NCBI GenBank assembly: GCA_963815195.1
Contig: CAWFGE010000013.1
Span: 576,001 to 640,000 of the forward strand
Direction: 5' to 3'
From: an uncultured Planctomycetaceae bacterium
Lineage (GTDB): Bacteria; Planctomycetota; Planctomycetia; Planctomycetales; Planctomycetaceae
Length of the DNA: 64,000 nucleotides
Part shown: positions 1-64,000 of the stretch, piece by piece
Layout: every line of letters begins with the position of its first letter
Position numbering within the stretch: the first letter of the stretch is position 1
Notes under the pieces: model-generated
Told to the model about the DNA's origin: nothing
What the model saw: the letters and a program-made list of their open reading frames with translations, nothing else
The model's database searches: none
Position numbers and translations under genes: made by a program

Positions 1-1
1 C

Positions 2-391
2 TCCCGCATCGCCATGGCCGAGGACACCAACTCCCGCACCGAACGCATCGAAATCGACCTGGCGAACCCGACCGACCCGACGCACCCCGAGGGAATCTTG
101 AAGCACGGGATGTATGGCGCGGTGGCGATCACCCTGGAAGCCGGAAATAAAGATTCCGTACGGATTCCTTCCTCCTGCCTCATCGGGGACGCCAAAGACG
201 GCGAGGGTACGGTTTACGTGGTCAGAAACGGCCGAGCCGAGAAACGCCAGATCCGTCTGGGCAAAGACAACGGTATCGTCGTTGAAGTTCTGGACGGGTT
301 GAACGCCAACGACCAGGTCGTCGCGAAGAACAACAGCGCCGTCGAGGACGGCACTCCCGTGCAGGTCGTCGCGTTGACTTCCGCCAGATAA
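2..391 (+). CDS. Efflux RND periplasmic adaptor (membrane fusion protein), C-terminal part; 5' end lies outside the window
   Basis: Typical MFP C-terminus (LKHGMYGAVAI, IPSSCL, VYVVRNGRAEKRQIRLG, VEVLDGLNANDQVV); directly upstream of an RND permease. Confidence 0.9.
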   Translation, partial: SRIAMAEDTNSRTERIEIDLANPTDPTHPEGILKHGMYGAVAITLEAGNKDSVRIPSSCLIGDAKDGEGTVYVVRNGRAEKRQIRLGKDNGIVVEVLDGLNANDQVVAKNNSAVEDGTPVQVVALTSAR

Positions 392-486
392 AAACCCTCC
401 CGCCGGTCCGGCGCGGAAGATGCCGTGCCCGGATGCTTCCTCACGCCCCGTATTCCCCCCGAGATTTCAACAGGTAGTTTGCCGTT

Positions 487-3400
487 ATGAATGGATTAAT
501 TCGCGCCTCACTCAGGAACCCATACGCGGTGACGGTGATGGCCTTTACGCTGTTGATCATGGGCGGGCTGATGCTCACCATGATCCCGATCGATATTCTG
601 CCGGTCTTCAAAAGCCCGGCCGTCCAAGTTTTAACCTTTTACGGCGGCATGCCCGCCGAAGCGATTGAAAAAGACATCACAAACCGCATGGAGCGGTGGG
701 TCGGCCAGTCGAACGGCCTCAAGCGGCAGGAATCCCGCTCCATCGTCGGGGCGAGCATCGTGCGAAACTATTTCCAGGACGATGTCGATCCCAACGGCGC
801 GCTGACGCAGGTCAACTCGCTCGCGCTCTCGACGCTGCCCAACCTGCCGCCGGGGACTTTGCCCCCGGTCGTTTTGCCGTTCGACCCCACGAGTTCGACG
901 CCCGTGTGTCTGGTCGCTCTCGACAGCAAATCGCAGCCCGAATCGATTCTCTACGATGTGGGCCGGTACGAAGTCCGCCCGATGATTATGAGCAACCCCG
1001 GCGCGGTCGCCCCCGTGGTTTACGGCGGGAAGATTCGCGCAGTCATGCTGTATCTCGACCGCATCCGCATGCAGGCCCGCGGGCTGTCGCCGCTGGACGT
1101 GATGAGCGCGATGGACAACTACAACGTCTTCCTGCCTAACGGCAGCGTGAAGATGGGCGACACCGATTACGCGATTGCCTCGAACTCGCTCTACGACTTT
1201 GTGGACCGCATGGGCGACATGCCCTTGACCGATGACCCGGGCAACCGCTCCTATGTGAAGGATGTCGCCAAGCCGAAGGATTCCGCGTTCATTCAAACGA
1301 ACATCGTTCGCGTGAACGGCCGGAAGCAGGTTTATATTCCCGTGTACCGCCAGTTGGGATCGAGCACGCTGGACGTGGTGGATACGCTCCACGAGTCCAT
1401 CAGCGAAATGCAAACCCGCCTGACGCGGCCGAACATCGACCTGAAGCTCGTGATGGACCAGTCGGTTTATGTGCGGGCTTCGATTCATGCTCTGGCTCAG
1501 GAAGGCGTATTGGGGGCGATTCTGTGCTCGCTCGTAATTCTGTTGTTCCTGGGCGAATGGCGGATGACGATCATCGCGATCATGACGCTGCCGTTGGCCG
1601 TGATGGGAGCCGTGATTTGCCTGCACGCGACGGGGAACACGATCAACGTAATGACCCTCGCGGGACTAGCTCTAGCGATCGGGCCGATGGTCGATAGTGC
1701 GATCATCTGCTTGGAGAACACGCACCGCCACCTGGGATTGGGGGCTTCGCCTCACGACGCCGCGTACCACGGGGCGAGCGAAGTCGCCATGCCCGAGTTG
1801 ATTGCGACTTTGTGTACGTTCCTGGTGCTCGCGCCGTTGGCGTTGATGCCCGGGATGGGACGGTTTCTGTTCCGGCCGATGGCGCTGGCCGTGGCGTTTG
1901 CCATGATCTGTGCCTATTTGCTGTCTCGGTCTCTGGTTCCCGCCTTTGCCGCGATCCTGCTCAAGCCGCACGGCGTGGGCCACGGGCACGGAGAAGGCGA
2001 GCATGGCGAAGGTGCGCACGCCGAAGCGGCGCATTCGGCTCCGCGCCATAACCCGAACGTCATCGCCCGCGCGTTTGCCGTTTGGGAAGGCGTGATCGAA
2101 TCGGCGATCGCCAAGTACGTCCGCCTGTTGGATCGCGTGATGAACTATCGCGTGTTGACCGTCGCCGCCAGCTTCGCGCTGCTTGCGGGCGTCATCGTGT
2201 TCTTCAGCCCGATCCTGCGGCGGGAGTTCTTCCCCGAAGTGGATGCCGGGGCGTTTCAGTTCACGGTCCGCGCTCCCAGCGGGACCCGGATTGAGAACAC
2301 GCAGGAGTATATCACCGAGGTGGAAGATGCGATTCACAAGTCGATCGACGAGCACGATCTGCAGCTTGTGCTCTCGGAAATCGGGCTGACCGCCGACTGG
2401 TCCGCCGCTTATACGCCCAACTCCGGACCGATGGACGCGATCATCAAGGTCCAGTTGAGCGAACATCGGCAGCACTCGGCCCAGCACTATGCCGACGTGC
2501 TTCGCCAGAACTTCCGCAAGGATCCGCGGTTCAGCCAGTTGCAGTTCGCCTTTGACACGGGCGGGATGGTTCGCGGGGCCTTGAACGAGGGTAAGTCCAC
2601 TCCGCTCAACGTCCGGATCACCGGCAAGAACATGGAGCTGGCGCACCTGATCGCCGAGGACATCAAGGCCGAGGTGTCGAAGATTCCGGGAATTGTGGAT
2701 GCCCAGATCGTGCAGCGGCTGAACTATCCCGAGTTCAAAATCAACGTCGATCGGTCCAAAGCCGCGGACCTGGGCTTGACCCAGGAAGACGTGATGCGAA
2801 ACGTGGTGGCCGCGGCCAATTCGAGCATCTCGTTCAATAAGAAAAACTTCTGGATCGACCCGGTGAGCTACAACCAATATTTCGTCGGGGTGCAGTATCC
2901 GGAAGAGCAGATCGATTCGCTCGACACGCTGCTCGACGTGCCGATCACCGGCCCCAACCAGTCGCATCCGGTTCCGCTCCGGTCGATTGCCACGGTCACG
3001 CGGGACACGGTTCCCACGGAAGTGACGCACACCAACATTCAGCCGACGATCGATTTGACGATGGGCGTTTCGGGCCGGGATCTGGGCCACGTCGCCGACG
3101 AGGTGTCCAGCGTCGTCAACACCTTCGGCAAGTCGGAAGGTGCAGACATTTGGGCTCCGTATGATCCCCGGGATCCCAAGTCGGGGGCAACGCTGGCCGG
3201 CTCGAAAATCGTGCTGAGCGGCGAATACTCCCGGATGCAGGATACGTTCCACAACCTGGGGATCGGACTGATCCTCGCGTCGCTGTTGATCTACTTCTTG
3301 ATGGTCGCTCTGGTCCGTTCGTGGGTTGTGCCGCTGACGGTGATGCTCGCGGTGCCGCTGTCGTTGATCGGCGTATTGACGCTGCTGTACGCGACCGGGA

Positions 3401-3816
3401 CCGCCCTCAACGTGCAGTCGCTGCTCGGCATCATTTTCGTGGTCGGCATTAACGTGTCGAACGCGGTGCTGATGACTGACTGTGCCCAGGAACTCCGGCG
3501 GGGCGAAGGACTCAAACCGACCGAGGCCATTCGCAAAGCGGCTTCGCTTCGCGTGCGGCCCGTGACGATGACCGCGCTCGCCGCGTTCTTCGCCATGATC
3601 CCGGCGGCGCTCGCCATCGAGCACGGCAGTGAAGCCAACGCTCCGCTCGCCCGGGCGATTCTCGGCGGGCTCTTGGCGGTGGAACCGGCCACGCTGTTCG
3701 TCGTGCCTTGTTTGTATTCGCTTCTGGTCCGCGACAAGCGCGGGGCGAGCATGGACGAGGGAGCCGACGAGATTCCCGTGGACGAAGCCGCCGAAGAAGG
3801 ATGGGGCTTCGCCTGA
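487..3816 (+). CDS. Efflux RND permease subunit (AcrB/CzcA superfamily), copy 1, with a His-rich loop
   Basis: 1109 aa; RND motifs (IPIDILP, NTINVMTLAGLALAIGPMVDSAIICLEN, EFFPEVDAG, RVRPVTMTALA); two hydrophobic halves. Confidence 0.95.
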   Translation: MNGLIRASLRNPYAVTVMAFTLLIMGGLMLTMIPIDILPVFKSPAVQVLTFYGGMPAEAIEKDITNRMERWVGQSNGLKRQESRSIVGASIVRNYFQDDVDPNGALTQVNSLALSTLPNLPPGTLPPVVLPFDPTSSTPVCLVALDSKSQPESILYDVGRYEVRPMIMSNPGAVAPVVYGGKIRAVMLYLDRIRMQARGLSPLDVMSAMDNYNVFLPNGSVKMGDTDYAIASNSLYDFVDRMGDMPLTDDPGNRSYVKDVAKPKDSAFIQTNIVRVNGRKQVYIPVYRQLGSSTLDVVDTLHESISEMQTRLTRPNIDLKLVMDQSVYVRASIHALAQEGVLGAILCSLVILLFLGEWRMTIIAIMTLPLAVMGAVICLHATGNTINVMTLAGLALAIGPMVDSAIICLENTHRHLGLGASPHDAAYHGASEVAMPELIATLCTFLVLAPLALMPGMGRFLFRPMALAVAFAMICAYLLSRSLVPAFAAILLKPHGVGHGHGEGEHGEGAHAEAAHSAPRHNPNVIARAFAVWEGVIESAIAKYVRLLDRVMNYRVLTVAASFALLAGVIVFFSPILRREFFPEVDAGAFQFTVRAPSGTRIENTQEYITEVEDAIHKSIDEHDLQLVLSEIGLTADWSAAYTPNSGPMDAIIKVQLSEHRQHSAQHYADVLRQNFRKDPRFSQLQFAFDTGGMVRGALNEGKSTPLNVRITGKNMELAHLIAEDIKAEVSKIPGIVDAQIVQRLNYPEFKINVDRSKAADLGLTQEDVMRNVVAAANSSISFNKKNFWIDPVSYNQYFVGVQYPEEQIDSLDTLLDVPITGPNQSHPVPLRSIATVTRDTVPTEVTHTNIQPTIDLTMGVSGRDLGHVADEVSSVVNTFGKSEGADIWAPYDPRDPKSGATLAGSKIVLSGEYSRMQDTFHNLGIGLILASLLIYFLMVALVRSWVVPLTVMLAVPLSLIGVLTLLYATGTALNVQSLLGIIFVVGINVSNAVLMTDCAQELRRGEGLKPTEAIRKAASLRVRPVTMTALAAFFAMIPAALAIEHGSEANAPLARAILGGLLAVEPATLFVVPCLYSLLVRDKRGASMDEGADEIPVDEAAEEGWGFA

Positions 3817-4175
3817 AACTCTGGCCCGCATTGGGCCTTTTGATAAAGAGGTTTGATTCAGGGATTCCCGGGGGTCGTTCCATCGGCCCCGGGAGTTCCA
3901 CGTTATGTCAACAATCGCATCGCCTCGGTGGAGATTCCGATGGAAGATTCGCCGAGGCTTCTTGGAATTCACCAATTCACCATGATTTGCCCGCTTGCAA
4001 GAGATTCCCAGTCCGCAAGTTCGACTTTCGGCTCCGCCATCGTCGTCCTTGGCCTTGTTCCGCCAAGGGGGGACTTTTCCCATCGGAAACAATCTGCCCC
4101 ATGTGAACGGCCTGCGTCGGGCCGCTTCACTCCCTTCCCCTATTCCCTTCCCTATCCGCGAGGTACACCGCTCCA

Positions 4176-7100
4176 ATGAACGCATTAATCCGAGGCTCGC
4201 TCCGGAACCCTTATGCGGTGACGGTGATGGCGTTAACTGTTTTGATCATCGGGGCGCTCACGCTTACGATGATCCCTGTCGACATTCTGCCCGTCTTCAA
4301 AAGCCCGGCGGTGCAGGTGCTGACCTTCTACGGCGGCATGCCCGCCGAAGCGATTGAAAAAGACATCACAAACCGCATGGAGCGGTGGGTCGGCCAGTCG
4401 AACGGCCTCAAGCGGCAGGAATCCCGCTCGATCGTCGGGGCGAGCATCGTGCGGAACTATTTCCAGGACGATGTCGATCCCAACGGCGCGCTGACGCAGG
4501 TCAACTCGCTCGCGCTCTCGACGCTGCCCAACCTGCCGCCGGGGACTTTGCCCCCGGTCGTTTTGCCGTTCGACCCCACGAGTTCGACGCCCGTGTGCCT
4601 GGTCGCTCTCGACAGCAAAACGCAGCCTGAATCGATTCTCTACGATGTGGGCCGGTACGAAGTCCGCCCGATGATCATGAGCAACCCCGGCGCGGTCGCC
4701 CCCGTGGTTTACGGCGGCAAGCTGCGGGCGGTGATGCTGTATCTCGACCGCATCCGCATGCAGGCCCGCGGGCTGTCGCCTTTGGATGTGATGACCGCGG
4801 TGGATCACTACAACGTGTTCCTGCCCAACGGCAGCGTGAAAATGGGCGACATGGATTACGCCATCTCCTCGAACTCGCTGTATGATTTCGTCGAACGGAT
4901 GGGCGACATGCCTTTGACGGACCAACCGGGCAACCGCTCTTACGTCAGAGACGTGGCGACGCCCAAGGACGCCGCGTTCATTCAGACGAACATCGTTCGC
5001 GTGAACGGCCGGAAGCAGGTGTATGTCCCGGTGTACCGCCAATTGGGATCGAGCACGCTGGACGTGGTGGATACGCTCCACGGATCGATCGACGACATGC
5101 AAGCCCGGCTGACGCGGCCGGGCATCGACCTGAAGCTCGTGATGGACCAGTCGGTTTATGTGCGGGCTTCGATTCATGCTCTGGCTCAGGAAGGCGTATT
5201 GGGGGCGATTCTGTGCTCGCTCGTGATTCTCTTGTTCCTGGGTGAATGGCGGATGACGGTTATTGCAATTCTCATGCTCCCGCTTTCGGTGATGGGAGCG
5301 GTGATTTGCCTGTATGCCACGGGGAACACGATCAACGTGATGACTCTGGCGGGGATGGCGCTTGCCATCGGGCCGCTGGTGGATACCGCGATCATCGTCT
5401 TGGAGAACACGCACCGCCACCTGGGGTTGGGGGCGCCGCCGCGCGAAGCCGCGTTTCGCGGGACGAGCGAAGTGGCCATGCCCGCCTTGATCGCGACCTT
5501 ATGCACGTTCCTCGTCTTGGCTCCGTTGGCGCTCATGCCCGGGATGGGACGGTTTCTGTTCCGGCCGATGGCGCTCGCGGTCGCCTTTGCCATGATCTGT
5601 GCTTACTTGCTGTCGCAGTCGCTGGTGCCCGCCTATTCGGCGATTCTGCTCAAGCCGCACCGCAAGGGCGAGCACGGGGAAGACGAGGACGCCCCGGCGA
5701 GTTGGAACGTCGTCGCCCGCGCTTTCGCCGCGTGGGAAGGCGTCATTCAACGGTCCATCACCAAGTACGGCCAGATTCTGGACCGCGTGATGCAGTTTCG
5801 CTTATTGACGATCGGCATCAGCTTCGCCCTTTTGGCCTGCGCCGTTCTGTTCTTCACCCCGATTCTGCGGCGGGAGTTCTTCCCCGAAGTGGACGCGGGG
5901 GCCTTCCAAATTACCGTCCGCGCTCCCAGCGGAACGCGGATCGAAAACACGCAGGAGTACATCGCGGATGTGGAAGACGCGATTCACAAGGCGATCGATA
6001 AGCACGACCTGCAACTCGTGCTCTCGGAAATCGGGCTGACCGCCGACTGGTCCGCCGCTTATACGCCCAACTCCGGACCGATGGATGCGATCATCAAAGT
6101 CCAATTGAGCGAACACCGGAATCACACGGCCCAACATTACGCCGACGTGCTTCGCCAGAACTTCCGCAAGGACCCGCGGTTCAGCCAGATGGAGTTCGCC
6201 TTCGACACGGGCGGGATGGTCCGCGGGGCGCTCAATGAAGGCAAGTCCACGCCGCTGAATGTCCGCATCACCGGCAAAAACATGGAACTCGCGCACGAGA
6301 TCGCCGAGAAGATCAAAGCCGAGGTGGCGAAGGTCCCCGGCGTCGTCGACGCGCAGATCGTGCAGCGGCTCAACTATCCGCAGTTCAACATCAATGTCGA
6401 CCGGTCCAAGGCGGCGGATATGGGTTTGACCCAGCAGGATGTGATGCGGAACGTCGTGGCCGCGGGCAATTCGAGCATTTCGTTCAACAAGAAGAACTTC
6501 TGGATCGATCCGGTCAGCTACAACCAATACTTCGTGGGCGTGCAGTATCCGGAGCACGAAATCAACTCGCTCGACACGCTGTTGGATGTGCCGATCACCG
6601 GCTTGAAACAATCGCACCCGGTTCCGTTGCGGTCGATTGCCACGGTCACTCGGAACACCGTCCCCACGGAAGTGACGCACAACAACATCCAGCCGACCAT
6701 CGATTTGACGATGGGCGTATCGGGCCGGGATCTCGGGCACGTGGCCGACGATGTGGCCGGCGTCGTGGGCAACTTCGGCGAAAAGCAGGAAGGGGCCGTT
6801 TGGGCGCCTTATGATCCTCGCTATCCGGACACGAAAGAGACGCTGGCGGGCTCGAAAATCCTCTTGAGCGGCGAATACGCCCGGATGCAGGACACGTTCT
6901 ACAACCTGGGCATCGGACTGATTCTCGCGTCGCTGTTGATCTACTTCCTGCTGGTCGCGTTGGTTCGCTCCTGGGTTGTGCCGCTCAGCGTGATGCTCGC
7001 CGTGCCTTTGTTGTTGATCGGCGTGTTGTCGCTGCTTTACCTCACGGGAACGGCCCTCAACGTGCAGTCGCTGTTGGGCGTGATTTTCGTGGTCGGGATT

Positions 7101-7418
7101 AACGTGTCCAACGCGGTGCTGATGACCGACTGCGCTCAGGAACTCAGGCGAAACGAGGGGCTCAATCCCACCGACGCGATCCGGAAGGCGGCCGCGCTTC
7201 GCGTGCGGCCGGTGACGATGACCGCGCTCGCGGCGTTCTTTGCGATGGTTCCTGCGGCGCTCGCCCTCGAGCACGGCAGCGAAGCCAACGCGCCGCTCGC
7301 CCGGGCGATTCTCGGCGGGTTGTTGGCGGTGGAACCGGCGACACTGTTCGTCGTGCCATGCTTATATTCGCTCTTGGTCCGGGATAAAAAGTCCGCCGAG
7401 ATGAACTTGGCTGCCTAA
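4176..7418 (+). CDS. Efflux RND permease subunit, copy 2 (close paralog of 487..3816)
   Basis: 1080 aa; same motifs; long stretches identical to copy 1 at protein and DNA level. Confidence 0.95.
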   Translation: MNALIRGSLRNPYAVTVMALTVLIIGALTLTMIPVDILPVFKSPAVQVLTFYGGMPAEAIEKDITNRMERWVGQSNGLKRQESRSIVGASIVRNYFQDDVDPNGALTQVNSLALSTLPNLPPGTLPPVVLPFDPTSSTPVCLVALDSKTQPESILYDVGRYEVRPMIMSNPGAVAPVVYGGKLRAVMLYLDRIRMQARGLSPLDVMTAVDHYNVFLPNGSVKMGDMDYAISSNSLYDFVERMGDMPLTDQPGNRSYVRDVATPKDAAFIQTNIVRVNGRKQVYVPVYRQLGSSTLDVVDTLHGSIDDMQARLTRPGIDLKLVMDQSVYVRASIHALAQEGVLGAILCSLVILLFLGEWRMTVIAILMLPLSVMGAVICLYATGNTINVMTLAGMALAIGPLVDTAIIVLENTHRHLGLGAPPREAAFRGTSEVAMPALIATLCTFLVLAPLALMPGMGRFLFRPMALAVAFAMICAYLLSQSLVPAYSAILLKPHRKGEHGEDEDAPASWNVVARAFAAWEGVIQRSITKYGQILDRVMQFRLLTIGISFALLACAVLFFTPILRREFFPEVDAGAFQITVRAPSGTRIENTQEYIADVEDAIHKAIDKHDLQLVLSEIGLTADWSAAYTPNSGPMDAIIKVQLSEHRNHTAQHYADVLRQNFRKDPRFSQMEFAFDTGGMVRGALNEGKSTPLNVRITGKNMELAHEIAEKIKAEVAKVPGVVDAQIVQRLNYPQFNINVDRSKAADMGLTQQDVMRNVVAAGNSSISFNKKNFWIDPVSYNQYFVGVQYPEHEINSLDTLLDVPITGLKQSHPVPLRSIATVTRNTVPTEVTHNNIQPTIDLTMGVSGRDLGHVADDVAGVVGNFGEKQEGAVWAPYDPRYPDTKETLAGSKILLSGEYARMQDTFYNLGIGLILASLLIYFLLVALVRSWVVPLSVMLAVPLLLIGVLSLLYLTGTALNVQSLLGVIFVVGINVSNAVLMTDCAQELRRNEGLNPTDAIRKAAALRVRPVTMTALAAFFAMVPAALALEHGSEANAPLARAILGGLLAVEPATLFVVPCLYSLLVRDKKSAEMNLAA

Positions 7419-7585
7419 CCGGACTTCTGATTGTAAAGGTTATGCCGGGTGGTCCGATTTTAATCAACTTGCGGGGGGAAGTCCCCGATAAAGATTACCG
7501 GCATTGATGATTTTTCAAGTGGGTTTGAACGGATTTTTCTCACGAAAATCCCGACCGACCCTGAGACACGCTCAAGGAGGATGCG

Positions 7586-9319
7586 GTGTCGAAGAATACA
7601 TCCTTTTGGACCACCCGGCGGCTCCTGCGGCGGGGACTCCCGGCCGCGGTGCTTTCGGGAATGGTTTGGGGAAGCTGCGGCGACTTTTCACCCAGTTTCG
7701 CGTTGGCAGACGATCCGCCCGCGCCCACCGAGAGGCGGTCGGCCCTCGAGGTTCCGGCGAAGCCGCCCGCCCCGCTGGCGGACGAAAAGGCTCCGCCCGC
7801 GCAGCCACCCGCACCCGTCGAGATGCCTGCCGACAAAACGTACGCGGCGGACGCATCCCGCTTGCAATTGTCGGATCTGCTGGGAACGGAAACGGCTCCC
7901 ATCGATCTGGCCGCCGCCCTCAGCATGGCCGGCGTCCAAAACCCGGATATGCTCATCGCCCGGCAGCACGTGGTCCAAGCCGTGGCCGAGCGGCAACTGG
8001 CGGCGGCGCAATTGCTCCCGTCGATGCGTGCCGGCTTGAGCTACGACGACCATACCGGTCCGCTGCAACAGTCGTTCGGGAATATCCTCAGCCTGCACCG
8101 CAGCGCCCTTTATGTTGGGGCCGGCTCGTTTGCGATCGCCGCGGGCAGCGTCAATATCCCCGGCGTCTACTGGGACAACAACATTTCCCAGTTGATCGTC
8201 AACAACCTGCAGGCGATGACGAACATCGAACAGCAACAGTTCCACAGCCGGGCGGTGGAGAACCAAACTCTGCTTCGCGTGGCGGTGGGTTACAACGACC
8301 TGCTGCGAACGAACGGCATGCGGGCGGTGATGGCCCAGAACCTGGCGGACGCCCGCGAAGTCGCCCGGCTCACGGAAGCCTATGTCCAAGTGGGCGGGGC
8401 CAAGCAGGCCGACGCCGACCGCGCCGCGGGCTCCGCGCGACTCTATGCAGCCCGATTGCAGAACGCGGAAGGCCAGGTCCTGATCGCCTCGACCACGCTG
8501 GCCGAGCTATTGAGCCTCGATCCTTCGATTCGGTTGCAGCCGATCGAGGACCGCTACGTCCCGATGCCGATGGTCCCCGATCCGATTCCGCTTCGGGAAT
8601 TGGTGGCGATTGCGATCATCCAGCGGCCGGAATTGCAGGAGCGGCAGGCGGTGATTCGCAAATCGCTGCTCGCCCTTCAGGGACAGCAGATGCTGCCGTT
8701 CTCTCCGACGGTGATTGTGGGATTCTCCGCCGGCGGGGAAGGGGGCGGAAGCAACCTGGTCCATCAGTCCATGGCAAAAACCGACTTCGGCCGCAGCGAT
8801 CCGAACTTCGGGAACTGGTCGGGACGCCAGGACTTTGACGTGGTCGGCTATTGGATGCTCAAGAACCTGGGGGTGGGAAACCTCGCCGACATCCGCGAGG
8901 CGGCAAGTAAGCTTCAAGTCTCCAACTTCGAACTGCTCGCCGAACTCGACAAGGCGCGGGCGGAAGTCGCCCGGGGCTATGCCCGCAGCCATGCTCGTTT
9001 CGCGCAGATTGCCACCGCCGAAGAAGCCGTCCGCACGGCCGTCGAAGGCTTCGACGAAGACAAACAGCGAATCCAAGGCGGCCAAGGGCTGCCGATCGAG
9101 TTGCTCGACGACTTAAGGCTCTTGACGCGGGCCCGCGAGGAATACCTCCGAGCGATCACCGACTACAACCAGGCACAGCTCGAACTTTATGTGTCCCTGG
9201 GAAATCCGCCGGCCGAGATGCTGGCCCGTCCCGTTCCTTTGGAGGGGGTGACTCCGGAAGCCGCTTCGGGCGAACCGACCCCGGCTCCCGCTCCGGCGCC
9301 GGAAGCCGCGCCGAAATGA
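7586..9319 (+). CDS. TolC-family outer membrane efflux protein 1
   Basis: Signal-like N-terminus; OEP-type helical repeats (NPDMLIARQ, LLRVAVGYNDLL, QRPELQ, YLRAITDYNQAQLELYVSLG); in RND operon. Confidence 0.85.
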   Translation: MSKNTSFWTTRRLLRRGLPAAVLSGMVWGSCGDFSPSFALADDPPAPTERRSALEVPAKPPAPLADEKAPPAQPPAPVEMPADKTYAADASRLQLSDLLGTETAPIDLAAALSMAGVQNPDMLIARQHVVQAVAERQLAAAQLLPSMRAGLSYDDHTGPLQQSFGNILSLHRSALYVGAGSFAIAAGSVNIPGVYWDNNISQLIVNNLQAMTNIEQQQFHSRAVENQTLLRVAVGYNDLLRTNGMRAVMAQNLADAREVARLTEAYVQVGGAKQADADRAAGSARLYAARLQNAEGQVLIASTTLAELLSLDPSIRLQPIEDRYVPMPMVPDPIPLRELVAIAIIQRPELQERQAVIRKSLLALQGQQMLPFSPTVIVGFSAGGEGGGSNLVHQSMAKTDFGRSDPNFGNWSGRQDFDVVGYWMLKNLGVGNLADIREAASKLQVSNFELLAELDKARAEVARGYARSHARFAQIATAEEAVRTAVEGFDEDKQRIQGGQGLPIELLDDLRLLTRAREEYLRAITDYNQAQLELYVSLGNPPAEMLARPVPLEGVTPEAASGEPTPAPAPAPEAAPK

Positions 9320-9383
9320 CCGCTTTCGATGGCGACACCCGCCGATGCCGCCTTCCAAACTTTCGATCATGAGGGAAACAACG

Positions 9384-11061
9384 ATGCCCAGAATCTGGTA
9401 TGGAAGGACCGAATCCCGCCTCGCGACGGTCCTGCTGACGTTGACGTGCTGGCATTCGGCCTCGGGGGCCGAACCGCCGGCTCCTTCAAGCCGTTACACC
9501 GCCCCGCCCCGGGTCGAATCGCCGGACTCGAAGGACGTGCCGGTCGAGATGCCGGAGAAAATGACGAACCTCGACCGCTTGCGGGAACGCCCCGCAACGG
9601 GAATCGACCTGCCCAGTGCGCTGTGGCTCGGTGGCGTTCGCAACCTGAATATCCTCACCGCCCGGCAGCGGGTCATGAGCGATGTCGCCCGGCGGCAATT
9701 GGCCGCAGCTCGAGTATCTGCCGACCATCCGCGGCGGATTGAACTACGACAACCACACTGGGGCCTTGATGCAATCCAGTGGGAACGTGCTGAACATTAA
9801 ACGCAGTTCGCTGTTCGTGGGAGCCGGCTCCGGAGCGGTCGCTGCGGGGACGGTCAGCATTCCCGGCGTGGGCTGGAATATGAATCTTGCGGAAGGGCTT
9901 TACGGATACCTGGAGAGCCGGCAAGCCGTCGAGCAGCAGCTGTTCAACAGCCGGGCCCAGGAAAACGAAATGCTGCGGAAAGTCGCCGAAGCCTATTTGA
10001 ATCTGCTCAAGGCCGAGGGGCAGCGCGTCCTGGCCCTGAAGACGCGGGACGAGATTTCGCAAATCGTCGATCTGACCCGCGCTTACGCCAAAGCGGGAGC
10101 CGGCCGCGAAGCGGACCTGGAGCGGGCGGAAACGAATCTGGAACAGCGAAACACGGACGTGACGGAGGCCGAGTTTCAAACCATCGCCGCCTCGGCGAAT
10201 TTGGTGCAGCTCTTGAACCTCGAACCGATGCTGCGGCTGGTTCCGGCGGATGAATCGGTCGTGCCCACGCCGCTGGTTCCCGATCCCATCCCCGTGCGGG
10301 AGCTGTTGGCGATCGCGTCGATGAATCGTCCCGAGTTGGGGGCGCAGCAGGCCGCGATTCAACAGGCGCTGCTCAAACTCCGCGAGAAGCAACTCTTGCC
10401 CTTTTCGCCCAATGTCATTTTGATGTTCAGCTCGGGAACGTTTGGCGGCGGCAGCGACATTGTCTCCGGAAGCAATATCCCTCCGGTCGCCCGGAACGAC
10501 ATCCTCACGCGGGGCCTCGCGTTCGGGGCTCCGGTCAACCAGCCCAGCTTCGGCAAGTTCAGCACGCGGGTCGATTTCGACGCGATCGCCTATTGGACGC
10601 TGCAAAACATGGGCTGCGGCAACATCGCCCAAATTCGCGTCGCCCGCAGCAAGCTGCAATCGGCGGATTTGGAAAAGCTGAAAACGCTCAATCAGGTGCG
10701 CCGGGAAGTCACCGGGGCCTACGTCCGCACGCACACGCTGTATGCGATGATCGAATCCAACGAAGGGGCGGTGCGAGTCGCCCAGAAGGCGCTCCAGGAA
10801 GACGTGGTCCGGATTCGCGGTTTCCAAGGCCTGCCTATCGAAGTGATCCGCAGCCAACAGTTGCTCGCCTTGGCCCGCCAGGCGTATCTGAACGCGATCA
10901 TCGAATACAACCAGGCACATCTCGACCTGTTCGTCGCGTTGGGCCAGCCCCCGGCGGATACGCTCGCGCGTCCGGTTCCCGAAGGCTATGTTCCTCCAAA
11001 AGAAACCGCAGCGCCCCAGGGCGGCGAAAACGTTCCCGCACCGGCGGGCACAAATCCCTAA
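9384..11061 (+). CDS. TolC-family outer membrane efflux protein 2 (apparent +1 frameshift near 9712)
   Basis: ORFs 9345..9800 and 9682..11061 join into one protein collinear with TolC1 if one base in GCTCGAGTAT is removed (gives QLAAAQYLP, paralog QLAAAQLLP); GAGGG upstream of ATG 9384. Confidence 0.8.
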
Positions 11062-11209
11062 TCGGAAAACCGTCGTTAACCACCACGCCTCCGCGGGATG
11101 CTGGATTGGGCGAGGCGCGGCGCATCGCAAGAAGCGTTCACTTCCCATTTTTAACTGACAGACTTTGAACGAGCCTTCGCCCGTTCCTTGATGATTGATG
11201 TGGTGCCCT

Positions 11210-12988
11210 ATGACAATTCGATTCTTTTGCCGGCAGACGCTCCGCCGGGGAACTTTGGCCGGCGTGGCAGCCGCATGCATTGGACTTCTGGACGCTCCGC
11301 CGTTGTCGGCCGAACCTCCGCACGGCTCCCGGCCCGTCTCCCGGAGCCGGGAGAATTGGATTCTCAGGGTCTCCTCCTCCGGCGACCTCAAGCCCGACCG
11401 GTCCAAGAACGACACAACAAACGGCGATAGAAAGGCCAATGAAGCCGCCGAGCCCGGCAAGCTCCGACCGGCCGATGCGGACAAGCCCGCGGGAAAGGCC
11501 ATGCCGCCCGCGCTTGAGCCGACCGCGATGCCGGACGATCCCGTGAATATCGGCGCGTCGAAAAACGTGATCCCGGAAGGCGAGGGATGCGTCATCGATC
11601 TGGTGACGGCCCTGCGGCTCGCGGAAACGGCGAACCCGCAGATCGCGATTTCCCGCTGGGGAATTCAGACGGCGATGGCCCAGCAGCTCGGGGCCCGCTC
11701 GCTCGCCTTGCCGCACCTCCGCGCCGGGATGAACTACCATTTCCACAACGGCGTGTTGCAGACATCGTTCGGCTTGATGCGGAAGGTCAATTCCCGGTCC
11801 TTCTACATCGGCGGCGGTTCGGGCACGCTCGCGGCGGAAACCCTCGCCTTTCCCGCCGTGCAGATCAACACCAACATCGGCGAAGCGCTGTACGCCCCCT
11901 TGGCGGCGACCCAACATGTTTACGCCAGCCAGTACGAAACCCGGGCCACGATCAACGAGGTGTTTCTGGAAGTCGCCAGCCGTTATTTAGAATTGATGTC
12001 CGCCGAGGCAGAGCTCAAGGCGATTCAGCAGTCGGAACAGGAGTTGGGCGAGGTCGCGCGGCTGACCGCTTCGTTTGCCGAGGCGGGACAGGCCCGAATT
12101 GCCGATGCCCGCCGGGCGCGCACCGAAGCGCTTTTGACCCGGCTGGAAGAGGAACGGGCTCAGGAAAAAGTTGCGGTCGCCTCCGCCGATCTGTCCCGTG
12201 TTCTGCACCTCGATCCTTCCGTCCGGCTGCGAACGCCGGGGGGGGCGATCGCGCCCGTCGATCTGATCAACCCCAACGAGGAACTTCCCGCCCTGATCGA
12301 GATCGCCCAGCGCACGCGGCCTGAACTGGCGGCTCGGATTGCCGAAATCAGCCGCCGCGATTACGAATATCTCCAGGCCAAGACCCGGCCGTTGTTTCCC
12401 GATGTGCAGGTGCGGTTCAGCGGCGGGGGATTCGGCGGCAGCACGAACCGCTACGATTTGGTCAAGATCAGCCCCGGCTTCGGTCCCATCTTCGGCCGGA
12501 CCGACTTCGACGTGATTGCGTTCTGGCAATTGGACAACTTGGGCATTGGAAACATTGCGAAGGCGAGGGAAAAACGCAGCGAACGCGAACTGGCCACCCT
12601 GGAATGGCACAACGAGCAGGCGACGATCCGCGAAGAAGTCGTCGACGCCTACGGACGGATGGAGCAAGCCTACGAAACCATGAAAATCGCCGAACGCCGA
12701 CTCGGCGACGCGGAACGCGGACTGCAGGAAGACCTCCAGCGGATCAAGGGCGGCGTGGGGCTGCCGGTGGAAGTTCTCGACAGCATGGTGCTGTTGATCG
12801 AGGCTCGAAACGCGCTGATCCGGGCGACGGTGGCCTACGACGTCGCCCAATTCAAGCTCTTCGTGTCGATCGGCCAGACGCCCGCCGCCGACCCCGCCAC
12901 CGATCCTGCCACCGGCGGCGAGAACATGCCGACGCCGGTTCCGACTCCCGCCCCGCAGAACAACAACGCTCCGAACAACAACCCGTAA
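11210..12988 (+). CDS. TolC-family outer membrane efflux protein 3 (start uncertain)
   Basis: Collinear with TolC1/2 (NPQIAISR, RTRPELAAR, GLPVEVLDS, YDVAQFKLFVSIG). Confidence 0.85.
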   Translation: MTIRFFCRQTLRRGTLAGVAAACIGLLDAPPLSAEPPHGSRPVSRSRENWILRVSSSGDLKPDRSKNDTTNGDRKANEAAEPGKLRPADADKPAGKAMPPALEPTAMPDDPVNIGASKNVIPEGEGCVIDLVTALRLAETANPQIAISRWGIQTAMAQQLGARSLALPHLRAGMNYHFHNGVLQTSFGLMRKVNSRSFYIGGGSGTLAAETLAFPAVQINTNIGEALYAPLAATQHVYASQYETRATINEVFLEVASRYLELMSAEAELKAIQQSEQELGEVARLTASFAEAGQARIADARRARTEALLTRLEEERAQEKVAVASADLSRVLHLDPSVRLRTPGGAIAPVDLINPNEELPALIEIAQRTRPELAARIAEISRRDYEYLQAKTRPLFPDVQVRFSGGGFGGSTNRYDLVKISPGFGPIFGRTDFDVIAFWQLDNLGIGNIAKAREKRSERELATLEWHNEQATIREEVVDAYGRMEQAYETMKIAERRLGDAERGLQEDLQRIKGGVGLPVEVLDSMVLLIEARNALIRATVAYDVAQFKLFVSIGQTPAADPATDPATGGENMPTPVPTPAPQNNNAPNNNP

Positions 12989-13086
12989 TCTTCTGGCAAC
13001 CGTTCAGAGCGTCGGCTTCCAGCCGCCGCGATCGATTTTCGCTGGTGAGGCCGCGACGTTGGTTGCGGCTTCGCCGCGTCGGGCGG

Positions 13087-14748
13087 TCAGCGAGAGTCGC
13101 CGTTTTTCGGTGGGGCGTTTGAGGATTCGTTCGGAAGGGCCGGGGCGCGGGTGATTTGGGGGAACAACTTCTTCGCCTCGGCCTGGTCCGCGTCCCCTTT
13201 CGCCGTCTCGCCCTGCTCCTTCCGCGCTCGGCCGCGGTAATAGAGGGCCCGCGCGCGGATGCCTTTGTTCGTTGGCGCGGCCTGTTCGATGGCTTTCGTG
13301 AAGTCTTTCTCGGCCTCCGCCGGTTTGTTGGAAGCCAGTTCCGCCAATCCCCGCGCGAGCCAACCGCCGGCCCATTTCGGGTCAAGCTTGATGGCCCGGT
13401 TCGCCTCGTCCAATGCTTTCTCGATTTCATTCAGGCGGACAGAACACCGCGCCAAAAGACCCAAAGTCCGGGCCATCGCCGCCGCGCCGCCCGGTTCGGA
13501 CTTTTTGGGCTCGATCAATTCGAGCGCGGTCAGGCCGTCCGCGCGGGCCTTTTCCGGCTGCTCCATTTCCAAATAGGTGTTGGCCCGCGCCCAGTACAGA
13601 TCCAACCGCGTCGGGGCCAGCTTGACGGCTTTGCTGAAGTCGTCGACGGCCTTGGCCAGGTCCTGTTTCTGGAGATACGCCATCGCCCGATGGGTATGGT
13701 AAACGTAATCGTTGGGGGCCTTTTCAATGGCCTCGGTAAAGTCCTCGATGGCCGGATCAATGCGGCCCAGTTGCAGGCGCACCCGGCCGCGCTCGAAGCG
13801 GAACAACGCCGACTTCGGCTCGGCCTCGACGGCCGCATCCAAATCGGCGAGCGCCTCTTGGAAGCGATTGACGTGTTCGTAAGCCACGGCCCGGATGTAC
13901 CGGGCGAGGCCCAGCTTCGGATGCGCCTTGATGATTTTGTCCGCATCCTCGATGGTCTGTTTGATCTCGCCCATCGCCAGCGCGAGTTCCGCCCGCTCCA
14001 GCCGAAGGTCCAGATCCGCGGGCCGGAGTTCGACGGCCCGGGCGTAATCGGCCAAGGCGTCTTTTTCTTTCCCTTGCCGAGCCAATAGCCGGCCCCGCTG
14101 TAACAACGCATCGACGTAATCCGGGTTGAGCCGGAGCGCCTCGTTGAACTTCTCGAGCGCCACCGCGGGCCGGCCGTCGGCGAGTTCCTCCAGTCCCTCG
14201 CGGTACGCCGCGTCCGCGATGCTCGCAAAAAACCGGGTCTGGCTATTGACGTCGAGCAAGAGCGAACCCACGCTCAGCGCCATTCCCGCCAGGAGCGGAA
14301 CCGCCACACTCGACCGCCGTCCGCCTTCCACCCGCCAGGCTTGAAAGCGCTGACGCTGCGGCACAACAAAAATCAGCACGATGAAAATGCAGGACACCGC
14401 CTCTATTGCCGGTCCGATCCACCAAACCCAAGCATCCCAAAGGCCAAGCCGAAACAGCCACATGAAGCGGCTGTACGGGGACATCCACCACGGGGCCCCG
14501 TAGGCAATCGACGTGATGAGAGATGCCGCCAATGCCGCCACGCCGACAAGGAGCGGTCCCCACGCGAACCGCGACGGATCGAGTCGCCGGCGGTTGAGGC
14601 TCGCCATCACCCCGCCCCAAACCGCCGAAAAACCCGCCGTGAAAAACACCGTCGCAATTGCCAGAATGACCGGCGGCCACGGGGGCGCGGCGTTTTTCGG
14701 GGGACTCTTCGCAGGTGAATCGGCGCGAACGGATGCGTCTTGCGTCAC
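13087..14748 (-). CDS. Membrane-anchored tetratricopeptide repeat protein
   Basis: Several N-terminal hydrophobic segments followed by many TPR-like repeats (ALLQRGRLL..ALADYARAVEL, YTHRAMAYL..AVDDFSKAVKL pattern). Confidence 0.85.
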   Translation of the reverse strand: MTQDASVRADSPAKSPPKNAAPPWPPVILAIATVFFTAGFSAVWGGVMASLNRRRLDPSRFAWGPLLVGVAALAASLITSIAYGAPWWMSPYSRFMWLFRLGLWDAWVWWIGPAIEAVSCIFIVLIFVVPQRQRFQAWRVEGGRRSSVAVPLLAGMALSVGSLLLDVNSQTRFFASIADAAYREGLEELADGRPAVALEKFNEALRLNPDYVDALLQRGRLLARQGKEKDALADYARAVELRPADLDLRLERAELALAMGEIKQTIEDADKIIKAHPKLGLARYIRAVAYEHVNRFQEALADLDAAVEAEPKSALFRFERGRVRLQLGRIDPAIEDFTEAIEKAPNDYVYHTHRAMAYLQKQDLAKAVDDFSKAVKLAPTRLDLYWARANTYLEMEQPEKARADGLTALELIEPKKSEPGGAAAMARTLGLLARCSVRLNEIEKALDEANRAIKLDPKWAGGWLARGLAELASNKPAEAEKDFTKAIEQAAPTNKGIRARALYYRGRARKEQGETAKGDADQAEAKKLFPQITRAPALPNESSNAPPKNGDSR

Positions 14749-15067
14749 GAGTCTCTCCTTCTCGGCCCAATCGTCGTCGGCGGTTTCTTACACTCCGCCC
14801 GCACTACGCGAAACGGAGCAATCGGGAAAAGGCGGGCGGATCCGTACGGGGGCCCGGGACTTGGATCAGAAAAAAGTCCTGAGCGAGATGTCCACTCTTC
14901 CCAGTTTGTTGAGCACGTCCCTAACGGAGTTTAGCATCTATCGCGGCGGTTGTGCAGTTTGACTCCGCCCCGTTTTCGGAGAAAGATCACGCCAACGATA
15001 CGTTTGCGAATCGCTCCCCCAAAAGCCGACCATGCGGGCCGTCGGAAACGCGGATCACGATCAATGC

Positions 15068-16522
15068 CTAGCGAACGCGGCGGCGGTTCTCGAAATCGAT
15101 CTGCGTGACGCCTTGCGGTTTGCGGTTGGCTTCGGCGATGCGCGTTCTCAATTGCGAAGCGAGTTCCGCCATGATTTGGGCGTGCTCTTTACTGTTGGCG
15201 AGATTCTTCATTTCCTGCGGGTCGGTTTGATGATCGTAAAGCTCCGCGCCGAGTTTTCCGTCCTCGCCCCATTCCGTGTAGCGGTAGCGCGGCGTGCGGA
15301 GACTATAGCCGTTGGCAAACTGTGTGAAAGCCGCCTTGCGGGGCGCGGCCGTGGGGTCTTGGAGTGCGGGGACCAGGCTCACGCCGGCAGTCGACTTCGG
15401 CGGCATTAACCCGGCGAGTTCCGCGAGCGTGGGATAGAAATCCACCATCTCCACCGGACTTTTCGCCGTCTCACCCGCGGCTTTCACACCCGGACCGGCG
15501 ATAATGAGCGGCACGTGCGTCGCGTTTTCAAAGAGCGTCGTCTTTTGATAGTACCCGTGCTCGCCCATGTGATAACCATGATCGGACGTAAACAGGATAA
15601 CCGTGTTTTCCGCAAGGCCCGCTTCGTCCAATGCATCTAAGATCTTCCCGAGCTGCGCATCGGCAAAAGTGATGGAAGAGTAATAGGCTTGAATCGCCTG
15701 GCGGGCGAGATCGTCGGCGAGGTTGACTTGCTCCTTCTTCCGTAACAGCGATTGCTGGGCCGGCTTGGGCAGCGTGTCCAGATAGCCTTCGGGGACCTGG
15801 GGGACTTTGATTTGGCTCGTGGGATAGAGATCGAAATACTTTTTCGGAGCCACATAGGGCGTATGCGGCCGATAGAGACCCACGGCGAGATAGAACGGCT
15901 TTTTGTTCTTGCCATATTCCTTTAGCAGCTTGGCGGCTTCGTTCGCGGCGATGCCGTCGGTTTGCTCTTCGTCGGCGCCTTCCGCGGCGAGCCAGCTTAA
16001 AGTGCCCCCGAAACTTCCCGGCCGCAGGCTGAAAATCTTCGGCTCATCATCGCGGTCCCGCCCGCGGGGATTGATGGTATGGTCCCAGGAATAAGGATCG
16101 TCATGCCCGCCCGTGCCGATGTGAAGCGGCACGTTGTAGTGGAAGATTTTCCCGATCCGCGTGGCGAAGTAGCCGGCGTCGCGGAACATCTGCGGGATGG
16201 TTTTCACGTTGGGCACATGTTCGCGGACATAGATCGCGTTCCGGTGGATCAAGGTCTGATCGGGGTACATCCCGGTCATAAACGAAGCTCGGCTGGGACC
16301 GCACAGCGGATATTGGCAATACGCGTGCTGAAACCGCACACCCCGCTGGGCCAGCCGGTCGATGTTCGGCGATTTGACCTGCGGATGCCCGTAACATCCG
16401 AGATCGCAATTGAGGTCATCGCAGATCAAAAATAGCACGTTTGGTTTTTGGGAATCATCGGCACCTAGGCCGATGTTTGTGATGGAGACGACAAAGCACA
16501 TCAGGAACAAATAGCGAAACAT
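15068..16522 (-). CDS. Sulfatase (formylglycine-dependent, iduronate/choline sulfatase-like)
   Basis: Signal peptide; NVLFLICDDL; CGPSRASFMTG; GKIFH; RPHTP; SDHGYHMGEH. Confidence 0.95.
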   Translation of the reverse strand: MFRYLFLMCFVVSITNIGLGADDSQKPNVLFLICDDLNCDLGCYGHPQVKSPNIDRLAQRGVRFQHAYCQYPLCGPSRASFMTGMYPDQTLIHRNAIYVREHVPNVKTIPQMFRDAGYFATRIGKIFHYNVPLHIGTGGHDDPYSWDHTINPRGRDRDDEPKIFSLRPGSFGGTLSWLAAEGADEEQTDGIAANEAAKLLKEYGKNKKPFYLAVGLYRPHTPYVAPKKYFDLYPTSQIKVPQVPEGYLDTLPKPAQQSLLRKKEQVNLADDLARQAIQAYYSSITFADAQLGKILDALDEAGLAENTVILFTSDHGYHMGEHGYYQKTTLFENATHVPLIIAGPGVKAAGETAKSPVEMVDFYPTLAELAGLMPPKSTAGVSLVPALQDPTAAPRKAAFTQFANGYSLRTPRYRYTEWGEDGKLGAELYDHQTDPQEMKNLANSKEHAQIMAELASQLRTRIAEANRKPQGVTQIDFENRRRVR

Positions 16523-16587
16523 AGAGGCCTCCTCGTTGGAAGTTGGAACGGCTCGTGCTAATTAAACTCACTCGAACTGTAAGAGGA

Positions 16588-16890
16588 TAAACCACGAAAG
16601 ACACGAAAGACACGAAAGGAAGAAGGGAGGCTTCCGATTGGGTGAGCGCAGTTCCTGTGGCCTCAATCGGTAGGTCGCACAGTTTCGAACCGCGGATCAC
16701 AGATTTTCGCGGATAAAAACCTAAGCGGCCCTTGACGTTTCTCGCGACGAAATCGGAAATGCAGCAAAAGGTTTCCTTCGATTCCTCCGCGAAATCCGCT
16801 GGGCTCGAGTGCTCTCAGGCCTGCAGGGAGGCAAGAGGATTTCAGAGAGTTCTGGCTGTTTTTCGTGTCATTCGTGTGTTTCGTGGTTAA
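16588..16890. repeat. Inverted pair of 9-bp-period repeat arrays with a second inner inverted pair
   Basis: ACCACGAAAGACACGAAAGACACGAAAG at 16591-16618 and TTTCGTGTCATTCGTGTGTTTCGTGGTT at 16861-16888; inner GATTTTCGCGGA near 16702 and TCCGCGAAATC near 16786. Confidence 0.75.
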
Positions 16891-16920
16891 AAGCCTTTAC
16901 AGTTTGAGTAACTAAAACGT

Positions 16921-18411
16921 CTACGGTCGCGGCGGGATTTCGATCGGGAAATAATCTCGGTCGCGGTTTTTATAATGGAGTTTGGAGAAATCGTGCGTGT
17001 GGATGGCTTGCGCATCCACGTTATAGATCGAGCCGGCGATCGGCTCGAAGCTTGCGCGGAAATGGGCGGCGGATTTGAGGGCGATGTATTTCATAAGGGT
17101 GCAATCGATGCCGAGCGTTTTCGCGAACGCCGGTCCGAGAGGTTGCTCCGGGGCGGTGACGACCACCACGGACACGCCGTCCTGTTTGAGCCACGCCGAG
17201 CGGCCCATGTTGCCTGTAAGACCCGCCAACATCGGGCCATCATAAGTAAAATCGCCATCGGACACCGCCATGACCTCTGCGTTCATTTTCACGGGCGGGC
17301 CTTGGACCGGATCGGACTTGCCGCCGACTTCGATCGCCAGCCGGCTCCCCACGCCCGCGGCATGGGCCGCCTCCGCGACTTCGGGATCGACGATATAGAG
17401 GATCAACGCGTCATCCAGTTTCCGGTCGAGGAAGGTTTGCAGGATTTCGGTGGAATCGCCGGCCGCACCGCCGCCGGTGTTGTCGGCATGGTCGGCAAGG
17501 ATTATCGGATACCGCCCCGCGGTTTCGCCGGCTTCGAGGGCCTCGCTCACGGAAACGATCGGCTGCTGCCAGCGTTCGCGGTGTTCCCAAATCCAGTTTG
17601 CCAATGCGTCGGCTGCCGAATCCGCGAGACTTTGGTCTTCGTTGGCAACGACGATCACGCTCGGCCCCATTTCGGGAACGTCGGCCCAGGGAAATCCGGT
17701 GGCCAACGTGACCGAGAGTATCCCTGCGCGGGTCTCCATGTCGTGCACCTGTTGCATGACCTCGTTCATCGGCGGATGCGCGGTCACTTGCCGGGAGCAG
17801 CCCCAGAACATCGGCAACTGCTTGAGAGCCATCACCGGGTGGATTTGGCCCGCGAGCATCGAGACCATCAAGTCCGCGGCTTCGCGGCCGCGCTCGGCCA
17901 TGTCGATGTGCGGATAGGTGTCAAACCCGACGATCGCATCGGCGAGCTTCACGCGTTTCTGAGTGTGATTGCCGTGGAGGTCGAACGTCACAATCACCGG
18001 GCGACCGGGGCCGACGACTTCGCGGACCGCCGCGATCACATCGCCGTCGCCGTCGTCGATGCCTTCCACGACCATCGCCCCGTGCAAATCCAACAGCACG
18101 CCGTCCACCTTTCCATGCGCGGCCTCGTCCGCCCGCAGGCGGTCCAGGAGTTCCGCCTTCAGGGCCTCGTAATCCTCCCGCACGATCGGCCCACTGGGAT
18201 AAGCAAAAGCCCAAAGCAAAGGCACCACGTCGAAGCCATGCGTCTCCGCCCCCTCGAGAAATCCGCCCGTGCAGACGTTCGCCCCGCGAAACCGCTTGAG
18301 CATATCCTCGCCGCGGTACAAACCGAACCCGGTTTCAAACTCGCGAAGGGTCGTTTTGGTTTTGGAAAACGTGCTGGTTTCGTGGGAAATCCCGCCGATG
18401 GCAATTCGCAT
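16921..18411 (-). CDS. M81 family metallopeptidase (MlrC-like)
   Basis: RIAIGGISHETSTF; LDLHGAM; TFDLHGN; TYPHIDM; DNTGGGA; LKSAAHFRA. Confidence 0.92.
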   Translation of the reverse strand: MRIAIGGISHETSTFSKTKTTLREFETGFGLYRGEDMLKRFRGANVCTGGFLEGAETHGFDVVPLLWAFAYPSGPIVREDYEALKAELLDRLRADEAAHGKVDGVLLDLHGAMVVEGIDDGDGDVIAAVREVVGPGRPVIVTFDLHGNHTQKRVKLADAIVGFDTYPHIDMAERGREAADLMVSMLAGQIHPVMALKQLPMFWGCSRQVTAHPPMNEVMQQVHDMETRAGILSVTLATGFPWADVPEMGPSVIVVANEDQSLADSAADALANWIWEHRERWQQPIVSVSEALEAGETAGRYPIILADHADNTGGGAAGDSTEILQTFLDRKLDDALILYIVDPEVAEAAHAAGVGSRLAIEVGGKSDPVQGPPVKMNAEVMAVSDGDFTYDGPMLAGLTGNMGRSAWLKQDGVSVVVVTAPEQPLGPAFAKTLGIDCTLMKYIALKSAAHFRASFEPIAGSIYNVDAQAIHTHDFSKLHYKNRDRDYFPIEIPPRP

Positions 18412-18529
18412 GGATGGCTGCTCGCTGGCGTGGTGCAGGATGGACTGTCAACAGGTCGAGACATCATTCAAAAGTATTTCGAGGCGGCACACAACACCGA
18501 CGAAGCTTTCCCGCGGATTTTCTACCGCT

Positions 18530-18946
18530 TCAGCATCCGCCGTGCTTGCCGGCGCGGGCGGCGGATTTTTGGATCAGCTCTTTCAAAACGTCCAAATCAA
18601 TGTCGTCCAGCTTTTTGATGTACAGGCAGGATTTGCCGGTTTTGGATTTGCCGAGCCTGGCCATCAGGGGGTCGTCCTCCGCGATGCCGCCCATGATATA
18701 GAGCGTGAGGTTTTGTTTTCGCGGCGAGAAGCCCGTGACGAACCAATCGTTTTCGCGGCCGTCGGCATATTGGTAACGGCAGCTGCCAAAACCGACGATG
18801 GTCGGCCCCCACATCGCCGGTTCCTCGCCGGTGACTTCCTGCATGATTTCCACGATGGTTCGGCAGTCCTCCCGGCGTTTGGCATCCACGGTGTTCAGGA
18901 ATGCCTCGACATCGCCGTCGTTCTTTTGCGTTTTCAGTTCAGCCAT
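18530..18946 (-). CDS. DUF1801 (YdhG-like) protein
   Basis: MAELKTQ..; MWGPTIVGFG; GFSPRKQNLTLY; LGKSKTGKSCLYIKKLDDID. Confidence 0.9.
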   Translation of the reverse strand: MAELKTQKNDGDVEAFLNTVDAKRREDCRTIVEIMQEVTGEEPAMWGPTIVGFGSCRYQYADGRENDWFVTGFSPRKQNLTLYIMGGIAEDDPLMARLGKSKTGKSCLYIKKLDDIDLDVLKELIQKSAARAGKHGGC

Positions 18947-19130
18947 GTTGGTCGAATTGGTTGGTGGTGTTCGGCGCGAGTCGTCATTGCCTCCACTTGA
19001 ACGTTTTCGCGGCCGAATTTCAAATCCGCCACGCGATTTCCATCGCAGAGCTTGGCAAGCGGGCATCGGCTGCGCAGAATAAGTGGCGGAGGTTTCCTAC
19101 TTCGCTTCTTTTTCATTGATAGAGGTTGCC

Positions 19131-20027
19131 ATGCACGGGCCTACGCGTCGCGAGTTTCTCAAAACCAGTGCCGTGGCAGGATTGGCGGGGGTATCTTCCG
19201 CGTGGGTCGGGCCCATTTCGGCGGCACCGGCAGCGAAAACGTCCGCGATGCGGTTCGGGCTCGTCACGTATCTTTGGGGAGCCGACTGGGACTTGCCCAC
19301 GCTGATTGCCAACTGCGAACAGGCAAACCTTCCGGGCGTCGAGCTGCGAACCACGCACACCCACGGCGTCGAACCGGCGCTCTCCGCGCAGCAGCGGAAA
19401 GACGTGAAGAAACGGTTTGAAGACAGCAGCGTGACGAATGTGGGCATCGGCAGCAACGAACGCTACGACAACCCCGACCCGGCGGTCCTCAAAAAAGCCA
19501 TCGAGGCCACCAAAGCCTTCATCCGCCTCAGCCAGGACGTCGGCGGCAGCGGCGTGAAAGTCAAACCCGACCGTTTCTACAAAGATGTCCCCCGCGAAAA
19601 AACCATCGAGCAGATCGGGCGGTCGCTGAATCTCCTCGGGAAATACGGGGCCGACTACAATCAGCAAATTCGCCTGGAAGTCCACGGCCAGTGCGCGGAG
19701 CTGCCGACGATTCGGAAAATTCTCGACGTGGCCGATCATCCCAACGTCGCGATTTGCTGGAACTCGAACCCGCAGGACCTGGAAGGGGCCGGCCTCGAAA
19801 AGAATTTCCGATCGGTGGCCGACCGCTTTGGAGCCACCTGCCACGTTCACGAATTGGATTCCAAGACCTATCCTTACGAGAAGCTGTTCGCGTTACTTAA
19901 CGACATCCAATACAAAGGCTGGATTCTCCTGGAAGCCGGCAAACCGCCCAAAGATCGGCTCGCGGCCCTCAAAAACCAACGCCGGCTGTTTGACGAACTC
20001 GCGGCATCCACGGCTCCCAAAGGATAA
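19131..20027 (+). CDS. Tat-exported sugar phosphate isomerase/epimerase (xylose-isomerase-like TIM barrel)
   Basis: TRREFLK twin-arginine motif; GVELR, IRLEVH, CHVHE, ILLE metal-ligand pattern; GAGG RBS before ATG 19131. Confidence 0.85.
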   Translation: MHGPTRREFLKTSAVAGLAGVSSAWVGPISAAPAAKTSAMRFGLVTYLWGADWDLPTLIANCEQANLPGVELRTTHTHGVEPALSAQQRKDVKKRFEDSSVTNVGIGSNERYDNPDPAVLKKAIEATKAFIRLSQDVGGSGVKVKPDRFYKDVPREKTIEQIGRSLNLLGKYGADYNQQIRLEVHGQCAELPTIRKILDVADHPNVAICWNSNPQDLEGAGLEKNFRSVADRFGATCHVHELDSKTYPYEKLFALLNDIQYKGWILLEAGKPPKDRLAALKNQRRLFDELAASTAPKG

Positions 20028-20057
20028 TCGCCGACCACTCTTTCCCTCCAAAACGAC

Positions 20058-20714
20058 ATGACGGATCGAGACGCCCGCACTTATCAACACGCCCGCACGA
20101 AGTTGGGCAACACGCTTCGTCTGCGCGGGATTACCGACGAGCGGGTGCTGGCAGCGATGGAGGAAGTTCCCCGCGAGCGGTTCGTGCCGCCGGACCTCCG
20201 GGCCGACGCCTACGCCGACATCGCGCTACCCATCGGCGAGGGCCAGACCATCAGCCAGCCGTTCATCGTGGCCCTGATGACCCAATCCCTCGACCTCACC
20301 GGCGAGGAAAAAGTCCTGGAAGTCGGCACGGGCAGCGGATACCAGGCGGCGGTGCTCGCGAAACTCTGCCGGGAAGTCGTCACCATCGAACGGCTCAAAG
20401 AACTGGCCAACCCCACGATGCGACTGTTGAAGGAACTCGGCGTTTCGAACGTGGTTTCTCACATCGGCGACGGCACGCTCGGCTGTCCCGACGAAGCGCC
20501 TTACGACGGCATCGTGGTCACCGCCGCCGCCCCGGACATTCCCGCGCCCTTGTTCGATCAGCTCAAAGAAGGCGGACGGTTGATCATTCCCGTCGGCACG
20601 GTCGATGCCCAGTCGCTGTACCGCGTGACGAAACAGACCGGCCGCCCGGTGAGCGAAATCCTCTGCGAATGCCGGTTCGTCAAACTCATCGGAGCCGCCG
20701 GCTGGCAAGAATGA
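20058..20714 (+). CDS. pcm: Protein-L-isoaspartate O-methyltransferase
   Basis: VPRERFV; LPIGEGQTISQP; VLEVGTGSGYQAA; APYDGIVVTAA; QLKEGGRLIIPVG. Confidence 0.95.
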   Translation: MTDRDARTYQHARTKLGNTLRLRGITDERVLAAMEEVPRERFVPPDLRADAYADIALPIGEGQTISQPFIVALMTQSLDLTGEEKVLEVGTGSGYQAAVLAKLCREVVTIERLKELANPTMRLLKELGVSNVVSHIGDGTLGCPDEAPYDGIVVTAAAPDIPAPLFDQLKEGGRLIIPVGTVDAQSLYRVTKQTGRPVSEILCECRFVKLIGAAGWQE

Positions 20715-20715
20715 G

Positions 20716-20749
20716 CAGGGGCCAGAGGCCGGTGGTTAGAGATCAGGGG
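20716..20749 (+). repeat. Degenerate heptamer tandem array (CAGGGGY-like)
   Basis: CAGGGGC CAGAGGC CGGTGGT TAGAGAT CAGGGG; inverted partner at 21100-21118. Confidence 0.55.
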
Positions 20750-21072
20750 GAAGTCCAATTGAATGATTTGCAAGATATTCGTCGGCCCATTTTGGCAAAC
20801 CGAGTGTAGTGAAGGGATACCACATCCCCCTTACGACAATTGGCCCCATATTGCGAACAACGTGTGGCTGATCCAAGTCGAACACCTCTACGTCCGCCTT
20901 CACCAGAAGCGTGGAGAGATCAACGGGCAGGTAGTTGTCATAGCCAAAGGCGCGAATAATCCCCAAAGCCTCGCCAAGCGACCATGCGGTCACTCCAAAT
21001 CCAAGGGGGGCATGCGGGAGCGGGGATTCAACCCAAAACGCGATGAGCCCGGATAACGTTTCTTCGTTCCAT
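20736..21072 (-). CDS. Small hypothetical protein (GFGVTA...LD..HV..NM...RG.WYP pattern); start uncertain
   Basis: Frame of ORF 20736..20993 stays open upstream (LIAFWVESPLPHAPLGFGVTAWS); nearest ATG (21072) is out of frame, suggesting an indel or 5' decay. Confidence 0.5.
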
Positions 21073-21099
21073 ATCGGTCGTGGCGTGGGAGGGATTCTT

Positions 21100-21118
21100 C
21101 CCTGACCCCTGACCCCTG
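21100..21118 (-). repeat. Heptamer tandem array (CCCCTGA)n
   Basis: CCCTGACCCCTGACCCCTG just after the PIN/TRAM stop codon. Confidence 0.6.
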
Positions 21119-21120
21119 GA

Positions 21121-22140
21121 TCAGTGGCTGCCCGCGTGGTGGACCTGTCGGCCGAAGATCATGCGGCCGGCGCTGCTTTGGAGCATGCTGGTGACGATCA
21201 CGTCGATCTCTTTGCCGATGAGGTGCTGGGCCTGTTCGCAGACGACCATCGTGCCGTCGTCGAGATAGCCCACGCCCTGGCCGGCGGATTCGCCTTCTTT
21301 CATGATGCGGATCTGCACGCGCTCGCCGGGCAGGTAACGGGGCTTGAGCGAATTGGCCACGTCGTTCAAATTGATCACATCCACGCCTTGGACGCTGGCG
21401 ACTTTGTTGAGGTTGAAATCGTTGGTCACCACGCGGCCGCCCAGTTCTTTGGCCAAGAGCACGAGCCGCTGATCGACCGACAAACCGTCGCTGCCGCCCT
21501 CGGGCGTGTCGTGCATCCGCACCTCGGCGTTGGGGCTGTTTTGGAGTTTGCTCAAGACATCGAGACCCCGCCGGCCCCGCGTGCGGCGCATTTTGTCGTT
21601 GCTGTCGGCGATGTCCTGAATCTCATGCAGCACGAACTGCGGCACGACGAGTTGGGCATCGATAATTTTCGTGTCCATCACGTCGGCGATCCGGCCGTCG
21701 ATCAGGGCGCTGCTGTCCAGAACCAGCGGCTTCCCGCCTTTGAGTTCGCGGGAAAACTCGACGTAGGGAATCGCAAACCGAAAATCATCCTTGGTTTGCA
21801 ACAGGAGCGAAATGCAGAAATAGGGGAGAACGAGCGCCGCGAGCATCCCCACCGGTTCGCGGAAGGAGGGATCCAAAATCGGGCCGAGGGCGAGCATCAG
21901 CAAGTAGCTGAGCAGATACCCGATCATCAGGCCGAAATACACCGCCGAGATGATCTCGATGCGCTTCTTTCCGATCAAGAGATCGACGATCGTCGCGGCC
22001 TGCGTGATGAGCATCAACACGAAAAACGCCACAAGCGGGTGCTCTTGCACGATGGTGGGCTGCGGATTGCGGCTGACGTAAGTCGCAATCGCCCCGGCAC
22101 ATACGGACGCAAACACGACTCGAATAACCAACAGGAGCAT
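21121..22140 (-). CDS. Membrane PIN/TRAM domain protein (YacL-like)
   Basis: Four N-terminal TM helices; [52 protein letters not shown]. Confidence 0.92.
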
Positions 22141-22250
22141 GGCGGAGTTCTGTTTTCCTTCGGAGGATGTTCAAATCGACGGGCAAGGTTTCATCATAGG
22201 AGACAACTCGACAGAATGCCAGAATCGAACGCGCGGAAATTTCGCCCGGC

Positions 22251-23663
22251 TCACGGTTTTTTCCGCCGATCGTGGACGCTTTTTTCCGGGACGGTCAAAC
22301 ACCCCCACCTGAGGCTTTGGTCCTGCGTGTAGTTTTTCCCTAAGGTGAGAGCGGTCACGGCCTTGGCGAGTTCGTAGCCCAAATAAAATGCGTGCGCGGC
22401 ATTCACGGGCGAATCTTGGGTGAAGGCGTCGAACAATTCGAACGCGTCCGTGCCCTTCCAGTAGCCGTCGCGGTTCATCACATGGATTTGATCCCCTTCG
22501 ACGAAGATGCGGAAGTTGGGATCGGTCAACTTCGCCGCGAGTCGGGCCAGTTCTTCTTCCGCCGGATCGGCCAGGCGGGGATCGCGGAGCATCACCAGCG
22601 AGGAATCGACATGCTTGGGTAGTTGGCGTTGCGTGACGGCGTAATGCACCAGCCGCCGGGCCAAGTCGAATTCCCGCACCGCGGTCCTGGCCCAGTTGAT
22701 GACTTCGGTCGTGAGGATGCTGCGGATATTCAATTCCTCGCAGATCGCGGCGAGCAGCACGTTGACGCCCGCGGTGTCCACTTCGGTGAGTTCCGTGAGA
22801 TTGCCCACGCCCATCAGGATTTCGCAGTCCGGCCATTGCTTTCGCACGGCATAATACCGCGAAAGGGACTCGGCAAACCCGAAACCGATCGGCTCCAGAA
22901 CCGGGTCCAACCGGAACCGGCAACCGCGTTCGCTCAAGTACGCCACGGTCTCTTCGAGGCTGCGGAGGTCGCGGGGATCGTCGGGGATCACGACCAACTC
23001 GGCCCCTAACTCCGCGGCCCAGGTTTTATTGATGCTATTGCAGCTCAGCACCAGCTCGGCCCCGTTCTCGACGGCGGCTTCGACTTCCTCGCGGTCAAAG
23101 CTGTCGATCGAAACGCGAAACCCCGCTTCACAAAGCCGGCGGGTGACGTGGCCCGCATTGTTCCAGCGTTCGCCCGGCACAGAGCCCAGATCGATCACAT
23201 CCGCCCCCGATTCGCGAAAGCGTTCGGCCCACGCGAACAGCTCTTTTTCGCTGAGATGCGGCGCGTGGTTGATCTCCGCGAGGATTTCGATGGTGTATTC
23301 TTCAAGCGAAACGGCGGGGCGCTTTCCGCGGCCGAAGAATTCCGGCAGGTCGTGGAGATCTTTGGGGCCGAGCTCAAACGGCGTTTGAAACCGGTCTTCC
23401 AAGGGTTTCAGATCCCCCTGGCACCAACCGGGCAGAACGACGCGGTCGAATTCTCCGGGCAGCGTGAGTTTGCGGGCGACCCAATCGGCGTGCATCAATG
23501 CGGCCACGCTGATGCCGAGGACGCGGACTTCGTAGTCCATTCCGAGCTCTTTCGCGAGCGGTTCCAGCACCCGCCGGAGTGCGAACTCCGCCAGCCGCCC
23601 GGTGACAAACAGCACGCGGTCGGGCGCCGGTTTGTCATCAGGAATTCGAGAAGAAGCGGCCAT
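22251..23663 (-). CDS. Dihydropteroate synthase-like protein (Orf20-type, tetrahydromethanopterin-linked; C-terminal DUF4346-like)
   Basis: LFVTGRLAE..L; GISVAALM; GPKDL.DLP; GADVIDLG; SIDS; MGVGNLTELTEVD; HAFYLGYELAKA. Confidence 0.8.
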   Translation of the reverse strand: MAASSRIPDDKPAPDRVLFVTGRLAEFALRRVLEPLAKELGMDYEVRVLGISVAALMHADWVARKLTLPGEFDRVVLPGWCQGDLKPLEDRFQTPFELGPKDLHDLPEFFGRGKRPAVSLEEYTIEILAEINHAPHLSEKELFAWAERFRESGADVIDLGSVPGERWNNAGHVTRRLCEAGFRVSIDSFDREEVEAAVENGAELVLSCNSINKTWAAELGAELVVIPDDPRDLRSLEETVAYLSERGCRFRLDPVLEPIGFGFAESLSRYYAVRKQWPDCEILMGVGNLTELTEVDTAGVNVLLAAICEELNIRSILTTEVINWARTAVREFDLARRLVHYAVTQRQLPKHVDSSLVMLRDPRLADPAEEELARLAAKLTDPNFRIFVEGDQIHVMNRDGYWKGTDAFELFDAFTQDSPVNAAHAFYLGYELAKAVTALTLGKNYTQDQSLRWGCLTVPEKSVHDRRKKP

Positions 23664-23674
23664 CGCAGACTCGA

Positions 23675-24037
23675 TTACGACTTGCTCCGCGCGGCTTGGA
23701 CTTCGGGCAGAGGGTATTCGGCAATGGGAATGGAGAGTGCCGCGACTTCCTGCAAGCGCCGCCAGCCGCGGGTCATCAGGTTTTCTCGCTCGCGGACGAA
23801 CTCGGCATCGAGCTGTCGTTTGTCGAACGGTCCGTCGATTGCCACCGGATCGAATTCTTCATCCACGATGAACTGGGCCTGCGTGGGGTTGCAGCGAAGA
23901 TGCCGTTCCGGGGCGGTGAGTAGCGCGCGGCCGTCGATCTCGCCGATCACATAGCGGAGATACAAATCGCTGTTGGTGATGTCCTCGACCTCTTCGCCGC
24001 ACACCTCGCATAAATAACCTTGTTCACATCGTGCCAT
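23675..24037 (-). CDS. Small conserved hypothetical protein with Cys/His cluster (possible metal binding)
   Basis: MARCEQGYLCEVCG..ERHLRCNP; ends 11 bp before the DHPS-like gene, same strand. Confidence 0.75.
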   Translation of the reverse strand: MARCEQGYLCEVCGEEVEDITNSDLYLRYVIGEIDGRALLTAPERHLRCNPTQAQFIVDEEFDPVAIDGPFDKRQLDAEFVRERENLMTRGWRRLQEVAALSIPIAEYPLPEVQAARSKS

Positions 24038-24134
24038 GTTGACAGCTCACAGAAAAATCACGGTACGTTCACGGTCCGGTGTTATCATGGTTTTCCCTCG
24101 GTGATTTCACAAGGCGATTTCTGCGGGCGGGTCA

Positions 24135-25548
24135 TCAGCGACTCGATGGCGCGGGCGGAATCTGCGTGTGCCACGCGGTTTGGTTTTGAAGCTGTTGCGC
24201 GATGGCCAACAGGCGGTTTTCCTCAAAGGCTCGGCCCAGAAGGTTCAAAGCCGTCGGCAGGTGCTCTTCGCCGAAGCCGTTGGGCAGGCTGACGGCCGGC
24301 AGGCCCGAAATGTTTCCCGCTGCGCTCACTTCGCAATTATGGAATTCGCGGCCGTAACTGGAGAACGTTCGATCCGCGGGCGGGGCGACGGTTTCCTCGG
24401 TGGGCGAAACGAGGGCGTCGTACGGTTTTAGGAGCCGATCCATCTCCCGCTGGATCACGCCCCGGACCCGCATGGCCCGCAAATAGTCCACGGCCGGGAT
24501 GACCTGCGGACCGAACGCGCCCCAGCGGTCTTCCTCGGCGGTCATTTCCCAGACGGCCCGCGATTCCAGCAATTCCTCAAACGCCGAGGCCATCTCGCAG
24601 GAGATCACCAGCCCCGCGACTTCGTTGTACGGAAAATCCGGGAGTTCGACCTCTTCTATTGTTCCACACTCTTTGAGAAGTTCGAGCGAGGCTGCGTAGT
24701 TCTTGGCGACCTCCGGCTGCAAGCCTTTGGCCACATCCTTCACCGCGGCGAACCGAAAGGGACCGCTGACGGGTTTTTTCGGCGGGAATTGATAAGGCCG
24801 CGAGAGGGACGTCGCGTCGCGCGGGTCGCGGCCGGCGATCGCGGACAGCACGAGGCCGCAGTCTTCGGCCGAGCGGGCCATCGGTCCGAGTTTGTCCATC
24901 GTCCAGCTCAACGCCATCGCCCCGTGCCGGCTCACGCGGCCGTACGTGGGCCGGAGCCCCGTGACGCCGCAGTATGCCGAGGGAGCCATGATCGACCCCC
25001 ATGTTTCCGACCCGATGGCAAACGGGACCAGCCCGGCTGCGACCGCCGCCCCGGACCCCGAAGACGATCCCCCGGCCCAGCGGCCGGTGTTCCAAGGGTT
25101 TCGCGGGACCGGTGAAGGAGGCGTTCGGCTGCCGATACCCCAAACCGCCCGCGACTTCCACCATCGCCAGCTTCGCCACCAAGACCGCCCCGGCGTCGTG
25201 CAGTTTGGTAATGACGGCCGCATCCCGCCGGGGAATGCGGTTTTTGTTCGGGGCGGCTCCCCAGGTTGTGGGAATGCCCGCCGTGTCCAGCAAATCCTTG
25301 GCTCCGTAGGGAATGCCATGCAGCGGCCCGCGGTCTTTGCCGGCGGCGAGTTCCTCGTCGGCCCTGCGGGCTTGTTGGCGGGCGAGGTCGGGCGTCAATG
25401 TGACCACGGCATTGAGCTTGGGGCCGATCTGTTCCAGGCGATTCAAAACGAATTCCGCCAACTCGACCGCGGAGAATTTCCCCGCCCGCCACGCTGAGCC
25501 CAATTCGCGAACGGAAACAAACGCCAAGGATTCCGGCAGCTCGGCCAT
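24135..25548 (-). CDS. Amidase signature family protein (apparent frameshift near 25100)
   Basis: RGPLHGIPYGAKDL in one frame; NPWN..GGSSSGS, GSETWGSI, GLRPTYGRVSR in the next; GGGGAGG RBS before ATG 25548. Confidence 0.88.
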
Positions 25549-25552
25549 ACGC

Positions 25553-25921
25553 TCAATCCTCCCCGCGATAGGCCGCGAACAAGGCGGCCGGTTCGTCGGC
25601 ATTCGTCAGAGGAACGGCCTTGATCGCGGCGGCCCGGCGGAGTTCGTGGCGGATGTCGCGGCGGATGTCCTCCAGAATCGGCCGCGTGAGTTTTCGGTCC
25701 GGATACAGTTGCCGAACGACTTCCAACAGTAGCAAATCCACGGGAATGGATTCGGGTGGAATCGGCTCGGCGATCGCGGGTTCTGGTTTCTCGGCCGCCG
25801 CATCCGCAGCCTCCTCCCCCCGAGAAACCCCGGCGGGTTGGAACAGCGACAGCGAACCGAGGGCCGTGGTGAGCGCGGCTTTCTTTCCGAAGTCTCTGCG
25901 GTTCAGCTCCGAATGCGGCAT
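25553..25921 (-). CDS. Tat-signal small protein, GatC/AtzG-like putative amidase partner
   Basis: NRRDFGKK plus hydrophobic stretch; C-terminal helix ending AVPLTNADEPAALF; 4 bp upstream of the amidase ATG. Confidence 0.65.
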   Translation of the reverse strand: MPHSELNRRDFGKKAALTTALGSLSLFQPAGVSRGEEAADAAAEKPEPAIAEPIPPESIPVDLLLLEVVRQLYPDRKLTRPILEDIRRDIRHELRRAAAIKAVPLTNADEPAALFAAYRGED

Positions 25922-26125
25922 CAGACGCGGCTTTCATTCAAGGAACTCGGCGGGTCGATTTCATTCGTCCGATTGTACGCGGTTCCGCCGTGGAATTCAC
26001 TCGGGATGGAAATCCCGATTTTTCGGCATGAGGCGGTTGCGCTCTTCCGCAAGGTGGCACGCTTGGTAAACTCCACGAAAGAAAACGTCCCGAATTATTT
26101 TCTCACTAAACCATCGGACGACGCA

Positions 26126-26836
26126 ATGCAGTTTCCGCGGCACACGTCTTCCCGCATCGTCTATCTTCTACTGCTGGCCATCGCGCTAACAGGCTGCGGA
26201 GCGGATGAAAAAACAACCGAGGCCCCAGCGAACAAAAGCCAACCGCCGCCTGCGAAGAATTCCCCGTTCGTCCCGGTGAGTTTTCAGCCGCAGGCGAATG
26301 TCGCGGTCACGGATCTGGAGGGCTTGCCTTCGGGTTCGCAGAACCTCGGCGGCGTGGATTATCGAATCGATCCCAAATTGCTCCACTTGGGCAGCAGCGT
26401 TTTTCCGGATTACCCCAAGGAACGAACCGGCATCTCCGTGGGAAAGACCTGCCGGGCGATTCATTTTTTGCACTCATCGCAGGGCGGAGCCTTTACGCAA
26501 CCGGGGCATCCCAAGCACGAAAACGACGGCGTGGAAATCGGCCGCTATGTGATGCATTACGCGGATGGGAGCGAAGAGACGTTTCCGATCATTTACGGCC
26601 GGGAGCTGCGCGGCTGGTGGGATTGGGACAACAACGCCCCCACCACCAACAGCCAGATCGTCTGGACCGGAAACAACCCCGAAGCCGGCAAGTATCGCCG
26701 AAAAATTCGCCTGTATTGGGCCGTCTGGGAAAACCCGTATCCCGAAAAGCCGATTGAAACGATCGACTTTGTTTCCTCGGGCGCGAAAGCTGCCCCGTTC
26801 TGCCTGGCGATGACGCTGGAAGTGCCTCAAAAATAA
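26126..26836 (+). CDS. Putative lipoprotein with a beta-rich domain of unknown function
   Basis: Lipobox LTGC after hydrophobic stretch; IGRYVMHYADG, WENPYPEKPIETIDF. Confidence 0.7.
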   Translation: MQFPRHTSSRIVYLLLLAIALTGCGADEKTTEAPANKSQPPPAKNSPFVPVSFQPQANVAVTDLEGLPSGSQNLGGVDYRIDPKLLHLGSSVFPDYPKERTGISVGKTCRAIHFLHSSQGGAFTQPGHPKHENDGVEIGRYVMHYADGSEETFPIIYGRELRGWWDWDNNAPTTNSQIVWTGNNPEAGKYRRKIRLYWAVWENPYPEKPIETIDFVSSGAKAAPFCLAMTLEVPQK

Positions 26837-27639
26837 TCGCTACCGTGCCGCTTTGGATCGAAGTGATATAGAAAAATCCCCGCGGCGACCGCGACATTGA
26901 GCGAATCGGTCCCGCCGCGCATGGGGATCGTGATTTGACGATCGCTCATTTCAATCCAGTCTTCGCTCAAACCTTCCCCTTCGTTGCCGAAGACCAGCAC
27001 GCTTCGCGAAGCGGGACGGACCTTATCGAGCGGCTCCGCGTCGTCGCGCAAAACGGTCGCGAACAGCGACACATCATGCACCCCCCGCAGCCGGGAGAGT
27101 TCACTTTTGAGGTCGGCCGATTCCAGCACCGGCAGCCGAAACACGTTCCCCATCGAAACCCGCACGGTCCGGCGGGAATAGGGATCGGCGCAACCGGTCT
27201 CCAACAACAGCGCCGTCACGCAGAACGCCGTCGAGAGCCGGATTATTGCCGCCAGATTCACCGGATCCGTGACCCGCGAGCACGCGGCCATCGTGAATCG
27301 CGGCGGCGCCTCCTGGAATAGCCTTTCGAGCGAAGGAGCCAGGGGACGTTCCGCGGAGGCCAACACGCCTTGATGAAACCGGAACCCCACGAGTTGATTC
27401 AGTAAAGAATTCGGGAGCACATACGCGGGCACATCGGCGGAGATCTGCGGGGCCAGCGTGTCCCATTGATCCTCGACCACGAGCAGCGAGTGGATTTTAA
27501 GATCGCTGGTGAATAGGCGCTCCACCACAAGCCGGCCTTCCGCGATGAACCGGTGCGACCAGCGGGTGAGGTTCGTGGTTTTGAGCGAACGATAATCCGC
27601 CAACCGCGGATCGTCTAAAGAGTCCAGCCGAATCATCAT
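26827..27639 (-). CDS. TrmH/SpoU family RNA methyltransferase
   Basis: FIAEG; DPVNLAAIIR; RVSMG; VFGNEGEGLS; IPM..GTDSLNVAVAAGI. Confidence 0.93.
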   Translation of the reverse strand: MMIRLDSLDDPRLADYRSLKTTNLTRWSHRFIAEGRLVVERLFTSDLKIHSLLVVEDQWDTLAPQISADVPAYVLPNSLLNQLVGFRFHQGVLASAERPLAPSLERLFQEAPPRFTMAACSRVTDPVNLAAIIRLSTAFCVTALLLETGCADPYSRRTVRVSMGNVFRLPVLESADLKSELSRLRGVHDVSLFATVLRDDAEPLDKVRPASRSVLVFGNEGEGLSEDWIEMSDRQITIPMRGGTDSLNVAVAAGIFLYHFDPKRHGSDYF

Positions 27640-27788
27640 GGGCTTTGACTGCGAGACTGCGGGCTCCAGTATTTTCGAATCGGCTCGAAAGCCATTTTGA
27701 CCACGGCCAATCGAAATTCAACTCGATGACGCAATCTATTGCAAATTACACACGATGCACATACAATAATAGTAGATACAAAATTTGC

Positions 27789-28361
27789 ATGTTCTATTCT
27801 GGAATGTCGTTTTTGCCCGTTTCTGGATCCACAAAACTGGTGCATTATGGTGACGATTTGCGCGATGATTTTGTAAACGATCGGCAAGGCCGAACTTTTA
27901 CGGATGTCTGGGATGATTCGCAACAACCCTTTGCTGAGTTGGTCGTCTTCTTTGGTGATGAGAACCGGCAGCGACGAATGGAAGAAGCGGAAACGCATCA
28001 TGATCGCCCGGCTTTGGCTGGCGTCGTGCGGGAGTTGGAGTCGCAACCGGCGATTGATGCGTTTCTCGCCACCGCTCAACCGCGTTACGCGAAACGCTTT
28101 CGCCAGGCCGTGGGTGTTCTCGTGCGGATGGTTATGGAAGCCCGCGGCTGGCGGAAAACCGGCCGCAAAGGATCCTTGGGAGTTCGCACCAAAGCCGACC
28201 CCAAAACCAATTCCGCCGGTGCCGCGCATAACACGGGGGGCTTGGCCTTCTGGTTTCTCCGGGCCGAACGCTATGAATCCGAGGACGGCTCGCCTTTTGC
28301 GACGGTGAAAGAACGGTGCGCCGCCTGGGGCTCGTCGCGGGAACCGACCGCGACCTCCTGA
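27789..28361 (+). CDS. Hypothetical protein (start uncertain)
   Basis: Protein-like composition from MFYSG/MSFLP onward; preceded by an AT-rich promoter-like tract. Confidence 0.65.
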   Translation: MFYSGMSFLPVSGSTKLVHYGDDLRDDFVNDRQGRTFTDVWDDSQQPFAELVVFFGDENRQRRMEEAETHHDRPALAGVVRELESQPAIDAFLATAQPRYAKRFRQAVGVLVRMVMEARGWRKTGRKGSLGVRTKADPKTNSAGAAHNTGGLAFWFLRAERYESEDGSPFATVKERCAAWGSSREPTATS

Positions 28362-28411
28362 CAGATCCACCAATTCATTTTTCGGCAAAGCCCCTTCCCA
28401 AGGAGACAATC

Positions 28412-28684
28412 ATGACCGCGAAAACTCAGATCCACGTGTGGGTCCGCTCTTTGGGAAACAGTTGCCGGATTCGTGTGGAAAGCGTGGAAACCGCCCATTG
28501 GCTGCTGAAACGTCTCACGGAGGAAAACGCCTTGCCAGGGCTTGAGCGAGTGGTCATCCAAGCGACCGAAACCGGCTGCCGATTCCAGATTCCCAATGCG
28601 ACTGAGCGAACGTTGGCGACGCTCGAATTGGCCCTCCGACAGATTCCCGAAGTGGAATTGATGCTCTCGCCGGAGGCGGTTTAG
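28412..28684 (+). CDS. Small hypothetical protein
   Basis: AAGGAG RBS before ATG 28412; 90 aa. Confidence 0.65.
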   Translation: MTAKTQIHVWVRSLGNSCRIRVESVETAHWLLKRLTEENALPGLERVVIQATETGCRFQIPNATERTLATLELALRQIPEVELMLSPEAV

Positions 28685-28757
28685 CGGTTAAGCGAAAGGG
28701 ATTTGTTCCCGACGGCCACCGCGGTTCAAAGATGATCGTCGAACGAGAGAGGACAGG

Positions 28758-29060
28758 ATGAACGCGAAGCGACCCGAGCCGCTGTATCCAGCCGTCATTC
28801 GCCCGATCTGCCCGGTTTGCGGTGACCCCAGTTATTCGCGTGCGGGCATTCATCCGCAATGCGCCCAACAAAAGGCGGATGCCAAACGCATGCAAGAAAT
28901 CAAAGCCAAACGAAAGGCCGCGCCCACGCAGAAGAAAATCGTCTCGCCGGAGGCGGTCAAATCGTGGCATAAGCGCTGCCCGAAATGCCGGACCGAGGTC
29001 CATATACGACGCTCATCCTGCGATTGCGGTTTTCAGTTTGGCAAACGGCGACCGGACTAG
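28758..29060 (+). CDS. Small basic double zinc-ribbon-like protein
   Basis: CPVC..HPQC and CPKC..CDC motifs; GAGGA RBS. Confidence 0.75.
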   Translation: MNAKRPEPLYPAVIRPICPVCGDPSYSRAGIHPQCAQQKADAKRMQEIKAKRKAAPTQKKIVSPEAVKSWHKRCPKCRTEVHIRRSSCDCGFQFGKRRPD

Positions 29061-29187
29061 GCTGTGTCCGGTGAATACCCACTCGCTTGACGCGCCAGCG
29101 AAAGACGGCACGTTTTGAAAAAATCCCTCGCTGGCGTTTCGGGCTCTTTAAGATCATCCTAGAATCCGATTCACCGGACACCGCCTA
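29058..29187. mobile_element. MITE-like element with 19-bp terminal inverted repeats enclosing a REP-like palindrome
   Basis: TAGGCTGTGTCCGGTGAAT (29058-29076) and ATTCACCGGACACCGCCTA (29169-29187) are 18/19 complementary; internal CCCTCGCTGGCGTTTCGGGCT. Confidence 0.7.
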
Positions 29188-29236
29188 ATCCCGGTGGCCC
29201 TCCGTGCCAACACGCCCTCTTTTTAGGCGATCCGCC

Positions 29237-30274
29237 ATGCAATTCCCTCTGGTCCCCCTGTTGGCGGCCGACGGTTTCCATACAACCGTGCTGGTGCTGT
29301 CCATCAGTTTGTTATTGGTGTTGTTCATCGGGCTGGCGGTTTTCATTCGTTATGTCGGGTTATGGGTTCAATGCCGGATGACCCGCGCGGACATTCCCCT
29401 CATCCAACTCATGTTGATGACGCTGCGGAAGGTCAATCCGTCGGTGATTGCGCATAGCAAGATCATGGCGGTCCAGTCGGGGATCACCAGCGTGTATCCC
29501 GTCTCCGCCCAGGCCTTGCAAGCCCATTATCTGGCGGGAGGAAACGTTCCCAACGTCATCCGAGCGCTGATTGCCGCGTACCGGGCCAATATCGAAATCG
29601 ACTGGCAGACGGCCCAGGCGATCGACCTGGCGGGACGGGATCTGCTCGATGCGGTTCGCACGAGTGTGAATCCCAAAGTCATCGACTGCCCCGATCCCTC
29701 CAAATCGAGAGGGCCGTTGGAAGCGATGGCCGGCGACGGAATCCAAGTAATGGTGCGGGCCCGCGTGACTGTCCGCTCGAACCTCAAACAACTCGTGGGC
29801 GGGGCGACCGAAGAAACGATTATCGCCCGCGTGGGGCAAGGCATTGTCCAGGCAATCGGTTTGACCTCGAATTACAAAACCGTGCTGGAAAATCCCGATC
29901 GCATCTCGAAACTCGTGCTGATGCAAGGCCTCGAAGCGCAAACGGCCTTCGAGATTGTGTCCATCGACATCGCGGACATCGACGTGGGGGAAAACATCGG
30001 CGCCCGATTGCAGGCCGAGCAGGCGGAGGCCGACATGCGGATCGCGGAAGCCAAGGCGGAGGAACAACGCGCCCAAGCGATGGCCCGCCGGCAGGAAATG
30101 CTGGCCCAGGTTCAGGAAAACCGGGCAAAGGTGGTTCTTGCGGAAGCCGAGATTCCGCGGGGAATCGCTGCCTCGCTCGTCGAACACCGGATGGGGCTGC
30201 TCGACTACTTCGACCTGCAAAACCTGAATGCCGATACGCAAATGCGGAACAGCATCGCCGCCGGAGGCTCTTGA
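29237..30274 (+). CDS. floA: Flotillin-like protein FloA (YqfA/UPF0365)
   Basis: N-terminal TM helix; LQAHYLAGGNV; AIDLAGRD; SVNPKVIDCP; LVGGATEETIIARVG; AFEIVSIDIADIDVGENIGARLQ. Confidence 0.92.
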   Translation: MQFPLVPLLAADGFHTTVLVLSISLLLVLFIGLAVFIRYVGLWVQCRMTRADIPLIQLMLMTLRKVNPSVIAHSKIMAVQSGITSVYPVSAQALQAHYLAGGNVPNVIRALIAAYRANIEIDWQTAQAIDLAGRDLLDAVRTSVNPKVIDCPDPSKSRGPLEAMAGDGIQVMVRARVTVRSNLKQLVGGATEETIIARVGQGIVQAIGLTSNYKTVLENPDRISKLVLMQGLEAQTAFEIVSIDIADIDVGENIGARLQAEQAEADMRIAEAKAEEQRAQAMARRQEMLAQVQENRAKVVLAEAEIPRGIAASLVEHRMGLLDYFDLQNLNADTQMRNSIAAGGS

Positions 30275-30427
30275 AAGAGCTTGAAAGAGTTGGAACACAC
30301 GCCGCCAGAAACTGCCTGAGGTGTGCGAAAACCGCCCGATCGATTCGCGGCCCCACTTTCCATTGAACCCCAGGAGAATTCTCTCGATCCGGCAAGTTCC
30401 TTTGAACTGGACATTGGCGGCGAACGC

Positions 30428-30550
30428 TAAGCCGGCTTTGGTGAATCGGATTTTGCGATGCTCTTCCATAGCCCGAAACGCCAGCGAGGGATTCTTCCCG
30501 CCAGTCCGATTCTCTCGCTGGCGTTTCGGGCTAGTAAATGATTCACTGGC
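30428..30550. repeat. Degenerate inverted copy of the 29058 element with a REP doublet
   Basis: GGTGAATCGGATT-N17-AGCCCGAAACGCCAGCGAGGGATT matches the reverse complement of the 29058 element; inverted arm TCTCTCGCTGGCGTTTCGGGCTA at 30511-30533. Confidence 0.75.
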
Positions 30551-30597
30551 GGCTGATTTTTTCAACTCGCCGAGAGATTGGCAGAAGAAGTCATCCC

Positions 30598-31350
30598 ATG
30601 CGAAATATGCTTGACACAATGTACCTCCATGTGGCGCAGATCGTCACATTCGCAAATGGAAACGCCTTAACGAATGCCACCGGGTTCTTTTATCTCCATC
30701 AGAAGTTTCTGTACTTGGTCACGGCGCGGCACGTCGTTCTCAATGAAGCGGTTCAGCATCGCCCCGATCGCCTGCAAGTTTCGCTGCACTCCGATCCGAA
30801 CGACCTCAGGCAATGCGGCGATCTCTCGATTCCATTATATGTGGATGGTGTGCCGCAATGGTATCAGCATCCCGAGTTCGATGCCGACGTGGCGGCGGTT
30901 GCCATCAATGATCCAACGGTGCTCAACAGCTATTTTCTCACCCCGTTCGGACCAGACGACATCATGAACAGCAATGAAGGAATGCCGTTGGGCCAGGATG
31001 TGCTGATCCTCGGTTTTCCTCTGGGCTTCCACGATACATTGAACAACTTGCCCATCGTGCGGAGCGCGACGATCGCCAGCTCTTTTGCGCATCCGTTCAA
31101 AGGCGAACCATACTTTCTTACGGACGCCCGGTTGCACCGCGGGATGAGCGGATCCCCCGTGATTTTTTTTCCGGAATCCGGCGATGAGCACACGGGGGAA
31201 TGGAGACTGCTCGGAATCCACACGTCCGCATTGGACGTCTCGAATCGGGATCCCGCTCAGGATGAACGACTCGCGCTTAATACAACGTGGTACGCTTCTC
31301 TCATTCCCGAAATGCTTCCCTCGCACGAGGACGCGAATGCCGATCCTTAA
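30598..31350 (+). CDS. Trypsin-like serine protease (no signal peptide)
   Basis: ATGFF; LVTARHV (His); DVAAV (Asp); GMSGSPV (Ser). Confidence 0.88.
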   Translation: MRNMLDTMYLHVAQIVTFANGNALTNATGFFYLHQKFLYLVTARHVVLNEAVQHRPDRLQVSLHSDPNDLRQCGDLSIPLYVDGVPQWYQHPEFDADVAAVAINDPTVLNSYFLTPFGPDDIMNSNEGMPLGQDVLILGFPLGFHDTLNNLPIVRSATIASSFAHPFKGEPYFLTDARLHRGMSGSPVIFFPESGDEHTGEWRLLGIHTSALDVSNRDPAQDERLALNTTWYASLIPEMLPSHEDANADP

Positions 31351-31430
31351 CGAAAATGCGTTTCTCACCGATTGGAAATCATGAATCTTGGTTTCCAGAG
31401 GCAGGCCGGGTCCGGCACACCACAACACCT

Positions 31431-32747
31431 TCAACCCGCGATCGGAAAATCCTCCGCGGGCGTGTAATTCAGGTTCGCCAAGTGCGGCGTTTCGATGCGT
31501 TTGCCCCCGGCGTGGCGGGAATCGTGAAGGGCTTTTAGAATGCCGGTGGTCAGCAGCGTTCGTTCGACGGGATAGCTCGGCTTGCCGGTGCGGAACATGA
31601 ACTCGATGTGGTTGCACAGAAAACTGAAATGGTCCCGCGAAGGTTTGGGCAAGAGGGCATACGTGCCAATCGGGTCGGGGCGTCCTTTCACCTCCGCGGC
31701 AAAACAGAACTCCTCAACCACTCCGCTCAGGCACACCGCCGCCTCGAACCCGTCGCGGTACTCGATGCGAAACACGATCTGATCGCCGTTTTGTTTCCGA
31801 AGGTTTTTGCTGGAAGCCGGCACCGGGGCGATCGCGGCTTCGAGGAGTTTTGCTGTTTTCTGTTCGCTCAAGAATTTTTTCGCGGCCGCTTTTTCCAGAA
31901 CCTCGACCGCCTTGACGCCGCTTTCTCCTCCCGCACGTTTCTCGACAAATGTCTGCAGCAATTCCAGGCAGTGGAATCCATAACTCTCAAAGCCGCCATG
32001 CCCAGCGACCAGCGCCCGATCCAACGAAATCCCCCGCCGAAAGGCCACCGGCGGCTCGCGCCAGGTCACGGGGACGCTGGAACCGGCCATCATGGGGAAT
32101 TTGAAATCTTGCGACTGGCGGTGCATCCACTCCGCGTTCTCCCAGGAATAGGAGAGATGCTTGTCGTTATAAACAGGAACGCTTTGCCCTGTCGCCTGGA
32201 AAACTTTGACGATCTCTTCAAACAACCGCCGGCGGGGATAAAGTTTTTGGCCCTTATTGTTGAGTGGATAATCTCCGTGTTCGCCGATGAGCAGCACGGC
32301 ATCCGCCGCCAGGTCTTTGCGGCCGAGCGTGAGCGCCTCGGCCGGCGTTTTGAACAGAGGGATGCCATAACGGGCCGCCATGCCGCGGGAAATGTCGGTG
32401 TCGGGAAACTGCTCCACATACAGGCCCACGACTTTGCAATGCGGCTCATGCAATCGGCCGAGGAGTTCATAACCCTCGACGAATTTGGTGATGATGTCGT
32501 CCGCGTGCGAATACTTCCACCACGTGGTGGTCAGCGCGACGATTCGCTTCTTAGGTCCATCAGGTGCCGGCAATCGGTCCGTCGGCAAGTGCACTTTTGG
32601 CGACGGGCGCCCGTAGCCTTGAGTGATGAGCGTTTCGCTCGATGGTTCTTTAGCTTCCGCCATTTGGTGAAGCACTCCGGATGCCAGAACACCGGCGGTC
32701 CCGGCGAGAAAGGTTCTGCGTTCGATGGGCGAATCTTGACTCATCAC
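31431..32747 (-). CDS. Tat-signal conserved hypothetical protein, remote Gfo/Idh/MocA-like
   Basis: ERRTFLAG twin-arginine motif; DAVLLIGEHGDYP; YNDKHLS; MAGSS; YGFHCLE. Confidence 0.7.
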   Translation of the reverse strand: MMSQDSPIERRTFLAGTAGVLASGVLHQMAEAKEPSSETLITQGYGRPSPKVHLPTDRLPAPDGPKKRIVALTTTWWKYSHADDIITKFVEGYELLGRLHEPHCKVVGLYVEQFPDTDISRGMAARYGIPLFKTPAEALTLGRKDLAADAVLLIGEHGDYPLNNKGQKLYPRRRLFEEIVKVFQATGQSVPVYNDKHLSYSWENAEWMHRQSQDFKFPMMAGSSVPVTWREPPVAFRRGISLDRALVAGHGGFESYGFHCLELLQTFVEKRAGGESGVKAVEVLEKAAAKKFLSEQKTAKLLEAAIAPVPASSKNLRKQNGDQIVFRIEYRDGFEAAVCLSGVVEEFCFAAEVKGRPDPIGTYALLPKPSRDHFSFLCNHIEFMFRTGKPSYPVERTLLTTGILKALHDSRHAGGKRIETPHLANLNYTPAEDFPIAG

Positions 32748-32827
32748 GAGTTTCCCAGAAGGTTGATGAAAAACCCTAGCGCCGGCATCCTGCCGCCATT
32801 GTTATTCTCGGCGGCTGGAGGCCGCCG

Positions 32828-35538
32828 CTACGAACGGTCCACGAGTATTCGGAGCGCCCAATCGCCGGCTGTTGGTGCATTAAATGTCTGATTGCCACCA
32901 GCGACGGAATGCTCGTTTTCAAAGTCTCCCTCTTTCCCGTGGGCGGGATTCCACCAGGCGGCGGCATAACGTTTGTCTTCGGCAAGCCGAATCGTGAAAC
33001 GGCCGCCTTGGGGCAGATAGACCGCATACGCTTTCCCCGGTTGGGCGAGGCAGAAGGCTTCTCCATTTGTGACGAGTTCGTTGTGCGGCTGCATCTCGGC
33101 AAACGGCAGCGTTTCCATGAAGGTCCGCGCACCGCCAAGTTCTTTCCATGTCGTCGCCCACGCGGAATAGGGCCGGTCGTAAGGCTCCGTCACATGGGCT
33201 TCCCATACACCGCCGCCGAGGTACGCACTCCACCACGCCCGCCGATCGTGTTCGGGCCGGCCTTCATCGAAGTTGATCATCAACACCCGGCGGCCGCGGG
33301 CTTGAGAGCGGGCGATCCAATCCACCGCGATCTGATTGTGCTCGACGGCATATTTCACCGCCGAGGGCCGGCCCGGTTGGCCGGTTTGAATCGAAGTCAA
33401 ATCGACATCGGGCGAATCGATGTAGGCATCGCTCGGCCGGTTGACGTTGTGGATCCCCAGTGGATGGTTATACGGATCCAACTCTTTGAACCGCTTCGCC
33501 AACGCCAGTCCCTCGCGGAGCGGGTAGTTCTCGTTGTGCTCCTCACCGAGATTAAACACCACCGCAGGCAAGTCGCCGAACCGGGCGATGATTTCGCGAT
33601 AATAGCGGTCGTGGTCGTAGCCTTTCCACGCGCTGTCATCTTCCAGGATCAGATAAGGCACGACGCCCCGCATCTGCATGTGCGCAAACAATTCCCGCCA
33701 TTCTCTTAGCTTCGCAATATCGAACCGGGCATCCTTGCCGCCATTCGCCTTGGCTTCTTTCGGCGTGTTGCCGAGCCAGGGCCAAACGTCCTTGTCGTCC
33801 CCGTCGATGTTGTGCAGCATGATGTAAAGCGAATTGATGCCCCGCTCGGCCAGGTAATCCACCGCGGCTTTGCGTTTGGCGAGCGTGTTATAGTTCTGGT
33901 CATGCCCCAGAAAATTCTCGGGATCATCGCAGCCGGCCTTGAGCCAATACTCGCCGTCGCGGAATTTGAGATAGCGGATTTTGTTCGCCGGCGTGCCCAC
34001 CGCTTCCAACCGGCCCCACTTCCAGAACCCTTTGGCATCGGCGGGAACATCCGTAACAACAAACGGTCCGGACTTTTTGTCCAAATGGTGGTCCGAGCTT
34101 TCGGTGATATACTTCCATCTGCCGGGTTCATCCGCGGAGAAGCGGACTTTCCACAGGTTGCCGTTCTCTCCGCCTTGGCCGTCGCCGTCGTAGAAACCGG
34201 GAACGCGATAAGACTTGCCGCTCGGTCCGGTAAAGGTCACATCCAATGCGATCCGAAATGGATTCGGCATGCCCCGCGTTCCGAAGCCGGGCCGGGAAAC
34301 GTGAGTTCGATCGTGGACCATTTCGGATCGCTTGCAGGAGCGGCCGGCGCTGCCGAGGTTGTCTTTTCATCTTTGTCCGGCAACACGCAGGCACACGCCC
34401 GGCGGAGATACTCGGCATATTCCCAAGCGCCGCTGCCGCCGGTTTGCCGGGTGATGACCAGATCGAGGCTGGGAACAAACGCGATCAACTGTCCGCCGGA
34501 ACCGGGTTTATAGCGGGCATCGGCGGGAATGCCCCGGCCGCCGGGGGTGCCGTTTTCTCCCGTCAACCTGGCGGGCAGTTCCCAGCCATGCGAAAAGGTC
34601 TGGGCGTTGATCTTGAACCGCAGTTCCGGCTGCTTGACGTCGTGGGTGGGCTTCGCGGTTTCTTTGATGAACCATTTCGGAATCACCTGCTGATTCTCCC
34701 ATCGGCCGCCCTTCAACATGCAATACGCAATCCGGGCCAGGTCGCGGGCGGGCATGCCCATCGAGTGTGAAGGATGCCGGCCGTATCCCTCCCCACCACC
34801 CTCAAAAAACTCAAACCACCAATGCTCGCAGCCGATCGGTTTGAACAGGGACTCGATCGCAAATTGATCGTAAGGTTTGCCGGTGACGTTTTCGCACACG
34901 AGCGAAGCATGATAGAGGGCGAAGGTCGAGTAGCCGGCTTTCGTGCCGGGATCGAACATCAACTTCGCCGTGCGCGGATCGCCATCGTGTCCGAGCACGT
35001 GCTTCCACGGGCCTTTGTTGGTGGCCCCGCTGGCTTCCGGGGTGATGCCGGAGGTGTGGTTCAATAGCTGCTTGACCTTGATATCCGCTTTGCGGGGATC
35101 GCTGAGCGGCTTCGCCTGCGGGATAAAATCGAACGCCGGGTCGTCGAAGCTCATCTTCTTCGGCGTTTTTCCGTGCTGGCTTTGCTCCGAAGCGATGGCC
35201 AGCACCGTTGCGCAGACCGCTTTCGATACGGACGCCACGCGACGGGCATCGGTCTTGGCACTGTTCCCCCGCTCGACTTCCAGCACGATCTGGCCGTGGC
35301 GAATCACCACCGCGGCGAAGTTGCGCTTGTCGCTGTGCAAGAGCCACTGTTTGAGTTCCGCGAGCTTGGCGGGATCCATCCCGCCGATCCGCCGGATGTC
35401 ATCGGGATCGTCCAACGTCCGCCAACCGCCCTTCGACTCCGGGGGCGGATAGTATTCGCCCTCCTCCGCGTTCGATTTGGCGAACGGCAGCGCGAGCAGA
35501 ATCGAGAACACGCCGATTAAGCAGAGAAGTGGTTGCAT
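32828..35538 (-). CDS. Probable single secreted protein: beta-lactamase-like serine hydrolase + DUF5060 + glycoside-hydrolase-like barrel + C-terminal collagen-binding-like domain (apparent frameshift near 34280)
   Basis: Signal peptide; SVSK, LLNHTSG, YS motifs; linker then KWSTIELTFPGP continuing in the next frame as PNPF..DVTFTGPSG..VPGFYDGDG..WKVRF; C-terminal WWNP..G..DWAL. Confidence 0.75.
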
Positions 35539-35586
35539 GGTTGTCCTCAACAGATTTGAACCGCGCAGGTTCAGAGACGCGAACCT

Positions 35587-37002
35587 CTACGGCTCGACAG
35601 CCTGTGGTCTTCGTTTCCAGCATTCGGTCGCGTTTTGGAAGGCGGCGGCGAGCCCGAGGACGCCGAAGTCGTCTTGATGGCGGCCCACGATTTGCACGCC
35701 CACCGGCAATCCGCCGGGCGTAAAGCCGCAAGGCACCGAAATCGCAGGCAGCCCCAGATTGCTGATGTAATAGCAGGACTTCATCCAATCGATGTAGGTC
35801 TGCATCGGGGCGCCGTTGATGTTCGTAACGTAAGGCTCGTCCACGGAAAACGGGGCGACCTGGCTGACGGGGCAGATCAGGAATTCGTATTCCTCCAGGA
35901 AGACCCGCACGCGGTGATAGAGCTGCGTTCGCTGCCGTTCCGCCCAGGCGATTTGCGGGCCGGTTTGCTTTTGGCCGGCTTCGACGTTCCAAATCATCGT
36001 GTCCTTGATCTGGCCCTTGTGCTTTTCCACCAAGGGGCCGTACTTCGATTCAAACGCCCAGGCCCTGAGGATTTTAAAGACCTCATCCGCATCGCGGAAA
36101 TCCGGCTCGGCGTCTTCGACAAGGCAACCGAGTTCGGAAAACGCCGAACGCCGGCTTTCCAGCGCTTCGGTCACGGCAGGTTCGACGGGAAGTCCGCCCA
36201 GGTCCCGGCTCCAGGCGATTTTCGTTCCGTGGAAGTTTCGCTCCAAAGGCTGGGCAAATATTTCCGCGGGCTCGGCGATCGCAATCGGCGAACGCGGATC
36301 GGGGCCGGCGATCGCGGTAAGCATAAGCGCCACGTCCTCGACCGTGCGGGCCATCGGACCTTGGACGGAGATGGTATACCACGCCCGTTCCGCGGGCCAC
36401 GCCGGAACGCGGCCCGGCGAAGGGCGGAACCCGACGACGTTGCAAAAGTTCGCGGGGTTTCGGAGCGAACCGCCCGTATCGCTGCCGTCGGCAATGGGGA
36501 TCATCCCGCAAGCCAAAGCAACCGCCGCCCCGCCGCTGCTCCCGCCGCAGGTTTTTGTCGTGTCATAAGGATTGAGCGTCGCCCCGAACACCGGATTGAA
36601 CGTCTGTGATCCCGCGCCGAATTCCGGCACGTTCGTCTTGCCGATCGTGATCGCCCCCGCCTTCTTCAGCCGTTCCACGATCAGCGCATCTTCCTCGGGC
36701 ACGAAGTCGCGAAAGATCGGCGAGCCGAAGGTCGTGCGGATGCCTTTGGTGGCGACCAGGTCTTTATGGGCGATCGGCAATCCGTGCAACGGGCCCAAAG
36801 CTTCGCCGCGGGCTTGCCGTTCGTCGGCCGCTTTCGCGTGATCCATCGCGAGATCGGCGAGCAAAGTGATGACCGCATTCACGCGCGAATTGACGCGGTC
36901 AATCTGCGCGAGATGGGCCTCCATGACTTCGCGGGCGGAGAGTTGTTTTGCCGCGATGAGCCGGGCGAGTTCCGTGGCCTTCTCAAAACAAAGGTCGCTC
37001 AT
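35587..37002 (-). CDS. Amidase signature family protein
   Basis: GPLHGLPIAHKD; GKTNVPEFG; GGSSGG; GSDTGGSLRNPA; GFRPSPGRVP. Confidence 0.95.
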   Translation of the reverse strand: MSDLCFEKATELARLIAAKQLSAREVMEAHLAQIDRVNSRVNAVITLLADLAMDHAKAADERQARGEALGPLHGLPIAHKDLVATKGIRTTFGSPIFRDFVPEEDALIVERLKKAGAITIGKTNVPEFGAGSQTFNPVFGATLNPYDTTKTCGGSSGGAAVALACGMIPIADGSDTGGSLRNPANFCNVVGFRPSPGRVPAWPAERAWYTISVQGPMARTVEDVALMLTAIAGPDPRSPIAIAEPAEIFAQPLERNFHGTKIAWSRDLGGLPVEPAVTEALESRRSAFSELGCLVEDAEPDFRDADEVFKILRAWAFESKYGPLVEKHKGQIKDTMIWNVEAGQKQTGPQIAWAERQRTQLYHRVRVFLEEYEFLICPVSQVAPFSVDEPYVTNINGAPMQTYIDWMKSCYYISNLGLPAISVPCGFTPGGLPVGVQIVGRHQDDFGVLGLAAAFQNATECWKRRPQAVEP

Positions 37003-37119
37003 GTGGGGGCCGTTTCCAGGAGAGACTTCGAGGCGGGACATTTCTCATGCGTTTGTTTTACACCGCCGAGAAACAGAAATCACGCCTGGAGCGGGCTGAG
37101 CCGTTCGATTGGACTAAGG

Positions 37120-37251
37120 AGCCGCGCACGCAGTAAGCGGAAATTCGGACTGCTGGCTGCGTGCGCGGCCGGGTGGCACGACCCGGAGCGCAGCGAAGGG
37201 CGTGGTTCATTTCGCACCGACCACGCCCTTCGTTCCTCAGGGCCTGCCACC
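37120..37251. repeat. Two abutting REP-like doublets of different families
   Basis: GCCGCGCACGCAG / CTGCGTGCGCGGC (37121-37169); GGTGGCA..CGAAGGGCGTGGT / ACCACGCCCTTCG..TGCCACC (37172-37251). Confidence 0.7.
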
Positions 37252-37260
37252 AATGCAGAA

Positions 37261-38125
37261 CTATTGCGCCTGGCGGGTCAGGTTGCGAAAGCGTTTGAGG
37301 AGGTCCTGCGTGATCGGGCCGGGCTTGCCGGTGCCGATGGGCCGGCCGTCCAGACTGACGACGGCGATCACCTCGGCCGCGGTGCCGGTGAGGAAGCATT
37401 CATCAGCCACGTAAATATCGTGGCGGGTGAAGGCGGTTTCCTCGAAAGGGATCTCCGCCTCGCGGGCCAGGCCGATCACGGCATTGCGGGTGATGCCCTC
37501 CAAAATCCCGGCTTCTGGCGGCGGCGTTTTGAGGACGCCCCGCTTCACAATGAACAGATTGTCGCCCGTGCATTCGGCGACTTCGCCTTTGTGGTTGAGC
37601 ATCAAGGCTTCCACGCTGCCGGCGTCGGTGCCTTCGATCTTGGCGAGAATGTTATTGAGATAATTCAGCGATTTGATCCGCGGGCTGAGCGCGGCCGGGT
37701 GATTGCGGATCGTGCTCGCCGTGATCAGCTTCATCCCGTTCTGGTAAATCTCTTCGGGGTAAAGCGTGATCGTATCGGCAATGATGATCACCTGCGGCTC
37801 GCTGGTCTTGCGGATGTCCAGCCCCAAACTGCCCGCGCCCCGCGTGACGACGAGCCGCACGTAGCCGTCGCCGATCCCGTTGGCCTTCACCGTGTCGTTG
37901 ACGGCGGCGATCATGTCGGCCTGGCTCGATGGGGATTTCCAGGCGGATCGCGCGGGCCGACTCGTAAAGCCGCTCGATGTGCTCGTTGAGCAAAAACACC
38001 ACGCCGCCGTAAACGCGAATGCCCTCGAACACGCCGTCGCCGTAGAGCAGACCGTGATCGTAAACGCTGATCTTGGCGTCGTCTTTGGGGATGAGTTTCC
38101 CGCTGATATAAACCTGGGCCGGCAT
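37261..38125 (-). CDS. ilvE: Branched-chain amino acid transaminase (apparent frameshift near 37925)
   Basis: [61 protein letters not shown]. Confidence 0.92.
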
Positions 38126-38147
38126 TTTAGTCTCGGTAAAGGTGTCT

Positions 38148-38352
38148 GGCGAGCGGGGGGCGTCAGCCCCCTGGTTTCGTCGAGAGTTAGTTCGTGTTGA
38201 TACCGCGGCGACCAGGCTCCATTGCGATCGTGTGCTGAAACTGATGTTGTCAGTGACCAGGGGGCTTACGCCCCCCGCTCGCCTGTGCGCTCGATGTTGT
38301 CAGTGACCAGAGGGCTGACGCGGGCACCGACCGAAGGTTGGTCCGCTCGCCT
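38148..38352. repeat. REP cluster (three copies of the GGCGAGC family, BIME-like)
   Basis: Forward copy 38148-38175; reverse copy 38256-38283; reverse variant 38306-38351 with a nested hairpin; GATGTTGTCAGTGACCAG repeated at 50-bp period. Confidence 0.9.
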
Positions 38353-39161
38353 ACGCGACCTTCAGCGTTTCGATCTGGCCTTCGCTGAGCCGCACAATGC
38401 GGTCGGCCTGGCGGGCAATGTGGTCGTCGTGGGTTACCATAATAATAGTGAGTCTGATCTTGCTCGTTCAAGCTCTTTAAGAGGCCCATGATTTCCTGCC
38501 CGGTGCCGGCGTCGAGGTTGCCCGTCGGCTCGTCCGCCAACAGCACCTGGGGCCTGGCGACCAGGGCCCGGGCGATCGCGGCCCGCTGCATTTCGCCGCC
38601 GGAAAGTTTCGACGGCTTATGCCGGACGCGGTGTTCCAGCCCGACTTTCTGGATGATCTCGCGGGCCTGGTTGCGAAGCTCTTTCCGCCGACGCCAATAG
38701 CCCAACAGGGAATGCCGAATCATCAGCGGAGCGACGACATTTTCTTCGAGGCTCAGTTCCGGCAGCAAATGATAGAACTGAAAGATGAACCCGAACACGC
38801 GGTTTCGCAGTTGGTCCCGCGTCTTGGCGGGCAGGTCGTCGATCCGCCGGCCGTCCAGAAAAATCTCGCCGACGTCGGGCGTGTCCAGAAGCCCCAGCAA
38901 ATGGAGCAACGTGCTCTTACCGGAACCCGACTGCCCCACGATCGACAGAAACTCCCCGCGCTTGGCGGCGATCTTTACGCCCTGCAGCACGCGGATTTTT
39001 TCCTGCCCGTAGCGGTAGGATTTTTCGAGCGCCACCGCTTCGACGTGCAAAGGCGGCTCGGCGGTTCCCGGTGGTTCGGTTTGATCTAATGCCAACGTTT
39101 CGTCCGTCCGATCCGTGGCCGCGTCCCGGGCCACACGATCCGCGATTCCAGCTTGTCCCAT
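38351..39161 (-). CDS. lolD: Lipoprotein-releasing ABC ATP-binding protein (apparent frameshift near 38455)
   Basis: [37 protein letters not shown]; shifted frame restores [16 protein letters not shown] and stops at 38351. Confidence 0.85.
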
Positions 39162-39231
39162 AATTCGCCTCCATGACGAAGGTTGATTGTTTGCAATAAA
39201 ACGAACCCAAGCGTTCGCAAGTCATCAGCCT

Positions 39232-39258
39232 GGCGAGCGTGGGGCGTGAGCCCCATGA
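39232..39258 (+). repeat. REP copy with compensatory stem change
   Basis: GGCGAGC GTGGGGC GTGA GCCCCAT GA. Confidence 0.85.
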
Positions 39259-39290
39259 TCATTTCCGATCGATGCGAATGCCTTTTGATA

Positions 39291-40979
39291 TCACTCGTAC
39301 CGCAAGGCTTCCACCGGATGCAGCCTGGAAGCCCGGCGGGCGGGGAGCACGCTGGCGAGAACGGCGATCGTCATCGCTCCCAAAGCGACCCAGAACACCA
39401 TCATCGGATCGACGGCGGTGGGAATCTCCGGGAAGTAATAAATCTTCTCGTCGAAGACTTTCCGGCCGGTCAACCAGGTGATCCAGCCTTCGATGGTGTT
39501 GATGTATCTCACGAACACGAGTCCCAATGCCACCCCCACGCCGCTGCCGACGATGCCGAGGGCCAGACCGTACGAAAGGAAGATGCTCATCACGCCCCGC
39601 GAACTGGCGCCCAGGGATTTCAAGATGCCGATGTCGCGGGTTTTCTCGACGACGATCATATAGAAGATCGCCAGGATTCCGAACCCGGCCACGGCGATGA
39701 TCAAAAACAACAGCACGTTGAGAATCGCCGATTCCACTTCGACCGCCGCCAGGAGCGGGCCTTGCTTTTGTTCCCACGTCCGCACCGTGAACACGCCGGG
39801 CGGAAACGCGGCTTTCAGGCTTTTGACGACCTCGTCGGCATCGTCAAAATTCTTGAGCTTGATTTGAATGGAGGTGACGTTCCGAACGCCGGTGACGGGC
39901 GCGTACATTCCGCGCATTTGCTGGAGGTATTCGAGGTTGCAGAACACGAGGCTGGAATCGTATTCGCTCATCCCGCATTTGAAGACATCCACAACGGTCG
40001 CGTTGAAGCGGCAGGGTTCCGGCGGAGTGCTCGTGCCGATCGTGCTAATGACCACATCGTCGCCGGGCCGGACCATCATCTGTGTTTTGACTTTGCCCGT
40101 GCCGGTTTCATCGTAGGGGAAACTGATGAGCCCCAAGCCGACGTAAAGCCGGCCCGGCAGCGGAGCATTGGGGTCGGCGGGCTTGGCCGGAGCGGTTGGT
40201 GCAAACACATCGTCGATATTGGCGGCCGCGGCTTTCTCGGTCAACTGATCGAACGCATTTTTCGGCGCCGCCACGGGCTGCTTGGGTTTCTTCGAGCCTG
40301 CAAATGGAGGGGTGTCTTTCGCTACGACGGGGGCGTTGGGCGATTGGTCCTTCTCTCCGCCCGTGGCGAAAGGCGGCGGTTCGGCGGGCGGGAAGGGGTT
40401 GGGTTCGGCTTTTTCTTCGCGCGGGTCCTCCCGGCGATGGAATTGCTCCATCATCCATTGCTGGCGTTCCATCCAGATCTTGCGGTAGGCGAGCGCCTCT
40501 TCGGTCAGCTTCCAACCGGGCGGCGCATCGCGGGAGCGAAGCGGGGCTCGCACGACCTTGCCGTCCTCTTTGAGCTGGTGGTAACTCTCCAGATAATCCA
40601 CCAGCGGTCCAACCTTGGCTTTGCTCTCCGGCTTGATCCCGATGAGCGTCACCGGCCGGGTGATATATTGCCCGGCGTATTGAAAATGAAGCAGCCCGAC
40701 CACTTCGACAGTGGCGGTCATGGCCTCGACTTTGTCGCCGGCCACTTCGCGGATGCGGGCCATCTGCTTCTCGGCATCCGGGACACCGTCGATGCTGTTG
40801 GTCTCCACGATCACATCGGCGAGTAACCCTTTGATGCGGTCCTGCATCTCCGTGCTGAAACCCGCCATCACGCTGTTGACCACAATCATCGTGGCCACGC
40901 CCAGCATCACGCTGATAATGCACGCCAAAGCAATATACCGCGTGCGAAGATACCTGAGACAAAGCAAAATCTTGTACAT
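39291..40979 (-). CDS. Lipoprotein-releasing ABC permease (LolC/E, FtsX-like) with a Pro-rich periplasmic insertion
   Basis: LRYLR..ISVMLGVATMIVVNSVMAGF; IIAVAGFGI; VVEKTRDIGILKSLGA; IYYFPEIP; PARRASRLHPVEALRYE. Confidence 0.9.
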   Translation of the reverse strand: MYKILLCLRYLRTRYIALACIISVMLGVATMIVVNSVMAGFSTEMQDRIKGLLADVIVETNSIDGVPDAEKQMARIREVAGDKVEAMTATVEVVGLLHFQYAGQYITRPVTLIGIKPESKAKVGPLVDYLESYHQLKEDGKVVRAPLRSRDAPPGWKLTEEALAYRKIWMERQQWMMEQFHRREDPREEKAEPNPFPPAEPPPFATGGEKDQSPNAPVVAKDTPPFAGSKKPKQPVAAPKNAFDQLTEKAAAANIDDVFAPTAPAKPADPNAPLPGRLYVGLGLISFPYDETGTGKVKTQMMVRPGDDVVISTIGTSTPPEPCRFNATVVDVFKCGMSEYDSSLVFCNLEYLQQMRGMYAPVTGVRNVTSIQIKLKNFDDADEVVKSLKAAFPPGVFTVRTWEQKQGPLLAAVEVESAILNVLLFLIIAVAGFGILAIFYMIVVEKTRDIGILKSLGASSRGVMSIFLSYGLALGIVGSGVGVALGLVFVRYINTIEGWITWLTGRKVFDEKIYYFPEIPTAVDPMMVFWVALGAMTIAVLASVLPARRASRLHPVEALRYE

Positions 40980-41006
40980 GGGGGACTTCCTTGTCCAAAC
41001 AGAAAA

Positions 41007-41034
41007 GGCGAGCGGGGGGCGTAAGCCCCCTGGT
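41007..41034 (+). repeat. REP copy downstream of the RAYT gene
   Basis: GGCGAGCGGGGGGCGTAAGCCCCCTGGT. Confidence 0.92.
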
Positions 41035-41064
41035 CACGCACAATTGATTATCAACAACGGATTC

Positions 41065-41619
41065 TCAAGACCATTCACGAGTGAGAACCCAGCCTTCATC
41101 AACTTCCAACACCAACGGATACTCTTGATTCCGCACATATTCCACCGCGGCATAAATCGCTTTTTCATTTCGCAGCTTTCTTACCGAAGCCGATTCCGTC
41201 CACCAGGTTCCACTTTCCGGTTTCGACCAAGTTCGATTCAGCCGCCGGCTCGCATAACTTTTGAAGTCCCGCATAATATCCTCTGGTTCCGGGTCACCAT
41301 TCACTCCGACAACCAGATGCACATGGTTTCGCATGATGGCGAATGCCAGGAGCTTCCAACCGCGGTATTGGGCCGTCTCTAGGAATTGCTCTGCCATCGC
41401 TTTTGCTTGGTCTTCGACGAGGTAGATGGGTTTCGATTTCAGTTGGGAATTGGAATACGTTTTGAGTTCTCGAATGTCTTGGAAATAAGGTGTTTGAGGA
41501 CGATTCTCGATGCGGTGTGTTCCTGTTTCTTCGTCGAGGATGCGGCCGACAAAACCACGCTCATCACCGGGACGCCACGTCCCATACGTCGTCCAAGTGA
41601 TGAGCCAATATCGGTCCAT
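41065..41619 (-). mobile_element. REP-associated tyrosine transposase (RAYT/TnpA-REP, HUH Y1 family)
   Basis: LITWTTYGTW..GD.RG; MRNHVHLVV (HUH); FKSYASRRL; WW; AVEYVRNQ (catalytic Tyr); REP copies on both sides. Confidence 0.9.
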
Positions 41620-41630
41620 TAACAAATCCA

Positions 41631-41658
41631 GGCGAGCGGGGGGCGTAAGCCCCCTGGT
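41631..41658 (+). repeat. REP copy 11 bp upstream of the RAYT start
   Basis: Exact match to the 41007 copy. Confidence 0.92.
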
Positions 41659-41769
41659 TTATTCTGAATGGTCAAAAGAGATTTAGATTTGGATTTTGAT
41701 TGTGCTTCCTGGCGACTGATCTTCAAGTGGAACAGCTTTGCTTATTGCACGTGACCAATTGATGTATTG

Positions 41770-41943
41770 TCAAATGACACCACCGAATGTTCGGTAGACT
41801 GGTTCCATTGAAGTACCTTCAGGAACTTCTCTTGTCCTCAAGGATTCCTCTTTCCTCAAGGATTCCTCTTGTAGTGACGAACATCCGACGAATGCGAAAA
41901 GACTCAGCCATAAAAACAGAAAATACTGAAATTGATTCTTCAT
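41770..41943 (-). CDS. Small putative lipoprotein or gene remnant between inverted REPs
   Basis: MKNQFQYFLFLWLSLFAFVGC signal with lipobox-like end; 18-bp tandem duplication; AT-rich. Confidence 0.4.
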   Translation of the reverse strand: MKNQFQYFLFLWLSLFAFVGCSSLQEESLRKEESLRTREVPEGTSMEPVYRTFGGVI

Positions 41944-41971
41944 TTGGAGAACACCTTGAACCAAGTGAGTA

Positions 41972-41999
41972 ACCAGGGGGCTTACGCCCCCCGCTCGCC
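41972..41999 (-). repeat. REP copy next to the lysS stop codon
   Basis: ACCAGGGGGCTTACGCCCCCCGCTCGCC. Confidence 0.92.
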
Positions 42000-42000
42000 T

Positions 42001-43588
42001 TTAGGTGCCTTCCGGCCTTAACAGCGGAAAGAAGATCACATCCCGGATGCTTTGGCTGTTGGTGAGCAGCATCACCAGCCGGTCGATGCCGATGCCCAGG
42101 CCGCCGGCGGGGGGCATGCCGACTTTTAAGGCGCGGATGAAATCGTGATCCATCTTGGCCATCGAGTCTTCCTCAGGCAGCCCCGCGAGTTGGGTGCGGA
42201 ACAGTTCTTCCTGGAGCCTAGGGTCGTTGAGACTCGGTGTAGGCGTTCGCGAGTTCCATGCTTTGCACGAACAACTCAAACCGCTCGGCCACGCTGGGAT
42301 CATCCGCTTTGCGCTTGGTCAGCGGGCAAATGCTCGCGGGGTAATCGATGACAAAGGTCGGATTCTTCAGATGCTCTTCGACCGTGGCTTCAAAGACTTC
42401 GTTGACGACGACGTCGGGATGGACTTCTGAATTGTCCATCCGCTCGATGAGTTCCTTGCCGATCTTTCCATGCTGAGCCAACTCGTGGGCCTTCTTGGAA
42501 ACGGCGGCCGTGTCGCTCATTTCGCAGCCAGCGTGTTCGCGGAATAGATCGGCATATTTCAAGCGCGGCCAGGGCGGCGTGAAATCGATTTGATCCTCGC
42601 CCCAGGAAAAGACTAATGATTCTTCCAGGTGAGCGGGGGGCGTAAGCCCCCTGGTTGTCGCGGATGCAGATCCATCGGAAGAAACCAGGGGGCTGACACC
42701 CCCCGCTCGCCTGGTCGCGCGGGCGGCGTTTACGATGATGGCCTCGGTCAAATCCATCATCGTTTCGTAGTTGCCGTAGGCCTGGTAGATTTCGATCATC
42801 GTGAACTCGGGGTTGTGCGTCGTGTCGATGCCTTCGTTGCGAAACACGCGCCCGATCTCGTAAACCCGCTCGATGCCGCCCACCATCAGCCGCTTGAGGT
42901 GCAGTTCCAAAGCGATCCGCAGGAACAGATTCATATCCAGCGTGTTGTGGTGCGTGATGAACGGCCGGGCGGCGGCACCGCCGGCGATGGCATGCAGCAC
43001 CGGCGTTTCCACTTCGTGGAAGTCCCGCTCAGTCAGCGTTTGGCGGATGGAATTGATGATCCGCGTGCGGCCGAGCATTCGCTCCAAGACGCCGTCGTTA
43101 TAAATCAGATCGATATACCGCTGCCGAAGCAGCATCTCCGTATCTTTGGCTCCGTGGAATTTCTCCGGCGGCTGGCTTAACGACTTACAAAGGATCGTCA
43201 GGTCCCGAACGAAGATCGAAATCTCGCCGGTGTCGGTTCGGCGGAGCGCGCCGTCGACGCCGATGAGATCACCCAGGTCCAACTGTCCCATCAGTTCCCA
43301 TTGCTCGTCGGACAAGTCGCCGCGCGAGAACAGGAGTTGAATCTTGCCAGTGTAATCTTGAATGTCATAAAACCTGAGCTTGCCGGCTTTGCGGCGGAGC
43401 ATGATCCGCCCCGCGACCCGCACGTTTTCGCCTTGGGTGCCCGCTTCCGTTGGGGCTTTCGCGCGGACTTGGGCGATGGGCTGGTGATCGTCGAACCGGC
43501 GGCCGAACGGATCGTGTCCCAACTCGACGATCCGGTCGAGTTTCTTCAGGCGTTCCTTTTCAAAGCGGTCAATTTTCTCGGCGGACAT
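42001..43588 (-). CDS. lysS: Lysine--tRNA ligase, class II (apparent +1 frameshift near 42232; in-frame REP doublet inside)
   Basis: OB-fold [72 protein letters not shown]. Confidence 0.96.
42625..42714. repeat. REP doublet (REPIN) inserted in frame in lysS
   Basis: Forward REP 42628-42655 and reverse REP 42684-42711; 90 bp from CCAGG to CCTGG; translated as [29 protein letters not shown]. Confidence 0.92.
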
Positions 43589-43840
43589 CAGGGCAGTCGA
43601 TTTCTCTTGGCAGTCGTTGTTTTCGTGAATTCAATGGTTTGGACACCAAAACCCGGTCTGGGGAACGCCGGGAATTGGGGAAAGTCGGCAAATCATGGAA
43701 AAAAGTTCAAAATCCGTCAATGGCAAGTCCGGATACCTGCGAACATAGAGAATCCCGGGGAAACTGGGAAGCGCAAAGTCCCTGCGTGCCGCAGGAAACC
43801 TTGCCGGAGGACCGAGCCGGCTGGTTGGCGAGCGTGATCT

Positions 43841-43915
43841 GTAACCCGAAGCGCAAGTTTTGAAGTTGCGCTGTTTTAGCCACGAAGTGGCGACAGCACA
43901 TAGCCTTGGGCGTGA
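43841..43915. repeat. Composite fragments of other REP-like palindromes
   Basis: AACCCGAAGCGCAA..TTGCGCT hairpin followed by GCCACGAAGTGGC hairpin and TAGCCTTGGGCGTGA. Confidence 0.45.
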
Positions 43916-44335
43916 TGTCTTCCCGCATCCGATCGCTGCGTCTGGCCAACCTCTGGCCACGTCCGCACGGCGTTCGCCCGCGGGCCTACACACCTCTCCC
44001 ACGTCACGCCCATGAGCAACTGGTTCTTCGGGACTGAGCAGCCCCGCCGTGGCATCCGCCTTTCTGTTTCTTTCCTTCACTCACCCTAGGATCGCCAGGC
44101 CCCAGGGGGGAAAGGGGGCGGTTCGCCCATCATCCGATCCCCAACCCGCGCCGCGCACTTTCCGCCACGGAGATACTCACCACACACGAACCTGATGAAT
44201 AATTCGGGTTCAAGATCAATAGTTTAAGATCAAGCAAACTCCCATCTTAAGAACGGCGTTGCATGCCACCCCGTCGCACATGGCGAGATACAGGACACCA
44301 TTCGCGAAACAGGGCGATGAGTAGCCGGTCGGCGT

Positions 44336-47300
44336 TCACCTTCGCGAAGATATTGTACTTTCCGTAGTGAAATTCTGGCTGGATCGATCCTGGTCCGCAG
44401 CAGCGCACCACAGTTTGATCGTGCGATCGATACTGCCCGTGGCCAAGGTCTTGCCGTCGGGCGCGATCGCCACGGAGATCACGCGATCGCGATGCCCCAA
44501 GAGCGTCATGCGTTCCTGACCTGTCGGCACGTCCCAAAGCTTGACCGTCCCATCGTCACACCCCGAGACGATCGTTTGACCGTCTGGAAAAATCGCCAAC
44601 GCCGTGATTCGAGCCGTGTGACCACGAAAATCGGCCAACAGCCTCCCCGTACTCGCATCCCAGGCCCATAAAAAGCCATAGGTCCCACCGGTCACCACCG
44701 TCTTGCCATCCGGAGAGACAACCAGAGCCCAAGTTCCCCTCGTCTCCCCCGTCGCATCACATCGCTGAGTTCGTGTGAGCGTTTGCGGATCCCAAAAATC
44801 GACCCATCCCAAATCGTCGGCGGTAATTATTCTCTTTCCGTCAGGCGAGTAAGCCAATGCAGTAACTGCGCTCCCACCCGGTGCTTTGAATGTCGCCCGC
44901 AATTTGCGGCTTTCGAGATCCCACAGGTTCATTTCGCAGGTCACAGAAGAGACCACCAAAGTTTTTTCGTCGGGCGAGAGCACCATGGACCAGAGCGCCA
45001 TGGGGATTGTCAATCGAAGCCAGTTCCTCGCGAGTGACGACATCCCAAAGCTTGAGCGGCCCCTTGAGACTCCCAGCAGCTAGATGGCGGCTGTCCCGAG
45101 AGAACGTGACCCACGAGATGAAATCCCCCTGGCAATCGAAGGTCGCTTGAGTTTCTCCCGTGACGGGATTGCAGATTCTGATCGTCCGGTCATTTGCCGA
45201 GTAGGCCAAAGTTTTTCCATCGGGAGAAAACGCAATGCCGGCTCGACCGGCTTTATGCCCTTGGATGGTCAGTTCATCCGGTTTTAGATTGACATCCCAG
45301 AGTTTGATGGTCTTGTCAAAACTTACGGAGGCCAGGGTTTTTCCGTCGGGGGAGAAACGGACGCCCGATATTTGGTTGAGGTGGGCCATTGTCCGAGACT
45401 TTCCTGTCTCAGGCTCCCAGAGCCTCACGGTTCGATCGTAGCAGCCCATGGCCAGTGTCTTGCCGTCAGGAGAATAGGCAACCGCGGAAATCTCGGCGAC
45501 TTGCGTATCGTACACGGCGATCTCGGCTTTCGTCGCCACATCGAGAATTCGGAGAGTGCGGTTCCATCCCGCATCCGAAGTGGCCGCCAATCTTGTCCCA
45601 TCGGGGGAGAAGGCGACGGCCCAAGCGCCTCGCCATTCGTGGATCAATTGCGGGGGTGCGGTTGCCAAGTTCCACAATTTGGTTTTGGAAGTATGCCAAG
45701 CCGAAGTCGAAGCCAATTTCGTGCCGTCCGGCGAAAACGCCACGCAGTGAACCTCCTCATTTACCTGGAGCGTTTGACGCACGGTTCCCGTCGCGAGATC
45801 CCAGAGTTCGAGCGAAGAACTACCCACCGCCAAAGTTTGGCCGTCCGGGGAAAACGCCAAGGAACGTACCGGCCCCGTCAAACATCTGAGGGTTGCCGTC
45901 TGCTGCCAGGTCGCCACGTCCCAGAGTTTGATTGTCCGATCATTTCCGCCGGTCGCCAGCACCTGGCCATCGGGAGAGAATGCCACACACCAAACCCAGG
46001 ACCGATGGCCCTGGAGTGATACCAGTTCTTTCCCGGTCTTGGCGTCCCAGACCTTCACTATCGAATCCTTACCACCCGAAGCCAGTTTCGTTCCGTCTGG
46101 GGAAAACGCCACCGAGGCCAGGGGTCCCGTGTGTCCCGTCAAGGTGAGACGGTGAGCCCGATGGCATAGCCGCCACAGGTAATACCATTCAAAGGTTCGC
46201 AGATCTTCTTGTGTCCCCTGGGGCCGCAGGCTTTCCAGCAAGTCCAGCACGCGGGTGACATGCCCCTTTTCCCAAGCCTGATGTGCCAGGTTGATCTGTG
46301 AGGCGTAAAGCCTCCGACGGCCCAGCAAGTCTGAGTCCCGCGCCTTGTCTCGTTCCACGTTTGCGAGCTGACTCTGCTTCTCAGCCTCCATGCGGAGTTG
46401 ATCCGCGAGTGTTGCATTGGCCTCGGCTTCCTTTTTCCGCTGATCCGCGTCACTTCGGGCGACTTCGGCCCGCTGTTGGGCTTGCTCGGCTTCCACTGCG
46501 TTTTCTCTGGCAAGTTGTGCTTGTTGCATGGCGATTGCCTTCTCGCGAAATGCCTCGTCAGAATTGTCATCGGCGCCTGTCGATGAAACGCTTCGGATTC
46601 CGCACGACGTCCGGCTTCAATGGCGAAGTACGAGGAGACAACAACGCCGATCACAAGGCACAGTGCAATGGTCGCCAGCAAGCTAGCGACTGCAGAATTT
46701 CGATGGCACCATCTCCAGGTTCGCTCAATGGCATTTATGGGCCGAGCCACAATGGGTTCGCTGCGCAGAAATCGGCCGAGGTCATCGGCGAGGAGTTGCG
46801 CTGTGCCGTAACGGCGGTGCGGTTCCTTCTCCAGGCACTTCAGGCAGATCGTTTCCAGATCGCGGGGAATCTTGGGGTTCAACAATCGCGGCGAGGCGGC
46901 TTCAATGTGGATCACTTGCTGAATGGTCTCGACAACTGACGCGGCCCGGAACGGCGGGCGGCCCGTGAGGCATTCATAAAGGATTGCGCCTAACGAGTAC
47001 ACATCGCTGCTGGGACCGATGAGGCTTCGAAGACCTTGGGCTTGCTCGGGGGGCATGTAACTCGGCGTGCCCACGATTTGGCCGGTGCGGGTCAGGTCGC
47101 TGTTTTCCTCGACTCGCGTCGCCAATCCGAAGTCGGTGATCCAGGCCTGGTCTAGCGCGTCGATCAGCACGTTCGAGGGTTTTAGATCGCGATGCAGCGT
47201 CCCTTTCTGGTGGGCATAGTGGATCGCTTCGGCCAGTTGGCGGACATAGATCGCGGCTTTTTGAGGCGACAACAGGTTCTCGCGGAGCAGCGCCGACAGG

Positions 47301-47827
47301 TCGTGGCCCGCGACGTAGTCCATCGAAAAAAATTGGCAGCCCTCGTGTTGGCCCACTTCGTGGATCGCGACAATATGCGGGTGCTGCAAACTGGCCGCCG
47401 CCTGCGCTTCCGTCTGAAACCGCTTGACATCCTCTAGGGTGGCCAGTCTCCCCGAGGCGATCATTTTCACGGCCACGATGCGTCCCAGCGTTTTTTGCCG
47501 GGCCTTGAATACCACTCCCATCCCGCCGCGGGCGATCTCTTCCAAGAGTTCATAGTCGCCAAAATAACCGATCGACTGCCCCGGCCGAATAGCGTTGTTC
47601 AGCGACTGGCCAAACCCGCGAATCGGCTCCGCCAACCGATCGATGCGATCCCGCTGAGCGAAGAACGTTTGCAGATCGTCCGCAAGCTCTGGATGGCGTT
47701 CCAGAATCTCCTGACGATTCGGCGGATTGCCGGTTTCGCAGGCGCGAATGTAATCGGCGATCACCGCCTCCAACTGTTGTTCGCGATTCTCATCTTCCTC
47801 GGATTTTTTTCCCTGGACTTTAGACAT
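44336..47827 (-). CDS. Ser/Thr protein kinase with TM helix, coiled coil and WD40 repeats (apparent frameshifts near 46573 and 45000)
   Basis: IARGGMGVV, VAVK, HRDLKPSN, DFG, GTPSYMPPE; three consecutive ORFs continue as GH..VAFSPDG..WD repeats. Confidence 0.9.
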
Positions 47828-47833
47828 CGCCCA

Positions 47834-48394
47834 TTACTCGCACAAGAGGGTTTGCAGGGTTTTCAGCCCGCGAAACAATAGCCCCGCCACCGACGATTCG
47901 CTCCGGCCCATCTCCCCCGCTACCTCGGCCAGCGTTAGGCCTTGCAAATGGTGCAGCACGATCGCATCGTGCTGGGGTTCCGCCAATTCAGTCAGGGCCT
48001 GGGCCAACCGCAACAGGTCCTCTTCCTTGATTGCCCTTTGACTGGGCGATGACTGCACGGCGGCCAGCCAGATCATGGTGCGGTCATATGACTCGTCGAT
48101 CGCGCCGTCCAGCGACAGTTCCCGGCGGACATCGCGTTTATCTCGCCGTTGATCGCGGAGGGCATCCGCCAGATTGTGCTTTAAGATTTCCCGCAGCCAA
48201 CCGGCCAACTCAGCCTGACTGGAACCGCGAAATTGCCCGCGCTTGGCAAAGGCATCCAGCAGGGTTTGTTGCACGATGTCCGATGGATCGAGTTTCGCCT
48301 GATGGCCGGAGTGGAGATGCGTCCGCGCCAGCAGTGTGAGATAGGGGCGGAACGACTCCAACCCCTGTCCCTGATCTTCGAATTGTGGTTTCAT
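47834..48394 (-). CDS. ECF sigma-70 factor (planctomycete kinase-associated type)
   Basis: YLTLLAR..KLDPSDIVQQT; FRG..ELAGWLREIL; KRDVRRE; SPSQ; region 4 HTH; 6 bp upstream of the kinase. Confidence 0.92.
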   Translation of the reverse strand: MKPQFEDQGQGLESFRPYLTLLARTHLHSGHQAKLDPSDIVQQTLLDAFAKRGQFRGSSQAELAGWLREILKHNLADALRDQRRDKRDVRRELSLDGAIDESYDRTMIWLAAVQSSPSQRAIKEEDLLRLAQALTELAEPQHDAIVLHHLQGLTLAEVAGEMGRSESSVAGLLFRGLKTLQTLLCE

Positions 48395-48470
48395 GCAAGG
48401 GTGGCCGGAAAGGCGCGGGCCAAAGCTGGGATTCACTATGACAGAGTTGTCGGTCCGCAGCAATACCCAA

Positions 48471-49043
48471 CTATTCACCATGTTGTTTGCGGAGGAATTC
48501 GAGAACCACTTGGCTGTCTTTCACAGGCGACGACTGGGTCTCCCGATAAAGGATTTTTCCATCCGTGCCGACAATGAATGTCCAACGTGCCGCTGAAAAC
48601 TTGCGAGGGATTCTGACCGCATTGCCTTCTCGGTCAATCGCCATTGCCTTGCCGCCGGCTCGCAAGGGCACGCCAAACTTCTTTGCCACACTGCCGTCGC
48701 CATCGGACAGGAGCGTGAAAGTCAACTCGTTTTTCATCTTGAAGAGTTGATGGGCCTGAACGGCATCGCCGCTGATCCCAATCACCTCCGCACACTGCTT
48801 GCCCAAATCCTTTTGATCTTTCTGATAACAACGGGCCTGCCGGGTGCAGCAGAACGCGAAGTCGCTGGGGTAAAAGTAGATCACAAGCGGGTGCTGGCCG
48901 ATGTGGTCCCGCGAATTCCAAACTTTGCCCTGGTCGTCCAGGCACTGAAACTCGGGCATCACGTCACCCACGTCAGCGGCGCGACCGCTCTCTACCCAGA
49001 CAACAATCGCTAGAAACAACACGACCATGATGAGATTTCGCAT
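48471..49043 (-). CDS. Exported peroxiredoxin-like protein (BCP/PrxQ, AhpC-TSA) with atypical active-site motif
   Basis: Signal peptide; VIYFYPSDFAFCCTRQA; VIGISGD; FTLLSD; RWTFIV. Confidence 0.85.
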   Translation of the reverse strand: MRNLIMVVLFLAIVVWVESGRAADVGDVMPEFQCLDDQGKVWNSRDHIGQHPLVIYFYPSDFAFCCTRQARCYQKDQKDLGKQCAEVIGISGDAVQAHQLFKMKNELTFTLLSDGDGSVAKKFGVPLRAGGKAMAIDREGNAVRIPRKFSAARWTFIVGTDGKILYRETQSSPVKDSQVVLEFLRKQHGE

Positions 49044-49384
49044 GACTTGCCCTTTTCTGAGACCAACGACACCGGACGGGAGATCGCCTCTATTCTTCCA
49101 GACGCCATCGAATGTCCAGCGGAGCGCGGAAATCTAGAATAATCTGGGCCATCAGGATCTGCAGGATTCAGAATAAATGTTCATGCAGACGTGGCAATCG
49201 CGGTCGCTTGGCCCCGAAACTCGCGTTTGAAACAGGGAATGGTGGGCCAATCGAAACATCCAAACCCCTGGCGTTCGTGCCGTAATTTCTTTAAGTCGCT
49301 TGCGGAAGTGCGTGCGCACATCGCGGACCGGGGGTGTCCGCAGACAGTTGAGCGAATCCTTTCAGCGCACCGACTCGACAGGAT

Positions 49385-49572
49385 TCACGCCTCAAACGAG
49401 TTTGGGCCACCCAACCGCATTTCCTTCCACATCTCCCGCTGCCTCTCCCAATCCACTTCCGCCGCAACCGGTCTCAGCATTTTTTCATGAACCGACTCCT
49501 TGCCAGACATCACCCGCGGCAGAAACAAGATCTGTTCTTGAATCTCCGGCGTCAAATACAAAAGATGCTGAT
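49385..49572 (-). pseudogene. 3' remnant of a small conserved gene of the kind found beside serine recombinase/DUF2924 modules
   Basis: LLYLTPEIQEQILFLPRV..G.E.VHE..LRPVAAEVDWERQREMW with no recognisable N-terminal half; family assignment from memory. Confidence 0.55.
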
Positions 49573-49948
49573 TATCACGTTTTATGGGGGGGCTCTGTAT
49601 CCGCCGCATGAGGCGGAGATGAGGAGGTTTTCTTTTTCCTTGGAACATTCCTTTGCGCCCCAGCCACCCTGCCGCTTGCGGTGTGGAGTTCAGTGATACG
49701 TCGCATGAACATCAGGTTGCGGAATTTAAGAGATTGGCGATGGCATTGGCATATCCGCCACGGGTCGGCCGCCAGGCCAAGACTCTGGATGGCCCTGTGC
49801 CCATCCCAGCGGAGTTTGCCCCTCCCTCGTCTGGAAAAAACGCTATAGACACTTGTGGAAACATCGATGTGTAGACATAATTCACTCATTCACCCGTCAC
49901 GCATTCCGTTCCGAATTTCACCTCTTCCATTCCTTTCGGAGGCGTGCC

Positions 49949-50982
49949 ATGTCCATTGGTCAAATCTCGCAGTTTCGTTTGAAGAGACGTTTTCGAGCCT
50001 TCACCCTCATTGAGTTGTTGGTGGTAATTGCGATTATCGCCATCTTAATTGCCCTGTTGCTGCCCGCGGTTCAGCAGGGCGCGAAGCGGCCCGCCGGTCA
50101 AGTTGCAAAAACAACATGAAGCAGATCGGCCTGGCGTTGGCGAACTATCACGATGTCCACAGCCGATTTCCCATCGGAGAAACCGGTGCAGGCATTTCCA
50201 ACCGGGACGGAGGCGGCCGCTGGCATGGTCCCAACTGGCGGGTGTTCATTCTTCCGATGATGGATCAAAACCCCATTTACAAGAAATTCTCGTTTGGCCG
50301 CACCTTCGACGCTGGCCGACCTGGCGTGGGGGCGAGCAGCAGTAATCCCAATAAGATTCTGATTGGGTTTACGATGACCGTTTACAAATGCCCTTCGAGC
50401 GCGGCCCCTATTAACGGCCTCAACCGATCCCCCAGCCCGACGAACAATAATAAACACAACACGATGCTGATCGATTACGTCGGCATGGCCGGCGCCACGG
50501 GCCAAAACGGATTTTCCGTCACAGGGCAATGTTCCCGCCAAACAGGTTACGGGGGGATTTATTGCAACAACGGGATTCTGGCCCCGAACGATAGCTTCGC
50601 GTTTCGGGACATTATCGACGGCCCGTCCAACACGATCATCGTGGCCGAACAATCCGGGATGATAAACAACTTGTACGACATTCGCAGCAATTACTACGGC
50701 GGATGGTGCGGACATACGGATTCTCGAAAAGCTCCCCAGATGACCGGCAGCCCGTGGGGCAGCGGAACCACGGCCGTCCGCTATCAAATCAATACCACCT
50801 CGCGCCCCGGAGGGGCTAACAGCACCTGGGACGCGAACACGATCCTCAATTCATTCCATGTCGGAGGCATCCACGTCGCTTTGGCGGATGGCAGCGTTCG
50901 ATTTGTTTCGGAGAACATCAATATGTTGACGCTGAGACGCTTGGCTTCCAAACAAGATGGCCAACCGATCGGACAGTTCTAG
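49949..50982 (+). CDS. DUF1559 prepilin-type N-terminal cleavage/methylation protein (apparent frameshift near 50078)
   Basis: [27 protein letters not shown]; adding one base restores [47 protein letters not shown] (H-X9-DG). Confidence 0.93.
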
Positions 50983-51018
50983 CCGACCGTTTTCGCCCCA
51001 TCCTTAGCAATTCTTGAT

Positions 51019-51054
51019 GGGAAGTCGGGCAATTCCATCATTGCCCGACTTCCC
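51019..51054. terminator. Perfect 15-bp hairpin downstream of DUF1559, between convergent genes
   Basis: GGGAAGTCGGGCAAT-TCCATC-ATTGCCCGACTTCCC; no strong U-tract. Confidence 0.55.
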
Positions 51055-51372
51055 GGTCGTGGGCCTTTCATCGTCTGCGATTAAAGACACTTCCCCTTTT
51101 TGTTTGAATCCGCATCCCTCCTGAGATTCCTCTGACCTGAGAACTGGTTATCCTCCCCCGAAAAGCGTCGGCACCTGTCGCAAGACGGATGTCGCGTTCT
51201 CGCCCTCACAAAAACTCTCCATTCCCTCTGCTTTGCATCATCTGGGGCCCGAGCCTTCCATTTCACCATCGGGGCATCGAACGGCCATCCGCTTCATTCC
51301 AGCGATGGAAACTGACTCGAACGTGTTGATAAGTAATCGTAGGGCAGGCTCCTGCCGGGTCCTGACCAGCCC

Positions 51373-52836
<1,464 letters not shown>

Positions 52837-52864
52837 GGAGCGAACTCTCTTTTAAGAATGTCCC

Positions 52865-52988
52865 GGCGAGCGGCCAGCGTAAGCTGGCTGGTGACTCACG
52901 ATTGCTTGTGTTGGGTTACTTTTTTATGTTTCCAAAGGCGCGTTTTCTGGATTGCAACGAACCAGGGGGCTTACGCCCCCCGCTCGCC
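52865..52988. repeat. REP doublet between mrp and the sulfatase
   Basis: Forward variant GGCGAGC GGCCAGC GTAA GCTGGCT GGT (52865-52892); canonical reverse copy 52961-52988. Confidence 0.9.
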
Positions 52989-52990
52989 AA

Positions 52991-54064
52991 TTACAGAATC
53001 TCCAGCGTGGGCATTGTGGGGGTGTCCAATAGGGTCCGCGCGATTTCGATCGCCATTCGCTCGGTGGCGTGGAGCAAAGGTTGGCGGGCGGGATTGCCTT
53101 CGTCGAACAGGGCCGAGATTTTGCCTTCATCGCCTCGGATGCGGATTTGGGCTTCGGTCGGCACTTCACCCAGGAACGGGACCTTGAGTTGCTCGGCTTT
53201 GGCTTTCGCGCCGCCTCGGCCGAAGATTTCCCCCGACATGTTCTCGACGATCCCCAGGACGGGGATCTTCACTTGATGGAACATGTCAATCGCCCGCACC
53301 GCATCGAGGAGCGCCACTTGTTGCGGCGTGCAGACGATGACGGCTCCCGCGAGTCCCAAGAGTTGGGAGAGCGTAAGGGAAACGTCCCCGGTGCCGGGCG
53401 GCATGTCGATGATGAGATAATCCAACTCGCCCCATTCGGTGTCTTTGAGGAATTGCGTCAGGGTTTTGTGGAGCATCGGCCCGCGCCATACGATGGCTTG
53501 CTCCGGGCGGACGAAAAAGCCGATGGACTGCACCTTGATGCCGTCCACGTCGTGCGGCTGGATGCGGACCAGGCCCGGTTGCGGTTCGGTGACATCCGGC
53601 TGGCCGGAGATGTTGAGCATGTGGGGAATGCTCGGGCCATACACATCGGCATCCAAAAGCCCGACTTTGGCTCCGTAATGATTGAGGCCGTAGGCCAAAG
53701 TCGCGGCGAGCGTGCTTTTGCCGACGCCGCCTTTGCCGCTGCCCACGGCGACGACGTTTTTCACGCGGAGTCCAATGGTGCCGCCGGTGTTCTTGCCGCG
53801 GACTTTCCAGGGAAACGTGACTTCGACGTTCTTCACGTCCGGGAATTTTGCGGTGAGGGCGGCTCTGATGTCCGAGGAAATCTTGTCTTTGGAGTCTTGC
53901 GGGTAGGCGGGCGTGGGGAGTTCCACGGCGACCTCCACGCGGCCGGCTTCCTGGATTTTCGCCTCTTTGAGCATATGCAAATCGGCCAGCGATTTGCCGA
54001 ACTCGGGCTCTTGGACCGCGTGCAAACTGCTCAGGATTTGGGATTCGGTGAGGGTTTCGCTCAT
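52991..54064 (-). CDS. mrp: Mrp/NBP35 (ApbC) Fe-S cluster carrier ATPase
   Basis: N-terminal DUF59-like domain; SGKGGVGKST; LDADVYGPSIP; WRGPM; DMPPGTGD; GIVENMS. Confidence 0.93.
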   Translation of the reverse strand: MSETLTESQILSSLHAVQEPEFGKSLADLHMLKEAKIQEAGRVEVAVELPTPAYPQDSKDKISSDIRAALTAKFPDVKNVEVTFPWKVRGKNTGGTIGLRVKNVVAVGSGKGGVGKSTLAATLAYGLNHYGAKVGLLDADVYGPSIPHMLNISGQPDVTEPQPGLVRIQPHDVDGIKVQSIGFFVRPEQAIVWRGPMLHKTLTQFLKDTEWGELDYLIIDMPPGTGDVSLTLSQLLGLAGAVIVCTPQQVALLDAVRAIDMFHQVKIPVLGIVENMSGEIFGRGGAKAKAEQLKVPFLGEVPTEAQIRIRGDEGKISALFDEGNPARQPLLHATERMAIEIARTLLDTPTMPTLEIL

Positions 54065-54186
54065 GATGAGATTTCTGGTTCTGAAGATTGTGTTGACTGA
54101 GTTATTTTGATCAACGGGAACTCGCTGGCGTCCGGTTCTCGGGTGAACCGGGGCGGACCACCCTGCGGGCGGTGCCCCTCCTGTGG

Positions 54187-54555
54187 CTAATGAACGCGAA
54201 ATTGCCGGCGGCAGTGGGCGGCCATTTCCTCGCCGGGGACCGGTTCCTCCAGGAAGGTCACGGCTCCCAGTTCGCGAATGGGCCATTCTAACTTTCGATA
54301 GGAAGGCGTTGCCACCACGAGGACCGCCTGGCCCGGCGTGCGGGACATCAGGCGTTCCAAAACCTCCAAGCACTCCGCGGGGTTTGCTTCCACGTCCATG
54401 AGGACCACGCCGTTTCCGGTCCGCGCGAGGCGCGATTCAATAACCCGCGGCCGGCCGCATCCCCGAACGCGGACTTCCTCGCCCGCAAATTGGCGTTCCA
54501 ACTCGGGAACCCAACGCGGCCGGCGCTCGAAGACAAAAATCGTTGGCGTCAGCAT
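54187..54555 (-). CDS. Atypical stand-alone receiver-like protein
   Basis: Receiver-like strand/helix pattern (IFVFER, VVLMD, VLVVA, RELGAVTFLEEP). Confidence 0.6.
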   Translation of the reverse strand: MLTPTIFVFERRPRWVPELERQFAGEEVRVRGCGRPRVIESRLARTGNGVVLMDVEANPAECLEVLERLMSRTPGQAVLVVATPSYRKLEWPIRELGAVTFLEEPVPGEEMAAHCRRQFRVH

Positions 54556-54852
54556 CACCCGTTCATCCTTCGCGAATTGTAAGGATTGCCGATGTCGAAC
54601 ACAACGTTCGTGGGCCGAATGCGGCCGGCGTGCCGATGAGAAAGAAAGCGTCCGCGGTTCGATGGGGGCCAGAAATCGGATTGCGCGGATTGCGCGGGCG
54701 GCGGCATGCCAAAAATGCGGGAACTAGGGTGCGTCTCTTCATCAGGGGCGGCGATTGTGTAGTAGCGTTTTGGCATCACGATCCCGCATTCCCTCAAACG
54801 GCGAGGCCTTCAGGAATTGTGGGGGACAAATCTCTTGGGAAAGCGGCGAGCG

Positions 54853-57544
54853 ATGAGTCTGACAGGCTGGATTCTGGATCGAGTCACGCGGCGGCCGACC
54901 CGCACGCGGGCCGGGTCTCAGCAACGCCATCGGCGGCGCGAAGACGCGGGCTTGTATCTCCGCCGCCTGGAAGACCGCCGCGTGCTGAACGTCGCCGCCG
55001 TCGCCGACGCCTATTACATGAATGCCGGCGACAGTTCGCTGTTTGTCAGCTCGCAACAGAGCGTGTTGGACAATGACGCCGGCGCGCCGCTGACCGCGAA
55101 CCAGGGCACCTTCACCACCGATCAGGGCGGGTCTGTGATCGTCGACACCGCCGGCTCGTTTTATTACACGTCCCCCTATGCGTCCGGTTCCATCTTTACC
55201 GATCATTTCACATATACCGCCACCGACGGCAGCCAAAACAGCCAGGGCGATGTGACGATCTTCGTCGGCGAGTTTCAGGCCCCCTTCAATCAACCGACGC
55301 TTTTGCCCACGATCGGCGTGGAGTCCGAAACGCCGATGGACTACACGCAGGTCCATCTGCAATCCTCAACCGGCGCTTCGTTGTTTCTGCTCAATCCGGG
55401 GCCGATCAGTTTCGACCAGGGCACGGCCAACGGCGGCAGCGAATTGTTTTTGAGCGGCATGGCCAGCGACATCAACCACGCGCTCGAGTCCGTCCAATAC
55501 ACTCCGCCTCCGGACGCGAGCGGATATGACGATGTGCTGTTCGAATACGCCTCCCTCAACGGCCAGCCCCCTCCGCCGCCCGGCACGCTGCTCCCGCCGG
55601 ATTATTCGGAGTACGTCACCGTCTACATCGAACCGGGGCCCGGATCGATCATCGCGAACGACGACCTCTATTTTGTCGATCCTTCGTTTTCGAGCTTTTC
55701 GGTTTCCTACGATGCGGGCGTGTTGTCCAACGATTCCAGCGCCTCGGGAAGTTCGCTGTTTGTGTATTCGGGGGCCTACTCCACCGATCTGGGCGGCAGC
55801 GTGGACTTGTTTTCGGACGGCAGCTTTGTCTACACGCCGCCGAATCTGCCCGATCCGGATTTCATCGACTCCTTCCAATACGTCGCCTCGGATGAAATGT
55901 CCGACAGCAATCCGGGAACCGTGCTGTTATTCGTCGGCGACGTTCCGGTCCCGGAAGACGGCCTCGTGGGCCTGCCTTTGTTTACCGTCGAAGGCTACAG
56001 CCCCACCGAGACGGTTTCGGCGCGGCTTTCTTCCTCAAAAGGGGCCTCGCTGACTTTGTTCGATACGACAGGCGTGAGCTTCGTTTCCGGCACGAACGGC
56101 GGCAGTTCCTTCACCATCGGCGGAACCGCGCACGATGTCAATTCGGCACTCGACTCGCTGGGCTACCTCTCGCCTCTGAACTACAGCGGAAACGACAATC
56201 TCACGTTCCAATACATCGCCTCCGGCAATCGGGGAGGAGGTCTCGTTACGCAAACCGCGGTAATCGCCGTCGAGCCGATCGCCGACCCGCCCGCGCTCGC
56301 CGTTGGGCCCGAGCCCGCGTTTTATCAACCGGGCCTTCCCGTCCCGGTGAACATCAACGTGGCGCTCACCGATACGGACGGCTCGGAGTTCTTGGGCTTT
56401 GTGGTTTTGGATCAGGTGCCGGCGGGTGTGGTTCCGTCGGCGGGCCAGAATTCCGCTCAGTATCCGCAAACTTATTTCCTGCTGCCCAGCCAGTTGGCCA
56501 ATTTGACGTTTACCATCGATCCCGGCGCCGGATTCCTTCACGATTCCCGTCTTTGGCACGGCGATCGAACGGACCGGGGAGCCGGGCGTGTTCGGCGGAC
56601 CCGGCGGACCATTGTTGCCGGACTCGCCGTTTGAGCCGCGGTTCGCGATTTCGATGACGTTTCTGGATTTTGTCCGCTTGCCCCCGGGCGTCGCTCCGCC
56701 GCCCCCGCCCGGCACGACTCAAGCCGTGTTCTTGTTGGGACCGTTGACCACGACCAATCCGCCGCCTCCGCCGCCCGGCCCGCATGGGGCGCCCGGTCCG
56801 CCGGGAGCTCCCAACGGTCCGCCCACGACCGCGGCGAGCATTGTGGCGGCATCCGCGCCTCCTGGAGGAAATCAAAGCTCGATCGGTCCCGTGGTCTCGG
56901 CTCTCAAACAGGACCCGTTTGCAAACGTCAACATCGCGAGCCAGGAGCGAAACGACGAGCAAGGCCGGCTGTCCTTTGAAGGCGCCGGGATTTACGTGCA
57001 AAAGCTCGGCTCGGGCGATCCCGCACAAACCGCCCGCCTGCCCGAAGAAGTCAGCGAAGACTATTCCCGGTTCATCGAGTTTTTGAAGACGCTGCCCAAC
57101 GGGGATTATGTCGTGTACTTCAAACGCGGCGGGCAGTCGCACGAGCAAGCCGCCGCCCGGCAGCGGGTCGTCAAGGTCCGCGTGGTGAACCACCGGCTGA
57201 ATCCCGATTCGGGCGACTTCAAACCCGCCGGCGAAGTTGCGGAACCGCCGAAGAATCCCGATGCGGCGAACGATTCGAGCACGACCACCAAAGCGCCCAC
57301 CGATAATGAGCGGGCCGAGAACCCGGTGCCGGCCGAGTCCGACACGCTCGGCGACATCTCGGCCAATCCCCCGGCGGATTGGGCGACTCTCGCCGCGGGC
57401 GTGTGGCTGGTGAGCCGAGCCTCCCGCGAGTTCCATTCCAAGCCGGACGATCGCACGGCCCACGTCGATCAACTCATGGAGCAATTCCCGTCAAAACGAA
57501 AGCGGCCTGACTGGCGGCGAAAGCTCAAATCGCAAAAGTCATAA
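54853..57544 (+). CDS. Large exported/surface protein with planctomycete LEDRRVL motif, Ig/cadherin-like repeats and Pro-rich linker (apparent frameshift near 56528)
   Basis: Basic N-terminus with LRRLEDRRVLN; AVADAY..VLDND and ANDDLY..GVLSND..DGSFVYTP repeats; LTDTDGSE; shifted frame PDSFTIPVFG runs into ORF 56588..57544. Confidence 0.75.
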
Positions 57545-57601
57545 CCCGGCCGCTCGGCTCGGCACGCCGCGCGGACCCATTTCAACGGACAACGGACACA
57601 A

Positions 57602-60600
57602 ATGATGTTGACATGCCCCCATTGTGAATCGTCGCTCGGAGCGGCAAGCGGCTCCGCGTCGCTTTACGAAAGCGCCACGTGGGACGGGAGGTGCTTGCAT
57701 TGCGGGCGGAGCATCTATCAAAAAGCTCCGCACGACTCGCAAACCCTCGACGGGCGGCAGATCGGCGAACACGCCCTCGGCTTGTTGGACGAAACCGCCG
57801 ACCACATCGGGCAAACGCTCCTGCCCGATTGGGGGAGCGGCGAAAAACAGCGCGATAAGCTCGAAGACATCTGGGGCGAAGCGCGGTCGGCGGAAAACGC
57901 CGGGATGACGATCAAATGGAAATCGGAGTCCAACGACATCGCCCCGTTGGCGACCGAACCGCTCACGTTTCCGGAACTGGAAACGAAAGCCGACTCGGAA
58001 GACGAAGGGCGGGCCAGCGTGAGCCATTTGCAAACGCTCCTGCCGGCCGGAGCCGACGGCGGGGACGACGAAGACGACCCGAGCATGCAGATGACGTTCG
58101 CTCCCGAACTGTTGCCGACGATCGAAACCGAACCGTTCGACGCCAGCGCGAGCACGAGCCGCTCGCTGTCGATCCGCGCAAGAACGTTGGACCACAACCC
58201 CGCGCAGCCCCGGGGCAATTCCGATTACGAGCTGTTGGAACGGCTCGGCCAGGGCGGGATGGGCGTGGTCTATAAAGCCCGGCAGGCGTCCATCGACCGG
58301 CACGTTGCGGTGAAGATGGTCAAAACGGACTCGGTCAGCGAGAAGCAGCGGCGGAGCTTCGTTTCCGAAGCGGTCGTCACCGGCGAACTCGATCACCCGA
58401 ACATCGTGCCGATTTATGACCTGGGCACCGATGAATCCGGGGCGCTGTTCTACTCGATGAAGCAGGTCGTGGGCACGCCTTGGAAAGACGCGATCCGCCA
58501 GAAATCGCAGGCCGAGAACCTGGAGATTTTGATGCGCGTCGCCGACGCCGTCGCTTTCGGGCACTCCCGCGGCGTCGTGCACTGCGACCTCAAGCCCGAA
58601 AACGTCATGCTCGGCGATTACGGCGAAGTTCTGGTGATGGACTGGGGCCTTGCGCAGCTTTTGCCGGCTTTTCAGAAGCCCCGCGAAATCGCGAAGTCCG
58701 CCGACGGCGGCGGCACGCCCGCGTACATGGCGCCCGAAATGGCGGCCGGCAAAGCGGGGCTGATTACGATCGCCAGCGATGTGTATCTGTTGGGGGCGAT
58801 TCTGTACGAGATCATTGCCGGCAAGGCGCCGCACGCCGGCAAGAACGTGATGGGCTGCCTCGTCAACGTCGCCAAAAACGTCATTCAGCCCACCGACAAA
58901 ACCGGCGAACTTTTAGACATTGCCTACAAGGCGATGGCAACTCAGCCCGAAGACCGCTTCGCCGACGTGCCGGCGTTCCAGGCGGCGGTCCGCGATTATC
59001 AATCGCACTCCGAAAGCACCCGCCTCTCCGACCGGGCCCTGGCCGGTCTGGAAGAAGCCTGCGAAAAGCAGGACTACGAACTTTTCGCCCAGGCGCTCGC
59101 GGCGTTTCGCGAAGCGGTTTTGTTGTGGCGCGAAAACTCCGCGGCTGACGAAGGCTTGGGTGCCGCCCGTTACGCCTATGCCCAGTGTGCTTATCAAAAA
59201 GGCGACTACGATCTCGGCTTGTCGCTGCTCCAGGAAGACAATCCCGAGCATGCGGAGCTGTACCAGAAAATCCAGGCCGCCCAGCACGAGCGGGAAATCC
59301 GCCAGCAGCGGCTCCGCCGCACCAAACGGCTCGTGGCGGCGCTTGGGGTATTGATGGTGCTTGGAGCCTCGGCGGCGGCGTTTGTGATCAACGAAGCCCG
59401 CAAAGAAGCCGACGGCCAGCGCGAGATCGCCGAGCATCAAGCCGAGGTCGCCGACGAGCAGCGGGGCATCGCCCAGAAGCAAACCCAACTGGCCCAAGCC
59501 GAGAAACAGAAAGCCGACGAGGAACGCCAAAACGCCGAGAAATCCCGGGACGAGGCGGTGCTGCAAAAGCGCAAAGCCGAAGATGCCAAAAAAGCCGCCG
59601 ACGCAGCGCGGACGCTGGAAGAAAAAGCCAAGATCGCGGCCCAAGAGGCGGAGCAGGAAGCCGTTTCCGCCCGGCAAGCCGAAGCCTATGAAGCCTACAT
59701 CGCCCGGATTCAATTGGCCGCCGCGAAAATCGATGAAAACGCCTTCGACACGGCCCGGCGGTTGCTCGAGGAATGCCGGCCCCAGGGCGGTGAAAAGGAT
59801 CTCCGCGGCTGGGAATGGGCCAGGCTGATGCACCTTTGTTGGCAAAGTGAGCGGACTTGGAAGATGGCCGCCCCCGCCGAGGCCGTTGCCTTTTCGCCCG
59901 ACGGTTCGCGGTTTGTCACAGCGGCCTGGGACGGCCATGCCCGCGTGTGGGATTTGGCCAGCGGCAAGGAACTTCACGATTTGAAACACGAAGGCCAATA
60001 CGTGCATGCCGCGAAGTTCTCGCCCGATCGAAAACTCATCGCCACCGGCAGCAACGATCCCACCGGCTTCGTGCGGCTCTGGAATGCCAAGACCGGCGAG
60101 CCGGTGAAATCGTTCTTCGGCCACACCGATGCCGTGCTCAGCGTGCGGTTTTCGAAGGATGGGCGCAGGCTTGTCACCACGTCCTACGACAACACCGCCC
60201 GCTTGTGGGATGTCCAAACCGGCAAGGAAATCCAGCGGTTTGAAGGGCACTTCTGGTGGGTGTGGTCGGCGGCGTTCTCGCCCGACGAGAAACTGCTTGT
60301 CACCGCCAGCCACGACGGCACCGCAAACGTTTACGAGGTGGACACCGGCAAAAAGATCGCCGACTTCACGGGACACCAAGGCCCGGTGTTCGCGGCCGAA
60401 TTCTCGCCTGACGGCCAGACCGTCGCCAGCGGCGGGTTCGATCATCGCATCTTGATCTGGAAGCCCGAAGAGCAGGCCTGGACCGATCTGCAAATGCTCG
60501 CCCAAGGCAAGCAGAATCATTCGCCGGTCTTTACCTCCCTCGACGGCCACACCTCCGGCGTGCGTTCGCTGGAGTTCTCCGCCGACGGGCAGCGGTTGCT

Positions 60601-62671
60601 CACCGGCTCGGATGACAACACGTTAAAACTCTGGAACCTGGAAACCAAACGCACGATCGAAACGTTGCGCGGGCATGACGGTTGGATCGCCTGCTGCACG
60701 CTTTCGCCGGATGGACAATGGGCACTCTCGGCCGCGCACGATCAGCACGTGCGGTTGTGGAACCTCAACGGCTACGAAGAAACCCGCGTGCTCGGCGGGC
60801 ATGTCTTGAAGGGACACAGCGAAGCCGTGCTGAGCGCGGCCCTTTCGCGGGACGGCCAATACATCGCCACCGCCAGCCGCGACCGCACCGCACGGTTGTG
60901 GTCCGCCGCCGACGGCAAGGAACTGAGAACCTTCGCGGAAGGGCACAGTTTTCTGTCGATGCGAGCCGCGTTTTCACCGGACGGCCGGTGGCTGTTCACG
61001 GCGGCGTTTGACAACACGGTCCGCGTGTGGAACGTCGCCCACGGCACCGAGATCGCCCGGCTCGATCACACCGGACGCAACGCAGCGCTCGCGGTCTCGC
61101 CGGACGGCAAATATCTCGTCACCGGCAGCGACGACAACTCCGCCAAGGTTTGGGAACTCGATGCCCTGCTCGAAGCCGCCAAAGCCCAGCGGCCGCCCGA
61201 ACCCTTGTGGATCCTCGAAGAGCACCGGCGGGAAATCACGGCGATCGCGATCTCGCCGAACGGCCGCTGGATTTACACAGGCGACGCCCGCGGGCGCGGT
61301 TTTCTGTGGGACAAGACGACCGGCAAAATTCGCCACCGCTATATCGGGCACGCGGGTGCCGTCACCGATGCCGCGTTTCTGCCCGACGGGTCCCGCGTCC
61401 TCACCGCCAGCCGCGACAACACCGTCGGCCAATGGGACGCGAACACCGGCGAGGAGCATCGCAAACAAATCCTCCGGCATTCCGAAGCGGTGAGTTCGCT
61501 GGCCATCCTGCCCGACGGCCGCCGAGCGATCACCAGCAGCGACGACAAAACCGTCCGGCTGTGGAATCTGGAAACGGCCAAGGTGGAAACGACATTGCAC
61601 GAAGGCGACGACATTCAAACCGTCGCCGTCTCGCCCGACGGCCGATTGGCGTTGGGGCTGAGCAGTGTGGAAGGGCGGATTCGGATCTGGCAGTTGGACA
61701 CCGGCCGCGAGTGGCTGCCCGTCGATAACAACGGCCGGCCGGGTCCGTTTTTTGAATTGACCTCCGAAATGGATTCGCTGTGGTCCGCGACGTTTTCGCC
61801 CGACAACCACGGTCTGCTCACCGTCGCAGGGAACGATGTCCGGCTGTGGGATCTCAAGACCCGCGAAGAACGCATGAGCTTCAATCCCCACGGGGCCGTG
61901 GCGTCGGCGGAGTTTTCGCCCGATGGAAAATGGCTCGTGACAGCCGGCTGGGATCACACCGCCCGGATCTGGAACATCCAAACCGGACGGGCCGAGCATA
62001 AGCTCGTCGGCCAGCACACGGACGACATCAACCACGCCGTCTTCTCGCCCGATGGCCGGCAGGTCCTCACGGCCAGCGACGACGGCACCGCGGTTTTATG
62101 GAACATCGAAACCGAGTCGCCCGCAGCGATTTTGCGCGGGCACGGCAAGCGGATCAACTCGGCCGTGTTCTCAAACGATGGCCGATGGATCGTCACGGCT
62201 TCGGACGATCGCACCGCCCGCGTGTGGGACGCGAAAACGGGCACGGAGCTTCTGGTCCTCACCGGCCACGAGTGGGCTGTGCAGTCGGCGGAGTTCTCCA
62301 AGGACGGCCGGCGGATCATCACTGCCAGCGACGACAACACCGCCCGCGTCTGGAAGCTGGTGAAGCCCGGCGTTCAACCGGATAAAGGAAAATGGACCGC
62401 GGAACCCGGGTGGGTGCTCAAAGGCCACTCGGCAGGCGTGGTTGCGGCGGGCTTCTCACCGGATGGAAGACGAATCATCACAGGCAGCCGGGACGACACC
62501 GCGATCATCTGGGACGCAGACACCGGCAAAGAGCTTCTGACGCTCCGCGGCCACACGCAGGACGTCACCTCGGCCCGCTTCTCGGACGACGGCCGCGAAG
62601 CCCTCACCGGCAGCCGCGACGGCACCGCGATCCTTTGGCTCACCGACAAAGGCGATTTCAGACGGCAATAG
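57602..62671 (+). CDS. Giant Ser/Thr kinase: N-terminal zinc ribbon, kinase, TM helix, coiled coil, about 20 WD40 repeats
   Basis: CPHC/CLHC; LGQGGMGVV; VAVK; HCDLKPEN; DWG; GTPAYMAPE; repeated GH..FSPDG..WD. Confidence 0.93.
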   Translation: MMLTCPHCESSLGAASGSASLYESATWDGRCLHCGRSIYQKAPHDSQTLDGRQIGEHALGLLDETADHIGQTLLPDWGSGEKQRDKLEDIWGEARSAENAGMTIKWKSESNDIAPLATEPLTFPELETKADSEDEGRASVSHLQTLLPAGADGGDDEDDPSMQMTFAPELLPTIETEPFDASASTSRSLSIRARTLDHNPAQPRGNSDYELLERLGQGGMGVVYKARQASIDRHVAVKMVKTDSVSEKQRRSFVSEAVVTGELDHPNIVPIYDLGTDESGALFYSMKQVVGTPWKDAIRQKSQAENLEILMRVADAVAFGHSRGVVHCDLKPENVMLGDYGEVLVMDWGLAQLLPAFQKPREIAKSADGGGTPAYMAPEMAAGKAGLITIASDVYLLGAILYEIIAGKAPHAGKNVMGCLVNVAKNVIQPTDKTGELLDIAYKAMATQPEDRFADVPAFQAAVRDYQSHSESTRLSDRALAGLEEACEKQDYELFAQALAAFREAVLLWRENSAADEGLGAARYAYAQCAYQKGDYDLGLSLLQEDNPEHAELYQKIQAAQHEREIRQQRLRRTKRLVAALGVLMVLGASAAAFVINEARKEADGQREIAEHQAEVADEQRGIAQKQTQLAQAEKQKADEERQNAEKSRDEAVLQKRKAEDAKKAADAARTLEEKAKIAAQEAEQEAVSARQAEAYEAYIARIQLAAAKIDENAFDTARRLLEECRPQGGEKDLRGWEWARLMHLCWQSERTWKMAAPAEAVAFSPDGSRFVTAAWDGHARVWDLASGKELHDLKHEGQYVHAAKFSPDRKLIATGSNDPTGFVRLWNAKTGEPVKSFFGHTDAVLSVRFSKDGRRLVTTSYDNTARLWDVQTGKEIQRFEGHFWWVWSAAFSPDEKLLVTASHDGTANVYEVDTGKKIADFTGHQGPVFAAEFSPDGQTVASGGFDHRILIWKPEEQAWTDLQMLAQGKQNHSPVFTSLDGHTSGVRSLEFSADGQRLLTGSDDNTLKLWNLETKRTIETLRGHDGWIACCTLSPDGQWALSAAHDQHVRLWNLNGYEETRVLGGHVLKGHSEAVLSAALSRDGQYIATASRDRTARLWSAADGKELRTFAEGHSFLSMRAAFSPDGRWLFTAAFDNTVRVWNVAHGTEIARLDHTGRNAALAVSPDGKYLVTGSDDNSAKVWELDALLEAAKAQRPPEPLWILEEHRREITAIAISPNGRWIYTGDARGRGFLWDKTTGKIRHRYIGHAGAVTDAAFLPDGSRVLTASRDNTVGQWDANTGEEHRKQILRHSEAVSSLAILPDGRRAITSSDDKTVRLWNLETAKVETTLHEGDDIQTVAVSPDGRLALGLSSVEGRIRIWQLDTGREWLPVDNNGRPGPFFELTSEMDSLWSATFSPDNHGLLTVAGNDVRLWDLKTREERMSFNPHGAVASAEFSPDGKWLVTAGWDHTARIWNIQTGRAEHKLVGQHTDDINHAVFSPDGRQVLTASDDGTAVLWNIETESPAAILRGHGKRINSAVFSNDGRWIVTASDDRTARVWDAKTGTELLVLTGHEWAVQSAEFSKDGRRIITASDDNTARVWKLVKPGVQPDKGKWTAEPGWVLKGHSAGVVAAGFSPDGRRIITGSRDDTAIIWDADTGKELLTLRGHTQDVTSARFSDDGREALTGSRDGTAILWLTDKGDFRRQ

Positions 62672-62673
62672 TA

Positions 62674-62700
62674 GGCGAGCGGCCCGCGTAAGCCGGCTGA
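62674..62700 (+). repeat. REP variant just after the kinase stop codon
   Basis: GGCGAGC GGCCCGC GTAA GCCGGCT GA. Confidence 0.8.
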
Positions 62701-62751
62701 TTCCGTACCTCAAGAAATTGATGCCATCAGCAACGAATAAGAGAAACGCCG

Positions 62752-63643
62752 CTACGAAGCCGCGCGGAGACGGAGTTCCTCGGCGTTGAGGGCGACGATG
62801 GCGATGCCGAACTTGTCGGCCATCGCGATCACCTCTTCCTCATCCAAGAGAATCGTTTTTGCGCTTTCCACCGCGAGCACGCGGCCGCCGGCTTCGCGGA
62901 TGGTTTGGATCGTCTGCGTGCCGATGGTGGGCACGTCGAACCGCATGTCCTGCTGCGGCTTGGCGACTTTGACGACGGAAAACTTCCCCCGCCGGCAGAG
63001 CGTGCCCGCCCGGCGGATGCAGGCGTCGGTGCCTTCGATGGCTTCCGCCGCGATCACCGCCTGATCGGAAACCACGACCGTCTGGCCGATGTCCAATCGG
63101 CCGAGTTCCTTCGCCATCTCCCAGCCGAATTTGATGTCGTTCCATTGAACGGGCGTGGGGCGGCGTCTGGTGAGAAATCCGTGTTTCACGAGAAGCTCCG
63201 GGCAATAGTCCAGGGCGGATTCAAAACGAATGTGATCCCGCTCGAACTCGCGGATCACGGCGAGCAGCAGCGTGTCGTCGGTTTTGTTGGCCGTGGCATA
63301 GCGGAACCACATGTGCAGCGCCCGCCAATCCGGGAAATGGCGGAAGATGCCGAACGGCTTAAACAGCACGGTCTTTTCGATCTTGCCCGCCATGACCACC
63401 CGCTTGACGCCGGCCCGCTTGAACAGCCGAATCGCCTGGCCCAGTTTGCCGAGCGGCGCGGTAACGAACTCGTCGCAAAGGTCGCCGAGTTCTTCGGGAG
63501 CCATGTCCCTTACGCCCATGCAAAACACCGACAGCCCCTGCCGGCACGGCTTTTGCGAAGGTCACGGGAAACCGCCCCGCGCCTGCCAATAATCCGATGC
63601 GGCCCGGCCGCGCGTGCCGGGATAGAGTGCGTGATCCATCCAT
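62752..63643 (-). CDS. lpxI: UDP-2,3-diacylglucosamine diphosphatase LpxI (apparent frameshift near 63545)
   Basis: IGLLAGAGRFP; VVMAGKI; LDIGQTVVV; EAIEGTDACIRR; KVAKPQQDMRFDVPTIG; downstream of lpxD. Confidence 0.9.
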
Positions 63644-63720
63644 GGAGACTGTGGGTGGAGAATATTTCCTTGGTTGGTTTTCGTGTTCGGTTTTCAGCTC
63701 CCCAAGAAACAGGGAGACAA

Positions 63721-64000
63721 TCATGCGGCCGATGCAGAACTGTCATCCGGCTTTGCAGCCGGTTTGGTCAATGATGTGATTTGAGCTTGAAGGGCTTTCA
63801 CCTGACGGACCAGTTCGCGAATCTGTTCCCGCATTTTGGGCAGCTTGCGAACGGCCATCATTTGTTTTCGCCCCTCATCGATGGGCTCGGCGGGGAAACC
63901 GATATACGTCTGGCCTCCCCCCAGCGACTTCGGGACGCCCGCCTTCGCGGCGAGCACCGTTTTTGCGCCAAACGGACGTGGTCGGCGACGCCCACCTGCC
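63721..64000 (-). CDS. lpxD: UDP-3-O-acylglucosamine N-acyltransferase, C-terminal part (partial; apparent indel near 63970)
   Basis: QVGVADHV..GAKTVLAAKAGV..Y.G.PA followed by C-terminal helix RKLPKMREQIRELVRQV. Confidence 0.85.
   Translation of the reverse strand, partial: AGGRRRPRPFGAKTVLAAKAGVPKSLGGGQTYIGFPAEPIDEGRKQMMAVRKLPKMREQIRELVRQVKALQAQITSLTKPAAKPDDSSASAA

Follow-up and report, generated by a model that had tools for sequence, protein, structure and literature searches.

We looked at a stretch of 64,000 nucleotides, called the window throughout, that corresponds to G000:C13:576001-640000 in the genome of an uncultured Planctomycetaceae bacterium (G000; 8.87 Mb, 25 contigs, 94.6% complete). 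The locus of interest holds lysS, the gene of a lysyl-tRNA synthetase (LysRS), with two inverted copies of a palindromic repeat (REP) inside it. On the 3' side of lysS, the gene of a Y1 transposase is surrounded by three REP copies. All features of the locus are collected in Table 1. The lysS product scored 431.3 bits against the NCBIfam model lysS_bact (cut-off 427.6), and the OB-fold and the catalytic domain with motifs 2 and 3 were all present, split here by one base. Elsewhere in the window, two copies of a unit of roughly 3.65 kb lie at 487-6602 (79-89% identical over the 300-base stretches compared). The regions 44336-47827 and 59885-62646 presumably hold kinase and WD40-like repeat genes; the former is split over several ORFs and adjoins a sigma-factor-like ORF.

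Table 1. Features of the lysS locus (window positions).
Feature	Position	Strand	Remarks
REP downstream of the transposase gene	41008..41032	+	hairpin pattern
HUH-Y1 transposase, class 3 TnpA-Y1-like	41065..41625	-	PF01797, 46.7 bits; 186 aa
REP just upstream of the transposase start	41632..41656	+	hairpin pattern
REP directly after the lysS stop codon	41974..41998	-	G001 has one close behind the stop
lysS, class II lysyl-tRNA synthetase	42001..43588	-	Pfam PF01336 and PF00152; two frames in this assembly
Extra base, +1 frameshift in lysS before motif 3	42232	.	probably an assembly error
90-bp REP doublet (REPIN-like), in frame in lysS	42625..42714	-	whole codons 293-321; G001 doublet at the same codon
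Arm 2, inverted copy	42625..42655	+	GTAA loop; encodes TRGLTPPAH on the gene strand
28-bp spacer	42656..42683	.	inverted relative to G001
Arm 1 (5' in the gene)	42684..42714	-	GGCGAG foot, 8-bp stem, GTCA loop; encodes RRAGGVSP

The lysS frame stays open through the insert, but it ends at 42218, which the initial annotation had missed, because of one extra base near 42232, upstream of motif 3. This base is probably an assembly error, as judged from one low-depth contig and three congeners: a short-read contig of the X3 run (depth 2.1) was identical over 42212-42463 except that it lacked base 42232, and lysS continued as a single frame past the equivalent position in G001, G002, and G003. Other genes of the G000 assembly are broken by similar frameshifts, and the assembly looks indel-prone. 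Single-base frameshifts, seen as translation drift, also break the ORFs at 37652-38125 and 38250-39161, of which one is aminotransferase-like (probably ilvE) and one encodes an ABC ATPase (probably lolD).

Compared with its G001 ortholog, lysS showed dN and dS of 0.035 and 0.257 before the insert, 0.025 and 0.619 after it, and 0.006 and 0.366 past the frameshift. Inside the insert the values were 0.239 and 0.304, inflated by the inversion of the spacer described below. By these rates, the gene is evidently under purifying selection and the insert is not. A search of the genome with PF00152 gave five matches, two of which were pieces of the window lysS; the remaining paralogs were only 28-39% identical to it, and no second lysS was found in the 94.6% complete genome. 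The suspicion that this gene might be a dead second copy finds little footing, with no other lysS found and purifying selection on both sides of the frameshift.

The insert spans 90 bp, starts with CCAGG, and ends with CCTGG. In an inverted-repeat comparison its arms measured 32 nt and were 91% complementary, and they differed by one and two mismatches from the 30-mer REP copy at 41630. The 90 bp run from within codon 292 to within codon 322, so that 29 whole codons were gained (R293-L321), and translation of the minus strand stayed open through the whole insert, in agreement with the in-frame, stop-free doublet first reported. The presence of the insert in lysS is confirmed, and the doublet belongs to the commonest palindromic repeat of this genome. 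On the lysS mRNA strand the insert was predicted to fold with -72.4 kcal/mol (z = -9.0), a value equalled by none of 200 shuffles; the G001 insert also folded strongly (-67.4 kcal/mol). At 42686-42705 on the minus strand, arm 1 and the start of the spacer, as oriented in G000, score as a weak intrinsic terminator.

G001 carries an intact lysS of 528 amino acids with a doublet at the same codon and with substitutions of its own, and misassembly is therefore unlikely. In four sequencing runs, neither junction of the insert was bridged by a contig, and cover of 42549-42645 was near nil; independent support comes therefore from G001 and from the proteins P0002, P0003, and P0006. One X1 contig of 761 identical bases stops exactly at 42714, which is compatible with a break at the repeat and proves nothing. 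A genus-specific DNA pattern gave no match in metagenome contigs, and a protein-based metagenome scan returned no close congener (best identity 60%).

The lysS genes of G000 and G001 are about 90% identical in DNA, and their arms 29/31 (arm 1, with the loop letters kept) and 28/31. The spacer behaved otherwise: in gene orientation it matched at 14 of 28 positions, which equals the self-complement baseline, versus 23 of 28 once flipped. It is free of stops in both orientations (SSDGSASAT versus LSDADQSEE). By eye, and at the peptide level, P0002 resembles the G000 orientation of the spacer. Among seven doublets shared by the two genomes, lysS alone aligned better flipped, five aligned better unflipped, and one was unalignable. 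On that count of one in seven, frequent flipping of spacers in this REP family was rejected.

We then placed the insert on a FastTree phylogeny of 118 LysRS sequences, built with the loop removed and rooted at the midpoint. The genus formed a single clade (support 1.0). Within it, P0004, the sister of G000 and G001, has a short loop and no insert; P0002, in another subclade, has a doublet whose arm 1 is long; P0003 carries one arm only. A single arm was likewise all that was found in G002, which retains arm 1, and in P0006 and P0121. A distant clade (P0076, P0083, P0101, P0110) carries doublets with arm 1 in a different frame, and P0081, a close sister of P0101, holds a different insert in the loop. 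Both an early gain with several losses and several gains fit this distribution.

The initial annotation had placed the insert in a short variable linker after motif 2, and this proved right. In PDB 3A74, eight residues link the helix that follows motif 2 to the next hairpin. AlphaFold2 modelled the insert of the G001 protein as a coil (296-325) with a pLDDT of about 47, flanked by helix 274-295 and strands 326-335; so low a pLDDT is unspecific, residues 135-164 and 249-260 of the same model being also below 50. Among 173 distinct lysS DNA segments (190 loci), 111 showed the short state of 21 residues, and the longest reached 92. Orthologs lacking this REP are often long here as well, many through other repeats, which partly fulfils a circumstance that the initial annotation had named as refuting. 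The site is, as the structure and these lengths suggest, a short variable linker, in which members of the family accommodate between 0 and about 70 extra residues. This REP itself was present in the loop of six of the 173 segments, after removal of eight loose-pattern hits without a matching hairpin (L046, L050, L059, L075, L100, L189, L238, and a second hit in L012). The six fall into three states of frame and orientation (G000, G001, and G002; G004 and L165; G012), and therefore into separate insertion events.

In a second set, the best 120 protein homologs, which is biased to inserts, 119 could be parsed and 21 were short; exact six-residue matches to REP peptides were found in nine of the 119, the query included, with a few segment ends misparsed. 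In 30 genomes chosen for carrying the REP or a variant, none of the 19 lysS loops read contained this REP; from the other 11 genomes no match was obtained, and these may include loops with long inserts. Further repeats use this place. The loop of G159 (L294) holds a near-exact copy of a published class 3 REP, those of G158 (L295) and L103 hold heptamer tandem repeats, and those of L046 and L076 a different palindrome doublet, of the CCCTCTCCC type. Every loop insert observed leaves the frame open. Taken together, the sequences portray the LysRS loop as an insertion hotspot in Planctomycetaceae, used by several repeat families.

Outside lysS, 179 copies of the 30-mer REP were found in G000 within five mismatches. 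When copies were defined by their structure (GCGAG foot, 8-bp stem, GTNA loop), 300 were returned, versus none in the reversed genome, which shows that the REP does not arise by chance. The foot reads GGCGAG, and the base preceding CGA was G in all 300 copies. The stems co-vary, five stem types covering 254 of the 300. Sixty doublets were found, all foot-outward, with no case of the opposite arrangement and one tandem pair; the lysS spacing is common to 11 of the 60. The 180 singles outnumber the doublets under this narrow pattern, which leaves uncounted the long-arm partners of some singles, and the ratio of singlets to doublets is not below 2, unlike in SBW25-type REPINs. The long-arm variant, with a nested extra hairpin, occurs in 45 copies, one of them at 38306-38356. 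An exact 27-base pattern of the REP was found in 35 of 398 genomes of the family. Rfam models gave no match over 37500-44500 at E<=0.1. REPs as close to a stop codon as the one behind lysS can affect translation in E. coli.

That such repeats normally lie outside genes was borne out: 13 of the 300 copies (11 ORFs; 10 of 300 in a stricter first pass) fell in coding frames versus 342 of 600 random positions, as called by a hexamer classifier of our own that misses some frameshifted genes. The expectation that the family would also turn up in other conserved genes held as well. NCBIfam gave a clear placement for five of the ten ORFs other than lysS (ileS, uvrA, argJ, citramalate synthase, and waaA); the remaining five comprised a partial hsdM, weak GTPase, TPR, and LysM matches, and one without a match. 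Four of the ten were compared in relatives. The ileS insert of G000 was missing from G001, G002, and G006. In argJ, G000 has a doublet and G001 one arm. The uvrA arm was found in G000, G002, and, as a long variant, G001. The waaA doublet was present in G000 only, four congeners being compared, and the others have a different variable sequence there. Over the 12 doublets of G001, seven had a doublet at the syntenic site of G000, three did not, and two lacked a syntenic pair. Arm 2 of the argJ insert is of the long-arm variant, that of the ileS insert is a decayed form of it, and the G001 uvrA and the P0002 LysRS have it as arm 1, a spread which suggests that arms are exchanged or lengthened where they stand. 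We also considered whether doublets with the lysS spacing are all coding, and rejected it, since of the seven with a 26-nt gap only that of lysS lies in a recognisable gene.

The transposase gene, 1.0 kb from the insert, had been proposed to encode the cognate RAYT of the REP. A tie between the REP family and this enzyme stood; the class assignment did not, the protein scoring 46 bits against the NCBIfam RAYT model (NF047646, cut-off 80), its repeats lacking a GTAG foot, and its features being class-3-like. It carries the motifs NHVH, WWT, and YVRNQ, with H, H, W, Y, and Q invariant among 12 homologs, and differs at two positions from the printed class 3 consensus YV[VI][AENY]EQ. By motifs and repeats it resembles class 3 TnpA-Y1 more closely than a canonical RAYT. 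Against its G001 ortholog, dN was 0.064 and dS 0.381. That ortholog (L116, G001:C43:75640-76176) lies at the same place and has a TAA at codon 78 despite a dN/dS of about 0.17, which reflects either a recent loss or an assembly error. Hairpins with a GGCGAG foot and a GTNA loop, with stems specific to each genome, were found at 11 of 20 homolog loci of at least 46% identity versus none of ten at 45% or less. A homolog (E<=1e-15) was present in 15 of 23 REP-positive versus 11 of 31 REP-negative genomes, a loose link. More distant homologs of 34-40% identity, L133 (G012) and L137 (G262), have on their flanks a related repeat whose foot is GCGAG and whose loop is TTTA[TC], a sister REP type.

The initial annotation had also noted the distance of about 1 kb between insert and transposase. 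In G002 and G003 no transposase lies beside lysS, and G002 still has a REP arm in lysS; in G207, of another genus, a transposase lies just after lysS and the loop is empty. Nearness is therefore neither needed nor sufficient and neither explains nor predicts the insert. As a cause of the insert it was rejected on G002, on G207, and on the finding of the transposase motif near lysS at only 4 of 209 loci. Among these loci are L280 (G207:C61) and L070, each with a class-3-like transposase, which suggests the lysS 3' flank as a recurrent landing place.

The REP family is dispersed and mostly extragenic, its doublets point foot-outward, and its copies border a class-3-like HUH-Y1 transposase gene in this genome as in others. 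For the doublet in lysS, the reading that we regard as very likely is that it is translated as a disordered, roughly neutral loop and that the enzyme probably still functions; the proposal of a tolerated peptide loop fits the coil of the G001 model and the variable loop length. We infer translation of the insert from sequence comparison. The Y1 enzyme, or else recombination between REP copies, would have put the 90-bp unit into lysS, between the helix after motif 2 and the beta-hairpin; that the Y1 enzyme was the mover is our conjecture. The unit would have survived because 90 is a multiple of three, because the REP, which has a stop codon in one of its frames, is read in another, and because the linker is tolerant. 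After insertion it would have changed like unselected hairpin DNA: the spacer is inverted between the two species, likely through template switching or recombination at the inner ends of the arms, other congeners lack one arm, and arms exist in a short and a long variant.

Other explanations have to be weighed against a neutral, translated loop. The hairpin might owe its retention to a regulatory role, acting as RNA or DNA on lysS expression through pausing, attenuation when untranslated, or mRNA stability, an idea to which the very stable fold in both species, their well-conserved arms, and the terminator-like score of arm 1 followed by GTTTCTTC in G000 lend some appeal. Extragenic REP copies are, however, conserved to the same degree, the T-rich tail is not the same in G001, and a terminator scan returned 7 sites, at only three places, versus 4.1 +/- 1.7 in shuffled sequence, so that a promoter or terminator signal at the insert was rejected as not tellingly above shuffles. 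With P0004 free of the insert, three relatives (G002, P0006, P0121) reduced to one arm, and the REP absent from the lysS loops read in the 30 chosen genomes, we consider regulation unlikely, although a hairpin of about 70 kcal/mol kept in two species at a dS of about 0.3 could have a hidden effect. Equally, one may ask whether the doublet is removed from DNA or RNA and the enzyme made without it, as congeners without the insert exist and excision of REPINs was seen in population reads of Pseudomonas in the accessible part of PMC3116915. All inserts in the loop leave the frame open, as expected if they are translated, and contigs of the four runs contain no joint that skips 42625-42714 (weak evidence, as contigs alone were searched), and we hold removal to be extremely improbable. 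The excisable or translation-affecting hairpin of the initial annotation hence found no backing: no sign of excision or regulation appeared in the contigs of four DNA runs, the comparative data, or the terminator scan.

The flipped spacer could instead betray a cassette that inverts repeatedly, perhaps with the aid of the Y1 enzyme, and gives two LysRS loop isoforms within a population. It is inverted between G000 and G001, open in both orientations, and alone in this among the shared doublets; yet a single event between two species suffices, template switching is described to give such sporadic inversions (accessible part of PMC8604942), and no strand-changing joint was present at this place in the contigs of the four runs, where cover was near nil. 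The loop moreover looks disordered, which makes the isoforms likely equivalent, and repeated flipping is in our estimate highly improbable. Scarcely more can be said for a misassembled insert or a dead lysS, which would account for the frameshift at 42232 and for an insert that no contig bridges, repeats being known to provoke misassembly. The G001 doublet with its own substitutions and intact frame, the lack of a second lysS in the 94.6% complete genome, purifying selection on both sides of the frameshift, the X3 contig without the extra base, and the other genes broken alike in this assembly all speak against it, leaving it hardly probable. The boldest reading would see live REP units of a class 3 TnpA-Y1 that repeatedly write peptide into the LysRS loop, together with an invertible coding cassette. 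We think it very unlikely; if true, one population could hold two LysRS isoforms with different loops and mRNA signals.

With the insert read as a neutral, translated loop, a single loop of an essential enzyme exists among congeners in empty, single-arm, doublet, flipped-spacer, and long-arm states. This offers a natural series in which selfish palindromes may create, reshuffle, and lose protein sequence, with other repeat families using the loop elsewhere, and it adds comparative evidence for the turnover, at orthologous sites, of repeats like those of class 3 TnpA-Y1, a type that has been little studied. In-frame inserts and assembly frameshifts can also mislead the annotation and the protein trees of these genomes. 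Its importance would be far greater with spacers flipping inside single populations or with a hairpin that regulates lysS, both of which we hold to be improbable.

Rickettsia RPE-1 is a longer palindrome that is often coding, and we know of no cognate transposase for it. Compared with the RPEs of Rickettsia, the lysS unit measures 90 bp, its family is coding in about 4% of copies, and a Y1 enzyme is flanked by the REP. RPE-1, RPE-4, and RPE-6 are described as palindromic DNA read as protein inside housekeeping genes in the accessible part of PMC3733652. Coding palindromes, which the initial annotation had traced to these RPEs, are not confined to them. According to the same part of PMC3733652, intragenic GTAG/CGTC REPs are small palindromes that are mainly intergenic, with a minority lying fully in ORFs, PVC bacteria included; more than half of the intragenic inserts are dimers or groups encoding 20-30 amino acids, proposed as flexible linkers or loops. 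Their targets there include uvrA (twice in Opitutus terrae), tRNA synthetases (the glycyl-tRNA synthetase beta in two rows), and ORFs of Rhodopirellula baltica. These REPs have a GTAG or CGTC foot, whereas the lysS REP has GGCGAG; four text supplements of PMC3733652 gave no hit for 'lysyl', and repeated use of one site is noted in its accessible part only for recB of two Xanthomonas species.

A further parallel is class 3 TnpA-Y1, which in the accessible part of PMC6006769 is characterized by NHVH, W[TA], and Y---Q, a length near 178 aa, and an occurrence mainly in Planctomycetes. Its flanking repeats, dispersed in high copy, have a ...GAG foot, an 8-bp stem, and a GTNA loop (PMC6006769, Table S1), and the lysS REP shares the CGAG foot, the 8-bp stem, and the GTNA loop with rows of that table. 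The two differ in the foot (GCGA versus CnGA in class 3 hairpins) and in the stem, which is fully paired and co-varying in the lysS REP and has internal mismatches in the class 3 rows; core words of the lysS REP gave no class 3 row in Table S1. In-frame REPs are described in this source for subclass 2.4 and some 2.8 transposase genes, and its accessible part does not describe class 3 repeats in host genes. Canonical RAYTs (class 2 TnpA-REP) go with a GTAG/GTGG foot and Y---NP, in contrast to GGCGAG, YVRNQ, and the low RAYT score here. The REPINs of Pseudomonas fluorescens SBW25 are inverted doublets with preferred spacings that form long hairpins, and are linked to a RAYT, their singlets being read as remnants (accessible part of PMC3116915). 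The lysS REP family shares their inverted doublets with preferred spacings; SBW25 REPINs are described as extragenic, whereas the lysS doublet is intragenic and its family has three singles to each doublet.

In yeast genes, spacer inversion by template switching replaces several adjacent residues with no need of selection, as reported in the accessible part of PMC8604942; those cases involve short native repeats and at most five residues, and lysS a mobile-repeat insert and about nine. In literature in which subscription journals are thinly covered, we found no account of planctomycete LysRS with repeats in it, of host genes that contain class 3 repeats, or of inverted REPIN spacers, and the accessible parts of PMC3000692 (PVC indels) and PMC5941160 (inverted repeats of Proteobacteria) hold nothing on this point. 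Since intragenic repeats are already known, the doublet in lysS adds a well-documented case to them and does not constitute a new system, and it makes modest additions to what is described for REPs, REPINs, and RPEs: a link to class 3, a hotspot shared by several repeat families, and a flipped spacer.
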